Shown here: positions 1 through 47,060 of the stretch, one piece after another
How positions within the stretch are numbered: the stretch's first letter is position 1
Layout of the letters: each line of letters begins with the position of its first letter
From: an uncultured Thermotogaceae bacterium
Lineage (GTDB): Bacteria > Bipolaricaulota > Bipolaricaulia > Bipolaricaulales > Bipolaricaulaceae
Length of the DNA: 47,060 bases
Reading direction: 5' to 3'
Assembly (NCBI GenBank): GCA_964597525.1
Contig: CAZQXP010000001.1
Location: forward strand, 1 to 47,060
Program-made: the position numbers and the translations under genes
Notes under the pieces: generated by a model
Told to the model about the DNA's origin: nothing
Database searches by the model: none
Seen by the model: only the letters and a program-made list of their open reading frames with translations

Positions 1-166
1 GAATCACCGCGGAAGCTTGGGCCTCCTCCGCTTCCCGAAAGCCGCGCTGAAGATAAGAAACCATGCCCCGGCCGATTTCCCCATCCACTGCCAAAACCCA
101 CACTTCGCCCGCATATCCCGCAAGAACAACCCCCAAGCAAAGGAAAGCCAAAATTTTGGCACGCAT
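1..166 (-). CDS. NfeD-like membrane-bound serine protease, N-terminal fragment (gene continues past window start)
   Basis: Open frame absent from the ORF track because it runs off the edge. ATG at 166..164. Translation MRAKILAFLCLGVVLAGYAGEVWVLAVDGEIGRGMVSYLQRGFREAEEAQASAVI: signal/TM segment followed by a stretch typical of NfeD N-termini. Confidence 0.5.
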   Translation of the reverse strand, partial: MRAKILAFLCLGVVLAGYAGEVWVLAVDGEIGRGMVSYLQRGFREAEEAQASAVI

Positions 167-225
167 CGAACGATTATAGGCCGAGAGGGAAAACCGGGTA
201 CACTGGCGAAGGCGAAGGGAGGAAA

Positions 226-996
226 ATGTGGGCTAGGATCGAAGCCTGGCCGGCATGGGTCTTGGGGCTTCTGGGTGGCCTTGTCATCACCATTTTGAAC
301 GCGTTGGGCGCCCTTTCCGTCTTCTTCTGGCCGAAACCATCGGCCCGGGCCTTGGATAGCATGTTGGGTTTTGCCGCAGGGGTGATGCTCACCGCAAGCT
401 TCACGAGCCTCATCCTTCCGGGCATCGCGGAAGGGGGCCTTGGCCCGGTAATTGTCGGCATTGCCCTCGGCGCCCTTTTCCTTACGCTTTCCGACCGGAT
501 CGTTCCCCACCTGCACCTGGAGCGCGGGGCGGAAGGAATCAGGGGTACGAGGATTCGCGCGGTTTGGCTTTTTATTCTGGCTATTACCCTCCACAACATG
601 CCGGAGGGGCTGGCTGTGGGGGTGGGGCTTGGTTCCGGGGAAATCCGCCGCGGCCTTCAATTGATGCTGGCGATAGGCCTCCAAAACATCCCTGAGGGTT
701 TGGCTGTGTCCGCCAGCGCCCTGAGCGCGGGGATGGGGGGCACCTTCTACGCCGGGATTGTGGGCATAAGGGCCGGGCTTGTGGAAATCCCTTTGGCCCT
801 TTTAGGGGCCCTAGCAGTAGAGGTGGCCCGCCCCATCCTTCCTTACGCCATGGGCTTTGCCGCCGGCGCCATGCTCTACGTGATCTCCGATGAGATCATC
901 CCTGAGACCCACCGCCAAGGACACGAGCGCTTCGCCACCCTGGGCTTCCTTTTGGGAGCAGTGCTGATGCTCGCTTTGGATGTGGCTCTCGCTTAG
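226..996 (+). CDS. ZIP family divalent metal (zinc) transporter
   Basis: 256 aa polytopic membrane protein. ZupT-like motifs: HNMPEGLAVG and LQNIPEGLAVS repeats, GFAAG. GGGAGG RBS upstream of the ATG. Confidence 0.85.
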   Translation: MWARIEAWPAWVLGLLGGLVITILNALGALSVFFWPKPSARALDSMLGFAAGVMLTASFTSLILPGIAEGGLGPVIVGIALGALFLTLSDRIVPHLHLERGAEGIRGTRIRAVWLFILAITLHNMPEGLAVGVGLGSGEIRRGLQLMLAIGLQNIPEGLAVSASALSAGMGGTFYAGIVGIRAGLVEIPLALLGALAVEVARPILPYAMGFAAGAMLYVISDEIIPETHRQGHERFATLGFLLGAVLMLALDVALA

Positions 997-1526
997 CGGC
1001 CTAGGGTTCCGGCGCCCTCGGGAAGGTGCCGCGGGATAAGCATCCCGGGGATTTCGTCGATGTTGTGGAAGTGATCGGAAGCGCGGATGAGTTCTACGGA
1101 GGTGGAGCCGCGGCCCGGCCCCAAAACGGAAACCCTCTTCCCCAACCGACTGAGGTAATCCACAAGCGGGACGAAGTCGGAGTCACCGGTGACCAGGATG
1201 AACTCCTCCACGAAGGGGGCGATGTTCACCGCCTCGAGGACAAGCTCTGTGTCCATATTGGCCTTGAGGCCGCCGTCGGGATGCTCCCGCACGGGTTTGG
1301 CAATCACCCGGAAGCCCATAAAGGAAAGGGCATCGATGAGGCGGATTCGGCGCTCGTCCTCGCGCCGGTAGGGCACAAACGCGAGGAACTTCACCTCCCG
1401 CTCATCGAGGCCGAACTGCGTGAGAATAAAGTCCTTGAGGGCGTCGTAGCGCACCTCAAACCCCTGGCGCTCAAACGTTTCCTGAATGTTTTGCACATCC
1501 ACAAGCACAGCCGCACGCACTTTCAT
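993..1526 (-). CDS. NYN (LabA-like) domain protein, predicted RNase
   Basis: 177 aa. VLVDVQN at the N-terminus and LVTGDSDFVPLV acidic motif typical of the NYN/LabA fold. Confidence 0.75.
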   Translation of the reverse strand: MKVRAAVLVDVQNIQETFERQGFEVRYDALKDFILTQFGLDEREVKFLAFVPYRREDERRIRLIDALSFMGFRVIAKPVREHPDGGLKANMDTELVLEAVNIAPFVEEFILVTGDSDFVPLVDYLSRLGKRVSVLGPGRGSTSVELIRASDHFHNIDEIPGMLIPRHLPEGAGTLGR

Positions 1527-1679
1527 GGCTTATCACCGGAAAAAGCTCAGATGGGCTTTACTGAAGGCCCTGCTTCGGCGACTGAGCTACTTCCACAAAA
1601 ATTTTAGCCCCTCCCTGGGACAGCGCAACCTCGCCCAAAGGGAGGGCGCAGGATAAGATTGCAAGCGAAAGGAGGGCGA

Positions 1680-2051
1680 ATGATCGCCAAAATCCCCGTC
1701 AAGACCAAAAAAAGAGAGGAGGCAGTGGACATCACCGAGGAAGTCCAGCGGGCAATCAAGGAATCCGGCGTGCGCGAGGGTTTCGTCATTATCTATGTGC
1801 CCCACGATGCAGCAGCGGTGAGCATCCACCGGACTTTGGCGGAGGAGGAAGCTCCCAAGCTGGACGAGATGCTTGAGGCGGTGAATCCCGATCGCATTGC
1901 TCCTGAGTACACAAAGGCCGCGCTCGTGGCGCCCACGGAGGTGGGGGTGGTGGTGGATGGGAAAATGGTCCTCGGTGAGGATCAGCGCATTTACTTCTAC
2001 GAGTTTGATGGGCCAAAGGATCGTGTGGTCTACGTGTACGTAGGGGGGTAA
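1680..2051 (+). CDS. YjbQ/UPF0047 family protein (secondary thiamine-phosphate synthase-like)
   Basis: ATG at 1680 preceded by AAGGAGG. Family-like pattern: IxVxTxxREEAVDITxEV, VPHDAAAV and a C-terminal YFYEFDGP block. Confidence 0.75.
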   Translation: MIAKIPVKTKKREEAVDITEEVQRAIKESGVREGFVIIYVPHDAAAVSIHRTLAEEEAPKLDEMLEAVNPDRIAPEYTKAALVAPTEVGVVVDGKMVLGEDQRIYFYEFDGPKDRVVYVYVGG

Positions 2052-2056
2052 ACAGC

Positions 2057-4462
2057 GTGAGGAAAGTTTTGCTTCTACTTTTGCTTTTGCCTTTCGCCGC
2101 TTTCGGGGTAGAGACCCTCATTTTTGTGGAGGAGCCCACGGCGGCGAAAGCGGTGGACATGATTCGCACTGGTGCCCTCGATCTTTTCGGCGCCGGTGTG
2201 GTGGATCCAGCACTTTTGGGAATAATCAAAGCGGATCCGCGGCTTTCCTGTGCCCCCGCTTACACTGCGGTTTGGCATCTCAGCTTCAACCCTGTTGGCC
2301 CTGTTTTCTCCGATGGCCGGTTGAATCCGTTTTCCGATCCCCGGGCGAGGGAGGCCATGAATTGGCTCGTGGATCGCGAGCACATTGTTCAGGAGATCCT
2401 CGCTGGCGCGGGCCTGCCCCAGGCCCTTCCTTTGCGCCCCATTTTTCCCGACTACGCGCGGCTTGCGGAGCACGCAAGGCCTTTGGAATTGGAGTATGCC
2501 TACGACCCCGAACGAGGGAAGACCCAGCTTTTCGAGGTCATGCGGGATTTGGGCGCGGATTTTGTTGACGGCCGCTGGTTTTACCGGGGTGTGCCAGTAG
2601 AGATCCGTTTTCTCATCCGCACCGATGCCCGGCGGCCCCTTGGTGACTATGTGGCAAGAGTCCTGGAGAGCTTGGGCTTTTCCGTCCGCCCGATTTATGC
2701 GGGGTACTCCGAGGCGTTACGGATACTTTCCGCCCCACCGGAGGAGGGGCTTTGGCATCTTTACACCAATAGTCTCGTGGTTTCGGTCATCGAGCGTGAC
2801 GAAGCTGCGACCTTCCAGCTCAACTACACCCCGGCTTTTCCCTATCCGCCTTGGCAGTATTTGCGACCCGATTCGGAGCTTGCGGAGGTGGCAGAAAGGT
2901 TAGCTCGGGGCGATTACAAGGATTTCGCGGAACGCACGGCCCTTATGGCGAAAGCATTGGAGCTGAGCATGCGGGATTCTTCCCAAGTTTGGCTTGCTGT
3001 GCGTTCTTCTTGCTACCCGCATTCCGCGGATTTAGCGCTTTCCGTGGACCTCGCCGCCGGCCTTTCCACGGGCATTTGGGCCCGCACCCTCCGCGCGGAA
3101 AAAGAAGGGGTGAAGATCGCCCTTCCTTCGTTGCTTTCAGCTCCCCTCAATCCTGTGGCGGGCTCCTTCACCGTTTACGATCAGACCATCATCCGGGCAA
3201 CCACCGATTACGCCCTTCTTCCCGACCCCTATAGCGGGCTTTACATTCCGCTGGATTTGGTGAACGCCGAGGTACACGCGGCCCAGGGTGAAACTATCGA
3301 GAAAACTTGCGACTGGGTGGAGCTTAATTTCCTGCCGGAGATCTCCGTCCCTCAAGAGGCTTGGCTTTTATGGAGCGCCAAAGAAGGAAGGTTCCAAACC
3401 GTGGGCGAGCTCCACCCAGAGGGTCTTAAGGCGCGGTTCAAAGTGGTGCTCTTCTTCCGTCCCGATCTTTGGGAGAAGACTTGGCATGATGGGACGCATT
3501 TTTCCCTTGGGGACTTTCTCCTGCGGTTTATTCTCCTTTTTGACCGTGCTGATCCGCAAAGTCCGCTTTTCGATGAAAGCGCCGTTCCCGCATTTCAGAC
3601 GTTCCGCGCGCACTTTCGCGGGCTTTTAATTCGCAGCGTGGATCCTCTGGTGGTGGAGGTTTATACGGACCTCAAGTTTCTGGATGCCGAGTGGATTGTG
3701 GCCAAAGCCGCGGACCTCATCTACCCAGCTTACGAAAGGGGTCCTGGCCCCTGGCACGTGCTTGCTCTCCTCCTTTTGAGCGAAGAGAAGGGGAAACTCG
3801 CCCTTTCCCCAAGCAAAGCGAAAGCCTTGGGTTTAGAGTGGGGCAGTCTCCTCACTGGACCAAGCTTGGAAATCCTTTCAGAGCTTTTGCGGTTTGCTCT
3901 GGAAAACGGCTTTCTTCCGTACGTCGACTTTTTGAAGAGATATATCGCCGAAGAAGAGGTGAAAGAACGATACGCAGCCTTGGCGCGTTTTTACCAAGAA
4001 AAAGGACACTTTTGGGTGGGGAACGGGCCATTTTACGTGGACCTCGTGAAACCCGTGGAAAAGGTCTTGATTTTGCGGCGGTGGCCAGGCCATCTCGACC
4101 GGCCGGAAGGTTGGAAGAATTGGGAGAGGTTGTCCGTTCCTTGGATAGCCATCGACGGTCCCACCTTGGTGGAGGCCGGCGCGGAGGCCGTCTTTTCTCT
4201 TGTCCTTTACCAGGACGATGGTCCCCTTTCTCCTGCCGATGTGCTTTTAGCCAAATACCTCCTTTTTGATGCAGAAAAGCGGCTTGTGGACTGGGGGTTT
4301 GTGGAAAGCGTTCAGGATCACTTTGAGGTGAAGCTCGGGCCGGAGGTTTTGCGCAGGGTTTCCGGGGGCCCGGCGCGGCTCGAGGTGGTGGTGGCGCTCC
4401 GGGGGATGGCCTTCTCCGTTTGGGGGTCGTGGACGTTCACGGTGCTCCGGAGCGGAGGTTGA
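2057..4462 (+). CDS. Extracellular solute-binding protein, family 5 (peptide/nickel/oligosaccharide type), oversized
   Basis: GTG start. Signal peptide MRKVLLLLLLLPFAAFG. N-terminal two thirds resemble family-5 SBPs. 801 aa with a long C-terminal extension. No permease or ATPase genes adjacent. Confidence 0.65.
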   Translation: MRKVLLLLLLLPFAAFGVETLIFVEEPTAAKAVDMIRTGALDLFGAGVVDPALLGIIKADPRLSCAPAYTAVWHLSFNPVGPVFSDGRLNPFSDPRAREAMNWLVDREHIVQEILAGAGLPQALPLRPIFPDYARLAEHARPLELEYAYDPERGKTQLFEVMRDLGADFVDGRWFYRGVPVEIRFLIRTDARRPLGDYVARVLESLGFSVRPIYAGYSEALRILSAPPEEGLWHLYTNSLVVSVIERDEAATFQLNYTPAFPYPPWQYLRPDSELAEVAERLARGDYKDFAERTALMAKALELSMRDSSQVWLAVRSSCYPHSADLALSVDLAAGLSTGIWARTLRAEKEGVKIALPSLLSAPLNPVAGSFTVYDQTIIRATTDYALLPDPYSGLYIPLDLVNAEVHAAQGETIEKTCDWVELNFLPEISVPQEAWLLWSAKEGRFQTVGELHPEGLKARFKVVLFFRPDLWEKTWHDGTHFSLGDFLLRFILLFDRADPQSPLFDESAVPAFQTFRAHFRGLLIRSVDPLVVEVYTDLKFLDAEWIVAKAADLIYPAYERGPGPWHVLALLLLSEEKGKLALSPSKAKALGLEWGSLLTGPSLEILSELLRFALENGFLPYVDFLKRYIAEEEVKERYAALARFYQEKGHFWVGNGPFYVDLVKPVEKVLILRRWPGHLDRPEGWKNWERLSVPWIAIDGPTLVEAGAEAVFSLVLYQDDGPLSPADVLLAKYLLFDAEKRLVDWGFVESVQDHFEVKLGPEVLRRVSGGPARLEVVVALRGMAFSVWGSWTFTVLRSGG

Positions 4463-4488
4463 CGGAAAAGCGTCTGTCCCGGTAGGAT
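4459..4488 (+). promoter_or_regulatory. Candidate sigma70-type promoter for the tRNA pair
   Basis: TTGACG (4459..4464), 18 nt spacer, TAGGAT (4483..4488). It overlaps the SBP stop codon. The predicted transcription start falls a few nt before tRNA position 1. Confidence 0.3.
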
Positions 4489-4497
4489 TAAGTGGAC

Positions 4498-4573
4498 TGC
4501 CCGGTAGCTCAGTTGGCAGAGCGGCCGGCTGTTAACCGGCGGGCCGAGGGTTCGAGTCCCTCCCGGGCAGCCA
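4498..4573 (+). tRNA. tRNA-Asn (anticodon GTT), CCA encoded
   Basis: Hand-folded cloverleaf: acceptor TGCCCGG/CCGGGCA, D arm GCTC..GAGC, anticodon stem GCCGG/CCGGC with loop CTGTTAA, T arm GAGGG-TTCGAGT-CCCTC, discriminator G, CCA. 76 nt. Confidence 0.9.
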
Positions 4574-4647
<74 letters not shown>

Positions 4648-4653
4648 TTTTTT

Positions 4654-5400
4654 TCATGCAAAGCTCAGCCTCCTCAAATCTGGTAAAACCGCGTCAGCCA
4701 GGGGGCTAAGTTCCTCGTGTTGGCCCAGTCCTGTAAGAACTCCTAATGCAGCCCGACAGCCGGCGGCGCGGCCGGCCTGAAGGTCCATGGCCGTGTCTCC
4801 CAATACGACCCCTCCCTTCGGGGAAACCCGAAGAAGTGTGCAGGCCTTCCAAATAGGATCCGGAGCGGGTTTCCTTACGGAACACACGTCAAGGCCCACG
4901 ACCGTGTCCACGAGTTCTTCCCACCCCAAAGCGCGGAAATGTTGCCATGCCGCAGAGGCCAGATCATGCGTGACGATCCCAACTTTCCCGCCCGCCCTTT
5001 TGATCGCTTTCAAGGTTTCTTCCGCGCCGGGCGTGGGTTTGATGTAACGCACAAAAGGGAAGTCCTCATCAACCTCTGCAAAGATCCTCTTCACCAGAGC
5101 CAGAAGATTGTCCGGCGTTTCTCCCAGCATCTCCGCGAGAAAACGGGATGTAGCTTCTTCTGCTTCCGGCCGAGGAAGGGGGATGATCCCCCAATTTCCG
5201 GCCTGGCCGCGATCCACTCCCATGAATTGGGCCAATAATGCGGCTTGCTTTTGGGAGAGCCCCAAGGCGGAACTCAAGCGCCGCGCCCGCTCGGCCATCA
5301 CGGAAAACCAGTGGTCAAAGGTAATCAGTGTCCCGTCCTTATCGAACAGGAAAGCCTCGCCTTGGAAAGGTCGACCATCGGCCCAAAACCTCACAAGCAT
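4654..5400 (-). CDS. HAD-superfamily hydrolase (phosphatase)
   Basis: Motif I FLFDKDGTLI. Motif IV-like LGDTAMDLQAGRAAG. Start chosen at MLVRF (5400), because the upstream part of the ORF has no family resemblance. Confidence 0.7.
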   Translation of the reverse strand: MLVRFWADGRPFQGEAFLFDKDGTLITFDHWFSVMAERARRLSSALGLSQKQAALLAQFMGVDRGQAGNWGIIPLPRPEAEEATSRFLAEMLGETPDNLLALVKRIFAEVDEDFPFVRYIKPTPGAEETLKAIKRAGGKVGIVTHDLASAAWQHFRALGWEELVDTVVGLDVCSVRKPAPDPIWKACTLLRVSPKGGVVLGDTAMDLQAGRAAGCRAALGVLTGLGQHEELSPLADAVLPDLRRLSFA

Positions 5401-5525
5401 AGGCACAAATCTATGCCTTTTCTCTTCCAGCCGCAACGAAGTGGAGCACATTACGGACAAAAGTGAGGGGAAGCGATCCCGCAAGTTCCAGGAAAACCTT
5501 AGCCCTCATAGTAAAGTCGGCGGCG

Positions 5526-6587
5526 ATGAAAACCTGCCTTTTCGTTCTCCTTGGACTCGTAACCCTCTTTCTTTTGAGTTTGGCTTTCCTGGCCCAGGCT
5601 CCAAGTCCCCAGGAGATCCCCAATCCCCAAGTGGAGACGCAAGTTGAGCTTGTTAAGGCCCATCCTCAGCAGAGCTCGATTCACGGGAAAAAGGGCGTTT
5701 ATCTTTCGGCTTACGCTGCCGGGAATTCTGCGATTCTCAGCGAAGTTCTTGCGCAAAGCTTCCGATTCGGCCTAAACGCCATCGTGATCGATGTTAAAAA
5801 CAACGAGGGCGAGGTGTGCTATCCCTCTCAAGTTCCCCAAGCCCGGGCCATAGGTGCGGTGCGGCCGGTGCTCGATTTAGCGAGGCTGGTCCAGGAGCTG
5901 CATCAACGCGGATTCTATGTGATTGCACGGCAGGTGGTCTTCTACGATCCCATTTTGGCCAAAAGCCTCGGAGTTCCCACCTCGCCTTGGGTTCTTCCCA
6001 CCGAGGCGGAGGCGGTGAGCTACAACCTCGCGATTGCGAAGGAAGTCGAGGGGCTAGGTGTGGATGAGATCCAGTTCGACTACATTCGTTTTCCCGACGA
6101 CGGTCCCATTGGTCCGAGCTATTCAGCCCGTTGCGAGGCGGTGGAGGCCTTTCTTTCCAAAGCCAAAAGTTTTCTTTCTGTCCCCATTTCCGTGGATGTG
6201 TACGGCAGGGTGATGTGGCCCTGGAATGCTCAAAAGATCGACCCCATAGGACAGCATCTTGAGGGCATTGCGAGGATTGTGGATGTGGTTTCGCCCATGC
6301 TTTATCCCTCCCACTTTGTGGAACCGGAGCTCAAGGCCGATCCCTATGGCACGGTTTTGCGCACGATGAGGCATGGGAAAGCCCGCGTCGAGGTGCCGTT
6401 GCGCCCTTATCTTCAGGCGTTTTCCATGGCAATTCCCTCTGGAATGAGCCTTCCCGCGTACATCTTGGCCCAGATGAAAGCGGCGGAGGAGAGCGGGGCC
6501 GACGGTTACCTCTTTTGGAACCCAAGGGCCGATTACTCCGGTCTTTGGGAAGCCCTGAATTTGGCCCAAAAGGAGCGCGGGCCGTAA
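5526..6587 (+). CDS. Putative glycoside-hydrolase-like TIM-barrel protein (DUF4015 family), secreted or membrane-anchored
   Basis: N-terminal hydrophobic segment MKTCLFVLLGLVTLFLLSLAFLAQA. The stretch GVYLSAYAAG...LNAIVIDVKNNEGEVCYPS resembles the DUF4015 putative glycosyl hydrolase domain. Start uncertain (5463 or 5526). Confidence 0.6.
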   Translation: MKTCLFVLLGLVTLFLLSLAFLAQAPSPQEIPNPQVETQVELVKAHPQQSSIHGKKGVYLSAYAAGNSAILSEVLAQSFRFGLNAIVIDVKNNEGEVCYPSQVPQARAIGAVRPVLDLARLVQELHQRGFYVIARQVVFYDPILAKSLGVPTSPWVLPTEAEAVSYNLAIAKEVEGLGVDEIQFDYIRFPDDGPIGPSYSARCEAVEAFLSKAKSFLSVPISVDVYGRVMWPWNAQKIDPIGQHLEGIARIVDVVSPMLYPSHFVEPELKADPYGTVLRTMRHGKARVEVPLRPYLQAFSMAIPSGMSLPAYILAQMKAAEESGADGYLFWNPRADYSGLWEALNLAQKERGP

Positions 6588-6608
6588 AATGAGGCCAAAG
6601 GGGGCGGG

Positions 6609-7649
6609 ATGCGCGGGATTTTCGTGATCCTTCTTGCTCTTTTCGTGGGGGTAGGAAATGCCCAGCTCTATCCTAATTCGACAGATTTTAGTTGCACCGG
6701 TGAAACGCGCGGGGATTTCTGTTGGCTTTCGGACGCAAGGATGTACACCGTTGCGCGCTGGCATTTTGAGAACGTACGTTTTGGGGAATGGACGTTGGTC
6801 CTCGAGGGCGTAGGCCATGATCCGTGTGCCACCTGTAGCATAGGCCGCGATATTACCGTTCAGGTTTTTTGGCGTGAATCTCCTGATCAGCCTTGGAATT
6901 GGACCTTTGTGGTGCTTCAAAACATTACTCCTGAAGCGGGGCCTTTGGGGTACAAAGTGCGGGCGGAGCTGCCCCTGAGACTTCAGGGGCGGGAGCTTTG
7001 GGTGCTGGTTCGGCGGGCTGTCCTTTGCGATCCTTATCCCGGCTTTTCCTGGGACTCCGCGTATCTTTTGGCCCCCAAGCTCCCGGAGCCCCCACCGCTT
7101 CCCCCAACCCTGGAAGTCCCACTTCCTCCACCTCCGCCTCCTCCGCCCCCGGTTGCCAAATGCCAAATCGGGCCTTTGTTCGCCTGCGAGCCAAGCGGCC
7201 TTCCCGTGGAGTGCGTTCCGGAAGGGGTGGATTTGGGGACCATAACGAGGGGAAAGCTTCTGGATACCTACGGTCCAGGGGATGCCCAGGCCCTAGATGT
7301 CGGGCACTACGCGGGCGAGATTTCCGAGGGAGATTACCAGGACTGGTATAAATTCGCTGTGCTCAAAGGTGAGGCGCGGCTCGTCTATTTCAAGGTCAGT
7401 CCAGGCCTCACCGTGGACCTTTACCTCGTCCATGATCCCTGTGGCACGGACCTCGGTGTTTGTTTGAACGTGCAAAACGAGGCCGTCCTTTATGCGCCCT
7501 GTCAAGCAGGTGTGGAGTGTGTGACTCTCCCTGATGGACCCACGGAATGTTTTCGGGGTCCCACCTGTGGCTTTTTTATCCGGGTGGTTCACAAAAGCGG
7601 CGCTGGGACTTATTTCATCTCCATTTTGCCGGCGGAAATAAAGCCTTAA
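6609..7649 (+). CDS. Secreted Cys-rich two-domain protein with polyproline linker; C-terminal domain resembles a pre-peptidase C-terminal (PPC) fold
   Basis: Signal peptide MRGIFVILLALFVGVGNA. Linker PEPPPLPPTLEVPLPPPPPPPPPV. C-terminal GDYQDWYKF...VYFKV...LYLV pattern resembles PPC domains. Many Cys residues. Confidence 0.5.
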   Translation: MRGIFVILLALFVGVGNAQLYPNSTDFSCTGETRGDFCWLSDARMYTVARWHFENVRFGEWTLVLEGVGHDPCATCSIGRDITVQVFWRESPDQPWNWTFVVLQNITPEAGPLGYKVRAELPLRLQGRELWVLVRRAVLCDPYPGFSWDSAYLLAPKLPEPPPLPPTLEVPLPPPPPPPPPVAKCQIGPLFACEPSGLPVECVPEGVDLGTITRGKLLDTYGPGDAQALDVGHYAGEISEGDYQDWYKFAVLKGEARLVYFKVSPGLTVDLYLVHDPCGTDLGVCLNVQNEAVLYAPCQAGVECVTLPDGPTECFRGPTCGFFIRVVHKSGAGTYFISILPAEIKP

Positions 7650-8384
7650 GTGATCCTGATTGGGCTTGACCTCGCCTGGTCCTCCGCCAACCCTTCCGCG
7701 GCGGTGGCTTTGGCTTGGGATGGGCAAGTGGCTCGGCCCTCTCTTTGGGCGGATCGCCTCTTTTCCGATGAGGAAATTTTGGGGTTTTTAGAAAAAGCGG
7801 CCCCCACAGGGCCCGCCCTTTTAGCGGTGGATGCGCCCCTTTTGGTTCCCAATGAGAGTGGGGCGCGGCCTTGTGATCGGGAGCTTTCGGGGTTTTATCG
7901 GAGGGCCAAAGCCATGGCCTATCCCGCCAATCGCCGCCGAGTTCTGCGCGGAGAGCAACTGGTAGGGAAATTGAGTAGGTTAGGGTTTTCCCATCGGGCT
8001 AAGGTGGAGACCCGAAAGCCCGTGCGCCAAGTGGTGGAGGTCTTTCCCCATCCCGCGATGGTGGAGCTCTTCGGCCTGCCCGAAATCCTTCAGTACAAAG
8101 CCCGGCCTGGTCGCTCCCTCGAATTCCGTTGGGCGGAGCTTTCCCGCTACCAAGAGCTTTTGCGCTCCTTAAGCAAGGCTGAACCCGCCATGGAAGCGGA
8201 GGAGATTTTGTCCCTTAAACCTCAGGGTCTGCGGGGGAGGGGCCTCAAGGCCCTTGAGGACTTGCTCGACGCCCTTTTTTGCGCGTACATCGCCCTCCAC
8301 GTTTGGTACTGGGGCCCAAGAGGCTACCGCCTCTTTGGGGACGAAAAAACCGGGTACATCCTTGTTCCTATCCGGCCGACTTGA
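7650..8384 (+). CDS. DUF429 family protein (predicted RNase H-fold)
   Basis: GTG start immediately after the upstream TAA. ILIGLDLAW...LLAVDAPLLVPN...RxCD pattern typical of DUF429. Confidence 0.6.
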   Translation: MILIGLDLAWSSANPSAAVALAWDGQVARPSLWADRLFSDEEILGFLEKAAPTGPALLAVDAPLLVPNESGARPCDRELSGFYRRAKAMAYPANRRRVLRGEQLVGKLSRLGFSHRAKVETRKPVRQVVEVFPHPAMVELFGLPEILQYKARPGRSLEFRWAELSRYQELLRSLSKAEPAMEAEEILSLKPQGLRGRGLKALEDLLDALFCAYIALHVWYWGPRGYRLFGDEKTGYILVPIRPT

Positions 8385-8387
8385 GAT

Positions 8388-8945
8388 ATGCGCAAGATAC
8401 CCAACGAGGAGAAAGTAAAGCGGTGGAGAAGTTCCCGGCCTCCTCAGCGCTTTCCCATCGTTGCGGTTTTAGACAATCTCCGCAGTGCCTATAACGTGGG
8501 TTCCATCTTTCGCACAGCAGAATGCGCCTACATTTCTGAGGTCGTCCTCTGTGGGATCACCGCCTGTCCTCCCCACAAAGAGGTGGAAAAGACGGCCCTG
8601 GGCGCGACAAAAATGATTCCCTGGCGGTACTTTTCCGACACTTTGGAAGCCATAAGGGCCCTAAAAGCGGAAGGTTGGCACATCGCCTCCTTAGAGATCA
8701 CCGATGCCAGCATTCCCGTCCAGGCCGTGGATCCAAAGCTTTTTCCCTTGGCTTTGATCGTGGGGAACGAGGTGACCGGCGTGGACGAAAGGGTCTTGGC
8801 GGAATCCGAGGCCATTTTGGAAGTCCCTCAATACGGAGAAAAGGAGTCCCTGAACGTGGCTGTGGCCTTCGGAGTGGCGGTGTTTTTCCTCGTGGAGAGG
8901 TGGCGGGCTATTCAAGGCCTAAGTAGTTTTTCTGGGTCGGAGTGA
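8388..8945 (+). CDS. SpoU/TrmH family RNA 2'-O-methyltransferase
   Basis: Motifs NLRSAYNVGSIFRTAE, LIVGNEVTGV and SLNVAVAFGVAVF (SPOUT knot). Confidence 0.8.
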   Translation: MRKIPNEEKVKRWRSSRPPQRFPIVAVLDNLRSAYNVGSIFRTAECAYISEVVLCGITACPPHKEVEKTALGATKMIPWRYFSDTLEAIRALKAEGWHIASLEITDASIPVQAVDPKLFPLALIVGNEVTGVDERVLAESEAILEVPQYGEKESLNVAVAFGVAVFFLVERWRAIQGLSSFSGSE

Positions 8946-10125
8946 GGGAATCTATTTGCGCGCCCCTGCTTTTTAGGAAAAGCCTAGCCACCTCTTCGTC
9001 GATCTCCCGCGGCACCGGATAGACCCGCGGAGCGAGCTTCTTCCCTTCCCGCGAAAGCCAAAGCAAGGAAAGAAGCTGCAGGGAGAAGGAAAGGTCCATG
9101 ATTTCCGCAGGATGGCCATCGCCCGCCACAAGGTTCACCAGCCGCCCTTTGGCCAAAAGGTACACGCGTTTTCCGTTCGCTAACGAAATCTCCTCTACGT
9201 GCTCCCGCACCCGCCTTCCCTGAGCCCGTGCGTAGAGGGACCGAACATCGATTTCCACATCGAAATGACCGGCATTTGCCAAAATGCAGCCATCTTTAGC
9301 TTCGAGGATGTCCTCGTACGTGACGGCGTCGATACATCCGGTAGCGGTAACCACAAAATCCGCTTCCTTAATGGCTTCCCTCACCGGAGCGACTTGAAAG
9401 CCCTCAAGAAGGGCTTCCGCAGCCTTCACAGGGTCTACTTCCGCGACGATTACGCGGGCGCCTAAACCGCGGGCGCGTTGGGCAATGCCTTTTCCGCACC
9501 AGCCAAAACCCACCACAAGAACAGTCTTTCCTGCCACGAGGAGGTTCGTGGCCCGCATAATGGCATCCCACACGGACTGCCCCGTTCCGTAGCGGTTATC
9601 AAAAAGGGATTTCATTTGCGCGTCGTTTACGGCCACGGCAGGAAAACGCAATCTCCCTTCGCGTTCAAGCTTTTTTAAGCGGATCACCCCTGTCGTGGTC
9701 TCCTCGCACACGCCCAGGGTGTCCTGGCCCAACTCCCAGGCTTCTCCGTGGAGGAGGTAGGAAAGGTCGCCACCGTCATCCAAAACAAGATGGGGTCGGA
9801 TGGAGAGAACCTTAAGGAGGAACGCGTGGTATTCCTCCTCTGTGGCCTCGCCGCGGGCGAATACGGGCATTTCCTCGGAGAGGGCTTGGACCACATCGTC
9901 CTTAGCCGAAAGGGGGTTGGAGCTTGTGACTGCCACCTCCGCGCCTAAGGCCTTGAGGGCCAGGGCGAGTCTAGCGGTCTTGGCCTCCAGGTGAATGGCC
10001 ATGGCCACCCTTTTCCCCAACAGGGGTTTTTCTTTGGCGTAGCGGTCCTCCAAGAGCGCCAAGATCGGCATATGATCCCGCACCCACCGGATCTTTTCCC
10101 ATCCCCGTTCCTTAAGATCGCTCAT
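8908..10125 (-). CDS. ahcY: Adenosylhomocysteinase
   Basis: 405 aa. Full-length resemblance: MPIL...HLEAKTA...SSNPLSAKDDV, CEETTTGV, NAD site VVGFGWCGKGIA, GHFDVEID. Confidence 0.95.
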   Translation of the reverse strand: MSDLKERGWEKIRWVRDHMPILALLEDRYAKEKPLLGKRVAMAIHLEAKTARLALALKALGAEVAVTSSNPLSAKDDVVQALSEEMPVFARGEATEEEYHAFLLKVLSIRPHLVLDDGGDLSYLLHGEAWELGQDTLGVCEETTTGVIRLKKLEREGRLRFPAVAVNDAQMKSLFDNRYGTGQSVWDAIMRATNLLVAGKTVLVVGFGWCGKGIAQRARGLGARVIVAEVDPVKAAEALLEGFQVAPVREAIKEADFVVTATGCIDAVTYEDILEAKDGCILANAGHFDVEIDVRSLYARAQGRRVREHVEEISLANGKRVYLLAKGRLVNLVAGDGHPAEIMDLSFSLQLLSLLWLSREGKKLAPRVYPVPREIDEEVARLFLKSRGAQIDSLTPTQKNYLGLE

Positions 10126-10979
10126 GGCAGAGGGATCTTAGCCGAGCGGGAAAAGGCGCGCAGACCCCAAAGTATGCCAAAAAGGAGAAGAACGATCCCC
10201 AAACCTTGGGTCGTCCCAATTCGCTCACCGAAGAGGAGGAAAGCCCAAAGGGAGGCGCCGATGGGCTCGCCGAGGATGCTTATGGCTACAGCGGAAGCGG
10301 GGAAGCGCCGCAACGCCCAGTTCACTGCGGTATGCCCCAAAACCTGAGGGACAAGGCCCAAAAGGAAAAGCCAGATCCAGTCTTCCTTTGGTGGAAGAAC
10401 CTGGCCAAAGGCGAAGGCTAAGGGGAAAAGACAAAAAGCAGCCACAAAGTAGGTGAGGGAAACGTAGGGGATAAACGGGATCTTTTCCCGAGCTCGGCGG
10501 CCCAAAATAAGGTACCCAGAGGCGGCTACTGCACCCAAAAGGGCAAGAAGATCGCCCCACAGGGCTTCCTCTCCCAAGCGCAGGTCCCCTAGCCCGATGA
10601 GGCCTACGCCCAGGAGGGCCAATCCCACACCCAGCCAAAAATTTCTGGGAGCGCGTTCCCCCAAAAGCCAGGAGAAAAGGCCCACGAAAAGAGGGTTCGT
10701 GGTCACCAGAACCACGGAACTTGCCACGGAGGTAAGCCGCAAGGATTGGATCCAGAACGCAAAATGGGCGGCAAGGAAAAATCCGGCTACTCCTGCGTAA
10801 AGAGCCTCCTTTCGCTTCCAGCCTCTCCCGCCGAAAGGAAGGAGGAGCAAGGCCGCGATCCCCACGCGCCAGGCAGCCACCGTCAAAGCCGGAGCAGAGG
10901 TGAGGCGGATCAGCGGCCCGCCCCAGGAGATGGCAAGGACGCCCAAAACCAGAACGAGCCAATCCCTGCCCTTCCGCAC
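10122..10979 (-). CDS. DMT superfamily (EamA-type) transporter
   Basis: 285 aa with about 10 hydrophobic segments arranged as two EamA-like halves. 4-nt overlap with the ahcY start. Confidence 0.75.
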   Translation of the reverse strand: MRKGRDWLVLVLGVLAISWGGPLIRLTSAPALTVAAWRVGIAALLLLPFGGRGWKRKEALYAGVAGFFLAAHFAFWIQSLRLTSVASSVVLVTTNPLFVGLFSWLLGERAPRNFWLGVGLALLGVGLIGLGDLRLGEEALWGDLLALLGAVAASGYLILGRRAREKIPFIPYVSLTYFVAAFCLFPLAFAFGQVLPPKEDWIWLFLLGLVPQVLGHTAVNWALRRFPASAVAISILGEPIGASLWAFLLFGERIGTTQGLGIVLLLFGILWGLRAFSRSAKIPLP

Positions 10980-10996
10980 GGGTTCCCCTTAAAAGA

Positions 10997-11036
10997 AAAA
11001 GCTCCGGCCGAAAGATAGGGATGGACCGGAGCTTTT
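10997..11036 (-). terminator. Possible rho-independent terminator downstream of the ferredoxin gene
   Basis: Inverted repeat AAAAGCTCCGG / CCGGAGCTTTT. On the minus strand it is followed by TTTTTCTTTT. The loop is large (~18 nt), so the call is weak. Confidence 0.4.
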
Positions 11037-11053
11037 CGGGGCGGAGGAGGGCG

Positions 11054-11233
11054 CTAGCGGCTTATTGCCCCCACCGGGCACTGGTCGATGGCCTCATCCA
11101 CGCAGGGGAGCGTCTCGTCTGCACCCTTGATGACATGGGAATACCCATCGTCTCCGATCTCAAAGACCTCCGGACAAATTTGGGCGCAAAGCCCGCAACC
11201 CGTACACAAATCGTGATCCACCTTCAGGGCCAT
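11054..11233 (-). CDS. Mono-cluster [4Fe-4S] ferredoxin (Pyrococcus/Thermotoga type), 59 aa
   Basis: Translated by hand from the minus strand, not in the ORF track: MALKVDHDLCTGCGLCAQICPEVFEIGDDGYSHVIKGADETLPCVDEAIDQCPVGAISR. CxxCxxC...CP ligand pattern plus a second Cys pair. Strong RBS AAAGGAGGTGTC before the ATG. Confidence 0.8.
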   Translation of the reverse strand: MALKVDHDLCTGCGLCAQICPEVFEIGDDGYSHVIKGADETLPCVDEAIDQCPVGAISR

Positions 11234-11340
11234 GACACCTCCTTTAGCGTGGCCTGACTATAGCACGGCTTCTCCTCCTAGTCCACGGTGGCCAAGGGAA
11301 GGGAAACCGGCTAAAGTTGCAGGACCTAAGGGAGGTGCAC

Positions 11341-12174
11341 ATGAAAAGGCTTGGGTTAATCGCGGTTTTGGTGGTCGGCCTTTGGGGATTTGCTCAGGTA
11401 ACGGAGTTGGTGAGCCAAGCGGACGCCCTTTTCCAGGAGGTTTGGCTTTCTCCCTACACGCCCACTACGGCCGCAGAGCTTCGGGGAAAACTCGAGCAGG
11501 CCATCGAGCTTTATCTGCGAGCCTTGACGCTCGATCCTCAGAACACCCACATCTTGGACATGCTCGCCCGCTCCTACTACACGTTGGCGGATATTTTCCT
11601 TCCCGCGCGCGAAAAGCAAGAAACTCACGAAAAGGGCCAGCAATACGGCGAGCGCTCCCTGCGGGCCCATGAGGAGTTCGTGAGGGTGGAGAAGGAAAAA
11701 GGGTTTGTGGAGGCGGTGTACACCTCTACGGATATTGAAGCGCTCTACTGGACTTACGCCAACTGGGCGAGGAAAGTGGAGCTGGGCGGGGCATTTGGGC
11801 TCATCGCTGCCGCCCTCCGAGGGGACGATAAAAAACTCAACGCCCTTATGAGCCGGTGCATGGAGCTCGATCGGAATTACCTTGCCGGTGGCCCGCTTCG
11901 GGCCCTAGCCGGCTACCACGCGAAACACCCCTTCAGCAAGGACTACGAAAAGGCCCGGGAACTCCTCCAGGAGGCTATGGAAAACCATGGCGAGTACCTG
12001 GAGAACCTCCTCTTTTACGTGCAGTACTATCTTATGCCAAAGGAGCTTTGGTCGGAGGCCAAAGCTGTGCTGGAGAAGATCCTTGCTTCGCCCATTGAGC
12101 CCTATCCCCTCATGAATAGCTATTGCCAACTCAAAGCAGCTCAACTTCTTTTGGAGGTGCAGTCGAAGCTTTGA
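11341..12174 (+). CDS. TatT-like TPR protein (TRAP-transporter TatT component family), lipoprotein or secreted
   Basis: ATG at 11341 after GGGAGG. Signal-like MKRLGLIAVLVVGLWGFA. ALYWTYANWARK and ELDRNYLAGGPLRALAGYH blocks resemble the TatT family. No TRAP permease genes nearby. Confidence 0.5.
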   Translation: MKRLGLIAVLVVGLWGFAQVTELVSQADALFQEVWLSPYTPTTAAELRGKLEQAIELYLRALTLDPQNTHILDMLARSYYTLADIFLPAREKQETHEKGQQYGERSLRAHEEFVRVEKEKGFVEAVYTSTDIEALYWTYANWARKVELGGAFGLIAAALRGDDKKLNALMSRCMELDRNYLAGGPLRALAGYHAKHPFSKDYEKARELLQEAMENHGEYLENLLFYVQYYLMPKELWSEAKAVLEKILASPIEPYPLMNSYCQLKAAQLLLEVQSKL

Positions 12175-12184
12175 GGGAGGGGAT

Positions 12185-13423
12185 ATGCCCGCACTCCTCG
12201 TGATCCTCGATGGACTGGGCGGCCGGCCCACGGATTTTCCCCAAGGGGTGACTTGCCTGGAGCGCGCGGCGCACCCGAACCTGGATGAGCTTGCCGCCCA
12301 AGGGGCCCTCGGGCTTATGGACCCCATTGCGCCCGGGATCCGGCCCGGCTCGGACACCGCCCACCTCTCCATTTTCGGTTATGACCCCTTCAAGGTTTAC
12401 ACCGGCCGCGGTGCCTTCGAAGTTTTGGGAATTGGAATGGAGGTCCGCGGCGGCGACGTTTGCTTTCGCGCCAATTTCGCCACTGTCGAGGAACGAAACG
12501 GCCAATTCATCGTGTTGGATCGCCGCGCCGGAAGGCTCGAGGAGGGGAAGCTCCTGGAGGAGGCGGTGAACTCCGTGTCCCTGCGGGATTTTGGGGTGGA
12601 ATTCTTCTTCCGCGCTTCCACAGAACACCGCGGCGCCCTTGTCCTCCGAGGAGAAAACCTTTCCGCCGCCGTCTCCGATACCGATCCCCACGAAATCGGA
12701 GTTCCCGTGGCTGAAGCGAAGCCCTTGGAGGAAACCCCTGCCGCAAAGAGGACGGCGGAGATCCTGAACGCTTTTACCCGCCGCGTCCACGAGGCCCTGC
12801 GGGACCACCCGGTGAACAAGAAGCGAAAGGAAGAGGGGAAACTTCCGGGGAATGCCCTTCTGCTTCGCGGCGCGGCGGTGATGCCCCACTTGGAGCCCGT
12901 AACCGAGGCGTATGGAATCCGCGCGGCCTGTATTGCCGGTGGCGCCCTCTATAAGGGCGTGGCGAGGCTCGCGGGAATGGAGGTGCTTTCGGTCCCCGGC
13001 GCCACAGGCGATTTAAAAACTGATCTTCGGGCCAAAGCCCGGGCCGCCCTGGAAGCCCTCTCCTCTTTTGACCTCGTTTTCGTGCACATCAAAGGCACAG
13101 ACAATGCCGGCCACGATGGCGATGCCGAAGCCAAAAGAAAGTTCATCGAACGGGTGGACCGCGAGTTTTTCGGGATCGTGCTTGCGGATATCCCTAAGGA
13201 CCTGCACCTTTGCGTTTCTGGGGATCACACGACCCCTCCGGCGGTGCGGGAGCACACGGCGGATCCTGTTCCTGCCCTATTTTGGGGGCCTGCGGTGCGG
13301 CCGGATCGCGTCCGAACTTTCACGGAGCGCGCTGCCGCAGAAGGCGGCCTTGGCCGCTTCTCCGGAAGGCTCCTCCCCCAGCTCTTGGGCTACTGTGATT
13401 TTGGAGCCAAATTCGGAGCATAA
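12185..13423 (+). CDS. apgM: 2,3-bisphosphoglycerate-independent phosphoglycerate mutase, archaeal type
   Basis: 412 aa. LLVILDGLGGRP N-terminus, GSDTAHLSIFGYDP, VHIKGTDNAGHDGD and SGDHTTP metal-site motifs. Confidence 0.9.
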   Translation: MPALLVILDGLGGRPTDFPQGVTCLERAAHPNLDELAAQGALGLMDPIAPGIRPGSDTAHLSIFGYDPFKVYTGRGAFEVLGIGMEVRGGDVCFRANFATVEERNGQFIVLDRRAGRLEEGKLLEEAVNSVSLRDFGVEFFFRASTEHRGALVLRGENLSAAVSDTDPHEIGVPVAEAKPLEETPAAKRTAEILNAFTRRVHEALRDHPVNKKRKEEGKLPGNALLLRGAAVMPHLEPVTEAYGIRAACIAGGALYKGVARLAGMEVLSVPGATGDLKTDLRAKARAALEALSSFDLVFVHIKGTDNAGHDGDAEAKRKFIERVDREFFGIVLADIPKDLHLCVSGDHTTPPAVREHTADPVPALFWGPAVRPDRVRTFTERAAAEGGLGRFSGRLLPQLLGYCDFGAKFGA

Positions 13424-13424
13424 C

Positions 13425-13820
13425 ATGACCCTCAAGGAAATTGCCCGGGTGGTGGAGGCACAATTCCTCACCGGCGCAGATTTGGCCGATCGGGAGGTGC
13501 GCGCTGCCTTCGCCGCGGATCTCCTCTCCGACGTCCTCGCTATGGTGAGGGAGGAGGGCGTTCTCCTCATTACGGGAACGGTCACAGCCCAGGTGGTGCG
13601 GGTCGCGGAGGTCATGAATTTAGCTGGGGTTCTGTTCGTGCGCGGAAAACTTCCGGCGAAGGCCACGGTGGATTACGCTGCGTCCGCGGGGATCCCCCTC
13701 TTGGCCACGGAGCACCTCATGTACGAAACCTGCGGCCTTCTTTTTTCCCACGGGCTTCCTCCGGCCAAACGCAAGCGCCTGCCTGCGGAGCATGACGGTC
13801 CCCACCCCTCCCCGCCATAA
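13425..13820 (+). CDS. DRTGG domain protein
   Basis: ATG one nt after the apgM stop. MTLKEIARVVEAQFLTG...LLSDVLA...LLITGTVTAQVVRVAEVMNLAGVLFVRG matches the DRTGG domain layout. Confidence 0.7.
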   Translation: MTLKEIARVVEAQFLTGADLADREVRAAFAADLLSDVLAMVREEGVLLITGTVTAQVVRVAEVMNLAGVLFVRGKLPAKATVDYAASAGIPLLATEHLMYETCGLLFSHGLPPAKRKRLPAEHDGPHPSPP

Positions 13821-14268
13821 GGAAATCTTCACCGTGGTGGGCCTGGATCTGGAGCGGGCGGGCACGGTGTCCACGGAGGTGCAGCGGGTCCTGAGGAAGC
13901 TTGGGGTGGAGCCGGAGGTGGTGCGCCGGGCGGGGATTGTGTGCTTTGAGGGCGAGATGAACATGGTCCTTTACACCCCGGGGGGCCGCATTATCCTCCT
14001 CGTTTACGACGACCGAATCGAGCTCATCTTTTCCGACTTTGGGCCGGGTATTCCCGATGTGGAGCTTGCGCGGCAGCCTGGGTACTCCACGGCCCCGGAG
14101 TGGGCTAGAGAACCGGGGTTTGGCTCGGGAATGGGAATTCCCAATATGGAGGCCAATTCCGATCGCCTGGAAATCCGCTCCCGGGTGGGCGAGGGAACGG
14201 TGATCCGCGCCACGATCCTGAGGAGGCAAAGTGAAGCTGCGGGAGGTCGCGGAGAAACTGGGTCTTGA
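13792..14268 (+). CDS. HATPase-fold anti-sigma-factor-like Ser/Thr kinase (SpoIIAB/RsbW-like)
   Basis: 158 aa. DFGPGIPDVE...GFGSGMGIPNM...GTVIRATI corresponds to the G1/G2 ATP-lid boxes of GHKL ATPases. No HisKA domain. Confidence 0.65.
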   Translation: MTVPTPPRHKEIFTVVGLDLERAGTVSTEVQRVLRKLGVEPEVVRRAGIVCFEGEMNMVLYTPGGRIILLVYDDRIELIFSDFGPGIPDVELARQPGYSTAPEWAREPGFGSGMGIPNMEANSDRLEIRSRVGEGTVIRATILRRQSEAAGGRGETGS

Positions 14269-14563
14269 GTTTTTGGTGGCCGCGGCTCCGGAGGCCGAGG
14301 TGGAAGATGGTTACGTTTCCGACCTTCTTTCCGATGTCCTTGCGCATGCCCAACCCAAACAACTTTGGATCACCCATCAGCGTCACCTCAACGTGGTGGC
14401 CGTGGCCAAACTTCGGGAGCTAAGCGGGGTGGTATTCGCCCGGGGGATCCGGCCTGGACCGGAAGTGATTCGGAAGGCTCGCGAGGAGGGCCTGAACCTC
14501 CTTGTCTCCTCGGCCGACGCCTTCGAAACCGCGGGAAGGCTCCACCGCCTCCTTTTTCCATGA
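14231..14563 (+). CDS. DRTGG domain protein (second copy)
   Basis: GTG after GAGGAGG. VKLREVAEKLGLEFLV...YVSDLLSDVLAHA...VVAVAKLRELSGVVFARG parallels the protein encoded at 13425. Confidence 0.7.
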   Translation: MKLREVAEKLGLEFLVAAAPEAEVEDGYVSDLLSDVLAHAQPKQLWITHQRHLNVVAVAKLRELSGVVFARGIRPGPEVIRKAREEGLNLLVSSADAFETAGRLHRLLFP

Positions 14564-15325
14564 GGTGGTTTCGCGCCGACCTCCACATTCACTCCGCTCT
14601 CTCTCCCTGTGGGTCCTTGGCCATGTCCCCCCCGGCGGATCGTGGAGGAGGCGAGGAAAGCAGGGCTTTCTCTCATTGCTATCTGTGACCACAACGCCGG
14701 CGAAAACGGGGTTTACGTCCGCCGGCTCGCCCGCGATTCCCTCATAGTCCTCATGGGAATGGAAATCCAAACGAGCGAGGAGGTGGAGATCCTCGCCCTG
14801 TTTCCCGAGGAGGAGCCCTGCCTTGCCCTGCAGGAGGAGCTTTATGCCCTTCTTCCTCCGATTCCCAACGATCCGGAACTCTTTGGGGACCAGGTGGTCG
14901 TGGACGAAAACGAGGAGATCGTGCGCACCGTGGATAAGCTCCTCCTTTCGCCGGTGCCCCTTTCCCTGGAAGAGGTGATGAGGCGGGTGGAAGCCCGCGG
15001 AGGATTGGTGATCCCGGCCCATGTGGACCGCGTTCCCGGCGGGCTTTTGGGGGTCTTAGGCCTTTTCCCGCCGGGCGAATGGCCCGCGGTGGAAATCGCG
15101 CCGTGGACGGAGGTGGAGGAAGCCAAAAAGCGCTGGCCGGAGCTTCAGGGACGCCACCTTTTCCGTTCCTCCGATGCCCACTATCCCGAGGAGATTGGCC
15201 GTGCCTGGACGGAACTTTATCTTCGTGCCCCCACGTTTTCGGAACTTTTGCGAGCCATATTGGAGGGCGAGGGGCGTATAATCCGGCCCGGCCCACCCCT
15301 AAAGGAGGTCGGATGGAGCGCGTGA
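14560..15325 (+). pseudogene. PHP-domain phosphoesterase, reading frame broken by an apparent +1 frameshift in a C7 tract (14627..14633)
   Basis: Frame 1 from the ATG at 14560 gives MRWFRADLHIHSALSPCGSLAMSP (PHP motif I HxH) and terminates at 14688. Frame 2 continues RRIVEEARKAGLSLIAICDHNAG...PAHVDR...SSDAHYPEEIG to 15325. Removing one C restores a single ORF. Confidence 0.7.
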
Positions 15326-15768
15326 AAGAGCGGGTTTTGGAGCTTGTGCGCCCCTATGCGGGAAAGCCGACAGAACTTATCCAAGCCCTGCATCGCGTGC
15401 AGAACGCGTTGGGATACCTTCCCCGGGAAGCCCAGGAGATCGTGGCTGAGGCGTTGGGCGCCCCTCTTTCCCAGGTGCGGGGCGTGGTGACCTTTTACCA
15501 CTTTTTCCGCACCAAACCCGCGGGGAAGCACACAATCCGCGTGTGTTTAGGAACAGCTTGTCATGTGCGTGGTGGGGAACGCGTCCTTTCTAGCTTAAAG
15601 GAGGAGCTCGAGGTGGAAGTGGGCGAAACCTCCGCGGACGGGAAATTTACGTTGGAGGTCGCCCGGTGCCTGGGCTGCTGCGGACTTGCTCCGGTGATGA
15701 TGATCGACGAGGAGGTCTATGGCCGGCTGGACCCCAAAAAAGCCCGGGAGATCGTGCGGAAGTTCTGA
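15313..15768 (+). CDS. NuoE/HoxE/HydC-like [2Fe-2S] subunit (copy 1)
   Basis: AAGGAGG RBS. Four Cys in CLGTACHVRG...CLGCCGLAPVMMID, the thioredoxin-like 2Fe-2S motif of NuoE. Confidence 0.9.
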   Translation: MERVKERVLELVRPYAGKPTELIQALHRVQNALGYLPREAQEIVAEALGAPLSQVRGVVTFYHFFRTKPAGKHTIRVCLGTACHVRGGERVLSSLKEELEVEVGETSADGKFTLEVARCLGCCGLAPVMMIDEEVYGRLDPKKAREIVRKF

Positions 15769-16316
15769 TGGTGGAGGATTTAGCTTTTCACCTGGCAGAT
15801 TTGGTGGAAAACGCCGTGCGCGCCGGGGCCAAGAACGTGACGGTCGAGCTCATCCGGGAAGGCCGGGATTTCCTCATTCGCGTTTCCGATGATGGGGTGG
15901 GCATGGACGGGGAGACGAAGGTGCGGGCGGCGGACCCGTTTTTCACCACCAAACCCGGCCGGAGGATCGGTTTGGGGCTCGCGTTCTTGCGGCAAACCGC
16001 AGAAGAGCTCGGCGGGTCCTTCCGGCTGGAGTCCGCTTCCGGGAAAGGGACGCTTGTGGAAGCCCGCATCCCCTGGGATCATCCGGACCGGCCGCCTCTG
16101 GGCGATCTTCCCGGAACGCTCGTCCCCCTCATCGTTACTTCGTCCGTTGAATTCCGCCTTCTCTTCCGGGATGATCGGAGGGAGTGGACCCTAGATACCC
16201 AGGAGATCAAACGGGCCTTGGGAGAAGTGCCGCTTACAGATCCCGAGGTTCTTTCTTTTTTGGAGCGCGAGATCCGCGAGGGGCTTCGGGCTTTGGGCTG
16301 GAAGGAGGAGGGATGA
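15768..16316 (+). CDS. Histidine-kinase-like ATPase domain protein (no HisKA or sensor domain)
   Basis: TGATG junction with the upstream gene. N box LVENAVRAGA, G1 VSDDGVGMD, G2 GLGLAFLRQ, then GKGTLVEARIPW. Confidence 0.7.
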   Translation: MVEDLAFHLADLVENAVRAGAKNVTVELIREGRDFLIRVSDDGVGMDGETKVRAADPFFTTKPGRRIGLGLAFLRQTAEELGGSFRLESASGKGTLVEARIPWDHPDRPPLGDLPGTLVPLIVTSSVEFRLLFRDDRREWTLDTQEIKRALGEVPLTDPEVLSFLEREIREGLRALGWKEEG

Positions 16317-16681
16317 AGCTTGAGGAGCTCCGGAAGATCCGGGAGCGGGCGGAGGCGGAAATGAGGCTTCGGGCCGGCCAGGCCCGGGTGAAAATTGTGG
16401 TGGGAATGGGCACTTCCGGTATCGCCGCCGGCGCCCGCCAGGTCCTCCGCGCCATCCTCGATGAGGTGGCCCAGCGGAACCTCCGGGATGTCCTCGTCAC
16501 CCAAACCGGCGAAAAGGGCCTTTCCGCAAAAGAACCGCTCGTGGAGGTCCATGAACCCGGCAGGGTCACGATCTACGGCGACGTGGATGAGGCCACCGCC
16601 CGGAGGATCGTGGTGGAGCACGTCATCCACGGTCGAATCGTGGAGGATCACCTCGTGGAGCTGCGGGAGGTGCCGACGTGA
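16313..16681 (+). CDS. Thioredoxin-like [2Fe-2S] ferredoxin-fold protein (HydD-like) with no cysteines
   Basis: ATGA junction. VKIVVGMGTSGIAAGA...VTQTGEKGLSAKEPLVEV aligns with the N-terminal domain of the NuoF-like protein at 19750, but all four ligand Cys are replaced and the 122 aa contain no Cys. Confidence 0.7.
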   Translation: MKLEELRKIRERAEAEMRLRAGQARVKIVVGMGTSGIAAGARQVLRAILDEVAQRNLRDVLVTQTGEKGLSAKEPLVEVHEPGRVTIYGDVDEATARRIVVEHVIHGRIVEDHLVELREVPT

Positions 16682-17379
16682 TCACCCTCACCATCGACGG
16701 GATCAAGGTGCAGGCCGAGCCTGGGGAGACCATCCTTCAGGCGGCCAAGCGCGCGGGAATCCGTATCCCCACCCTCTGTTACCTAGAAGGACTTTCTCCG
16801 CGGGGAGCCTGCCGCCTCTGCCTGGTGGAGATACGGAACTGGGGTGGGAGATTGGTGCCTTCCTGCGCCACGCCCGCGCAAGAAGGTCTTGAGGTCGTGG
16901 CCAACTCCGAGCGGCTGCGCGAACTTCGCCGCACGATTCTCGAGATGATCTTTGCCGAGCGGAATCACATTTGCGCCTTCTGCGTCTCCAACGGGCATTG
17001 CGAGCTACAGAACCTCGCTATGGAGCTCGGGATGGATCACGTGCGGCTTCCTTACCGCTGGCCCCTTTTGCCCCTGGACCTCAGCCACGCCAAATACGGG
17101 ATTGACCACAACCGCTGTGTGCTTTGTGGCCGGTGTGTGCGGGCCTGCGCGGAGGTGGAGGGTGCCATGACCTGGGGCTTCTCCGGCCGGGGAATTTTCA
17201 CCCTGGTGGAGGCGGATTTGGGCGACCCCTGGGGGAAGTCCAAGACCTGTACAGGGTGCGGAAAATGCGTGCAGGCCTGTCCCACCGGCGCCCTCTTTGA
17301 GAAGGGCAAAGCCACGAGCGAGCAAGTAAAGCGGCCGGAGATCCTCGTGGAGGTCACAGAAAGGAGGCCCCGTGCCTAA
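16678..17379 (+). CDS. hoxU: HoxU/HydA-like Fe-S subunit (NuoG N-terminal type: [2Fe-2S] + [4Fe-4S] clusters)
   Basis: GTGA junction. LCYLEGLSPRGACRLCLVE...SC, then HICAFCVSNGHCELQ, CVLCGRCVRAC and CTGCGKCVQACP. Confidence 0.9.
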   Translation: MITLTIDGIKVQAEPGETILQAAKRAGIRIPTLCYLEGLSPRGACRLCLVEIRNWGGRLVPSCATPAQEGLEVVANSERLRELRRTILEMIFAERNHICAFCVSNGHCELQNLAMELGMDHVRLPYRWPLLPLDLSHAKYGIDHNRCVLCGRCVRACAEVEGAMTWGFSGRGIFTLVEADLGDPWGKSKTCTGCGKCVQACPTGALFEKGKATSEQVKRPEILVEVTERRPRA

Positions 17380-17899
17380 GCTTCGCGTGGCCACTGTGTG
17401 GTTTTCCGGGTGCTCCGGCTGCCACATGTCCTTTTTGGACCTGGACGAGCGCCTCTTGGAATTCGCCGAGCGCGCGGAGCTCGTGTTCTCCCCCATCGTG
17501 GACCTGAAGGAATTCCCGGAAGACGTGGATGTGGTGCTGATCGAGGGCGCGGTAGGGAACACCGAACACCTTCGGATGCTCTTGGAGATCCGCAAGAAAT
17601 CCAAAATCCTTGTGGCCTTTGGCGATTGTGCGGTGACTGGAAACGTGGCGAGCCTGCGCAACCCCCTTCCGCGCGAAGAGGTCCTGCACGCTGTTTATGG
17701 GAAAAACGATCCGCCGGGCTTGGAGGAAGGGGAGGTTCCCAAGTTCCTTCCTCAGGCGCTTCCCCTCCACGCGGTGGTTCCCGTGGATTATTTCCTGCCC
17801 GGGTGCCCTCCTTCGGCGGACAGGATCTGGACGTTCCTCCGGCCTGTCCTCCTTGGGCAGAAACCAGTCCTTTCCGGGCCGGATCTGAAATTTGGGTGA
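17372..17899 (+). CDS. hoxY: [NiFe] hydrogenase small subunit, short group-3 type
   Basis: 175 aa. [22 protein letters not shown] and LPGCPP proximal-cluster cysteines. No Tat signal. Confidence 0.9.
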
Positions 17900-17909
17900 A
17901 GGAGGCGGC

Positions 17910-19334
17910 GTGCAGAAATTGCATATCCCGGTGACGCGTATCGAGGGACACGGGCTTATCACCGTGCATTTGGATTCCGATGGCCGGGTAAGGGAGGCCC
18001 GCTTCCACGTCACAGAGGTGCGGGGCTTCGAGCGATTTTGCGTGGGCCGCATGCTCTGGGAGATGCCGGCCCTCACCGCCCGGATCTGTGGGATCTGCCC
18101 GGTTTCCCACCTCCTCTGCTCGGCCAAGGCCTGCGACGCGATTTTGGCCGTGCGCATCCCCCGGCCTGCAGAGAAGCTCCGCCGGCTCATGAACCTGGGG
18201 CAGATCGTGCAGTCCCACGCCCTTTCCTTTTTCCACCTTTCCTCGCCCGATCTTCTTTTGGGTTGGGATACAGACCCCGCAAAACGCCACATCTTTGGTG
18301 TGGCCGCTTTCGATCGGAAGCTCGCCCTCGATGGGATTCGCCTGCGGGCGTTCGGCCAGGAGATCATCGAGATCCTCGGTGGCAAGAGAATTCACCCAGC
18401 TTGGGCCGTTCCCGGTGGGGTGAATAACCCCTTGACCGAGGAAGGCCGGGACCGCATTGCCGCCAAACTCCCCGAGGCCATGCGCATTGCCCAAGATGCC
18501 CTCGCTCTTTACGAGAAGAACGTGGCCAAATGGGCCGAAGAGATCGAGCATTTCGGGAAATTCCCCAGCCTTTTCATGGCCCTCGTGGGCGAGGATGGCT
18601 CCTGGGAGCACTACAGCGGCCGCATCCGCTTCGTGGACGCGGAAAGAAGGATCGTGGCCGATGGCCTGGATCCCGCGCGGTACCAGGACTACATCGGTGA
18701 GGCGGTGGAAAGCTGGTCCTATTTGAAATTCCCGTACTACAAGCCCTACGGGTACCCGGAGGGAATGTACCGGGTGGGCCCGTTGGCCCGGCTCAACTGC
18801 TGTGAGCGCTTCGGGACAAAGCTTGCGGATGAGGCTCTTTCCCGTTTCCGGGCCGCAGCGGACGGAAAAGCGGTTACCGCCTCCTTCCACTACCACTGGG
18901 CCCGGCTCATCGAGATCCTGGGAGCTCTGGAAAAGATCGAGGAGCTCCTCTCTGACCCAGAGATCCTCTCCCCAAGAGTGCGGGCGGAAGCGGGGGTGAA
19001 CGAACTCGAGGGCGTGGGCGTTCACGAGGCCCCCCGGGGAACTCTTTTCCACCATTACCTCGTGGACGAAACCGGGGTGATCCAGAGGGTGAACCTGATC
19101 GTTTCCACGGGCCACAACAATTTGGCCATGAACCGCACGGTGGCTCAAATCGCCGAGCACTGGCTTTCCGGCCGGGAAATCACGGAGGGGCTCCTTAACC
19201 GCCTCGAGGGCGGGATCCGCGCCTACGATCCCTGTCTTTCCTGCTCGGTGCACGCGGTGGGAGAGATGCCCCTGCGGGTCCTTCTCCTTGGGCCGGATGG
19301 GGAGATCCTCGCGGAAAGGACGCGCGGCGCATGA
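17910..19334 (+). CDS. hoxH: [NiFe] hydrogenase large subunit, group-3 (bidirectional/NAD-linked) type
   Basis: GTG at 17910 after [24 protein letters not shown] and C-terminal DPCLSCSVH, followed by a ~26-residue tail that would be removed by the maturation protease. Confidence 0.95.
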
Positions 19335-19753
19335 TCCTCGTTATTGGCCTGGGACACCCCTTACGCAGGGATGACGGGGTAGGGCTTTGGATTGCCCAAA
19401 ACCTCGAGGAGCGGGAGGGCGTGAAGGTTTTGGGAGCTCAAGTCCTTTCGCCCGAGCTTTTACCCCAGATCCTCGCCGCAGATTTGGTGATTTTCGTGGA
19501 TGCCCGAAAGAGCGCGGGGCCGGTGCGCTGGGAACCTCTGAAGCCCGGGCCCTGCCCGCCCCTTTCCCACTCCATGACCCCTCAAGGCCTCATTTCCTGG
19601 GCAGCCAAGCTCTTCGGCACGGCTCCGGAGGCTTGGCTTGTAACCGTGCCCGCGCGGGACTTTTCCCTGGGGGAGGGGCTTTCGCCCCGCACGCGGCTGG
19701 CTGCGGAAGCGCTGCTCCGGCGCCTGCGGGCCTACCTCGGAGGTGGGGAATGA
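19331..19753 (+). CDS. hoxW: Hydrogenase maturation endopeptidase
   Basis: ATGA junction. [17 protein letters not shown] and VIFVDA motifs of the HycI/HoxW family. Confidence 0.85.
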
Positions 19754-21540
19754 GACGGCTCTCGGTCCTCCTTTGCTCCGGTTCGGCGTGCCAATCCGCG
19801 GGAGCCTTGGCCCTAAAACAGGCCCTTGTGGAAGCCCTCACCGCGGAGGGCCTTACCGAAGAGGTGCAAATTGTGGAAACCGGGTGCATGGGGCCCTGCG
19901 AGCTTGGGCCCATTCTCCTTGTCTATCCGGACGGCGTCTACTACGTGCGGGTGAAGCCCCGCGATGTTCAGGAAATCGTGCGGGAGCATTTCCTCAAAGG
20001 GAGGCCGGTGCGGCGGCTCCTTTGGACCGCGCCGGCGCCCGAGCCGCGCACGATCCCATTTTTCGCCCGCCAAAAGAAAGTTGTCCTCGAAAACTGCGGC
20101 CAGATCGATCCAGAAAAGATCGAGGAATACATCGCTGTGGGCGGCTATGAAGCCTTGGCCAAGGTCCTCACCCAAATGACCCCGGAGGAAGTGATTTCCG
20201 AAATCAGCCGCTCAGGCTTGCGGGGACGGGGTGGCGCAGGTTTTCCTACCGGCAAAAAATGGCAGGCCGTGCGGGAGGCCACGGGAAATCCGAAATACGT
20301 GATCTGCAACGGCGATGAAGGCGATCCCGGCGCCTTCATGGATCGGGCGATCCTCGAGGGCGATCCCCACAGCGTCCTTGAGGGCATGGCCATCGCCGCC
20401 TACGCCGTGGGCGCAGAAAAGGGCTACATCTACGTACGCGCGGAATACCCCTTAGCGGTAAAACGCCTGGAGGTAGCCATCGCGCAAGCCCGAAAGCTTG
20501 GGCTCCTTGGGCCAAGGATTTTTGACACGGACTTTTCCTTCGACGTGGAGCTGAGGATCGGCGCCGGGGCTTTTGTGTGCGGCGAGGAGACCGCCCTCAT
20601 CGCCTCCATTGAAGGGAAGCGGGGCGAGCCCAGGCCCCGTCCGCCTTATCCTGCGACCTCTGGCCTTTTTGGCAAACCCACCCTCATCAACAACGTGGAG
20701 ACCTTTGCCAATGTACGGCATATCATCCTCAAAGGGGCGGATTGGTTTTCCCAGATGGGTACAGCCACAAGCAAGGGCACAAAAGTTTTTGCTCTTGCGG
20801 GGCAGGTGAAAAACACCGGCCTTGTGGAAGTGCCCATGGGAATCACGCTGCGGGAGCTCATCTTCGAGGTGGGGGGAGGGGTTCCCGAGGGCCGGAAGTT
20901 TAAAGCTGTACAGATCGGCGGCCCCTCCGGCGGATGCCTTCCCGAAAGCCTCCTCGATGTGCCCATCGATTACGAGTCCCTGAAACAATACGGGGCCATC
21001 ATGGGCTCGGGCGGAGTGATCGTCCTCGATAATACTTCTTGCATGGTTAACGTAGCCAAGTTTTTCCTAGAGTTCACCGCGGATGAGTCCTGCGGAAAGT
21101 GCGTCCCTTGCCGGGTGGGATTGCGCATGATGCTCGGCATTTTGGAGCGGATCGTCCGGGGAGAAGGAACCGAAGAGGACCTCACCCGGTTGGAGGAACT
21201 AGGAAAACTCATCCAAGCGGCGTCTTTGTGTGGGCTTGGCCAAACGGCGCCCAATCCCGTTCTCTCCACCCTCCGCTACTTCCGGGAGGAGTACCTCGCC
21301 CATATCCGGGATAAGGCTTGTCCCGCCGGGGTTTGTCCGGATCTCATCCACTACGAGATCATTTCGGAGGCTTGTCGGGCCTGTGATCTTTGCCGGCGGG
21401 CTTGCCCCACGGGCGCGGCTCAAGGCACTCCCCGAAACCCGCCCTATCGCATCGTCCAAGAGCTTTGCATTCGCTGCGGCGCGTGCCTTGAGGCCTGCCC
21501 GTTCGGCGCGGTGGTGAAGATCCCGGGTCGAAAGGGGTGA
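19750..21540 (+). CDS. NuoF/HoxF/HydB-like FMN and NAD(P)H-binding subunit, full Bfu-type architecture (copy 1)
   Basis: ATGA junction. N-terminal thioredoxin-like domain with four Cys ([10 protein letters not shown]...[12 protein letters not shown]). [39 protein letters not shown]...LCGLGQT. C-terminal [12 protein letters not shown] + [12 protein letters not shown]. Confidence 0.9.
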
Positions 21541-22001
21541 CCGTGGACAAAAAGGCGATCCTTGAGAAATTTCCGCGCTCGCCCGATGTGCTTTTAGCCC
21601 TTTTGCACGAGCTTCAGCGGGCCAATCCCCGAAATTATTTGACGCCGGAGGACCTCGCCCTTGTCGCAGAATACCTGAACCTTCCCCTTTCCCGCGTGCG
21701 CGACGCCGTCACGTTCTACACCATGTTCAGCCTCCGCCCGCGCGGAAAACATGTGATCCGCGTGTGTGATTCCCCCAATTGCCACCTCTTTGGGGCCTGG
21801 TCCGTGGTGGAGCAGCTCAGAAAGCTTTTGGGGATTGAAGTAGGGGAAACCACGCCCGATGGCCTTTTCACCCTGGAGCTCACGAGCTGTCTTGGCGCGT
21901 GCGGGGTGGCTCCGGTGATGATGGTGGATGACGAGGTTTTTGGGAACCTCACGCCCGAGCGGGTGCGGGAGATTTTGGCCCGGCTGAAGGAGGAGGGATG
22001 A
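21537..22001 (+). CDS. NuoE/HoxE-like [2Fe-2S] subunit (copy 2)
   Basis: GTGA junction. [11 protein letters not shown]...[14 protein letters not shown] four-Cys motif. Confidence 0.85.
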
Positions 22002-23602
22002 GGCCCGCGCGCACCCATGTGCTTGTGGCCGTGGATGAGGAAGCCCGCCTGGCCGGGGTGGAGGGGGTTCTCGCGGCCCTCCGGGCGGCCCTCGATCGGT
22101 ACGGCCTTGCGGAGGAAGTCCAGGTCGTAGAAACCGGCACATTGGGCGTTTCCGGCCAAGGCGTGGTTTTAGCGGTTTATCCCGATGGCGTTTTCTATGG
22201 CCGCGTTCGTCCGGAGGACGTGGAGGAGATCGTGGAGGTTCATCTCCTAAAAGGCCGGCCGGTGGAGCGGTTGCGCCTTCCCACAGCTGCTCCGGTAGCC
22301 CGCCCTGGCGAAATCCTCGGCCGGCAGACCCGCGTGGTCCTCCGCAACGTAGGGGTGATCGATCCCGAAAATATCGAGGAATACATCGCCCAAGGCGGCT
22401 ACGAGGCCTTGGCCAAGGCTCTCTTTGAGATGAAGCCGGAGGAGGTGATCGAGGAGATCCGCCGTTCGGGGTTGCGCGGCCGCGGCGGCGCAGGTTTCCC
22501 CACCGGGCTCAAATGGGCCGCGGTCCGCTCCGCACCCGGCTCGGAAAAGTACGTGATCTGCAACGCCGATGAAGGCGAACCCGGAACCTTCAAGGACCGC
22601 CTCATCCTCGAGGGCGATCCTCACAGGATTTTGGAGGCCATGATCATCGCCGGCTACGCCGTGGGCGCAAAGCTCGGGATCATCTACGTCCGCGGCGAAT
22701 ATAGCCTATCTATCCGGCGTCTCACGAAGGCCATTGAGCAAGCCCGCGCGTATGGGCTTTTGGGAGAAAACATCTTGGAAAGTGGTTTTTCCTTCGATAT
22801 TGAGGTTCGGCCGGGCGCAGGCGCCTATGTGTGCGGCGAGGAAACGGCCCTCATCGAGTCCTTGGAGGGAAAGCGCGGCTGGCCCAGGATCCGCCCGCCT
22901 TATCCCGTCACCTACGGCCTCTGGGGGAAGCCCACGGTGGTGAACAACGTGGAAACCCTCGCGAACGTGCCGGATATCCTCCTCCGCGGAGCAAGCTGGT
23001 ACCGCACCTTGGGCACACCTACCTGCCCGGGGACGAAGGTCTACACGATTCTTGGGCACGTGCGTTTTCCTGGTTTGGTGGAAGTGGAGATGGGGACGCC
23101 CTTGCGCGTTCTTATCTACGAGCTTGGCGGTGGGATTCGGGATGGGAGGGCCCTCAAGGCCGTGCTCATCGGTGGAGCGGCTGGCGCTTTCCTCACCTCC
23201 CGGGATCTTGATGTGCGCCTGGATTTTGACTCCTTGGCGGGCAAAGCTGCGGTCCTCGGCTCCGGTGCGGTCCTCGTCATGGATGAGACGGCCTGCATGG
23301 TGGATATGCTCGGGAGCATCCTGCGTTTCTTTCGGCACGAATCCTGCGGGCAATGCGTTCCTTGCCGGGTGGGTACGGATCTTTTGGTGCGGATCTTGGA
23401 GGGGATCCGCCGGGGGATGGCCAACGAAGAAGTTCTCTCACGCATGGTGGAGATTGTGGAGACGATGAGGCTTTCCTCCCTTTGCCCTCTGGGGCAATCC
23501 CTGGCTTTGCCTGTGCGGTCGGCTTTGGAGAATTTCCGGGAGGAGTTCCTTGCCCATCTTGCGGCGCAACCCTGCCCCGTTTGTTCTGGGAGGCCTCAAT
23601 GA
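21998..23602 (+). CDS. NuoF/HoxF-like FMN and NAD(P)H-binding subunit, reduced architecture (copy 2)
   Basis: ATGA junction. [39 protein letters not shown]...LCPLGQS. The N-terminal thioredoxin-like domain is conserved in sequence but has no Cys. No C-terminal 2x[4Fe-4S] domain. Confidence 0.9.
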   Translation: MRPARTHVLVAVDEEARLAGVEGVLAALRAALDRYGLAEEVQVVETGTLGVSGQGVVLAVYPDGVFYGRVRPEDVEEIVEVHLLKGRPVERLRLPTAAPVARPGEILGRQTRVVLRNVGVIDPENIEEYIAQGGYEALAKALFEMKPEEVIEEIRRSGLRGRGGAGFPTGLKWAAVRSAPGSEKYVICNADEGEPGTFKDRLILEGDPHRILEAMIIAGYAVGAKLGIIYVRGEYSLSIRRLTKAIEQARAYGLLGENILESGFSFDIEVRPGAGAYVCGEETALIESLEGKRGWPRIRPPYPVTYGLWGKPTVVNNVETLANVPDILLRGASWYRTLGTPTCPGTKVYTILGHVRFPGLVEVEMGTPLRVLIYELGGGIRDGRALKAVLIGGAAGAFLTSRDLDVRLDFDSLAGKAAVLGSGAVLVMDETACMVDMLGSILRFFRHESCGQCVPCRVGTDLLVRILEGIRRGMANEEVLSRMVEIVETMRLSSLCPLGQSLALPVRSALENFREEFLAHLAAQPCPVCSGRPQ

Positions 23603-24927
23603 GGATCACCTTTGCCGGTGCCGCGGGAACCGTCACGGGCTCCTGCTTCTTCGTGGAAACCAAAGGCACGAAAATCCTTGTGGATTGCGGTCTTTTCCAG
23701 GGGCTTCCGGAGATGGAAGCCCGGAATTTCGAGCCCTTCCCTTTTGATCCCGCGGAAGTGGACTGGCTCATCCTCACCCATGGGCATCTGGATCACTTGG
23801 GACTTGTTCCGCGTCTAGTGCGGGAGGGCTTTCAGGGAAAAGGGATTTGTACGGTTCCCACGAGGGATATCGCCCAAGTCATGCTCATGGATGCGGCCCG
23901 CATCCAGGAAGAGGAGGAAGACGGAGCCCTCTACACCGTGGAGGACGCCCTCGATTCTCTGGATCGCCTCACCCATACCGTGGAGTACGGGGATGAGGTG
24001 GAGCTTGGGAGGGGGGTGCGCGCTAAATTCCACGATGCGGGGCACATCTTGGGCGCTGCGTTTGTGGAAATTCAAGCGGAGGGGAAGACCGTGGTCTTCT
24101 CCGGCGATCTGGGAAACCGCGGAAAACCATTGGTAGAGGATCCCTCCTATCCGCCCAAGGCGGACATCCTCATTTTGGAGTCCACATACGGCGATCGCCT
24201 CCATCCGCCCCTTGAGGAATCCGTGGAGGAGCTGCGGCGGGTGATCGTGGAGACCTTGAGGATGGGCGGGAACGTGGTGATCCCCTCCTTTGCCCTCGAG
24301 CGCACCCAGGAGGTTCTCTACATCCTCTTTCGCCTGTGGAAGGAGCGGAAAATTCCGCGCACGAAAATCTTCCTGGACTCACCGCTTGCGACCCAGGCCA
24401 CCAAGATTTTTGAGCGCTACACGGAGCGATTCCCCGAGCCGGCAAGGAAGCTTTTCCGTAAAAAGGAGGATCCCTTTGACTTCGAGCTTTTGGAGTACAC
24501 CCTGACAAAAGCCGCCTCGAAAAAGATCGCCGAGGAGGAAGGGGTGATCATCATTGCCGGATCAGGGATGTGCACCGGCGGCCGCATCCTCTACCACCTT
24601 CGGGCGAATCTCCCTCGGCCCGAGTCCTCCATTGTATTCGTCGGCTACCAAGCCGAAGGGACCTTGGGAAGGGCCATTTTGGATGGTGCCCCTGAGGTGG
24701 AGATTTTGGGGAGCATCGTGCCCGTGCGGGCGGGGATCTGGAGGATCGAGGGCCTTTCCGCCCACGCGGACCAGGAAATCCTTGTGGACTGGGCCCTCCA
24801 TGCCGATCCGGGCCAGGTGTTCCTCGTGCATGGTGAGCCCCAGGCCCTCGGGGCTTTGGCCGCGCGCCTCACCAGCCTCGGTTACTCCGTGCATATCCCG
24901 GCATGGCACGAGACGGTGGAGCTGTGA
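23599..24927 (+). CDS. Metallo-beta-lactamase fold, beta-CASP family RNA-processing nuclease-like protein
   Basis: ATGA junction. LILTHGHLDHLG (HxHxDH), FHDAGHILGAA, ESTYGDR, and C-terminal GLSAHAD...VHGE beta-CASP motifs. Confidence 0.85.
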   Translation: MRITFAGAAGTVTGSCFFVETKGTKILVDCGLFQGLPEMEARNFEPFPFDPAEVDWLILTHGHLDHLGLVPRLVREGFQGKGICTVPTRDIAQVMLMDAARIQEEEEDGALYTVEDALDSLDRLTHTVEYGDEVELGRGVRAKFHDAGHILGAAFVEIQAEGKTVVFSGDLGNRGKPLVEDPSYPPKADILILESTYGDRLHPPLEESVEELRRVIVETLRMGGNVVIPSFALERTQEVLYILFRLWKERKIPRTKIFLDSPLATQATKIFERYTERFPEPARKLFRKKEDPFDFELLEYTLTKAASKKIAEEEGVIIIAGSGMCTGGRILYHLRANLPRPESSIVFVGYQAEGTLGRAILDGAPEVEILGSIVPVRAGIWRIEGLSAHADQEILVDWALHADPGQVFLVHGEPQALGALAARLTSLGYSVHIPAWHETVEL

Positions 24928-25838
24928 AGGTGGCGGTCCTGGGAAGCCTCAATATGGACCTCGTCACCGTGGTGGAGCGCTTGCCCAGGCCAGGGGAAAC
25001 TGTTTTGGGACGAAATTTCGCCCGTTATCCAGGCGGAAAAGGCCTGAACCAGGCGGTGGCTGCAGCCCGCTTGGGCGCGGAGGTTGCCCTTTTTGGCCGT
25101 GTGGGGAACGACGCTTTCGGTGAGGAGCTTTTGGCCGTAGCCCGGGAAAACGGGGTGGACGTAAGCTATGTGGAAAAGGTTCCAGGACAGACGGGTATTT
25201 CCGCGATCCTTGTGGACCCGCAGGGCGAAAATATGATCGCCTACGCTCCCGGTGCTAATTACTCCGTGGATGAGGCCTACCTTGGCCGCGTTCTTCCTGA
25301 GCTTTCCGCTGCGGATGTCCTTCTTTTGCAGTTGGAGATCCCGCTTACCGCTGTGGTTGCCACCCTCAGCCGTCTTCCCCAGGATCGGCCTTTGGTCGTG
25401 CTCAACCCCTCTCCGGCACAAGATCTGAATGCTCTTCCTCTGCGCCGTGTGGATGTACTGGTCCCGAACGCCCAGGAATTTCAGATCCTCAGCGGTTGGT
25501 CAGGGAACCCCGAGGAGTTGGAAAGGATGGGGAGGGCCTTTTTGGCGCGAGGTATCAAGGCCCTGGTGGTCACCGCTGGGGCCGATGGCGCGTATTTGGT
25601 GGAGCCTGAAGGGCTCACACATTTTCCCGCATTCTCGGTGACGGCGGTGGATGTGACCGGCGCGGGCGATGCTTTCTGCGCCGCTTTGGCGGTGAAGTTG
25701 GGAAGCGGCCGCGGCCTCTATGAGGCCATCGGCTTCGCCAATGCTGCGGCCGCGCTTGCGACCACGAAAAAAGGGGCCGTCCCCAGCCTTCCTACCCTTG
25801 CGGAAGTTCAGTCCTTCCTTTCCCGCTTCGCCCAATAG
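24924..25838 (+). CDS. rbsK: Ribokinase (PfkB family)
   Basis: GTGA junction. VLGSLNMDL, GGKGLNQAVAAARLG, and DVTGAGDAF anion-hole/catalytic motif. Confidence 0.8.
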   Translation: MKVAVLGSLNMDLVTVVERLPRPGETVLGRNFARYPGGKGLNQAVAAARLGAEVALFGRVGNDAFGEELLAVARENGVDVSYVEKVPGQTGISAILVDPQGENMIAYAPGANYSVDEAYLGRVLPELSAADVLLLQLEIPLTAVVATLSRLPQDRPLVVLNPSPAQDLNALPLRRVDVLVPNAQEFQILSGWSGNPEELERMGRAFLARGIKALVVTAGADGAYLVEPEGLTHFPAFSVTAVDVTGAGDAFCAALAVKLGSGRGLYEAIGFANAAAALATTKKGAVPSLPTLAEVQSFLSRFAQ

Positions 25839-25921
25839 AGCTCTTGACAGTGCCCCGGATTTGTCGTATTTCCCATTCGTGCTCTTAGTGTGGAAGTGCT
25901 CCCGACCGTTTGGCCCGGCCA

Positions 25922-25955
25922 ACGCCCCGGCCGGGGCGTAACCTTTTTCTTTCCC
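25922..25955 (+). terminator. Rho-independent terminator candidate closing the long plus-strand operon
   Basis: Perfect 18-nt palindrome ACGCCCCGGCCGGGGCGT (25922..25939) followed by the T-rich tail AACCTTTTTCTTTCCCTTTT. Confidence 0.55.
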
Positions 25956-26017
25956 TTTTAGCGTTCCGTCGGTAGTCCCCTAGGCTTTTCTTCGGTTTTC
26001 CCTGAAAGGAGGTTTAA

Positions 26018-26911
26018 ATGTTGCGTTCCTCTTTGGTTTTGGAGGTTACGAGCGCCGTGCTTGGGGCGGCTCGGGAATTTCTAGCAAAAGAGGGCTTCGT
26101 TGAACTTCTTCCCGTGATCCTTGCGCCCGTCACGGATCCCTTGAGGACCACACCGGACCGGGCCATCGTTTCCGCATACGGCCAGGATTGGTACCTCACC
26201 CGCAGCATGATCTTCCATAAGCAGGCAGCTGTGCGGATTTGCCCAAAAATCTTCTCCTTTTCCCCTAACATTCGGTTGGAACCGGCTGAGCGGGCCAAAA
26301 CCGGCCGCCACCTTTTCGAGTTCGTCCAGCTGGATCTCGAGGTGCGAGAAGCCACAAGGGACGACGTGATGGATTTGGGCGAGCGCCTCCTCCTTTATGT
26401 CCTTTCCCAAATCCGGCGGGATTTCTCCCGGGAGCTAGCGAGGATTGGGCGGGAGCTTCCCGAGTATTCCCGGCCTTTCCCGCGCATCGCCTGGCATGAA
26501 GCCAAAGAAGCGTTCGGCCCGGATTTCGAGGAGCCTCTTTCCCGCCAAAGCAAAGGCCCCGTATGGATTGTGGATTTTCCCATCGATCAGCGGGAGTTTT
26601 ACGACCGGGAGGATCCGGAACGCCCGGGAATTTTGCGGGACATGGACCTCCTTTATCCGGAGGGGTTCGGCGAAGCCCTCTCCGGAGGCGAGCGGGAATA
26701 TCTCCCCGAACGCATTCGCCTGCGCATCCTCCGCCAAGGCCTTGATCCCGCAGCCTATACTGGGCTCATCGAGCTTGCGAAAGAAGGATTGCCGCCCTCC
26801 GCAGGCTTTGGCATCGGGGTAGAGAGGCTCGTGCGCTTTATCCTTGGGCTTTCCCATGTGGGCGAGGTTCGGCTTTTCCCGCGGGTTCCGGGCGTGCCGG
26901 CTATGCTTTAG
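26018..26911 (+). CDS. Class II aaRS catalytic-core paralogue of the AsnRS/AspRS type without an anticodon-binding domain (archaeal-type asparagine synthetase A-like)
   Basis: 297 aa. Strong RBS AAAGGAGG. Motif 2 FSPNIRLEPAERAKTGRHLFEFVQLDLEV. LSGGEREY. Motif 3 GFGIGVERLVRF. No OB-fold N-terminal domain. Confidence 0.7.
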   Translation: MLRSSLVLEVTSAVLGAAREFLAKEGFVELLPVILAPVTDPLRTTPDRAIVSAYGQDWYLTRSMIFHKQAAVRICPKIFSFSPNIRLEPAERAKTGRHLFEFVQLDLEVREATRDDVMDLGERLLLYVLSQIRRDFSRELARIGRELPEYSRPFPRIAWHEAKEAFGPDFEEPLSRQSKGPVWIVDFPIDQREFYDREDPERPGILRDMDLLYPEGFGEALSGGEREYLPERIRLRILRQGLDPAAYTGLIELAKEGLPPSAGFGIGVERLVRFILGLSHVGEVRLFPRVPGVPAML

Positions 26912-29271
26912 GCCAAGCGGGACCGCTTTTGGTCGTACATGCGGGCGTCGGCCTCCCGGAGGAGTTCTTCCGGCGTTTTCGGGCTTTGGGGGTGGTAGCT
27001 CGCGATCCCCGCGGAGAAATCGAGCACCAAGCCCAGATCCTGGGAGCGGCTCCAGGCCCGGAGTTTTTGGCGCAACCTTTTCACCGCTTCCTCCGCGCCG
27101 GCTTCGTCCGTCTCCGGAAGCACAAGGAGGAATTCATCTCCGCCGTAGCGGAAGACAAGGTCGCAAACGCGCAGGTTTTGAAGGAGGACTTTGGCCACAC
27201 CTTTCAGAACCTCATCGCCTTTGGCGTGTCCGAAGCGATTATTGACTTCCCGAAACCGATCGAGATCCAAAAGGGCCAAACTGAGGGAATGCCCATAGCG
27301 CTGGGCACGGCGGATTTCTCTTGTGAGCACCTCGAAGAGATACCGGCGGTTGTAAAGGTCGGTGAGGGGATCGCGCAGGCTCAAGTCGCGTAGGGCTTCT
27401 TTAGCCCGTAGCCCCTCCATGGTAACGGCCAAGAGCTGGGCCACCGCGAGGAGAAACTCCTCGTCCTCCTTGCGGAAACGGCCCAGCTCCACGCTTTCCA
27501 CATCCAAAACGCCCAAAAGTTCTGAACCAAAAAGGATGGGCACAGCCAATTCCGAACGGATCTCGGGATGGAGGGGAACATAGCGGGGATCTTCCCGGAC
27601 ATCGTCCACGCGCAGGCTTTGGCGCTCTCGGGCCACCCAGCCCACGAGCCCTGTTTCCTTGTTGAGACGCTGGCCCACAACGTAGAGGGGATCAGGAAGG
27701 GTGGAGTAAGCGGCAGCCACCACCAATTCCTCTCCTTGCGAGAGGAGAACCGCACCGAATTCGTAGCGCAACTCGCCACGGATGATCTCCAAGGCGCCAG
27801 GCAAAAGCTCTTCCACCGAGGAAAAGCGCGAAAGCTTATGGGCCAGACCGAATGCACCCCGAAGCCACTCCTTGTGCTTTTCTAGCTCCGCAAGCTCCGA
27901 AGCCCGTTCCACCGCCAAAGCGGCAAGGTCAGCAAAAACCTCAAGGGGAGCGAGCATTTCCAAGGTCGGCGCTTTGGGGGTCACCGGCTCATCCACGGAG
28001 ATATGCCCAATGATCCCCCGTTTTCCCCGCAATGGAATGAAGAGGAAATCGTCGGGGTGCCAACCCTCGGAGGCTTTGCGGCCGGGAAGGCCAATGCCCG
28101 GCCCCCAAGGGACTTGGTCGTAGGGGATGTAGTAGGAGCGGCTTATACGGAATTTTTCCTGAAACGCGAGCGGCCGGAGACGCGGAGGAAGCCCTCCTTG
28201 GGTTCGCAATTTTTCCTCTTCCTCAGGGGTGAGGCCTGCCGTAGCCATGGCCACGACGGGCCCCAAAAGGGGCGGATCGTGCCGAAGGTCGTAGAGGGAA
28301 ACCACAGCGCGCTGGAAGGGCGAATGGTCCACCACCGCTTGGGCAATGCGGCGCAGAATGGTGGGGATATCCTTCCCCGCAAGGATTTCCTGGGCCACAG
28401 AAAGCAGGCTTTCCCGCAGGCGCTCCGCCTCCGCTTCCCAAGTGACGTCCCGCACAACCCCTTGCACGGCGGGCCTGCCGGAAAGCTGCACCGCCCAAGC
28501 TTGGATCTCCACGGTCTTTACGCTGCCGCCCTTGGCCAGGGCGCGGAGGCGGTAGTGCCGTGGCGCGGGCTCTCCCCGTAACCTTGCCTCCAAATTCCGG
28601 CGAACCATTTCCCGATCTTCGGGATGAATGATTTCCCAATAGGGCCGGCCAAGGAGTTCCTCCTTTGGGTACCCGCTGATTTTCGTTATCCCCTCGTTCA
28701 CGAAAATGAAGCGACCGTCCTGGATGATGTAGACCCCGAAAAGCTCGTTTTCCACAAAACGGCGGTAGCGCTCCAAAAGCTCGTTCTTTTCTCTCTCCTC
28801 CAGGGTTCTCCCCAAAAAGAGGGCGAGGAAATGGGCGGAAAGCTCCAGGGTCAAGAGATCTTTGGAGCTGGGTTCCCAAGGGCGTTTGGCGGCCACCGCC
28901 AAAACCCCAAGCTCCCGGTCCTTGGCTAAAAGAGGAAGATAAACGGCGGTCTTGATTCCCTCGGCTTGGGTTTCCGGGTCGGAGAATTCCCGCCAAAGAA
29001 TGGGCCGGCGTTCTCCTAGAACTCGGCTAAAAATCGGATGGTCGCGGGGATTTTCCTTTGCCTTTTCCGCAAAAGTTTCCGAAAGTCCACGGTGGGCAAA
29101 AAGGGAAAAGCCTTGTTCCCCAAGGAGATAAACCGCGGCGGCATCCGCGCCCAAGAGGGGCAAAAGCTCGGCCAGCGCCTGATTACAGAAACTTTGGGGA
29201 TCCGGTGCGGAAATCCCCGCCTTGGCCAGCGCCGCCAAGATCTCGAGCTCCTTTTCCCTGGTGGATCCCAT
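26908..29271 (-). CDS. Multi-sensor diguanylate cyclase (GAF-PAS-GAF-GAF-GGDEF)
   Basis: C-terminal DPLTDLYNRRY...LDLDRFREVNNRFGHAKGD...RVCDLVFRYGGDEFLLVL: active GGDEF with an RxxD I-site at canonical spacing. The N-terminus has GAF- and PAS-like segments. Confidence 0.85.
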   Translation of the reverse strand: MGSTREKELEILAALAKAGISAPDPQSFCNQALAELLPLLGADAAAVYLLGEQGFSLFAHRGLSETFAEKAKENPRDHPIFSRVLGERRPILWREFSDPETQAEGIKTAVYLPLLAKDRELGVLAVAAKRPWEPSSKDLLTLELSAHFLALFLGRTLEEREKNELLERYRRFVENELFGVYIIQDGRFIFVNEGITKISGYPKEELLGRPYWEIIHPEDREMVRRNLEARLRGEPAPRHYRLRALAKGGSVKTVEIQAWAVQLSGRPAVQGVVRDVTWEAEAERLRESLLSVAQEILAGKDIPTILRRIAQAVVDHSPFQRAVVSLYDLRHDPPLLGPVVAMATAGLTPEEEEKLRTQGGLPPRLRPLAFQEKFRISRSYYIPYDQVPWGPGIGLPGRKASEGWHPDDFLFIPLRGKRGIIGHISVDEPVTPKAPTLEMLAPLEVFADLAALAVERASELAELEKHKEWLRGAFGLAHKLSRFSSVEELLPGALEIIRGELRYEFGAVLLSQGEELVVAAAYSTLPDPLYVVGQRLNKETGLVGWVARERQSLRVDDVREDPRYVPLHPEIRSELAVPILFGSELLGVLDVESVELGRFRKEDEEFLLAVAQLLAVTMEGLRAKEALRDLSLRDPLTDLYNRRYLFEVLTREIRRAQRYGHSLSLALLDLDRFREVNNRFGHAKGDEVLKGVAKVLLQNLRVCDLVFRYGGDEFLLVLPETDEAGAEEAVKRLRQKLRAWSRSQDLGLVLDFSAGIASYHPQSPKTPEELLREADARMYDQKRSRLA

Positions 29272-29331
29272 TGTTTTACCGTGGCCTGAATTTTAGAGGA
29301 AAAGCTGAGCTTGAGGCCAGCCGAGCGTTTC

Positions 29332-30141
29332 TCAGGCCCAAAAGGCGGCGATGGCCTCGATGAGGAGTTTCGCGGCGCACACCGCGGAGACGCCTGAAGG
29401 GTCCCAAATGGGGGCGAGCTCCACGAGATCCATCCCCAGGACTTTGAACCCCTTCAAGGCCCGGAAAACCTCGAGAACTTCCTTCCAGGAAAGCCCGCCC
29501 GGCTCGGGATTGGTCACACCCGGACAAAGCCCGGGATCCAAAGCATCGAGATCCAGGGTGAGCCAAACGGGGATTTGGGGATCTAGCTTCCCCAAAAAGT
29601 CCTGAGGATCTGCAAAAAAGGGCAAGGAAAGCTCGGGGCCGAAAAAGGATCGTGCGCCCAAAATCACCAGGTTCTCCGCGATCTCGCTGATCCTCCGGAG
29701 GGCGGTAGCGTGGCAGACCCGAAGGCCAAGATATTCCTCCCGAAGGTCGGAATGGGCATCGAGAGCGAGTACTTGGATGGGGCCGAACTTTCTCGCGGCC
29801 CGCACCGCCGGAATGGCCACGGTGTGCTCCCCACCCAAAATCACCGGGACTTTCCCGTCCCGCAGGATTCTCTCTGCTTTTGCTTCCGCTTCGGTGAGGA
29901 TTTCCTCCAGAGATCGGTAGGGATCAAGATCGCCGAGGTCACAGATTCTTGCGTCTCGCACGTCTTTTTTGAAGATGGCGGAGAAGAACTCCACGGAATC
30001 CGAGGCGGAGCGGATGGCATTGGGGCCTTGGGCTTGGCCGCCCCGCCAGCTCGTGGTGCGCTCCAGCGGGACGCCGAGGATCACCACCCGGGCCTCCTCG
30101 TAAGGAACATTGGTCCCAAGAAAGCTCAGGCGTTGGGGCAT
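29332..30141 (-). CDS. speB: Agmatinase / aminopropylagmatine ureohydrolase (arginase family)
   Basis: GGEHTV, LDAHSDL and LTLDLDALDP Mn-binding motifs. Start taken at MPQRLSF. Confidence 0.85.
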   Translation of the reverse strand: MPQRLSFLGTNVPYEEARVVILGVPLERTTSWRGGQAQGPNAIRSASDSVEFFSAIFKKDVRDARICDLGDLDPYRSLEEILTEAEAKAERILRDGKVPVILGGEHTVAIPAVRAARKFGPIQVLALDAHSDLREEYLGLRVCHATALRRISEIAENLVILGARSFFGPELSLPFFADPQDFLGKLDPQIPVWLTLDLDALDPGLCPGVTNPEPGGLSWKEVLEVFRALKGFKVLGMDLVELAPIWDPSGVSAVCAAKLLIEAIAAFWA

Positions 30142-30998
30142 GGGAGAAGAAGCTCCTTTACAAACGGCGGAAGAACACAAGCCGCGCGGAAAACCTCCGG
30201 GGTTAGATAGCGGGTCCGCAGGCCTCGGGCCCGATAACGCTCCCAAAGCACGTCTTCTCCAGGCAAGCTATCGAAGCACGCCAACACATAGCTCCACATC
30301 CCAGAAGGGTAAAGGGGCATAAACCCCAAATAGGGAACCACGGTGGGAAATAGGGAGCGGAGGAAGCCCACTACGCCCTGAATTTCCTCCGGCCGAAGGA
30401 AGGGGCTCCCCGTTTGGAGAGCAAGAATCCCCCCTTCTTTTAACGCCTCTCGACAGCTCCTAAAAAAGGCGGGTTCGAAGAGAGCCGCGCCCGGACCAAT
30501 GGGATCCGTGGAGTCCACAAGGATCGCGTCGAATTCCCCACGGTGTTGGGGAAGGAATTTCTCCCCGGGGCTCACCACCACTTCCACCCGGGGATCGTCA
30601 AAGGCGCCCTGATGCACGGAGGGAAGCCACTCTTTTGCGACTTCCACCACCTCCTGGTCGATCTCCACCAGGACGACTTTGCGCACGGGATGGCGGAGGG
30701 TTTCGCGCAGGGCGCCGCCGTCTCCTCCGCCCACGATGAGAACTCTCTCCGGGGAGGGATGGGAAAGGAGCGCGGGATGCACGAGCATTTCATGATAAAA
30801 AAACTCGTCGCGCTCGGAGAGCATAAACCGCCCATCCAGGGCCAGGACCCGGCCGTGGCTTTCCGTTTCCGCCAGGTCTAGGTCCTGGTAAGGCGTTCTC
30901 CGGCGGACGAGCCACCTTTGGACGCCCAGGCAAAACCAGAGACCTGGTGCCTGTTCCTCACATAACCAGTCCTCTCCCGGTTTTCTTCCGCCGGTCAT
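30126..30998 (-). CDS. speE: Polyamine aminopropyltransferase (spermidine synthase family)
   Basis: LDGRFMLSERDEFFYHEMLVHP, LIVGGGDGGALRE, VEIDQEVV, DSTDPIGP. Confidence 0.9.
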   Translation of the reverse strand: MTGGRKPGEDWLCEEQAPGLWFCLGVQRWLVRRRTPYQDLDLAETESHGRVLALDGRFMLSERDEFFYHEMLVHPALLSHPSPERVLIVGGGDGGALRETLRHPVRKVVLVEIDQEVVEVAKEWLPSVHQGAFDDPRVEVVVSPGEKFLPQHRGEFDAILVDSTDPIGPGAALFEPAFFRSCREALKEGGILALQTGSPFLRPEEIQGVVGFLRSLFPTVVPYLGFMPLYPSGMWSYVLACFDSLPGEDVLWERYRARGLRTRYLTPEVFRAACVLPPFVKELLLPCPNA

Positions 30999-31342
30999 AC
31001 GCGGATGCCCCGTTTGATCTCGATGAGGTTGTGGAGTTTGGGCCGGAACAGCTCCCGGAAGACCTCGAAGGCCGCCTCCGGGATCACCTTCTCGCCGCAG
31101 GTGAACACATCCAGGGCCACGTACTTGTGCTCGGGCCAGGTATGCAAGGAGATGTGGGATTCGGCGATTACGGCCACACCGGAAACGCCGTGGGGGTTAA
31201 AGGTGTGGACCTGAACGTCGATCAAGGTGGCACCGCTTCTTCGGACGGCCTCCACGAGGGCCTTCCGGATCGCCTCCGGGTTGTTGAGGTTTTCCTGGCA
31301 TTCCCAAAGCTCCACCACCAAGTGCCTCCCGAGCTCCCGCAT
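30995..31342 (-). CDS. speH: S-adenosylmethionine decarboxylase proenzyme (small pyruvoyl type)
   Basis: 115 aa. Self-cleavage and active-site block VAVIAESHISLHTWPEH. Confidence 0.9.
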   Translation of the reverse strand: MRELGRHLVVELWECQENLNNPEAIRKALVEAVRRSGATLIDVQVHTFNPHGVSGVAVIAESHISLHTWPEHKYVALDVFTCGEKVIPEAAFEVFRELFRPKLHNLIEIKRGIRV

Positions 31343-31370
31343 TGTTCACCTCCTCCCCGGGCAAGTTTTG

Positions 31371-31408
31371 GCCAAAAAACAACCCATTTGGGTTTTATCC
31401 CAAACGGG
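31371..31408 (-). terminator. Rho-independent terminator between the dhs-like gene and speH
   Basis: Minus strand: CCCGTTTGGG-ATAAAA-CCCAAATGGG (10-bp stem with one G-U pair) followed by TTGTTTTTTGG. Confidence 0.6.
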
Positions 31409-31477
31409 CCGACCACCCGAGCAAACTCGGGTCACGCCGAATTTTACCGGCGGTTGAGGAAGGAGGCTAGTAGGGAT

Positions 31478-32518
31478 TTAGGCAGGCAAATGTACAGGCT
31501 GATCCAACCATTCTGAAAGCCTTTTTTCCTGGCGGGCCCGCCATGTGCCTTTGTGGTAGACGTAGCTCACAAGAAGAGGGAAAACGAGCGTAGCTTCCGC
31601 CCACACCATTTCCGCAAGGCCCTGGGCCACCTTCCCCCAGGAGCTCGCTTCTTTCAGGGTTGAGCCGGAAAGTCCGCCGTCGCGCACGTCTGCCGTAGTA
31701 ATCTGAATCGCATATTTGTGCATGGGAACAGGAAAGCCCAGGACGTCCGCAGCCACCGTCACATCCTGCGCGAAATTCTTGGGTACACCTCCGCCGATCA
31801 TCACCAAACCCGTTTCTTTCGCGGCGATCTTGATGCGGGTGAGCTCGCGGAAGTCCCGCACGGAATCGATGGCCACATGAGATTCCGGCCTCTTCCACTG
31901 GTGCAAAACGAGACCGAAGCCGGCGCTGCAATCGGAGAAAGCGGGGATGAAAATGGGGATAGCTTTTTCATAGGCTACCCGCACGATGGAATCCTCGCCA
32001 AGCCCGCGCTCCACCAAATATCGCCCCATCTCTCGCACGAATTCCCGGGAGGAATAAACGCCGGGCGGAAGCGCATCGGCAATTTCGGTGACCGTATGAT
32101 CGCAAATCCTGAGCTCATCTTCGTCGATGAAGGTGTCGTAGATTCGGTCGATGTGGAGCTCTCGAAGCTCGTTGTCGTCCACATCCGGGCTTCCGATATA
32201 GTGTTTGAACCCCAGGGCCTCAAAGAAATCCTGGTCCACAATGTTGGCCCCGGTGGCCACCACGGCGTCCGCCATGTTGTGGCGGAGGAGGTCCACCACG
32301 CACAGTTTCAAACCCGCGTTGATGAGGGAACCGGCCAGGCAAAGGATGATGGTGCAGTCGCGGTCCGCCAGCATCTGATCATAAATTTTTGCCGCCCGCG
32401 CTAAATTGCGCGCCTGATAGGACATGTAGGCCATGGCCTCGAGGATGGGCACAGCGTTAAAGGATTTGGGATCGATGTGCCGGATGGGCTCCCGCAGGTA
32501 ATCTTCCTTTTTGGGCAT
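31478..32518 (-). CDS. Deoxyhypusine synthase family protein (bacterial DHS-like / homospermidine-synthase-like)
   Basis: ~346 aa. Full-length resemblance to DHS: ILCLAGSLINAGL, VATGANIVDQDFFEALG, IDRIYDTFI, MIGGGVPKNF. Confidence 0.8.
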   Translation of the reverse strand: MPKKEDYLREPIRHIDPKSFNAVPILEAMAYMSYQARNLARAAKIYDQMLADRDCTIILCLAGSLINAGLKLCVVDLLRHNMADAVVATGANIVDQDFFEALGFKHYIGSPDVDDNELRELHIDRIYDTFIDEDELRICDHTVTEIADALPPGVYSSREFVREMGRYLVERGLGEDSIVRVAYEKAIPIFIPAFSDCSAGFGLVLHQWKRPESHVAIDSVRDFRELTRIKIAAKETGLVMIGGGVPKNFAQDVTVAADVLGFPVPMHKYAIQITTADVRDGGLSGSTLKEASSWGKVAQGLAEMVWAEATLVFPLLVSYVYHKGTWRARQEKRLSEWLDQPVHLPA

Positions 32519-32527
32519 CCTCACCCC

Positions 32528-33130
32528 CTAAAAGAGGAAAACCGCGGCGGCGATGACCGTGGTGTAGCCCTTGTTGTCCACAATGGCGGATTGCGTCACG
32601 TTCATTGTGCGCACGATCTTCCCGCTGATTTTCCAGATCTCCTTTTTCTCGTCCCACACAAGCTCCTCGTCGAACTCGATTCCAAGGGTAGAGGCCAGCA
32701 TGGATGCCGCCAAATCCTCCGCCTTGTCCCCGGCCTGCTTTTCGTTTTCGCCGTACGCGTGGTACTCCGAAAGGTAGCCGTAGGCATTGGGATCCGCGGG
32801 GATCGCGCAGCCGATGGAGGCGGCGATGAGCCTGTGGGGTTCGTTCGAGGAACAGCGGGAGAAGACACAGAACGCGATTTGGCCAGGTTTCAGCTCTTTT
32901 AGGCCTTCCGAGCGGGGGATGATCTTGCAGCCCGGGGGGAGGATGCTCGAGACCTGAACGAGGTTGAGCTTTTCGATTCCCGCATCGCGCAAAGCGAGCT
33001 CGAAGGAGCGGAGCTCGTCCTTGTGCCTTCCCACCCCACGGGTGAAGAAAACTTTCCGGGGAACCAACGGCCAGGGAACAGCCGCAGGAGCCTCAGCCAC
33101 CGCCGGCGCCGGTTTCGTTTTCCTTGGCAT
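32528..33130 (-). CDS. pdaD: Pyruvoyl-dependent arginine decarboxylase
   Basis: [11 protein letters not shown] and the self-cleavage site [12 protein letters not shown]. Ala/Pro-rich N-terminal extension, so the start is uncertain. Confidence 0.8.
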
Positions 33131-33155
33131 GGTCAGGGCGATTATAGCGGCGAGG

Positions 33156-34211
33156 CTAAGTAGTGGCCGCCTCCTCGTCGGTAAAAATGTCCCCCGAATA
33201 CCGCACGTTTTCCACTTTGGGCTCCTCCACAAGCTCGATGCGGATGAGGGCCGAGCGGTACCAGGGCTCGAATTTTCCGGGCAACCGCCGCACCGGAAGG
33301 TAGGACCAGGCCCGCATGGTCTCGATATATGGCCAGTTTACGTATTCGTGGAAATTGGGGAAAAGGTCGGTGATGACCGCTCCCGCCTCAAGCAACGCAA
33401 GTTCAATTTTTCGCCACTTGGAAAGGGAAGCCTCGAGCCGGGTTAGGCCCAAATATCCGGCGCAGCCTGGGCCGCGCAGCGCGGAAATTCCCCGGTGGGC
33501 AAAGGCCAGATATCCCCGGAAACTTTCCGTGGGATCGCAAACGAAGGTATCGAAGCGCCGCAAAAGTTCCTTCGGCAAGGGCTCCCGAAGATCGTGCCGA
33601 AGGGCCTCCAGCTTCAAATTCCTTTCCCCGGCCACTTCCCGTAGGAAGCCCACAATCCGTGGGTCCACATCGAGAGCGACCACCTTTTTGGGAAGGCCCG
33701 TGAGGGCTGCGGCCAAAGAAACGAGGTCGTCGTCGCCCAAAACAAGGATCTCCTTTCCCGCTAGATCGCCTCGGGCAAAAAGGAGGGCGATCCGAGCCAC
33801 CGTGGTTTCCTCGGTGACGTACCCCTGGTCGAACTCTTGGGTGGCCTCTGGCCGGTTTTGCGCAAGCTCGTGGAACTTTTGGGCTAACTCCCGAAACGGC
33901 GCCAGGAGAAGGCCGCGGCCGCGGCAGTGGGGGCAGCGCAATTCTTGTGCTGGTGCAATTCCTAGCTTTTCCGCAGCTTCCTTCCCTTCCTCGGTCACAA
34001 TTACCGCAAGCGGCCCGAACTGGACCCAGCCCATCTCCGCAAAGGCCTCAAGTGCCTCGCATGTGGCCAAAACGGGGATGCCCGCGAGGTCCACAATGCG
34101 CCAAATATCCGAAGAGGCCAGGGCTGCGGAAAGAACTCGCGTCACATCCCGCGCGGTTGTGGGTATCCCGTGCTTCTCCTCGATCCTTTTCGCGATTTCC
34201 CCAAGCTGCAC
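33156..34211 (-). CDS. bpsA: N4-bis(aminopropyl)spermidine synthase-like (BpsA/DUF43 branched-chain polyamine synthase)
   Basis: 351 aa. Winged-helix-like N-terminus, [24 protein letters not shown] and DVDPRIV Rossmann motifs, FVCDPTES. Confidence 0.7.
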
Positions 34212-34214
34212 CGC

Positions 34215-35312
34215 TCACCTCCGTTTTATCACCAAAAGCTCTTCCTTTGGGAAGGAGGAAAGGACGCGGGCTCCATCTTCGCCGACGGCTACCACGTCCT
34301 CGATGCGGATCCCAAACTTTTGAGGAAAATACACGCCGGGCTCCACGGTGACGACGTTTCCAGCCATAAGGACATCTTCGGAGGTTGTGGAGAGGCGAGG
34401 GCCTTCGTGAACTTCAAGACCAAGCCCGTGGCCGAGGCCATGGCCGAAATTCTCGGCATAACCGGCCTCCTCAATGAGGCGGCGGGCCTGAGAGTCCACG
34501 TCTTTCCCGGGGACGCCGGCGCGCAACGCCCGAATCCCCGCCTCATTTGCGGAAAGGACGAGCTTATAGATGCGCACCACCTCAGGATCCGCTTCGCCCA
34601 GGGCCACAACCCTGGTGATATCCGCGCAGTATCCGTCCATTTTGGCGCCGATGTCGAAGAGGACGACCTCCCCTTTCCGCAGGACGTGGTTTCCGGCGCG
34701 GTGGTGGGGAAGGGCGCTTTCCGGGCCCGCGGCGACAATAAGCTCGAAGGCCACGTCATCCGCCCCTTCCTTTCGATACCAGAACTCCAGTTCTAAGGCC
34801 ACCTCTTTTTCCCTCATCCCCGGCCGAAGACGCCCAAGAATCCATTGGAGCCCAGCTTCCGTGAGCTCCACCGCTTCGCGGATCTTTGTTATCTCCGCTT
34901 CCGACTTCACACGCCTTAATTCCTCCACCGGAGCGCCGACGGGCACAAACTCAAGATCTTCCCCCGCTTTCTTGAGCTCCTCAAAAAGGTGAAGGGTTGT
35001 GCGGGCACTTCCGATTCCTACGTGTTTTATGCCCATTTGCCGAAGTTTCTCCACCACTTGGGGAAGCCAACGCCCCCTCACCTCCAAAACGGGGAGATCC
35101 ACCTCGGCTTTGGCCTGCTCCGTATAGCGTGGATCCGTGAGAAAAAGGCTTTCTTCCGCGAGGATGAGGATCCCGAAAGTTCCCGTAAATCCCGTAAGAT
35201 ACCGCAGGTTCGGCTGCTCGGAGCCCTCTACATTCACCACAAGGAAGGCATCGAGCCCTTTCTCCCGGATCTTTTGCCAAAGTTTTTCCCGACGCGCGAG
35301 AAGTTCGCCCAT
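34215..35312 (-). CDS. Xaa-Pro aminopeptidase (M24B)
   Basis: Start at MGELLARREKLW. Creatinase-like N-domain. Metal ligands in VLFDIGAKMDGYCADITR, HGLGHGLGLEVHE and VTVEPGVY...IRIED. Confidence 0.85.
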   Translation of the reverse strand: MGELLARREKLWQKIREKGLDAFLVVNVEGSEQPNLRYLTGFTGTFGILILAEESLFLTDPRYTEQAKAEVDLPVLEVRGRWLPQVVEKLRQMGIKHVGIGSARTTLHLFEELKKAGEDLEFVPVGAPVEELRRVKSEAEITKIREAVELTEAGLQWILGRLRPGMREKEVALELEFWYRKEGADDVAFELIVAAGPESALPHHRAGNHVLRKGEVVLFDIGAKMDGYCADITRVVALGEADPEVVRIYKLVLSANEAGIRALRAGVPGKDVDSQARRLIEEAGYAENFGHGLGHGLGLEVHEGPRLSTTSEDVLMAGNVVTVEPGVYFPQKFGIRIEDVVAVGEDGARVLSSFPKEELLVIKRR

Positions 35313-35329
35313 GGCAAGGGCATTGTAAT

Positions 35330-36409
35330 TCACGAACTTCGGCGATCCAGTCCGGTGAGGATCGGGCGAAGCTCGTACCTTCGGGAACCCAGGCCGATGC
35401 GCTCCGCATGGGCAAGCTGTTCTTCCCAGGAGGCCCGGGGATGAGCGCGAAGGAACGGATCGTGCCCCACCGCTTTCAGCACCAAGTCCATCGCGGCCTG
35501 GTCTATGGCCACAGGATCCGTGCTCGCGAGGATCCCGAGATCCGGGGCTACCGGCGGTCGGTTCATGCCCCAACAATCGCAATCCGGAGAAACCTGCTGG
35601 ATGAAAGACACGAACAAAGCCGGGCGCCCGTTCAGCGCGGCTTTCGCGTACTCTGCAATTTTCTTGGCCAAGACATCCACGGAGGCCTCATCCCCAGGGA
35701 TCATGGCCCCGAAGGTGCACATGGCCACGCATTGTCCGCAGCCCAAACATCGCTCGTAATCGATCTGGGCATTTTCAACGATGGTGATCGCTCCTGCGGG
35801 GCAGAATTGGGCGCAAACCCCGCAGGCCGTACATTTTTCCGGAAGGTTTTTCGGCTTAGAGGTGGAGTGCTGCTGGAGTTTTCCCGCGCGGGAAGCCGCG
35901 CCCATTCCCAAGTTTTTCAGGGCCCCACCAAAACCCACCTGCTCGTGCCCCTTGAAATGGGTCATCACCAAAAGGGCATCGGCGAGGGCCACGGCGGCTC
36001 CGATTTTTGCGCGCTTCACATAAACGCCATCCACAGGGATTTCCACCTCATCCGCGCCGCGGAGGCCATCGGCAATGATCACCGGTGCTCCCACGACTTC
36101 GAGCACAAAACCGTTTTGGTACGCGGTAAGAAGGTGATCCACGGCGTTGGAGCGGGTCCCGGTGTAGAGGGTATTGGCATCGGTGAGGAACGGTTTTGCC
36201 CCCAGTTTCTGGAGTTCCTCCACGGCCACCCGGACGTAATTGGGGCGGAGATACGCGAGGTTTCCAAGCTCGCCGAAGTGCACTTTGATGGCCACCAATT
36301 GCCCAGCCCGAAAGATCTTGGGAAGCCCGGCCTCAAGAAGGAGCCGAAGTTTCTCAAGCACGTTCATTTTCGGAGAGGCAGAAAAATCCGTAAACCAGAC
36401 GGTGCTCAT
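35330..36409 (-). CDS. DUF362 domain protein with inserted 2x[4Fe-4S] ferredoxin module
   Basis: VAIKVHFGE...FLTDANTLY DUF362 core. CTACGVCAQFCP and CLGCGQCVAMC cluster motifs. Confidence 0.7.
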   Translation of the reverse strand: MSTVWFTDFSASPKMNVLEKLRLLLEAGLPKIFRAGQLVAIKVHFGELGNLAYLRPNYVRVAVEELQKLGAKPFLTDANTLYTGTRSNAVDHLLTAYQNGFVLEVVGAPVIIADGLRGADEVEIPVDGVYVKRAKIGAAVALADALLVMTHFKGHEQVGFGGALKNLGMGAASRAGKLQQHSTSKPKNLPEKCTACGVCAQFCPAGAITIVENAQIDYERCLGCGQCVAMCTFGAMIPGDEASVDVLAKKIAEYAKAALNGRPALFVSFIQQVSPDCDCWGMNRPPVAPDLGILASTDPVAIDQAAMDLVLKAVGHDPFLRAHPRASWEEQLAHAERIGLGSRRYELRPILTGLDRRSS

Positions 36410-36469
36410 GGTGGCCGAATTATACGGGCCTTTGCGGAAAAGGGTGGAATGCCAGTAAACTCGGCGGCC

Positions 36470-37474
36470 ATGACTCTAGCGGAATTAGTCCGGGCCGCGG
36501 AGGAGATTTGGGCTCATTGGGAAAAAGTTTCCGGAGATTTGGGAAGCCTTGAGGAGCTCGAGGCCGTGCGGGTGCATATCCTCGGCCGTAAGGGAAACCT
36601 CACCCAGCTTTTTTCGGCCCTGCGCGAGCTTCCGCCCGAGGAGAAGGCCGAAGCGGGAAAAATCCTAAACGCCCTGAAAGCGCGCATCGAAAAGGCGCTC
36701 GAGGAGAAAAAGGAGGCTTTGGCGGAGGCGGAGCGGAGGGCGAAGCTTGCCAAGGAGCGCTACGACCTTTCCCTTCCCGGAAAGTGGCGGCCGTTGGGGA
36801 GGCTCCATCCTCTCACCCAAGTGCGGCGGGAGATTGAGGAAATTTTCATGCGTTTAGGATTCGATGTGGCAAGCGGTCCGGAAATCGAGACGGAATACTA
36901 CAACTTTGAGGCCCTCAACATCGGGCCGGATCATCCCGCCCGCGATGAGTGGGATTCTTTTTACCTTGGCGAGGGCATTCTTCTTCGCACCCACACATCT
37001 CCTGTGCAGATCCGGGTTATGAAGGAGCGAAAGCCTCCCGTGCGCATCATTTGCCCAGGAAGGTGCTTCCGCCGCGATAACCCCGATGCCACCCATTCCC
37101 CTGTTTTCCACCAGGTGGAGCTCCTCTGGGTGGAAAAGGGGCTCACGTTTGCCCACCTCAAATGGGTGATTGGGGAATTCGTGCGTGAGTTCTTCGGCCC
37201 AGGATACGAGATGCGCTTTTCCGCGGACTACTTCCCGTTCACCGAGCCCTCGGCCCAGGTGCACATTCGCAAGAAAGGCACGGGAAAGTGGCTAGAGATC
37301 ATGGGCGCTGGGATGGTGCACCCCCGGGTGCTTGAGGAAGTGGGGTACGATCCGGAAGAGGTTACAGGATTTGCCTTCGGACTAGGGATTGAGCGCATGG
37401 CTATGTTGCGCTGGGGGATTGAGGATATCCGCCTCTTTTGGACGAACGATTTGCGTTTTCTTTCCCAGTTTTAG
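36470..37474 (+). CDS. pheS: Phenylalanine--tRNA ligase alpha subunit
   Basis: Start at MTLAELVRAAEE. HPLTQV, GPDHPARDEWDSFY, FRRD, FPFTEPSAQV and GFAFGLGIERMAML class II motifs. Confidence 0.95.
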   Translation: MTLAELVRAAEEIWAHWEKVSGDLGSLEELEAVRVHILGRKGNLTQLFSALRELPPEEKAEAGKILNALKARIEKALEEKKEALAEAERRAKLAKERYDLSLPGKWRPLGRLHPLTQVRREIEEIFMRLGFDVASGPEIETEYYNFEALNIGPDHPARDEWDSFYLGEGILLRTHTSPVQIRVMKERKPPVRIICPGRCFRRDNPDATHSPVFHQVELLWVEKGLTFAHLKWVIGEFVREFFGPGYEMRFSADYFPFTEPSAQVHIRKKGTGKWLEIMGAGMVHPRVLEEVGYDPEEVTGFAFGLGIERMAMLRWGIEDIRLFWTNDLRFLSQF

Positions 37475-38595
37475 CTCGGCACTTTCTCCCAGCGCTGGCT
37501 TCTTCCGGAAGCAGCTACCGCCTCCAATACGGCCTGGGCTTTGACCCCATCGAGAAAATCGGGCGTTGGATTCCGGCCTTCGCCCAGGGCCTCGCAGAAC
37601 TCCAAAACGGCGTGGACAAAGGTGTGTTCGTAGCCGAGGATGTGGCCCGTGGGCCACCAGTTTTGCGCGTAAGGATGAACTTCCTCCGTGACCATGATTT
37701 TTCGGAAGCCTCGAATGGCGGGAGGATCGTCGAGGGAATAGAGCCAAAGCCAGTTTGGGTCCTCTGCATTCCAGAAAATGCTTCCCCGGGAGCCGTTGAT
37801 CTCGATGTGCATGAAATTTTTGCGGCCAAGGGCTACACGGCTCGTCTCGAATACTCCTGTAGCTCCGGATTGGAAACGGGCCAAAAAGGCGGCAGTATCG
37901 TCCACCGTAACCTTTCCCATTCCCGAGCCGTCGGGCAAGGGGCGCTCGGGGATGAAGGTAGTAAGCATTCCCGTGACCTCGGCGATTTCGCCTACAAGGA
38001 AGCGCGCGAGGTCCACGATGTGTACGGCGGTATCCCCTAGGGCGCCGGACCCGGCCCTCTCCTTTTGGAACCGCCAGGTGAGGGGAAGACCTGGGGCTAA
38101 ACCCCAGTCCTGAAGGTAAAGGGCGTGGAATTGGCGGATCTCACCCAAAGCTCCCTCGGAAATGAGTTTTTTCGCAAGTTGAATAGCGGGAAAGAAGCGG
38201 TAGTTGAAGCAGATCATGTGGGGAACCCCAGCCTCCGCCACGGCCTTGAGCATGGCTTTCGCTTCCTCGAGATTCCTCGCCAAGGGTTTTTCGCAAAATA
38301 CAGCTTTTCCGTGTTTGGCTGCGGCCTCGGCTAAAGGGAAATGCAAATCGTGGGGAGCACAGATGTCCACAAGATCCACGTCCTCAGCGGCAACCGCTTC
38401 TTCCCAATTCGTCGTGTACCTTGCGAAACCGAAGCGGAAAGCAAAATCCCTTGTGGTTTTGGGTTCCGTTCCACAGGCCATGGTGAGCTTGGGCAAAACC
38501 TCCGGGGCGAAAAAGGCCCGGACTTGGCGATACGCGTTCGCATGGGCTTTGCCCATGAACTTTGTGCCAATTAGAGCTACCCCGATTTCCCGCAT
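37471..38595 (-). CDS. Gfo/Idh/MocA family NAD(P)-dependent oxidoreductase
   Basis: IGVALIGTKFMGKAHANAY Rossmann N-terminus, and EKPLA in VFCEKPLARNLEEA. An alternative TTG start at 38610 overlaps the fabF stop. Confidence 0.8.
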   Translation of the reverse strand: MREIGVALIGTKFMGKAHANAYRQVRAFFAPEVLPKLTMACGTEPKTTRDFAFRFGFARYTTNWEEAVAAEDVDLVDICAPHDLHFPLAEAAAKHGKAVFCEKPLARNLEEAKAMLKAVAEAGVPHMICFNYRFFPAIQLAKKLISEGALGEIRQFHALYLQDWGLAPGLPLTWRFQKERAGSGALGDTAVHIVDLARFLVGEIAEVTGMLTTFIPERPLPDGSGMGKVTVDDTAAFLARFQSGATGVFETSRVALGRKNFMHIEINGSRGSIFWNAEDPNWLWLYSLDDPPAIRGFRKIMVTEEVHPYAQNWWPTGHILGYEHTFVHAVLEFCEALGEGRNPTPDFLDGVKAQAVLEAVAASGRSQRWEKVPS

Positions 38596-38606
38596 TGCCT
38601 CCCCTC

Positions 38607-39827
38607 TCAAACCGCGCGGAGAAGAAGCGCGGCATTTTGGCCGCCAAAACCGAAGGAATTCTTCAGGGCCACCTTGACTTTTCCAGGCCGCGGCGCCTCT
38701 GGCACATAGTCCAGATCACACTCCGGATCGCGGTTCCGCCAAGTGACGGTGGCGGGAATAAGGCCTTCGGAGAAGGCGAAGAGGATAGCGCCGATTTCCG
38801 CGGCCCCGGCGGCGCCCAAGAGGTGGCCGATCTGGGATTTCGTGGAGCTCACCGGGATTTCTTTGGCCCGCGGCCCAAAAAGCCTCTTGATGGCCAGGGT
38901 TTCTATTTTGTCGTTGAGCGGCGTGGAAGTACCGTGGGCATTGATGTAGTCCACATCGTCCGGGGAAAGTCCAGCTTCAAGAAGCGCAGCGGCCATGGCC
39001 CGGAACGCCCCTTCCCCATCCTCGGCCGGAGCCGTGATATGGAACGCATCGGAACTTTGCCCAAAACCAATGATTTCTGCCAGGGCTTCTCCTCCGCGGG
39101 AAAGGAGGTGCTTTTCGCTTTCCAAAAGGAGGATGGCCGCGCCCTCTCCCAACACAAACCCATCCCGCTCCCGATCGAAGGGGCGAGAAGCGCTTTGAGG
39201 ATCGGGGTTACGCGAAAGCGCCCCCATGCGATCAAACGCGGCAAGCACAATGGGGAGGATCACGGCCTCCGCCCCGCCGGCCAAAGCCCACTCCACTTGG
39301 CCCTGGCGGATCATCTCGTAGGCAAGCCCAATCGCATGGGTGCTCGCTGCGCAGGCGGTGACCACCCCAAAGCTCGGGCCTTTGATCCCAAACTCGATGG
39401 AAATTTCCGCAGCCGGAGCGTTGGGCATCATGAGGGGGATCAAGAACGGAGAAACCCTCTCCGGCCCGCGGTTCAAAAACGAAGCATGGTTTTCCAAAAG
39501 GATCTCTAGGGCGCCAATCCCCGTCCCCACCACCACCGCTCCGCCGCCGTCCGGAGAAAATTTCGCTTCTTCTTGGGCGAGTTTTGCGGCCACAATGGCC
39601 ATTTGGGATGTGCGGCCCAGGCGCTTGGCGCGCTTTGGGGGAAGGAAAGCCAAGGGATCGAAACCATCGCAGGGTGCGGCCACTTTCGCTTCGATTCCGG
39701 TGAGGTCGAGGTCGCGATCCACGCGGCGGATGGCCACCCGGCTTTCCCGCAACCCTTGAAAAAACGCATCTTTTCCAATTCCCAGCGGGCTCACTATCCC
39801 AAAACCGCTCACGAAAACCCTAGCCAT
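38607..39827 (-). CDS. fabF: Beta-ketoacyl-ACP synthase II
   Basis: 406 aa. Active-site VVTACAASTHAIG, HGTSTPLND and GHLLGAAG (Cys-His-His triad context). Confidence 0.9.
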   Translation of the reverse strand: MARVFVSGFGIVSPLGIGKDAFFQGLRESRVAIRRVDRDLDLTGIEAKVAAPCDGFDPLAFLPPKRAKRLGRTSQMAIVAAKLAQEEAKFSPDGGGAVVVGTGIGALEILLENHASFLNRGPERVSPFLIPLMMPNAPAAEISIEFGIKGPSFGVVTACAASTHAIGLAYEMIRQGQVEWALAGGAEAVILPIVLAAFDRMGALSRNPDPQSASRPFDRERDGFVLGEGAAILLLESEKHLLSRGGEALAEIIGFGQSSDAFHITAPAEDGEGAFRAMAAALLEAGLSPDDVDYINAHGTSTPLNDKIETLAIKRLFGPRAKEIPVSSTKSQIGHLLGAAGAAEIGAILFAFSEGLIPATVTWRNRDPECDLDYVPEAPRPGKVKVALKNSFGFGGQNAALLLRAV

Positions 39828-40068
39828 GATGGATCTCTTCAGCCACCAGCGTTAACCGGTTGTCCAGAACCTGGAGTACGCCCCTGCGCACCAAGAAAGT
39901 TTTTTCCTCGCCGGGGAGCTGAACCCGAAGCGGGCTTTCGGAAAGGAAAAACACCGCCGGTGCGTGCTTAGGAAGAATCCCGAACCATCCCACCGGGCTT
40001 TTCGCGTAGACCGCGAGCACTTCCCCGGAGAAGACCAGCTTTTCGCAAGAGATTATGCGAAGCTCCAC
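39820..40068 (-). CDS. F1-ATPase epsilon-subunit-like beta-sandwich protein lacking the C-terminal helical hairpin
   Basis: From the GTG: VELRIISCEKLVFSGEVLAVYAKSPVGWFGILPKHAPAVFFLSESPLRVQL...RRGVLQVLDNRLTLVAEE follows the AtpC N-domain pattern (L-x-I-V-x-P, G-x-x-G-I-L-P-x-H-A-P). Start uncertain; the ORF extends to 40140. Confidence 0.5.
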   Translation of the reverse strand: MELRIISCEKLVFSGEVLAVYAKSPVGWFGILPKHAPAVFFLSESPLRVQLPGEEKTFLVRRGVLQVLDNRLTLVAEEIHHG

Positions 40069-40093
40069 GGCGGGAAATATAGCTTTTGGGAGG

Positions 40094-40789
40094 TCAGCGG
40101 GCCACCTGAAAAGCTCGAAAGCTCTCGACGAGGGAGTCAATGGTTTGAAAGTCTTCAGGCGGGATTTTTAGGCGCAGAAGGCCGGAAAGGGGAAGGCGGA
40201 GGAGGGCATCCATAGTGTGCCAAATGCGGGGCGGGACCTCTTCTCCTTCCCCGCCGCAGGCGCGGCAAAGGAGGCCTCCCCGCTCCGCTGACCACGTCAA
40301 ATCCTCCGTTCTCCCGCAGGAAAGGCAGCCGCTTAGGATCGGCCGGTACCCCAAAAGGGAAAGGAAACGCAGGCGATAGGCGCGCAGAAGTACCGCAGGA
40401 TTTCCTCCGCCCTCGAGAGCCAAAAGGAAGCTTAGGGTGAGACGAAAAGGCCGGGGATCCGGGTTCTCCTGGGGCACCAGCTCTAGCGCCCAACGGGCAA
40501 GGGAAAGCCCAGCCTCGAGGCGCTCCAAATCCTTGCGCATCCCCAAGAAGCTTTGGATCAGGGAAGCTTCCCGCAAAAGGTGCAATCCGGAACGGCGCCG
40601 GTAGTACACCACCTCCACGAGGTTCAAAAGGTCTAACACGGCTCCGCTTGTCCTCTCCATCCTCCGGGCACCCTTGGCCAAGATCTCCAGCCTTCCGCGC
40701 TTTTCCGAAAGGAGGGACACCAAACGGTCGGTTTCCGCGAAATCTTGGGTACGCAGGACGATCCCGCGATCGCGGAGGAGTTCGGCCAA
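40094..40789 (-). CDS. recO: DNA repair protein RecO
   Basis: OB-fold N-terminus GIVLRTQDFAETDRLVSLLS, and the zinc motif CLSCGR...CRACG. Confidence 0.85.
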   Translation of the reverse strand: MAELLRDRGIVLRTQDFAETDRLVSLLSEKRGRLEILAKGARRMERTSGAVLDLLNLVEVVYYRRRSGLHLLREASLIQSFLGMRKDLERLEAGLSLARWALELVPQENPDPRPFRLTLSFLLALEGGGNPAVLLRAYRLRFLSLLGYRPILSGCLSCGRTEDLTWSAERGGLLCRACGGEGEEVPPRIWHTMDALLRLPLSGLLRLKIPPEDFQTIDSLVESFRAFQVAR

Positions 40790-40791
40790 GG

Positions 40792-41463
40792 CTAATCCGG
40801 CGCGCCCGCGAGGATCTCAAGGGACCGGGAGGCGCCGATGCGGTTGGCGCCGGCTTCCACCATGCGCACCGCGGTGGCGTAATCGCGGATCCCTCCGGCT
40901 GCTTTCACCCCCATGGTGGGTCCTACGGTTTTCCGAAGGAGGGCCACATCCTCAGGGGTGGCCCCTCCCGGGCCGAATCCCGTGGAGGTTTTCACAAAGT
41001 CCGCGCCCGCGGCTTTGGCCAGAATGGCGCCCGCCATTTTTTCCTCATCCGTAAGAAGCGCGCACTCCAAGATCACCTTGAGGACAATGGGCCGGGCCGC
41101 TTTGGCCGTGGCCTCCCGCACCGCCCGGATTTCCGAAAAAACGTAGGCATAATCCCCGCTTTTCAGGGCCGGAACATGGATCACCATGTCCACCTCGTCC
41201 GCCCCTTCCTCCACAGCGAGCCGGGCCTCCAAGGCCTTCACCTCGGGCTTGTGTTGGCCATGGGGGAAGCCCACCACGGTGCACACTTTGACGCCGCTAT
41301 CGCGGAGGATCTGCCGGGCCAAGGAAACAAAAGTTGAGGGAATGCACACGGCATAGAACTTGTTTTGGATCGCCTCTTGGCAGAGTTTCTCCACCCTCCC
41401 TTTGTCCACATCTGGGCCAAGGGCGGTATGGTCGATGATCCGCGCGAGCTCAATTCTCCGCAT
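40792..41463 (-). CDS. deoC: Deoxyribose-phosphate aldolase
   Basis: IDHTAL, TVVGFPHG, DEVDMVI, FVKTSTGF (Schiff-base Lys), VKAAGGIR. Confidence 0.9.
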   Translation of the reverse strand: MRRIELARIIDHTALGPDVDKGRVEKLCQEAIQNKFYAVCIPSTFVSLARQILRDSGVKVCTVVGFPHGQHKPEVKALEARLAVEEGADEVDMVIHVPALKSGDYAYVFSEIRAVREATAKAARPIVLKVILECALLTDEEKMAGAILAKAAGADFVKTSTGFGPGGATPEDVALLRKTVGPTMGVKAAGGIRDYATAVRMVEAGANRIGASRSLEILAGAPD

Positions 41464-41472
41464 TGTTCCTCC

Positions 41473-42585
41473 TCAGAGCTTCCAGGTGCGGCTCCAGGTG
41501 CAGGAGCGCAGGAGTCGGTCCCAGTTAATCTCCACTCCCAAACCCGGTCGTTTCGGAACGGGAATGAACCCATGGTGGAGCTCAAAGGGCGGGTCAGCAA
41601 TATCCTCGCGGAAATAGCGTTTTGTCGCGGAAATATCGTTGGGAAGGGTAAAGCCAGGGAGAGTCGCGAGATGAACATTCAGCGCTCGGCCAATTCCCGT
41701 TTCCAACATTCCGCCGCACCAAAGGGGAATCCTTTTGGCCATGGCCATCTCGTGGATTTTGAGGGTCTCCGTAATTCCGCCCACGCGGCCCTGCTTCACA
41801 TTGATGATGCGGCAAGCGGAAAGCTCCAGGGCTTCCCAAGCGCGATGGGCCGAATCGATGGATTCATCGAGGCAAATGGGGGTGGAAAGCATCTGGCCCA
41901 GCCGGGCGTGCTCCAAAAGGTCATCAAAACCGAGGGGTTGCTCGAGCATGAGGAGGTTCAGGCGATCCAATTCCCGCAAAGTTTCCCAATCCTCGGATTT
42001 GTAAGCTGCGTTGGCATCGACAGAGAGAAGCACATCCGGGAATTTTTCGCGTACCGCCCGCACTGGCTCCAAATCCCATCCGGGCTTGATTTTGAGCTTG
42101 ATCCTTTGGTAGCCCTCGGCGAGGAACTGCTCCACCGTGGAAAGGAGGGTCGGGATATCCGGCTGGATTCCTACGCTTACTCCCGCGGGAACCTCTTCTT
42201 TGGTTCCCCCGAGCACCTGGTACAGCGGTTTTTTCTGGGCACGGGCGAAGATATCCCAAACGGCCGCCTCCACCGCGGCTTTGGCCATGGGATGCCCCCG
42301 GATCACGGAAAAAAGCCGAGGAAGCTCGCTTGGATGCGCTACCGTTTTATGGCTTGCCAAAAGTGGCCGGATATGTTCGGAGATAACATAGCGCGCGGTT
42401 TCCACGGTTTCCGGGGAGTACCAGGGCCCGGAGCCGGCCACGCATTCGCCCCAGCCCATGATCCCATCGGCGGTGAGGGAAACCAAGAGGGCTTGTTTGG
42501 TCCGCTCCTCCCCAAAACTCGTGACAAACGGGGAAACTAAGGGGAGCTCCACCAAGAACAAAGACATCCGCTCCAGTTTGATCAT
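41473..42585 (-). CDS. Enolase-superfamily o-succinylbenzoate synthase / N-acylamino-acid racemase
   Basis: Start at MIKLERM. KLKIKPG (KxK), SVDANAAY, LEQPL, LDES and WCGGMLE motifs. Confidence 0.8.
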   Translation of the reverse strand: MIKLERMSLFLVELPLVSPFVTSFGEERTKQALLVSLTADGIMGWGECVAGSGPWYSPETVETARYVISEHIRPLLASHKTVAHPSELPRLFSVIRGHPMAKAAVEAAVWDIFARAQKKPLYQVLGGTKEEVPAGVSVGIQPDIPTLLSTVEQFLAEGYQRIKLKIKPGWDLEPVRAVREKFPDVLLSVDANAAYKSEDWETLRELDRLNLLMLEQPLGFDDLLEHARLGQMLSTPICLDESIDSAHRAWEALELSACRIINVKQGRVGGITETLKIHEMAMAKRIPLWCGGMLETGIGRALNVHLATLPGFTLPNDISATKRYFREDIADPPFELHHGFIPVPKRPGLGVEINWDRLLRSCTWSRTWKL

Positions 42586-43439
42586 GGCCGGCTCAACACC
42601 TCCATAAGCTCCGCGCGCTCCAAAACCAAAAAGCTCCGCTCGCCCTCGCGGAAGAGTCCTGTGACCAAATAGCCTTCTTCCAAATAGGGAGAGAGGAATT
42701 TTCGGCATTCCGTACGCCAAGCTTTGGCCACTTCCAGGTTTTCCCGCTTCAATGCCTGAAGATCGTGGGGGATCTCAAAGAGAAGAAACGGAGCCTGAAG
42801 CCCAAGCCTTCCGCCCGCGGGCGCTCTCCCTCCGGAAAGAAGCCGTTGCGTGCGATTGATTACCTCCGCTTGGGAAAGGTGAAACTGAGGAGGCCGTTCC
42901 TCGCGGACCCTCGTTTCCACGCGTACGGAGGAAAGATACCACTCGCATAAAAACCGGTCTCCGGGAAGGCCGCGGTTTCGCTCATCCCGCATTTCCTCCC
43001 CAAAATAATTGGGAATGTAGCGGCGCACGATCCCCCCGAGCTTATTCAGGTTGAAATGGGCATTGCGGGACTCGAGAGGGTCAAAGGTCCAGGTGATGAG
43101 GCCAATCCCCTGGCGAAGAACGTGCTCGCGCTGAGCGAGTTTTAGTTTTTGGCCGATGCCTTTGTCTTGAAAGCCCGGCTTCACCGCGGTCATGAGGGAG
43201 TGGTGGCGGAGGGTGTTTCCCTCCCAGAGGCCGGGGACGGAGAGGGAAAAGCCGAGCATTTCCCGGCCGGGCCCAATCCCATCGAACGCGCCCAGAAGGA
43301 GCCCGCCGGCTTGGACGAGCATGTGGAGGAGATGGTCAGGGACAACAGCCAAATCCGGAAATCCCCAGACTTCTTTTTGCAGGCGCTCGCAGGCCCGGTA
43401 CCCGGGAAAATCGGAAACGGGCTCGATCACCACCTCCAT
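42582..43439 (-). CDS. GNAT-fold acyltransferase-like protein (family often paired with OSBS/NSAR genes)
   Basis: 4-nt overlap with the racemase gene. QDKGIGQKLKLAQRE is acetyl-CoA-binding-loop-like. Start at MEVVIEP. Confidence 0.55.
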   Translation of the reverse strand: MEVVIEPVSDFPGYRACERLQKEVWGFPDLAVVPDHLLHMLVQAGGLLLGAFDGIGPGREMLGFSLSVPGLWEGNTLRHHSLMTAVKPGFQDKGIGQKLKLAQREHVLRQGIGLITWTFDPLESRNAHFNLNKLGGIVRRYIPNYFGEEMRDERNRGLPGDRFLCEWYLSSVRVETRVREERPPQFHLSQAEVINRTQRLLSGGRAPAGGRLGLQAPFLLFEIPHDLQALKRENLEVAKAWRTECRKFLSPYLEEGYLVTGLFREGERSFLVLERAELMEVLSRP

Positions 43440-43453
43440 CGGGCCCGAGTATA

Positions 43454-44347
43454 TCAGTCGCCGGTGAGGCGAGCGATCTCCGCCTCGTCCTCCGTCCACT
43501 TCGGCCTCACCCGCACCTGGAGGGAGAGGAAAATTTTCTTTCCCAGCATGGCTTCAAGCTCCAGGCGCGCAAGCCTCCCGATCTCTTTGAGCTTTTGCCC
43601 GCCACTTCCGATCACAATCCCCTTTTGCGAGTCCTTTGCCACATAAATCGTGGCGTAGATCTCGATGAGGGGCTTATCTTCGCGCTCGCGGATTTCCTCC
43701 ACCACCACCGCGGTGGAATAAGGGATTTCCTGGTAGGTGAGGTGGAAAATTTTTTCGCGGATGATCTCGGCCACAATGAACTCCAGGGGGCGATCCGTGG
43801 GAAGGGGGAAATCCGGAGGGAAAAGGGGCTCGCCCTCAGGAAGGTGATGAATGATCACCTGTAGCGCCCGATCCAAATTCGTCCCCTTTTTGGCGGAAAT
43901 CGGGACAAGATCGTTAAAGATCCCTAGGCGATCATAGGCCAGAAGGGTTTCGGGAAGTTCGTTGCCTTTCGCAAGATCGATCTTGTTCACGAGGAGCACT
44001 TTTGGGCAGGGAAGGCTCTGGATGCGGGGAAGCACGGTTTCGTCGTACTCGTCCACTTTTCCTGTGGGCTCCACCATGTACACAAGCTCATCCACGCCCG
44101 CCAGGGCCCGAAAGGCTTCCTTAAGAAGATGGGCGGAGAGCTTGTTCACCGGCTGATGAAGGCCCGGGGTGTCCACGAACACCACCTGGGCGTTTTCCGC
44201 GTTGTAGATGCAACGGATGCGGTTTCGCGTGGTTTGCGGCCGGTCCGATACAATCACGACTTTTCTCCCCATCACAGCGTTGATGAACGAAGATTTTCCC
44301 ACGTTGGTTTTGCCCACCACCGCCACCGTTCCCGCTTTAAAGGCCAT
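43454..44347 (-). CDS. era: GTPase Era
   Basis: G1 GKTNVGKSS, G3 DTPG, G4 NKID, and a C-terminal KH domain. Confidence 0.95.
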   Translation of the reverse strand: MAFKAGTVAVVGKTNVGKSSFINAVMGRKVVIVSDRPQTTRNRIRCIYNAENAQVVFVDTPGLHQPVNKLSAHLLKEAFRALAGVDELVYMVEPTGKVDEYDETVLPRIQSLPCPKVLLVNKIDLAKGNELPETLLAYDRLGIFNDLVPISAKKGTNLDRALQVIIHHLPEGEPLFPPDFPLPTDRPLEFIVAEIIREKIFHLTYQEIPYSTAVVVEEIREREDKPLIEIYATIYVAKDSQKGIVIGSGGQKLKEIGRLARLELEAMLGKKIFLSLQVRVRPKWTEDEAEIARLTGD

Positions 44348-45854
44348 AGTCTTCCATTCCCCCCTTTTTGATGAGCTCGGCGATTTGTCCGAGGACCGGG
44401 CTTAGGTCCTGATCCTCGCCGGGAGGCGGGATTATCTCCGAAAGCTTTGCGTAAATCTTCTTTGTGGCGGGCGAAATTTTTTCTTCGCCCAAAAGGCCAA
44501 TAGCCCACCGGGCCGCGACCGCCTCTAGGGCCACCTGATGGGCCACGTTTTCCAAAATGCGCCAAGTCTTCCAGGCCGATGTCGCTCCCATGGAGTTGAA
44601 ATCCTCTTTTCCTCCGGAGGTGGGGATCGTGTCCACGGCTGCTGGATGCGCGAGGACTTTGTTTTCCGCGCTCAGGGCGGCGGCGGTGTACTGGAGGAGC
44701 ATGAGCCCGGAGCTTCGGCCTGGAGTTTGCGCCAAAAACGGAGGAAGGCCGCGCTCCGAGGAAGTAAGAAGAAGGTTCAGCCTGCGCTCACAGGAATTTC
44801 CCAAAATGGCTAAAGCCATACCGAGCTTCTCTGCAGCCACGGCGAGAACCTGACCGTGGAAATTTCCGCCGCACAAGACCTCGCCCTCGGGCAAAACCAC
44901 GGGATTATCCGTAGCCGAGTTCATCTCGATGGAGAGCGTCTTCCCCACATCTTCCAGAACTTCCCAAACTGGCCCGAGGATCTGGGGAAGACACCGCAAG
45001 GAATAAGGATCCTGAACATCATCCTCGAAGGTATCGGTCAGCCTGCTTTGGAAAAGAAGGTCCCGCAGGCGCTCGGCGACTTTGATTTGGCCGGGATGGG
45101 GACGGAGCTGGTGCAAACGGGGATCCAAAGGTTGCGTGCTTCCCCGCAGGGCCTGGAAGGAAAGGGCCGCGATCCCCAGTGCCCCATGGAAAACCCGTCG
45201 GGCCCAAACCCAGGTGCAAAAAAGGAGGGAAAGCATGGCCGAAGTGCCGTTCAAAAGCGCCAAACCTTCTTTTGGGAAAAGCTCAGGTAGGGGGGAAAGG
45301 CCAGCCCGCCGCAGGGCCTCTCCTCCGGGCAATTCCTCTCCCAAATAGCGGGCCCGACCCTCGCCCACCAAAACCAGCGCTAAATGCGCTAAGGGAACGA
45401 GATCTCCGGAGGCGCCCACGGAACCTTGCTCGGGAATCACCGGATAGACGCGGCGATTGAGCATTTCCCGAAGGAGTTCCACGATCTCCCGGCGCACCCC
45501 GGATGCGCCCTGGAGGAAAGAATTCAAACGAAAAAGGAGGATCCCGCGGACGATCGGGTCAGGAAGCGGTTTCCCCACGCCGGTTGCGTGGGAGCGGATC
45601 AAATTGAGTTGGAGGGTTTTAAGCTCCTCGTCGGGGATGCGCACGCGGGATAGGGCGCCAAAGCCCGTGTTCACCCCGTAAACCGGCTTTCCCTCCCGCA
45701 GCACCTCCAAAAGGGCCCGATGGGAGGCATCCACCTTCGCCAGGGACTCCGGGGAGATCGTGATGGGCTTTTCCTCCAAAATGATGGCCTCCGCCTTTTC
45801 CAGGGACAAATGTCCATCGAGCGCGATCACAAAAACGAGTATAGCCTCCGTTTG
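44337..45854 (-). CDS. hutH: Histidine ammonia-lyase
   Basis: MIO-forming GSVGASGDLVPLAHL, GVNTGFG and NLIRSHA. Start uncertain: ATG at 45854 or GTG at 45827. The longer ORF up to 45911 would overlap hutI. Confidence 0.9.
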   Translation of the reverse strand, partial: QTEAILVFVIALDGHLSLEKAEAIILEEKPITISPESLAKVDASHRALLEVLREGKPVYGVNTGFGALSRVRIPDEELKTLQLNLIRSHATGVGKPLPDPIVRGILLFRLNSFLQGASGVRREIVELLREMLNRRVYPVIPEQGSVGASGDLVPLAHLALVLVGEGRARYLGEELPGGEALRRAGLSPLPELFPKEGLALLNGTSAMLSLLFCTWVWARRVFHGALGIAALSFQALRGSTQPLDPRLHQLRPHPGQIKVAERLRDLLFQSRLTDTFEDDVQDPYSLRCLPQILGPVWEVLEDVGKTLSIEMNSATDNPVVLPEGEVLCGGNFHGQVLAVAAEKLGMALAILGNSCERRLNLLLTSSERGLPPFLAQTPGRSSGLMLLQYTAAALSAENKVLAHPAAVDTIPTSGGKEDFNSMGATSAWKTWRILENVAHQVALEAVAARWAIGLLGEEKISPATKKIYAKLSEIIPPPGEDQDLSPVLGQIAELIKKGGMEDYGL

Positions 45855-45888
45855 CATGCGCTCCCAATTTCCGTCAACATATCTGCCC

Positions 45889-47060
45889 ATGGATCTTCTC
45901 CTCTTTGGCATCGGCGAATTGGCGACACCGCAAGGGGAAAAGGCGCGGGCTGGGGAAGAGCAGGGCTTCGTACACGTTTTGCACGATGCCTATGTTTTGG
46001 TCCGGAACGGCCTCATTGAAAAAGTTGGGCAAGGTTTTCCTCCAAGCTTTTCCGGTCCAAGACTTGATTGTGGCGGGCGTTGCGTAACCCCGGGGCTTGT
46101 GGACCCTCATACCCACGCCGTGTTCGCGGGAAATCGCGTCCAGGAATTTCTCGCCCGAGCTCAAGGCCAAAAGTACACGGGGGGCGGGATTCTCACCACC
46201 GTTTATGCCACGAAAGCCGCGAGCGAAGAGGAACTTGTGGCGCAGGCTAAGCCCCGGCTTCTCCGCATGCTTGCCCAAGGGGTGACCACGGTAGAGATCA
46301 AATCCGGATATGGTCTCTCCCTTCCCGACGAGCTCAAAATCCTTCGGGTCGTGCGGCGCCTTGGGCAAGAGCTTCCCCTCACCCTCGTTCCCACCTTTAT
46401 GGGAGCCCACGCTTTTCCGCCGGAGCTTCCTCGCGAGGCATACATCCGCTTGATTGTGGAGGAGATGATCCCCGCCGTGGCGAAAGAAAAACTCGCTTCC
46501 TTTTGCGACGTGTTCTGCGACCGAGGTTTTTACACGGTGGAGGAGGCGAGGGAAATTCTTCTTACGGCTAAAGAGTACGGGCTTGGCTTGAAGATCCATG
46601 CCGATGAGCTGGCCTATGTGGGCGCGGCGGAGCTCGCCGGAGAACTTCGCGCTGCCTCTGCGGAGCATCTTCTCCACGTTTCGGAGGCGGGGATCGCGGC
46701 CCTGGCGCGAGCGGGCACGGTGGCCGTTCTTCTTCCGGGAACAGCGTTTGTTTTGGATGAGCCCTTTCCTCCTGCGCGGAAACTCATGGAGGCCGGGGTT
46801 CCTGTGGCCTTGGGCACGGACTTCAATCCCGGATCCTGTCCCCTTGCCTCTTTGCCCTGGGTCATGAGCCTTGCCGTTTTGAAGCTCAAGATGACCCCGG
46901 AGGAGGTGCTCACCGCGGTCACTTTGAATGCCGCGGCAGCCCTAGGATTGGCGGAAGAGCTGGGCACCCTGGAGCCGGGGAAGAGGGCGGACCTTGTGGT
47001 TTGGGATGTCCAGAGCTTTCAGGAGATCCCCTACTGGATGGGCCAAAACCTCGTTTGGGC
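45889..47060 (+). CDS. hutI: Imidazolonepropionase, 3'-partial (runs off window end)
   Basis: Translated by hand, not in the track because there is no stop in the window: MDLLLFGIGELATPQG...GLVDPHTHAVFAG...KIHADEL...GTDFNPGS...GKRADLVVWD. No internal stops. Confidence 0.9.
   Translation, partial: MDLLLFGIGELATPQGEKARAGEEQGFVHVLHDAYVLVRNGLIEKVGQGFPPSFSGPRLDCGGRCVTPGLVDPHTHAVFAGNRVQEFLARAQGQKYTGGGILTTVYATKAASEEELVAQAKPRLLRMLAQGVTTVEIKSGYGLSLPDELKILRVVRRLGQELPLTLVPTFMGAHAFPPELPREAYIRLIVEEMIPAVAKEKLASFCDVFCDRGFYTVEEAREILLTAKEYGLGLKIHADELAYVGAAELAGELRAASAEHLLHVSEAGIAALARAGTVAVLLPGTAFVLDEPFPPARKLMEAGVPVALGTDFNPGSCPLASLPWVMSLAVLKLKMTPEEVLTAVTLNAAAALGLAEELGTLEPGKRADLVVWDVQSFQEIPYWMGQNLVW

Follow-up and report, generated by a model that had tools for sequence, protein, structure and literature searches.

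The genes described here constitute a conserved cytoplasmic hydrogenase operon of their host, which is uncultured, probably thermophilic and a member of Candidatus Bipolaricaulota (Acetothermia). What was observed directly (the genes present, their cofactor ligands, the clades to which the proteins belong and the conservation of the locus) makes it moderately probable that a group 3d Hox core and a HydB/HydC flavoprotein pair form a bifurcating enzyme resembling that of Acetomicrobium mobile, beside which a second, ferredoxin-independent NADH pair would serve as an added or alternative module.

Organization and conservation of the gene run

Open reading frames and measured junctions in the window (the whole 47,060-nt stretch of DNA analysed) define 18 co-oriented genes at 11341–25838 of the forward strand, with a largest intergenic gap of 10 nt. 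The first-pass annotation had named 16 of them as nearly all overlapping, and each identity was upheld by ORF reading, Pfam and NCBIfam. The run starts with a TAtT/TPR lipoprotein-like gene (11341–12174; Pfam TAtT and TPR), which is context and not part of the hydrogenase, followed by apgM, encoding a cofactor-independent phosphoglycerate mutase (12185–13423; Pfam PhosphMutase and Metalloenzyme). Only 10 nt separate these two genes, so that the 18 genes from 11341 are close-packed; apgM ends 1 nt before the first DRTGG gene. At the far end are a beta-CASP metallo-beta-lactamase, RNase-like (23599–24927; Pfam Beta-Casp, Lactamase_B and RMMBL), which overlaps the run but probably lies outside the hydrogenase system, and a PfkB/ribokinase-family kinase (24924–25838; PF00294, 227 bits). 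Nine 4-nt ATGA or GTGA overlaps occur in a row, in agreement with the nine positions listed by the first-pass annotation and not with its count of seven. There is a single TGATG overlap at 15768, longer overlaps measure 8, 13, 29 and 38 nt, and in the 10-nt spacer 5′ of hoxH, TGAAGGAGG provides the GAAGGAGG. Compactness is a general trait of the whole window, in which the numbers of promoter-like and terminator-like sites are at the level of shuffled sequence; a well-placed hairpin of terminator type, GC-rich and followed by a T-rich tract (25922–25939, forward strand), 84 nt past the last stop codon, is therefore weak evidence.

The accessory genes (all on the forward strand, as are those below) encode a DRTGG-domain putative regulator (13425–13820; PF07085, 30.1 bits, cut-off 25.2) with 40% identity to the protein encoded first in the A. 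mobile locus, a small HATPase_c_2 protein that is anti-sigma/serine-kinase-like (13792–14268; PF13581 and PF02518, both slightly below cut-off) and shares 47% identity with the corresponding A. mobile protein, a second DRTGG-domain protein (14231–14563; PF07085, 31.2 bits), a PHP phosphoesterase (14560–15325), the HATPase_c protein known as the ‘HisK’ of hyd clusters (15768–16316; PF02518, 60.5 bits; 41% identity to the protein at the A. mobile HisK position) and the Trx-like HydD (16313–16681; 48% identity to A. mobile HydD). The PHP gene is interrupted by a 1-nt insertion, the C7 run at 14627–14633 having one extra base, and as sequenced its ORF stops at 14688. The run is one base shorter in four relatives (L003, L004, L007 and L012), and removal of one C yields a 254-aa PHP/PHP_C protein. 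HydD had been labelled a ‘Trx-like Fd’; it is Trx-like, but its zero cysteines rule out an Fe-S ferredoxin, and a Pfam search returned no match. The cysteine-free form is kept in loci of several lineages. DRTGG, HATPase, PHP, HisK and HydD make up the non-structural accessory set normally found in Bfu hydrogenase clusters, and the earlier claim that canonical Hox operons lack these regulators is borne out by their presence in 0/68 canonical group 3d loci.

The Bipolaricaulota MAG contigs that are long enough (L003, L004, L007 and L009) preserve the complete 18-gene order, and L011 preserves it except for the ribokinase and the TPR gene at the upstream end. This conservation persists down to 72% HoxH identity, with partial orders in agreement on shorter contigs. 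Among the loci compared, the TPR, beta-CASP, ribokinase and apgM genes are linked to the hydrogenase only in Bipolaricaulota; in L081, apgM lies next to hydC-hydB. The C-HisK-HydD-B string with upstream DRTGG/HATPase/PHP genes adjoins an FeFe HydA in L089 and Fdh in L087 and L090. Such genes usually run C-K-D-B-(E2-F2)-A, but in the window the catalytic block precedes B-E2-F2, so the suggestion that hoxUYHW occupies the hydA position was wrong on order. Nor is a scaffold of this kind with a [NiFe] core undescribed, as had been supposed, given the A. mobile locus and a Bipolaricaulota locus already published as ‘Hox E,F,U,H,Y’ plus ‘Hym AB’ (PMC6092417).

A group 3d core joined to a HydB/HydC-type pair

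HoxU (16678–17379; 233 aa), a putative short BfuA-equivalent electron wire, passes the NCBIfam HoxU equivalog model (340.8, cut-off 333). It has one [2Fe-2S] and three [4Fe-4S] clusters and aligns to residues 4–208 of A. mobile HydA (692 aa), and every ligand of the A1–A4 region is kept. HoxY is the [NiFe] small subunit (17372–17899; PF01058, 99.5 bits) and HoxH the large subunit, of group 3d type (17910–19334; PF00374), with the motifs RICGIC (L1) and DPCLSCSVH (L2) and a C-terminal extension for cleavage by HoxW, a hydrogenase maturation endopeptidase (19331–19753; TIGR00072, 63.3 bits, cut-off 47.45). Identity of HoxH is 61–65% to canonical group 3d subunits and 56% to A. mobile HydL; in trees it groups with the former to the exclusion of HydL (100% bootstrap), a grouping of A. 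mobile with Bipolaricaulota receiving 0%.

The first flavoprotein pair has other affinities. NuoE1 (15313–15768; PF01257, 177 bits) is a HydC/BfuC-type [2Fe-2S] subunit with all four cysteines, and its best PDB match is A. mobile HydC. It clusters with HydC-type E subunits, apart from HoxE and the E2 type, although its best NCBIfam match is HoxE, below the cut-off (164.8 vs 224). NuoF1 (19750–21540), a flavoprotein of HydB/BfuB bifurcating type, can be aligned over its whole length with A. mobile HydB, its best PDB match (E 1.6e-264, 63% identity), and has both the 2Fe-2S domain found at the N terminus of HydB and, at its C terminus, the 2x[4Fe-4S] domain, an eight-cysteine ferredoxin domain. 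The ligands for B1, B3, B4 and B5 are complete; for B2, V replaces C476 of A. mobile, as it also does in the closest relatives of NuoF1, and C438, H525, C531 and C536 are retained. This substitution, and the position of HoxH nearer to non-bifurcating Hox than to HydL, stand against the preferred reading.

Bifurcating and non-bifurcating HydB homologues have been distinguished by A/M vs T/K, F vs Y, and the presence or absence of GGPSG (PMC7311640). NuoF1 bears the bifurcating-type marks (A232/M234, F367, GGPSG), which NuoF2 lacks, but canonical HoxF bears them too and they are thus by themselves no proof of bifurcation. In sequence, NuoF1 has every bifurcating-HydB mark except the one B2 ligand. 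It falls outside the canonical HoxF clade with 100% bootstrap, the HydB-type clade as a single split receiving only 34% in neighbor joining. With HoxH inside canonical group 3d, a true short HoxU, and NuoF1 outside HoxF with HydB marks, the enzyme is a chimera, and the hybrid of a NiFe core with a HydABC-type flavoprotein proposed by the first-pass annotation stands on these trees and on the NuoF1 domains. It had taken a position of both HoxH and the NuoF-like subunit inside ordinary group 3d Hox enzymes as an argument against a hybrid; HoxH is an ordinary 3d subunit, but NuoF1 is not an ordinary HoxF.

Bifurcation has been shown biochemically for A. mobile NiFe-HydABCSL, a NiFe-Bfu enzyme (PDB 7T2R/7T30; Feng et al., 2022; PMC8880783), whose locus was recovered through 100% HydL identity and reads DRTGG-HATPase-(HydS-like)-DRTGG-PHP-HydC-HisK-HydD-HydB-HydA-HydS-HydL-HydP. 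Each window gene from DRTGG1 to NuoF1 accordingly has a counterpart there. In both loci a [NiFe] small/large pair is wired to a HydB/HydC bifurcating core, with DRTGG, HATPase, DRTGG, PHP, HisK, HydD and protease genes in common, and HydB and NuoF1 are colinear over their full length with an equal Fe-S ligand set save C476. The structural subunit set is equal but its order is not, as HydB lies ahead of HydA in A. mobile, whereas the HoxU block lies ahead of NuoF1 in the window. A. mobile HydA (692–707 aa) carries a large, molybdopterin-like C-terminal domain and the A5 cluster, both missing from the 233-aa HoxU, and docking of HoxYH may therefore differ. A. mobile HydL branches outside the clade of the window HoxH, a HydS-like sensory [FeFe]-hydrogenase homologue lies between the HATPase gene and DRTGG2 in A. 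mobile but is missing from the window, and A. mobile HydD, unlike that of the window, has three cysteines and matches PF01257. In an earlier survey, from which metagenomic data were excluded, NiFe-Bfu was confined to Synergistetes and Halorhabdus (Schut et al., 2022; PMC9304861). The FeFe-HydABC/Bfu clusters treated there share the BfuB/BfuC core with the window, where the catalytic module is instead HoxUYH.

The second flavoprotein pair and proposed working

The fresher point of the locus is a second E/F pair, of non-bifurcating type, beside the bifurcating-type pair; its presence, claimed earlier, is real. NuoE2 (21537–22001; PF01257, 164 bits) is a NuoE-like [2Fe-2S] subunit of a separate E2 clade partnered with short F subunits. 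NuoF2 (21998–23602) has T/K, Y and GGAAG in place of the bifurcating marks, and it lacks both N-terminal cysteines and a ferredoxin domain at the C terminus. The F subunits that partner E2 proteins all fall into a single clade, set apart from every A/M-type F subunit with 100% bootstrap. The pair combines an FMN and NADH site, an N3-type [4Fe-4S], a [2Fe-2S] and complex-I-like residues with no ferredoxin-side clusters, and on published sequence criteria is of the non-bifurcating NADH type. Homologues of this type without B3/B4 produce H2 from NADH alone (PMC7311640; PMC11406978). NuoF2 agrees with Syntrophomonas wolfei Hyd1B and Syntrophus aciditrophicus HydB in all group sequence criteria (T/K not A/M, Y not F, no GGPSG, fewer Fe-S domains; Losey et al., 2020; PMC7311640), a likeness drawn from those criteria. 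In these two organisms, however, the short beta subunit is the sole flavoprotein and works with an [FeFe] HydA, whereas in the window it is found together with a [NiFe] core and a pair of bifurcating type. F2-type pairs adjoin bifurcating-type pairs in NiFe, FeFe and Fdh catalytic loci of many lineages, but no second pair was found in A. mobile or the other Synergistota loci examined.

What follows on bifurcation, on the assembly of the subunits and on the function of the second pair is inferred from sequence. HoxH and HoxY with the wire HoxU would make or consume H2, HoxW maturing the module, and NuoF1 and NuoE1 would link HoxUYH to the electron carriers of the cell. As in A. mobile, the enzyme would reversibly couple 2 H2 to two reductions, of NAD+ at FMN and of ferredoxin by way of the C-terminal B3/B4, that is, by electron bifurcation or confurcation. 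NuoE2/NuoF2 would give the core a ferredoxin-independent NADH link, possibly as an alternative or added diaphorase module; the predicted co-transcription of all the genes speaks against a regulated switch from one module to the other.

Alternative readings

The locus might instead encode an ordinary bidirectional, NAD(P)-linked, non-bifurcating HoxEFUYH with an unrelated NuoEF-like ‘HymAB’ beside it, as published for Ca. Bipolaricaulis anaerobius and as the literature annotates such a locus (PMC6092417; PMC9469722). The nesting of HoxH in canonical group 3d, the HoxU equivalog score, the HoxE match of NuoE1 and the missing B2 ligand all fit such an enzyme, and canonical loci (cyanobacteria, Chloroflexota, Acidobacteriota and Verrucomicrobiota) resemble the window in HoxU/HoxY size and family and in having HoxW. 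We nevertheless consider this unlikely. Canonical loci are ordered hoxE-F-U-Y-H, unlike the window, without a second flavoprotein pair and without the regulator genes; their HoxF proteins (about 520–545 aa) lie in a clade that excludes NuoF1 and lack its C-terminal 2x[4Fe-4S] domain in every aligned sequence (all 512–543 aa, seven inspected column by column), and NuoE1 is well under the HoxE cut-off. The C438/H525/C531/C536 site next to B1 is also absent from the checked cyanobacterial and verrucomicrobial HoxF, though retained in two (Armatimonadota and Acidobacteriota). Less probable still is that the close packing reflects mere genome compaction, with regulators, hydrogenase, second E/F pair, beta-CASP and kinase as independent but syntenic units. 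The compactness of the window, the linkage of the flanking genes to the locus in Bipolaricaulota alone and the chance-level promoter-like and terminator-like counts agree with it, but the regulator set, C-K-D, B and E2F2 travel together across distant lineages and different catalytic modules, and nine consecutive start/stop overlaps are against it.

Somewhat more plausible than either, though doubtful beside the added-pair reading, is a single two-flavin super-complex in which E2F2 is a permanent third module, perhaps docked at the alternative, A4-side entry of HoxU/BfuA; such an enzyme would bind NAD(P)H at two sites and differ in its working from the single-FMN A. mobile enzyme. Electrons have been described as entering BfuA at two points, A3 and A4 (Schut et al., 2022; PMC9304861), the E2-paired F subunits are a single clade, and F2 branching within Bipolaricaulota resembles that of F1 by eye in a neighbor-joining tree. 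B-E2-F2 forms an unbroken string in the window, as it does in many loci whose catalytic subunits are NiFe, FeFe or Fdh, but hoxUYHW stands between E2F2 and HydB in L082, L083 and L088, and the Synergistota loci examined, that of A. mobile included, work without the pair. In Dictyoglomus the E2-F2 pair occurs alone with no neighbouring Bfu cluster, and is thus able to exist without one.

Gene run and its conservation in Bipolaricaulota

The window (G+C ~60%) carries 18 co-oriented genes from 11341 to 25838, as judged by stop-to-stop reading and ORF listing, and the sixteen gene identities named between 13425 and 25838 by the first-pass annotation were all confirmed by Pfam and NCBIfam. Nine junctions in the run are 4-nt ATGA or GTGA overlaps (the annotation spoke of seven, yet its own listing gives nine), one is a TGATG overlap, and others overlap by 8, 13, 29 and 38 nt; apgM is followed by a 1-nt gap, and the 10-nt gap upstream of hoxH contains a Shine-Dalgarno sequence. 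Promoter-like and terminator-like sequences occur at the frequency expected from shuffling in a scan of the window, a result that is neutral as to a single transcript. One hairpin, GC-rich and followed by a T-rich tail, is located 84 nt past the last gene, and an Rfam scan matched no RNA family inside the locus. The PHP gene as sequenced consists of a 42-codon ORF and a frame-shifted remainder. Its C7 run (14627-14633) is one base longer than in four related metagenome-assembled genomes (MAGs), and removal of one C restores a complete PHP/PHP_C protein, so that the interruption reflects either an error of sequencing or assembly in the homopolymer or a pseudogene specific to this strain.

HoxH homologues of 72-94% identity are found in Candidatus Bipolaricaulota/Acetothermia MAGs, and the next tier (61-67%) comprises canonical Hox enzymes of cyanobacteria, Chloroflexota, Acidobacteriota and Verrucomicrobiota. 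In a tblastn comparison of all window proteins with 80 fetched loci, the order TPR-apgM-DRTGG-HATPase-DRTGG-PHP-E1-HisK-HydD-HoxU-Y-H-W-F1-E2-F2-betaCASP-kinase was detected in every sufficiently long Bipolaricaulota contig: in full in L003, L004, L007 and L009, without the upstream TPR gene and the ribokinase in L011, and in part in L001, L002, L006 and L012. The remaining 68 loci mostly have the order hoxE-F-U-Y-H(-W); none encodes a DRTGG, HATPase or PHP homologue, and a HydD homologue was detected in L072 only. Because the order is retained in all Bipolaricaulota contigs of adequate length and the regulators are missing from the other 68 loci, the gene arrangement is a lineage trait and not a chance association. 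The beta-CASP, kinase, apgM and TPR genes adjoin the locus only in Bipolaricaulota; they are probably co-transcribed passengers outside the hydrogenase system. In another lineage, apgM lies directly upstream of hydC-hydB-bfuA (L081, 8077-12224), so that adjacency of apgM and hydrogenase genes is not limited to the closest relatives of the window. MAGs labelled 'uncultured Thermotogaceae', 'Thermotoga sp.' or 'Thermotogae' also carry the Bipolaricaulota-type locus (L004, L011 and L012), and L072, with a label of the same kind, has a relative of it; these four bins may be mislabelled or contaminated.

Hydrogenase core and the first flavoprotein pair

The best solved-structure matches for HoxH, HoxU, NuoF1 and NuoE1 are all chains of the characterised NiFe-HydABCSL enzyme of Acetomicrobium mobile. 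HoxH possesses the nickel-site motifs RICGIC and DPCLSCSVH (L1 and L2) and a cleavable C-terminal tail, and is 55.6% identical to A. mobile HydL versus 61-65% to canonical HoxH. In neighbour-joining (NJ) trees with Kimura-distance bootstrap, which are distance and not maximum likelihood trees, MvhA, HoxH of H. thermoluteolus and A. mobile HydL are split from the rest at 100%, and a grouping of A. mobile with Bipolaricaulota received 0%; both clade position and L1/L2 motifs place HoxH in group 3d. HoxW passes the NCBIfam model for hydrogenase maturation proteases. HoxU (233 aa) is a HoxU-type wire (NCBIfam equivalog NF005745, 340.8 bits against a cut-off of 333) whose alignment with the 692-aa HydA is confined to residues 4-208 and conserves all ligands of the A1-A4-region clusters; it is not a long A. 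mobile-type BfuA with an A5 cluster and C-terminal domain.

NuoF1 (19750-21540) contains the Pfam domains Complex1_51K, NADH_4Fe-4S, Fer4 and 2Fe-2S_thioredx, and has the ligands for the cluster complement of BfuB, the corresponding subunit of the bifurcating Bfu family, with an FMN/NADH site and B1 [4Fe-4S], an N-terminal B5 [2Fe-2S] and C-terminal B3/B4 2x[4Fe-4S]. Alignment with A. mobile HydB identifies four cysteines for B1, four for B5 and eight for B3/B4, and at B2 C438, H525, C531 and C536 with valine in place of C476. The B2 ligands are C438, C476, C531 and C536 together with the conserved His525, the latter missing from non-bifurcating homologues (PMC9304861); every close relative, like L081 and L082, has V or T at the C476 position. 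F182, a residue named in the same study, was dropped as a diagnostic position, as it does not fit the numbering that suits all other cited residues (PMC9304861). Bifurcating beta subunits have been characterized by A/E232 with M234, F367 and GGPSG (Losey et al., 2020; PMC7311640), and NuoF1, with A/M, F and GGPSG, is of this type. These residues are necessary but not sufficient, since canonical HoxF shares them. They occur in HoxF of the canonical hoxEFUYH loci L014, L015, L020, L031, L063 and L066, although B3/B4 are absent there. Cyanobacterial HoxF has the B1 and B5 ligands but lacks B3/B4 and the Cys/His B2 site, whereas some HoxF proteins in canonical gene order (Armatimonadota, Acidobacteriota) keep the C438/H525/C531/C536 site.

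In trees of the F-subunit core, the canonical HoxF proteins and the F2 proteins each form a clade at 100% bootstrap, and NuoF1, A. mobile HydB and an FeFe HydB belong to a third, HydB-type assemblage, which as a single split is supported at no more than 34%. A grouping of HoxF with NuoF1 received 0%. That NuoF1 might be an ordinary HoxF with an added domain was rejected, its exclusion from the canonical HoxF clade being evident on the core region alone. Its presumed partner NuoE1 (15313-15768) falls below the NCBIfam cut-off for HoxE, has A. mobile HydC as its best PDB match and clusters with the HydC type, NuoE2 clustering with the E2 type; it bears the C1 [2Fe-2S] site of BfuC (PF01257 at 177 bits, C-x4-C and C-x3-C motifs). 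The pair is not a HoxF/HoxE diaphorase of the canonical clade, and the gene order of the window departs from hoxEFUYH. The large-subunit and HydB/HydC trees proposed with the first-pass annotation thus point two ways, the placement of HoxH with group 3d favouring an ordinary Hox enzyme and that of NuoF1 outside the HoxF clade opposing it, and the proposed chimera of a NiFe core with a HydABC-type flavoprotein is real.

The second flavoprotein pair

A second pair, NuoE2 (21537-22001) and NuoF2 (21998-23602), had also been noted and is real. In non-bifurcating NADH-dependent beta subunits, position 232 is T or S, position 234 is K, S or A and position 367 is Y, GGPSG is missing and Fe-S domains are fewer (PMC7311640). 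NuoF2, with T/K, Y and GGAAG and neither N-terminal cysteines nor a C-terminal ferredoxin domain, is of the non-bifurcating NADH type on all of these features. It retains four B1 cysteines, has no B5 cysteines and no B3/B4 domain, and at B2 has C438, H525 and the CPVC motif but not C476.

The neighbourhoods of F2 and HydB homologues were surveyed for the pair. It terminates the order (regulators)-C-K-D-B-HoxU-Y-H-W-E2-F2 in L082, L083 and L088, where C-K-D-B denotes HydC-HisK-HydD-HydB, and C-D-[HydB-GltD fusion]-HoxU-Y-H-W-E2-F2 in Ca. Bipolaricaulis sp. (L091). Elsewhere it lies within regulators-C-K-D-B-E2-F2-FdhA-formate transporter (L087, L090), regulators-C-K-D-F-E2-F2-[FeFe] HydA-HydEFG (L089), K-D-E2-F2-HydA-C-[B-GltD]-HydA (Syntrophorhabdaceae, L086) and PHP-C-K-D-[B-GltD]-E2-F2 (Caldisericia, L085), and in Dictyoglomus (L084) E2-F2 stands alone. 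At least 12 further metagenome loci that resemble the A. mobile locus (L123, L124, L136, L148, L149, L152, L156, L158, L163, L164, L166 and L170) have the order HATPase-DRTGG-PHP-C-K-D-B-E2-F2-HydA(long)-HydS-HydL-HydP, with the pair inserted between HydB and HydA. Eight multi-gene loci combine one F subunit of the A/M-F-GGPSG type with one of the T/K-Y type, the first F subunit of L085 being A/K and not A/M, and in the twelve A. mobile-type loci the first F subunit has A/M, F and GGPMG. The twenty T/K-Y subunits form one clade, and 100% of NJ bootstrap replicates separate it from all of the forty-eight subunits of A/M type. A conserved second pair of non-bifurcating type recurs beside Bfu cores whose catalytic subunits are of three kinds. 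Neither A. mobile nor any other Synergistota locus compared has the pair, and no description of dual flavoprotein pairs was found in the literature searched. HydB-GltD fusions of ~1015-1026 aa, composed of a NuoF-like part, Fer4_20 and Pyr_redox_2, take the place of HydB in NiFe and FeFe clusters of L085, L086, L091, L110 and L117, the first three of which also encode E2F2.

Relation to the Acetomicrobium enzyme and predicted function

The A. mobile locus was obtained by a metagenome scan with the HydL sequence, in which two contigs (L092 and L115) matched at 100% identity. Its order is DRTGG-HATPase_c_2-HydS-like sensory [FeFe]-hydrogenase homologue (442 aa)-DRTGG-PHP-HydC-HisK-HydD-HydB-HydA-HydS-HydL-HydP, and only HydD, HydP and HisK are named as extra genes in the published account (PMC8880783). 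The locus contains a counterpart, 34-63% identical, of each window gene from DRTGG1 through NuoF1, so the combination of regulator scaffold and NiFe core is not new. Regulator genes also adjoin FeFe (L089) and Fdh (L087, L090) Bfu clusters, the loci that, together with A. mobile, served to check the first-pass statement on hyd neighbourhoods of Thermotoga and Thermoanaerobacter. The Bipolaricaulota locus itself is already in print under a different reading, the genome of Ca. [quoted passage not shown]

The two systems differ in several respects. In the window a short HoxU replaces the long HydA, HoxH is of canonical 3d descent unlike A. mobile HydL, the E2/F2 pair is additional, and the HydS-like sensor is absent. 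In A. mobile the sensor (L092:1550-2878; Fer4, Fe_hyd_lg_C and PF04060) lies between the HATPase and second DRTGG genes, and HydA (707 aa; L092:7265-9388) has a NuoG-like N-terminus and a C-terminal part that matches Pfam Molybdopterin and Molybdop_Fe4S4, with no Pfam match to an FeFe H-cluster domain in that part. The suggestion that hoxUYHW sits where hydA would be is incorrect, as HydB follows HoxW in the window but precedes HydA in A. mobile. HydD (16313-16681), previously described as a thioredoxin-like ferredoxin, contains no cysteine in the window, in contrast to the A. mobile type with three. Among the loci compared, the cysteine-free form (GMGTSG...TGEKGLS) occurs in all Bipolaricaulota loci and several other lineages (window, L001-L012, L082-L091), and the 3-Cys form (GMGTCG...TGCIGxC) in Synergistota and A. 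mobile-type metagenome loci (among L092-L105, L110, L117 and L123-L170). A general correspondence of cysteine-free HydD with E2F2 was rejected, as L123-type loci combine E2F2 with 3-Cys HydD. The Synergistota-type contigs L095 and L097 each carry a tandem of two NiFe-Bfu-like clusters, …B-A-S-L-P followed by C-D-B-A….

How much energy fermenters, acetogens and syntrophs gain is set by electron-bifurcating hydrogenases, whose single-FMN mechanism is a matter of continuing debate; Bipolaricaulota is a widespread subsurface and digester phylum. Judged by its sequence, the Bipolaricaulota 'Hox' enzyme is likely a bifurcating enzyme. HoxH/HoxY would oxidise or evolve H2, HoxU would relay electrons to B1 and FMN in HydB, and with HydC the enzyme would couple NAD(H) and ferredoxin like A. 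mobile NiFe-HydABCSL, a coupling that we regard as moderately probable. Caution is called for by the missing B2 ligand of NuoF1, by a HoxU without the HydA C-terminal domain, and by the occurrence of the 'bifurcating' residues in canonical HoxF. NiFe-Bfu enzymes have been reported only from Synergistetes and Halorhabdus in a survey that excluded metagenomes (Schut et al., 2022; PMC9304861), and Bipolaricaulota would be an addition to this range. By this reading, an ordinary Hox (group 3d) catalytic module and a short HoxU can be joined to a Bfu flavoprotein core, which extends the predicted NiFe-Bfu enzymes to Bipolaricaulota; the present annotation of the hydrogenase there as plain NAD-linked Hox alters the ferredoxin/NADH balance predicted in metabolic reconstructions.

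For E2/F2, a ferredoxin-independent NADH route to the same core is more tentatively suggested. It would parallel the enzymes of S. wolfei and S. aciditrophicus, for which NADH alone suffices to make H2 when H2 pressure is low (PMC7311640; PMC11406978). The pair may serve as an alternative module or be present permanently as an additional one. Electrons can enter BfuA at two points, A3 and A4 (PMC9304861), which makes a second docking site on BfuA/HoxU conceivable, if speculative. That E2/F2 is a regular physical partner of Bfu-type enzymes, absent by chance from that of A. mobile, is less likely than not, and the solitary Dictyoglomus pair calls for caution. Were it so, many NiFe, FeFe and formate-dehydrogenase Bfu enzymes would be two-flavoprotein machines; a single catalytic core could then work in either a ferredoxin-coupled or an NADH-only mode, or both flavin sites could take part in one mechanism, and cysteine-free HydD may be linked to this in some lineages. 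A pair that belongs to the enzyme would also allow the choice that cells make between coupled and uncoupled H2 metabolism to be tested directly.

Elsewhere in the window, a 297-aa protein with only a class II aminoacyl-tRNA-synthetase core (tRNA-synt_2; 26018-26911, + strand), which may be an EpmA- or AsnA-type paralogue, is encoded convergently, with a 4-nt end overlap, with a 787-aa GAF-PAS-GAF-GGDEF protein (26908-29271, - strand). A polyamine cluster (29332-34211, - strand) encodes an arginase-family protein, spermidine synthase, a deoxyhypusine-synthase homologue, pyruvoyl arginine decarboxylase and BpsA, a branched-chain polyamine synthase typical of thermophiles. The genes for tRNA-Asn(GTT) and tRNA-Ile(GAT) at 4498-4647 adjoin without a spacer.

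Follow-up and report, generated by a model that had tools for sequence, protein, structure and literature searches.

The best solved-structure match for the hydrogenase proteins described here is the NiFe-HydABCSL enzyme of Acetomicrobium mobile (A. mobile; PDB 7T2R/7T30; Feng 2022), a bifurcating (Bfu) hydrogenase whose operon has a single B/C pair and whose purified form needs no second one. In Bfu enzymes, the B3/B4 domain is the route to ferredoxin, and Cys438, His525, Cys531, and Cys536 of A. mobile HydB bind the B2 [2Fe-2S] cluster, where others read Zn. A sequence signature that separates bifurcating from non-bifurcating NuoF-type subunits has been published (Losey 2020), and the characterized enzymes with the non-bifurcating pattern, from S. 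aciditrophicus, S. wolfei, and Caecomyces, are NADH-only and ferredoxin-independent. The FdsB/FdsG subunits of NAD+-dependent formate dehydrogenase (6VW7 from C. necator, 6TGA from R. capsulatus) are likewise NADH-linked and non-bifurcating. The Bipolaricaulis cluster has been annotated as comprising Hox E,F,U,H,Y together with 'HymAB' (Hao 2018). In the publication of the closed Ca. B. anaerobius genome, the hydrogenases named are limited to Mbh, Hdr-Mvh, Hox, and 'HymAB', and the main text contains none of the terms formate dehydrogenase, Rnf, or Nfn. Our literature search found no published description of an operon in which a bifurcating-type and a non-bifurcating-type pair stand in tandem.

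Such a layout is present in the window, the whole 47,060-nucleotide stretch of Bipolaricaulota DNA that was analyzed. One translationally coupled operon contains HoxU, HoxY, HoxH, a maturation protease, a HydB-like NuoF, and a second NuoE/NuoF pair. Its genes are ordered as regulators, HydC-like E1, HisK, HydD, HoxU, HoxY, HoxH, protease, HydB-like F1, E2, and F2, and the features are as follows.

13792..14268, + strand: HATPase_c_2, histidine-kinase-like ATPase-only protein, putative regulator at the cluster head (Pfam)
14609..15325, + strand: PHP-domain protein, a typical accessory gene in operons for Bfu hydrogenases (Pfam PHP_C; conserved synteny)
15313..15768, + strand: NuoE copy 1, HydC/BfuC-like, [2Fe-2S] C1 site, four Cys kept (Pfam 2Fe-2S_thioredx, E 7e-52)
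15768..16316, + strand: HisK-like HATPase_c protein (Pfam HATPase_c; start overlaps the NuoE1 stop, TGATG)
16313..16681, + strand: HydD-like small thioredoxin-like protein, cluster Cys lost (weak NCBIfam 2Fe-2S ferredoxin hit)
16678..17379, + strand: HoxU, BfuA equivalent, [2Fe-2S], His-type [4Fe-4S], and 2x[4Fe-4S] (Pfam; NCBIfam HoxU equivalog, 340.8 bits, cut-off 333)
17372..17899, + strand: HoxY/HydS, NiFe hydrogenase small subunit (Pfam Oxidored_q6)
17892..19334, + strand: HoxH/HydL, NiFe hydrogenase large subunit (Pfam NiFeSe_Hases)
19331..19753, + strand: HoxW-like hydrogenase maturation protease (NCBIfam TIGR00072, 63.3 bits, cut-off 47.45)
19750..21540, + strand: NuoF copy 1, bifurcating-type HydB/BfuB by sequence marks, 596 aa (Pfam; ATGA junction, ATG overlapping the upstream protease stop)
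21537..22001, + strand: NuoE copy 2, [2Fe-2S], four Cys kept, 154 aa (Pfam 2Fe-2S_thioredx/NuoE full-length, E 2e-48)
21998..23602, + strand: NuoF copy 2, short flavoprotein, non-bifurcating-type by sequence marks, 534 aa (Pfam, motifs, fold; ATGA overlap with NuoE2)
23599..24927, + strand: beta-CASP/metallo-beta-lactamase (RNase J-like), coupled to NuoF2 (Pfam Beta-Casp, Lactamase_B, RMMBL; ATGA junction)
24903..25838, + strand: PfkB-family sugar kinase, final gene of the unit (Pfam PfkB, E 3e-67)
25922..25939, + strand: terminator-like hairpin, 7 pairs, 6 G-C, T-rich tail (consensus match only)

The second pair lies directly 3' of the HydB-like NuoF, and its position at 21537-23602, as given in the preliminary description, was exact (ORFs 21537-22001 and 21998-23602; Pfam). 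Start/stop overlaps join F1, E2, F2, and the next gene; the E2 start overlaps or abuts the HydB stop, and GTG at 21543 may be the true start. E2/F2 is the last redox part of the operon, and non-redox genes then follow. The RNase J-like gene is an operon member with no evident redox role and is kept in Bipolaricaulota loci, while the PfkB gene is kept in loci L001 and L008-L010. The hairpin after it is the strongest + strand terminator-like site within 11000-27000 and probably marks the operon end. At the other end, the ATPase-only gene keeps its position both within Bipolaricaulota and in the tandem operons that other phyla carry.

NuoF copy 1 matches HydB (7t2r_B) over its full length at 882 bits, copy 2 matches it at 593 bits, and HoxH matches 7t2r_D at 546 bits, as compared with 458 bits for the Hydrogenophilus NAD-reducing hydrogenase. 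In the PDB, HoxU matches A. mobile NiFe-HydA best, over the N-terminal 208 aa of that protein, but the A. mobile A subunit has 692 aa with an H-cluster-remnant domain, whereas HoxU has 233 aa. Both operons contain the accessory genes HisK, HydD, and protease, although their gene orders differ and the A. mobile homologue of the HisK-like protein is absent from the purified enzyme. Copy 1 keeps the Bfu-specific residues and all B1-B5 ligands except the semi-conserved Cys476. A further difference is the second, non-bifurcating-type pair that the window adds. A likeness to bidirectional Hox (HoxEFUYH, group 3d) in gene content and order is also evident: HoxU scores above the cut-off of the NCBIfam HoxU equivalog, the operon also encodes HoxY, HoxH, and the protease, and Anaerolineae relatives with E-Fs-A-Y-H (Fs, short NuoF) reproduce the hoxEFUYH order. 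The top NCBIfam model for NuoE copy 1 is HoxE, with a score under that model's cut-off. However, canonical Hox has a single diaphorase and the window two pairs.

Comparing the two NuoF copies, 302 of 523 residues are identical (58%) with 0 gaps (BLASTP, E = 0), and every peptide quoted in the preliminary description is present. The NuoE copies share 48% identity over 139 aa (E 5e-47), and both contain C-x4-C ... C-x3-C; by these alignments, the similarity between copies is far above chance. Copy 1 comprises a 4-Cys thioredoxin-like N-domain, an FMN/NADH core, the N3 cluster, the B2/Zn site, and a C-terminal 2x[4Fe-4S] domain (Pfam 2Fe-2S_thioredx, Complex1_51K, SLBB, NADH_4Fe-4S, and Fer4 x2). 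In copy 2 (Complex1_51K, SLBB, and NADH_4Fe-4S; Fer4 absent), a Cys-less thioredoxin-like N-domain, in which A11, A16, T48, and S52 align to the four N-terminal Cys as had been described, precedes the FMN/NADH core and the N3 cluster (C450, C453, C456, and C496). The 2x[4Fe-4S] domain is indeed missing, but the chain does not end shortly after N3, as had been thought; it keeps a CHCC site, whose C433, H520, C526, and C529 align with the four B2 ligands of A. mobile HydB and probably form a Cys3His metal site. The AlphaFold2 model (pLDDT 83.5) has a folded N-domain and fold matches to HydB/NfnB, as well as a full-length fold match to C. necator FdsB. The FMN, NADH, and N3 ligands are intact and do not vary among 119 relatives; between Bipolaricaulota genomes, the rate of divergence is similar for the two pairs; and the model is confident. 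Copy 2 is therefore functional rather than decaying.

All four Losey 2020 discriminators separate the copies. Copy 1 carries PGAFMDR, GAGAF, GGPSG, and extra FeS domains including two CxxCxxCxxxC, whereas copy 2 carries PGTFKDR (T/K), GAGAY (Tyr), and GGAAG in place of GGPSG, with no extra FeS domains. By all published sequence criteria, this supports the earlier assignment of copy 1 as a bifurcating-type and copy 2 as a non-bifurcating-type flavoprotein. The extra N- and C-terminal HydB clusters had been cited as the established discriminator, a view that is partly outdated: because Zn occupies both B5 and B2 in one active Bfu enzyme (Xiao 2025), a missing N-terminal cluster is less diagnostic than a missing B3/B4 domain. 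The missing domains were not found in an adjacent gene: the HydD-like neighbor has no cluster Cys (GMGTSG / GEKGLSAKEP, as opposed to Cys-bearing forms in Anaerolineae and Firmicutes; alignment of 50 orthologues), and a Pfam search of the neighboring genes found no 2x[4Fe-4S] ferredoxin gene adjoining copy 2.

Copy 2 shares the T/K and Tyr marks and the lack of GGPSG and of a C-terminal ferredoxin domain with beta subunits of non-bifurcating hydrogenases, and its family is, like them, hydrogenase-linked in most surveyed genomes. However, those subunits either lack the N-domain and have about 407 aa or are NuoE-NuoF fusions; they fall in other tree clades and partner FeFe HydA, whereas the window pair sits with NiFe HoxUYH; none has been described in an operon shared with a bifurcating-type pair. 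FdsB has the same plan as copy 2, a thioredoxin-like N-domain and NuoF core ending after a helical bundle, and matches it over its full length (395 bits, residues 8-525; fold TM 0.75 on target). Yet formate-dehydrogenase-linked NuoFs occupy tree clades other than that of copy 2, and a Pfam search of the window genes found no molybdopterin subunit.

The tree places copy 2 in an old, separate, and widespread clade of short flavoproteins, so that its earlier reading as a paralogue missing domains, and any recent or lineage-specific duplication with domain loss, was rejected. We surveyed the best 80 of >600 pattern matches, ranked by similarity, as a sample rather than a census; many phyla are represented, including Bipolaricaulota, Cloacimonadota, Anaerolineae, and Caldisericota, and neighbor counts rest on 33 short-family genes with enough flanking DNA. 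A bifurcating-type NuoF partner adjoins 24 of these 33, and a NiFe or FeFe hydrogenase adjoins 30; association of copy 2 with another enzyme class was not found in the related genomes. The tandem layout occurs, in three gene orders, in all 9 examined Bipolaricaulota loci whose contig extends far enough upstream (tandem loci: the window, L001, L008-L010, L040, L088, and L089). Two Anaerolineae loci (L043 and L032) have E-Fs-A-HoxY-HoxH without a bifurcating pair; L043 is closely related to the tandem locus L036 (HoxH 82.5% and Fs 81% identical). Closely related hydrogenases thus occur with the short pair alone, which indicates that this pair is a genuine hydrogenase diaphorase; judged by these relatives, it is the constant hydrogenase partner and the bifurcating pair an optional add-on. 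Two complete sets, E2-Fs-HydA plus E1-Fbf-HydA, at L006, L013, L016, L045, and L049 show that each pair type can own a core.

Gene content, motifs, operon structure, family membership, and recurrence across phyla are observed directly. From its sequence, E2/F2 appears to be an intact NADH-oxidizing flavoprotein module of the non-bifurcating kind with HoxEF/FdsBG-like architecture, in which NuoE2 would carry [2Fe-2S] and NuoF2 would carry FMN, the N3/B1 [4Fe-4S] cluster, and a cluster-less thioredoxin-like N-domain. As it lacks the B3/B4 domain, copy 2 has no route to ferredoxin, and it would exchange electrons only with NAD(H) on one side and a NuoG-like subunit's FeS chain on the other. Because copy 2 needs such a subunit and HoxU is the sole one in the cluster, two enzyme forms on one core are the most likely mechanism: E1-F1-HoxUYH would be a Bfu-type enzyme coupling H2 with NAD+ and ferredoxin, and E2-F2-HoxUYH a simple Hox-type enzyme equilibrating H2 with NAD(H) only. 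We give this reading, a ferredoxin-independent NAD(H) mode beside a bifurcating mode on one catalytic core, a probability of roughly 0.5. The many tandem operons with a single core are most economically read as two modules that dock alternatively to one HoxUYH, and we infer that E2/F2 would dock to HoxU, in mutual exclusion with E1/F1 and under regulation. The genome beyond the visible 47 kb could, however, encode a further NuoG-like partner, for example a formate dehydrogenase or HydA.

Both pairs might instead cooperate in one hetero-oligomer, for example a HoxUYH dimer with E1/F1 on one half and E2/F2 on the other. In A. mobile NiFe-HydABCSL, two pentamers dimerize by contacts of HydB and HydL, but the cofactors of the two are >40 A apart, making each pentamer an independent unit; T. 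maritima HydABC protomers, on the other hand, are electronically linked via a HydA cluster. The fixed co-transcription of F1-E2-F2 and their tight coupling in translation suggest that both pairs are made in near-equal amounts, and the two clades appear roughly co-inherited across phyla in the tree. However, loci with the short pair alone and A. mobile with the bifurcating pair alone indicate that neither needs the other, and we know of no structure with two kinds of B subunit, so a joint complex seems unlikely. We find it still harder to favor E2/F2 as a free-standing NADH dehydrogenase (diaphorase) that merely rides in the operon and serves an acceptor or enzyme encoded elsewhere. In Dictyoglomus the orthologous pair stands alone as two genes, and no hydrogenase lies within 10 kb of it; at Caldisericia L005 the pair comes after a NuoF-GltD fusion, and no core subunit is encoded nearby, so the pair can exist without an adjacent hydrogenase; free NuoEF with NADH:dye activity is known, as in Caecomyces NuoEF purified alone, and the genes 3' of the window pair are non-redox. 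Against this stand the hydrogenase neighbors of most family members, the usual position of the short NuoF immediately upstream of a HydA or NuoG-like subunit outside Bipolaricaulota, and the failure of Caecomyces NuoEF to reduce ferredoxin. To our knowledge, NuoF-type modules do not reduce soluble carriers without a NuoG-like partner.

The preliminary description had also proposed, as an alternative, a switch between NADH and NADPH coupling; copy 1 would then couple the hydrogenase to NADH and the second pair to NADPH. The nucleotide-site motifs of the copies do differ, but this difference belongs to the Losey 2020 signature and is no NADH/NADPH signal. NADPH-type GltD domains fused to bifurcating-type NuoF in several related operons do point to NADP chemistry in the operon family; that implied NADPH use, however, belongs to a separate domain on the other, bifurcating-type subunit. 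The acidic motif CGEETAL is kept in both copies, and a Glu in this motif disfavors the 2'-phosphate in complex I. The copy 2 motif, CNADEGEPGTFKDR, is invariant in the short family (119/119) and is the standard motif of NADH enzymes, namely complex I, formate dehydrogenases, and non-bifurcating hydrogenases (Losey 2020), and Caecomyces NuoF with the same features is strictly NADH-specific, which makes NADPH coupling very improbable. Equally hard to credit is a non-catalytic redox sensor or regulatory subunit that reads NADH/NAD+ and acts with the HisK-like, PHP, and DRTGG proteins to control the Bfu enzyme. Conserved regulator-like genes abound in the operon family (HATPase-only, PHP, DRTGG, and HydS-like sensors), and the N-domains of the short NuoF and HydD have no clusters, but the FMN loop, NADH site, N3 cluster, and NuoE [2Fe-2S] are all strictly conserved, and in operons with only the short pair and hydrogenase, this pair must be the catalytic diaphorase.

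The recurrence of the tandem layout in many anaerobe phyla suggests that two energetic modes are open to a single hydrogenase. If two enzyme forms are indeed built on one HoxUYH core, they would allow the cell to operate under different H2 pressures and in different redox states.

The two NuoE/NuoF pairs lie in one run of contiguous forward-strand genes, which we assigned from Pfam and NCBIfam scans. The G+C content of the window is 58–63%, and its closest protein relatives belong to Candidatus Bipolaricaulota (= Acetothermia, OP1).

Genes of the hydrogenase operon, assigned by Pfam/NCBIfam matches unless another basis is given
13792–14268, + strand: HATPase-only protein
14609–15325, + strand: PHP protein
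15313–15768, + strand: NuoE copy 1 (NuoE1), four Cys present
15768–16316, + strand: HisK-like ATPase
16313–16681, + strand: HydD-like small protein
16678–17379, + strand: HoxU, above the cut-off of the curated HoxU model (340.8 bits versus 333)
17372–17899, + strand: NiFe small subunit (HoxY)
17892–19334, + strand: NiFe large subunit (HoxH)
19331–19753, + strand: maturation protease
19750–21540, + strand: NuoF copy 1 (NuoF1)
21537–22001, + strand: NuoE copy 2 (NuoE2)
21998–23602, + strand: NuoF copy 2 (NuoF2)
23599–24927, + strand: beta-CASP hydrolase
24903–25838, + strand: PfkB kinase

Neighboring genes share one to four bases at the junctions inspected (TGATG, ATGA, GTGA), and the strongest + strand terminator-like hairpin is at 25922–25939, 3′ of PfkB. 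The interval assigned to the second pair in the preliminary description, 21537–23602, corresponds exactly to NuoE2 plus NuoF2. NuoF1 starts at the ATG at 19750, with GGAGGTG just 5′ of it. The mechanical ORF begins at TTG 19387 (717 aa), and its first 121 codons lie within the protease gene and look non-coding; NuoF1 may be over-extended by automated gene callers.

At the tail of the operon, a beta-CASP/metallo-beta-lactamase (RNase J-like) gene begins inside the NuoF2 stop codon (ATGA) and is followed by the PfkB sugar kinase and then by the only strong terminator-like hairpin (23599–25838, +). This non-redox tail is kept in several Bipolaricaulota (the window and L001, L008–L010, and L089; L numbers denote loci fetched from other genomes), while isolate J31 keeps the beta-CASP gene and lacks PfkB. 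At the head, a PHP protein (14609–15325, +) and two histidine-kinase-like proteins with the ATPase domain only (13792–14268 and 15768–16316, both +) are conserved across phyla; DRTGG proteins and a HydS-like sensory hydrogenase often accompany them. The homologues of these head proteins in Acetomicrobium mobile were not present in the purified enzyme. The HydD-like thioredoxin-like protein (16313–16681, +) carries Ser/Glu/Ser at the cluster Cys positions of its Anaerolineae and Firmicutes orthologues (GMGTSG / GEKGLSAKEP in the window versus GMGTCG / GCMGLCEKEP). In the lineages with the Cys-less form, both HydD and the N-domain of NuoF2, each a thioredoxin-like domain encoded in the operon, have lost their clusters. 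Beyond the operon lie a 297-aa class II aminoacyl-tRNA-synthetase-like protein consisting of the catalytic core only, possibly EpmA/GenX-like (26018–26911, +), and, convergent with it, a 787-aa GAF-PAS-GAF-GGDEF diguanylate cyclase (26908–29271, −). A polyamine cluster follows (29332–34211, −), encoding an arginase-family protein, spermidine synthase, a deoxyhypusine-synthase-like protein, pyruvoyl arginine decarboxylase, and a BpsA-type branched-chain polyamine synthase; it adjoins the hydrogenase operon in Ca. Bipolaricaulis sibiricus (L001) too. Such polyamine clusters are typical of thermophiles.

The two NuoF copies align along their common length, as the preliminary description had noted: the alignment spans 523 residues, is free of gaps, and shows 58% identity. 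The peptides cited in that description are all found in the proteins; NuoE1 and NuoE2 are 48% identical. The four N-terminal Cys of copy 1 are indeed replaced in copy 2, by A11, A16, T48, and S52, and in an alignment of copy 2 relatives Cys is outside the top four residues at each of these columns. Likewise, the 2x[4Fe-4S] domain is absent from copy 2, which has no Fer4 Pfam match and no CxxCxxCxxxC motif, whereas copy 1 has two such motifs beyond the N3 region. Copy 2 ends at residue 534, five residues past C529. Within the shared core, it retains the FMN loop [10 protein letters not shown], the NADH motif, [13 protein letters not shown], and the N3 cysteines C450, C453, C456, and C496. It also retains C433, H520, C526, and C529, which were missing from the preliminary description and which align with Cys438, His525, Cys531, and Cys536 at the B2/Zn hinge site of A. 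mobile HydB. These ligands have been modelled as a [2Fe-2S] cluster (Feng 2022) and as a zinc site (Furlan 2022; Xiao 2025). The site is CHCC in 92 of 119 copy 2 relatives and is lacking in the remaining 27, a pattern that argues for a real metal site. It is not a Bfu-specific relic (Bfu being the bifurcating enzyme family), because formate-dehydrogenase-type or -linked NuoFs keep C-H-C too. In the AlphaFold2 model of copy 2 (mean pLDDT 83.5), the N-domain is predicted to be a well-folded beta-alpha-beta unit (pLDDT 80–96) though its Cys are absent, and the fold resembles HydB, NfnB, and StnB. The missing domains are not supplied in trans within the window, where the HydD-like neighbor is Cys-less and no small 2x[4Fe-4S] ferredoxin gene adjoins.

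Published sequence criteria assign the two copies to different types. Four features discriminate bifurcating from non-bifurcating beta subunits (Losey 2020), and the same A, M, and F residues have been called Bfu-specific (Schut 2022).

Discriminators of bifurcating and non-bifurcating beta subunits in the two NuoF copies
NADH motif: Ala/Glu and Met in bifurcating, Thr/Ser and Lys/Ser/Ala in non-bifurcating; A and M in copy 1, T and K in copy 2
Residue near FMN: Phe in bifurcating, Tyr in non-bifurcating; F in copy 1, Y in copy 2
SLBB domain: GGPSG in bifurcating, absent in non-bifurcating; GGPSG in copy 1, GGAAG in copy 2
Extra FeS domains: present in bifurcating, absent in non-bifurcating; present in copy 1, absent in copy 2

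Copy 2 thus agrees on all four counts with a non-bifurcating NADH-dependent hydrogenase beta subunit as defined by Losey 2020, and the gene partners expected of such a subunit are present, with NuoE2 directly upstream and HoxU, HoxY, and HoxH in the same operon. T197, K199, Y277, and GGAAG are invariant in 119 of 119 relatives. Measured against BfuB, the HydB subunit of Bfu enzymes, copy 2 lacks the B3/B4 domain, the N-terminal Cys, the Bfu-specific residues of the FMN and NADH sites, and GGPSG; it has the B2/Zn hinge site, but this site is not specific to Bfu. We took A202 and M204 of A. mobile HydB together with the Phe of GAGAF as the Bfu-specific residues; this Phe is printed as F182 and counts as residue 282 of 7T2R_B, so the motif was used instead of a number. 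By the same measures, copy 1 and NuoE1 contain the complete BfuBC core, with the B1–B5 and C1 ligands and the Bfu-specific residues. Copy 1 carries four N-terminal Cys, the N3 Cys, the C/H/C/C of B2, two ferredoxin motifs, GAFM, GAGAF, and GGPSG.

Because the discriminators of Losey 2020 coincide with states invariant in the copy 2 family, the altered nucleotide-site motif is the signature that separates bifurcating from non-bifurcating enzymes. The preliminary description had raised NADH versus NADPH coupling, which is not borne out: the copy 2 motif is that of NADH-specific enzymes, and NADPH specificity finds no support in the sequence, making NADPH coupling by the second pair very improbable. 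Characterized enzymes with the non-bifurcating signature, Syntrophus aciditrophicus HydAB and Syntrophomonas wolfei Hyd1ABC, are NADH-dependent and ferredoxin-independent, as is the Caecomyces Hyd-NuoEF complex, which does not use NADPH. Structural work puts C1 and the B3/B4 clusters, which lie in the C-terminal domain, on the path to ferredoxin in Bfu enzymes, and an active Bfu enzyme can have zinc at the B5 and B2 sites (Xiao 2025). The proposal that the missing clusters mark non-bifurcation therefore stands for the C-terminal domain, whose absence is the decisive loss, whereas loss of the N-terminal cluster is less informative. We are close to certain that copy 2 is a non-bifurcating-type NADH flavoprotein module.

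Among solved structures, NiFe-HydB of A. mobile (NiFe-HydABCSL, PDB 7T2R) is the best match of both copies, with 882 bits over the full length of copy 1 and 593 bits for copy 2. The large subunit also matches this bifurcating enzyme best (546 bits versus 458 for the Hydrogenophilus NAD-reducing hydrogenase), and HoxU corresponds to the N-terminal 208 of the 692 residues in A. mobile HydA. In the A. mobile operon, too, the non-structural genes are HisK, HydD, and a protease, but only a single B/C pair is present. The enzyme of the window is thus related to NiFe-Bfu, with a HoxU-sized A subunit and an extra non-bifurcating-type pair. Against the curated models of complex I NuoF, copy 2 exceeds the cut-off of NF010120 (426.5 bits versus 389), which explains the public "NuoF" names of such genes, and falls under that of TIGR01959 (517.5 versus 558.65). 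While complex I NuoF has ∼420–450 aa and no thioredoxin-like N-domain, copy 2 has an additional N-domain of ∼100 residues, and the 47-kb window was found to encode no Nuo membrane or connecting subunits. The domain plan of copy 2, a thioredoxin-like N-domain plus a NuoF core, is shared by FdsB of NAD+-dependent formate dehydrogenase, and Cupriavidus necator FdsB (6VW7_B) aligns with copy 2 over the full length by sequence and by fold. A few copy 2 relatives (L014, L054, and L025) adjoin FdhA-like genes; the window has no molybdopterin formate dehydrogenase alpha subunit.

Copy 2 did not arise by recent duplication and domain loss, as both match ranking and the tree show. When all NuoF genes of the fetched loci are ranked by match, copy 2 has short non-bifurcating forms in its first 24 places; these come from other genomes and phyla, and its own neighbor, copy 1, ranks below them. 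Copy 1 has only bifurcating-type sequences in its first 31 places. In a neighbor-joining tree of 113 core domains, the bifurcating-type sequences form one clade and copy 2 falls in a separate clade of short forms. Both pairs diverge between Bipolaricaulota genomes at about the rate of the hydrogenase subunits, which shows that selection maintains them.

Ca. B. sibiricus, isolate J31, and further Bipolaricaulota loci conserve the entire arrangement, and the tandem loci of this phylum show three gene orders, one with a NuoF-GltD fusion as the bifurcating-type subunit. We surveyed other genomes by a pattern scan with one genome per species, keeping the best 80 loci by similarity with ±10 kb, a sample rather than a census, and classified them by our own ORF calling, BLAST, and a motif script. 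Counting was confined to those short-family genes, 33 in number, whose loci extended at least 5 kb upstream and at least 3 kb downstream. A hydrogenase lies nearby in 30 of these 33 sampled genes, and a bifurcating-type NuoF lies nearby on the same strand in 24 of 33, nine of these being GltD fusions. The commonest order is E1, HisK, HydD, bifurcating F, E2, and short F, followed by HydA or by a NuoG-like subunit with HoxY and HoxH; it was seen in Aminicenantes, Cloacimonadota, Caldisericota, Elusimicrobia, Anaerolineae, PVC-group bacteria, Armatimonadetes, Clostridia, and others. Five loci (L006, L013, L016, L045, and L049) have two complete sets, each with its own HydA. Two Anaerolineae loci (L043 and L032) contain only E, short F, a NuoG-like subunit, HoxY, and HoxH, and L043 is 82.5% identical in HoxH and 81% in short F to a tandem locus (L036). 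The short pair therefore appears in Anaerolineae to be the constant hydrogenase partner and the bifurcating pair an optional addition.

Two variants of the bifurcating-type subunit were also observed. In many phyla it is fused to a GltD/NfnB-like NADPH domain (∼1015 aa) and adjoins a short non-bifurcating pair (fusions in L005, L006, L015, L022, L025, L026, L033, L035, L041, L045, L049, and L088). In a Bipolaricaulis locus (L088), the fusion is directly upstream of HoxU-HoxY-HoxH, a layout that may point to NADP-linked variants within this operon family. Elsewhere, NuoFs of ∼554 aa (L007 7869–9533, L020 7937–9604, L021 7907–9592, and L031 7875–9536) have all bifurcating-type motifs (GAFM or GAYM, GAGAF, GGPSG, and four N-terminal Cys), yet lack the C-terminal ferredoxin domain; each is directly upstream of a short non-bifurcating pair and FeFe HydA.

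Copy 2 and NuoE2 together have the complete set for oxidizing NADH at FMN and moving electrons on to the N3 cluster, and have no part able to reach ferredoxin. Electrons leave a NuoF-type module through a NuoG-like subunit, and the cluster encodes only one such subunit, HoxU. Most economically, HoxUYH would be able to accept either flavoprotein module, a reading to which we give a probability of about 0.5, docking and alternation being inferred. E1/F1-HoxUYH would then belong to the Bfu type and couple H2 to both NAD+ and ferredoxin, and E2/F2-HoxUYH would belong to the Hox type and couple H2 to nothing but NAD(H). A mixed complex holding both pairs simultaneously we think unlikely.

A free-standing diaphorase serving another acceptor is less likely still. 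Two exceptions to the hydrogenase context fit it. In Dictyoglomus, the short NuoE/NuoF orthologues, 62% identical, stand alone as a unit of two genes (L003/L004, D. thermophilum-type contigs, 9543–11632) with no hydrogenase, formate dehydrogenase, or second pair within 10 kb; similarly, in a Caldisericia locus (L005), the short pair lies 3′ of a NuoF-GltD fusion and no core subunit is nearby. In the window, no other partner enzyme was found, the remaining genes encoding transporters, polyamine synthesis, tRNA synthetases, the GGDEF protein, and the like. The hydrogenases named in the closed-genome paper on Ca. B. anaerobius are limited to Mbh, Hdr-Mvh, Hox, and "HymAB", and its main text has no formate dehydrogenase, Rnf, or Nfn, a gene list that fits, weakly, with HoxU as the only available partner for the module. 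A sensory role for the second pair, in an operon family whose head is often joined by HydS-like proteins, is hardly probable beside the pair's complete NADH-oxidizing set. Extending the reading of one core with either module to other phyla, we tentatively suggest that one core (HoxUYH here, HydA elsewhere) has two interchangeable side-by-side modules between which the HisK-like, PHP, DRTGG, and HydS-type proteins might choose, and that a regulated bifurcating/non-bifurcating switch could be widespread in uncultured anaerobes.

Hao 2018 lists the Bipolaricaulis genes as Hox EFUHY and "a putative [Fe] hydrogenase (HymAB)" without comment, and a Chloroflexi genome paper mentions "two NuoEF operons" of unknown function. 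In the open-access literature, including the Bfu classification paper, we found no description of bifurcating and non-bifurcating pairs in tandem within one hydrogenase operon, an absence that is not proof. The short module itself is of a known type; it is the tandem of the two pair types for which we could not find a description in the open-access papers searched. Electron-bifurcating hydrogenases allow fermenters and syntrophs to free H2 from NADH at the expense of reduced ferredoxin, whereas non-bifurcating NADH hydrogenases operate only at very low H2; to our knowledge, the two have hitherto been regarded as separate enzymes. Annotation would have to follow if one core takes either module, as current pipelines name these genes "NuoF" or "HymAB" and class the enzyme by its catalytic subunit alone. 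The tandem operons would also provide natural matched B subunits, bifurcating and non-bifurcating (58% identical here, no gaps), with the same partner, ideal material for locating the residues behind bifurcation, an open question for the Bfu family. If one core takes either module, these organisms could shift between energy-saving and ferredoxin-spending modes with H2 pressure and would need no second hydrogenase, and the widespread tandem layout offers a testable model of such mode switching.
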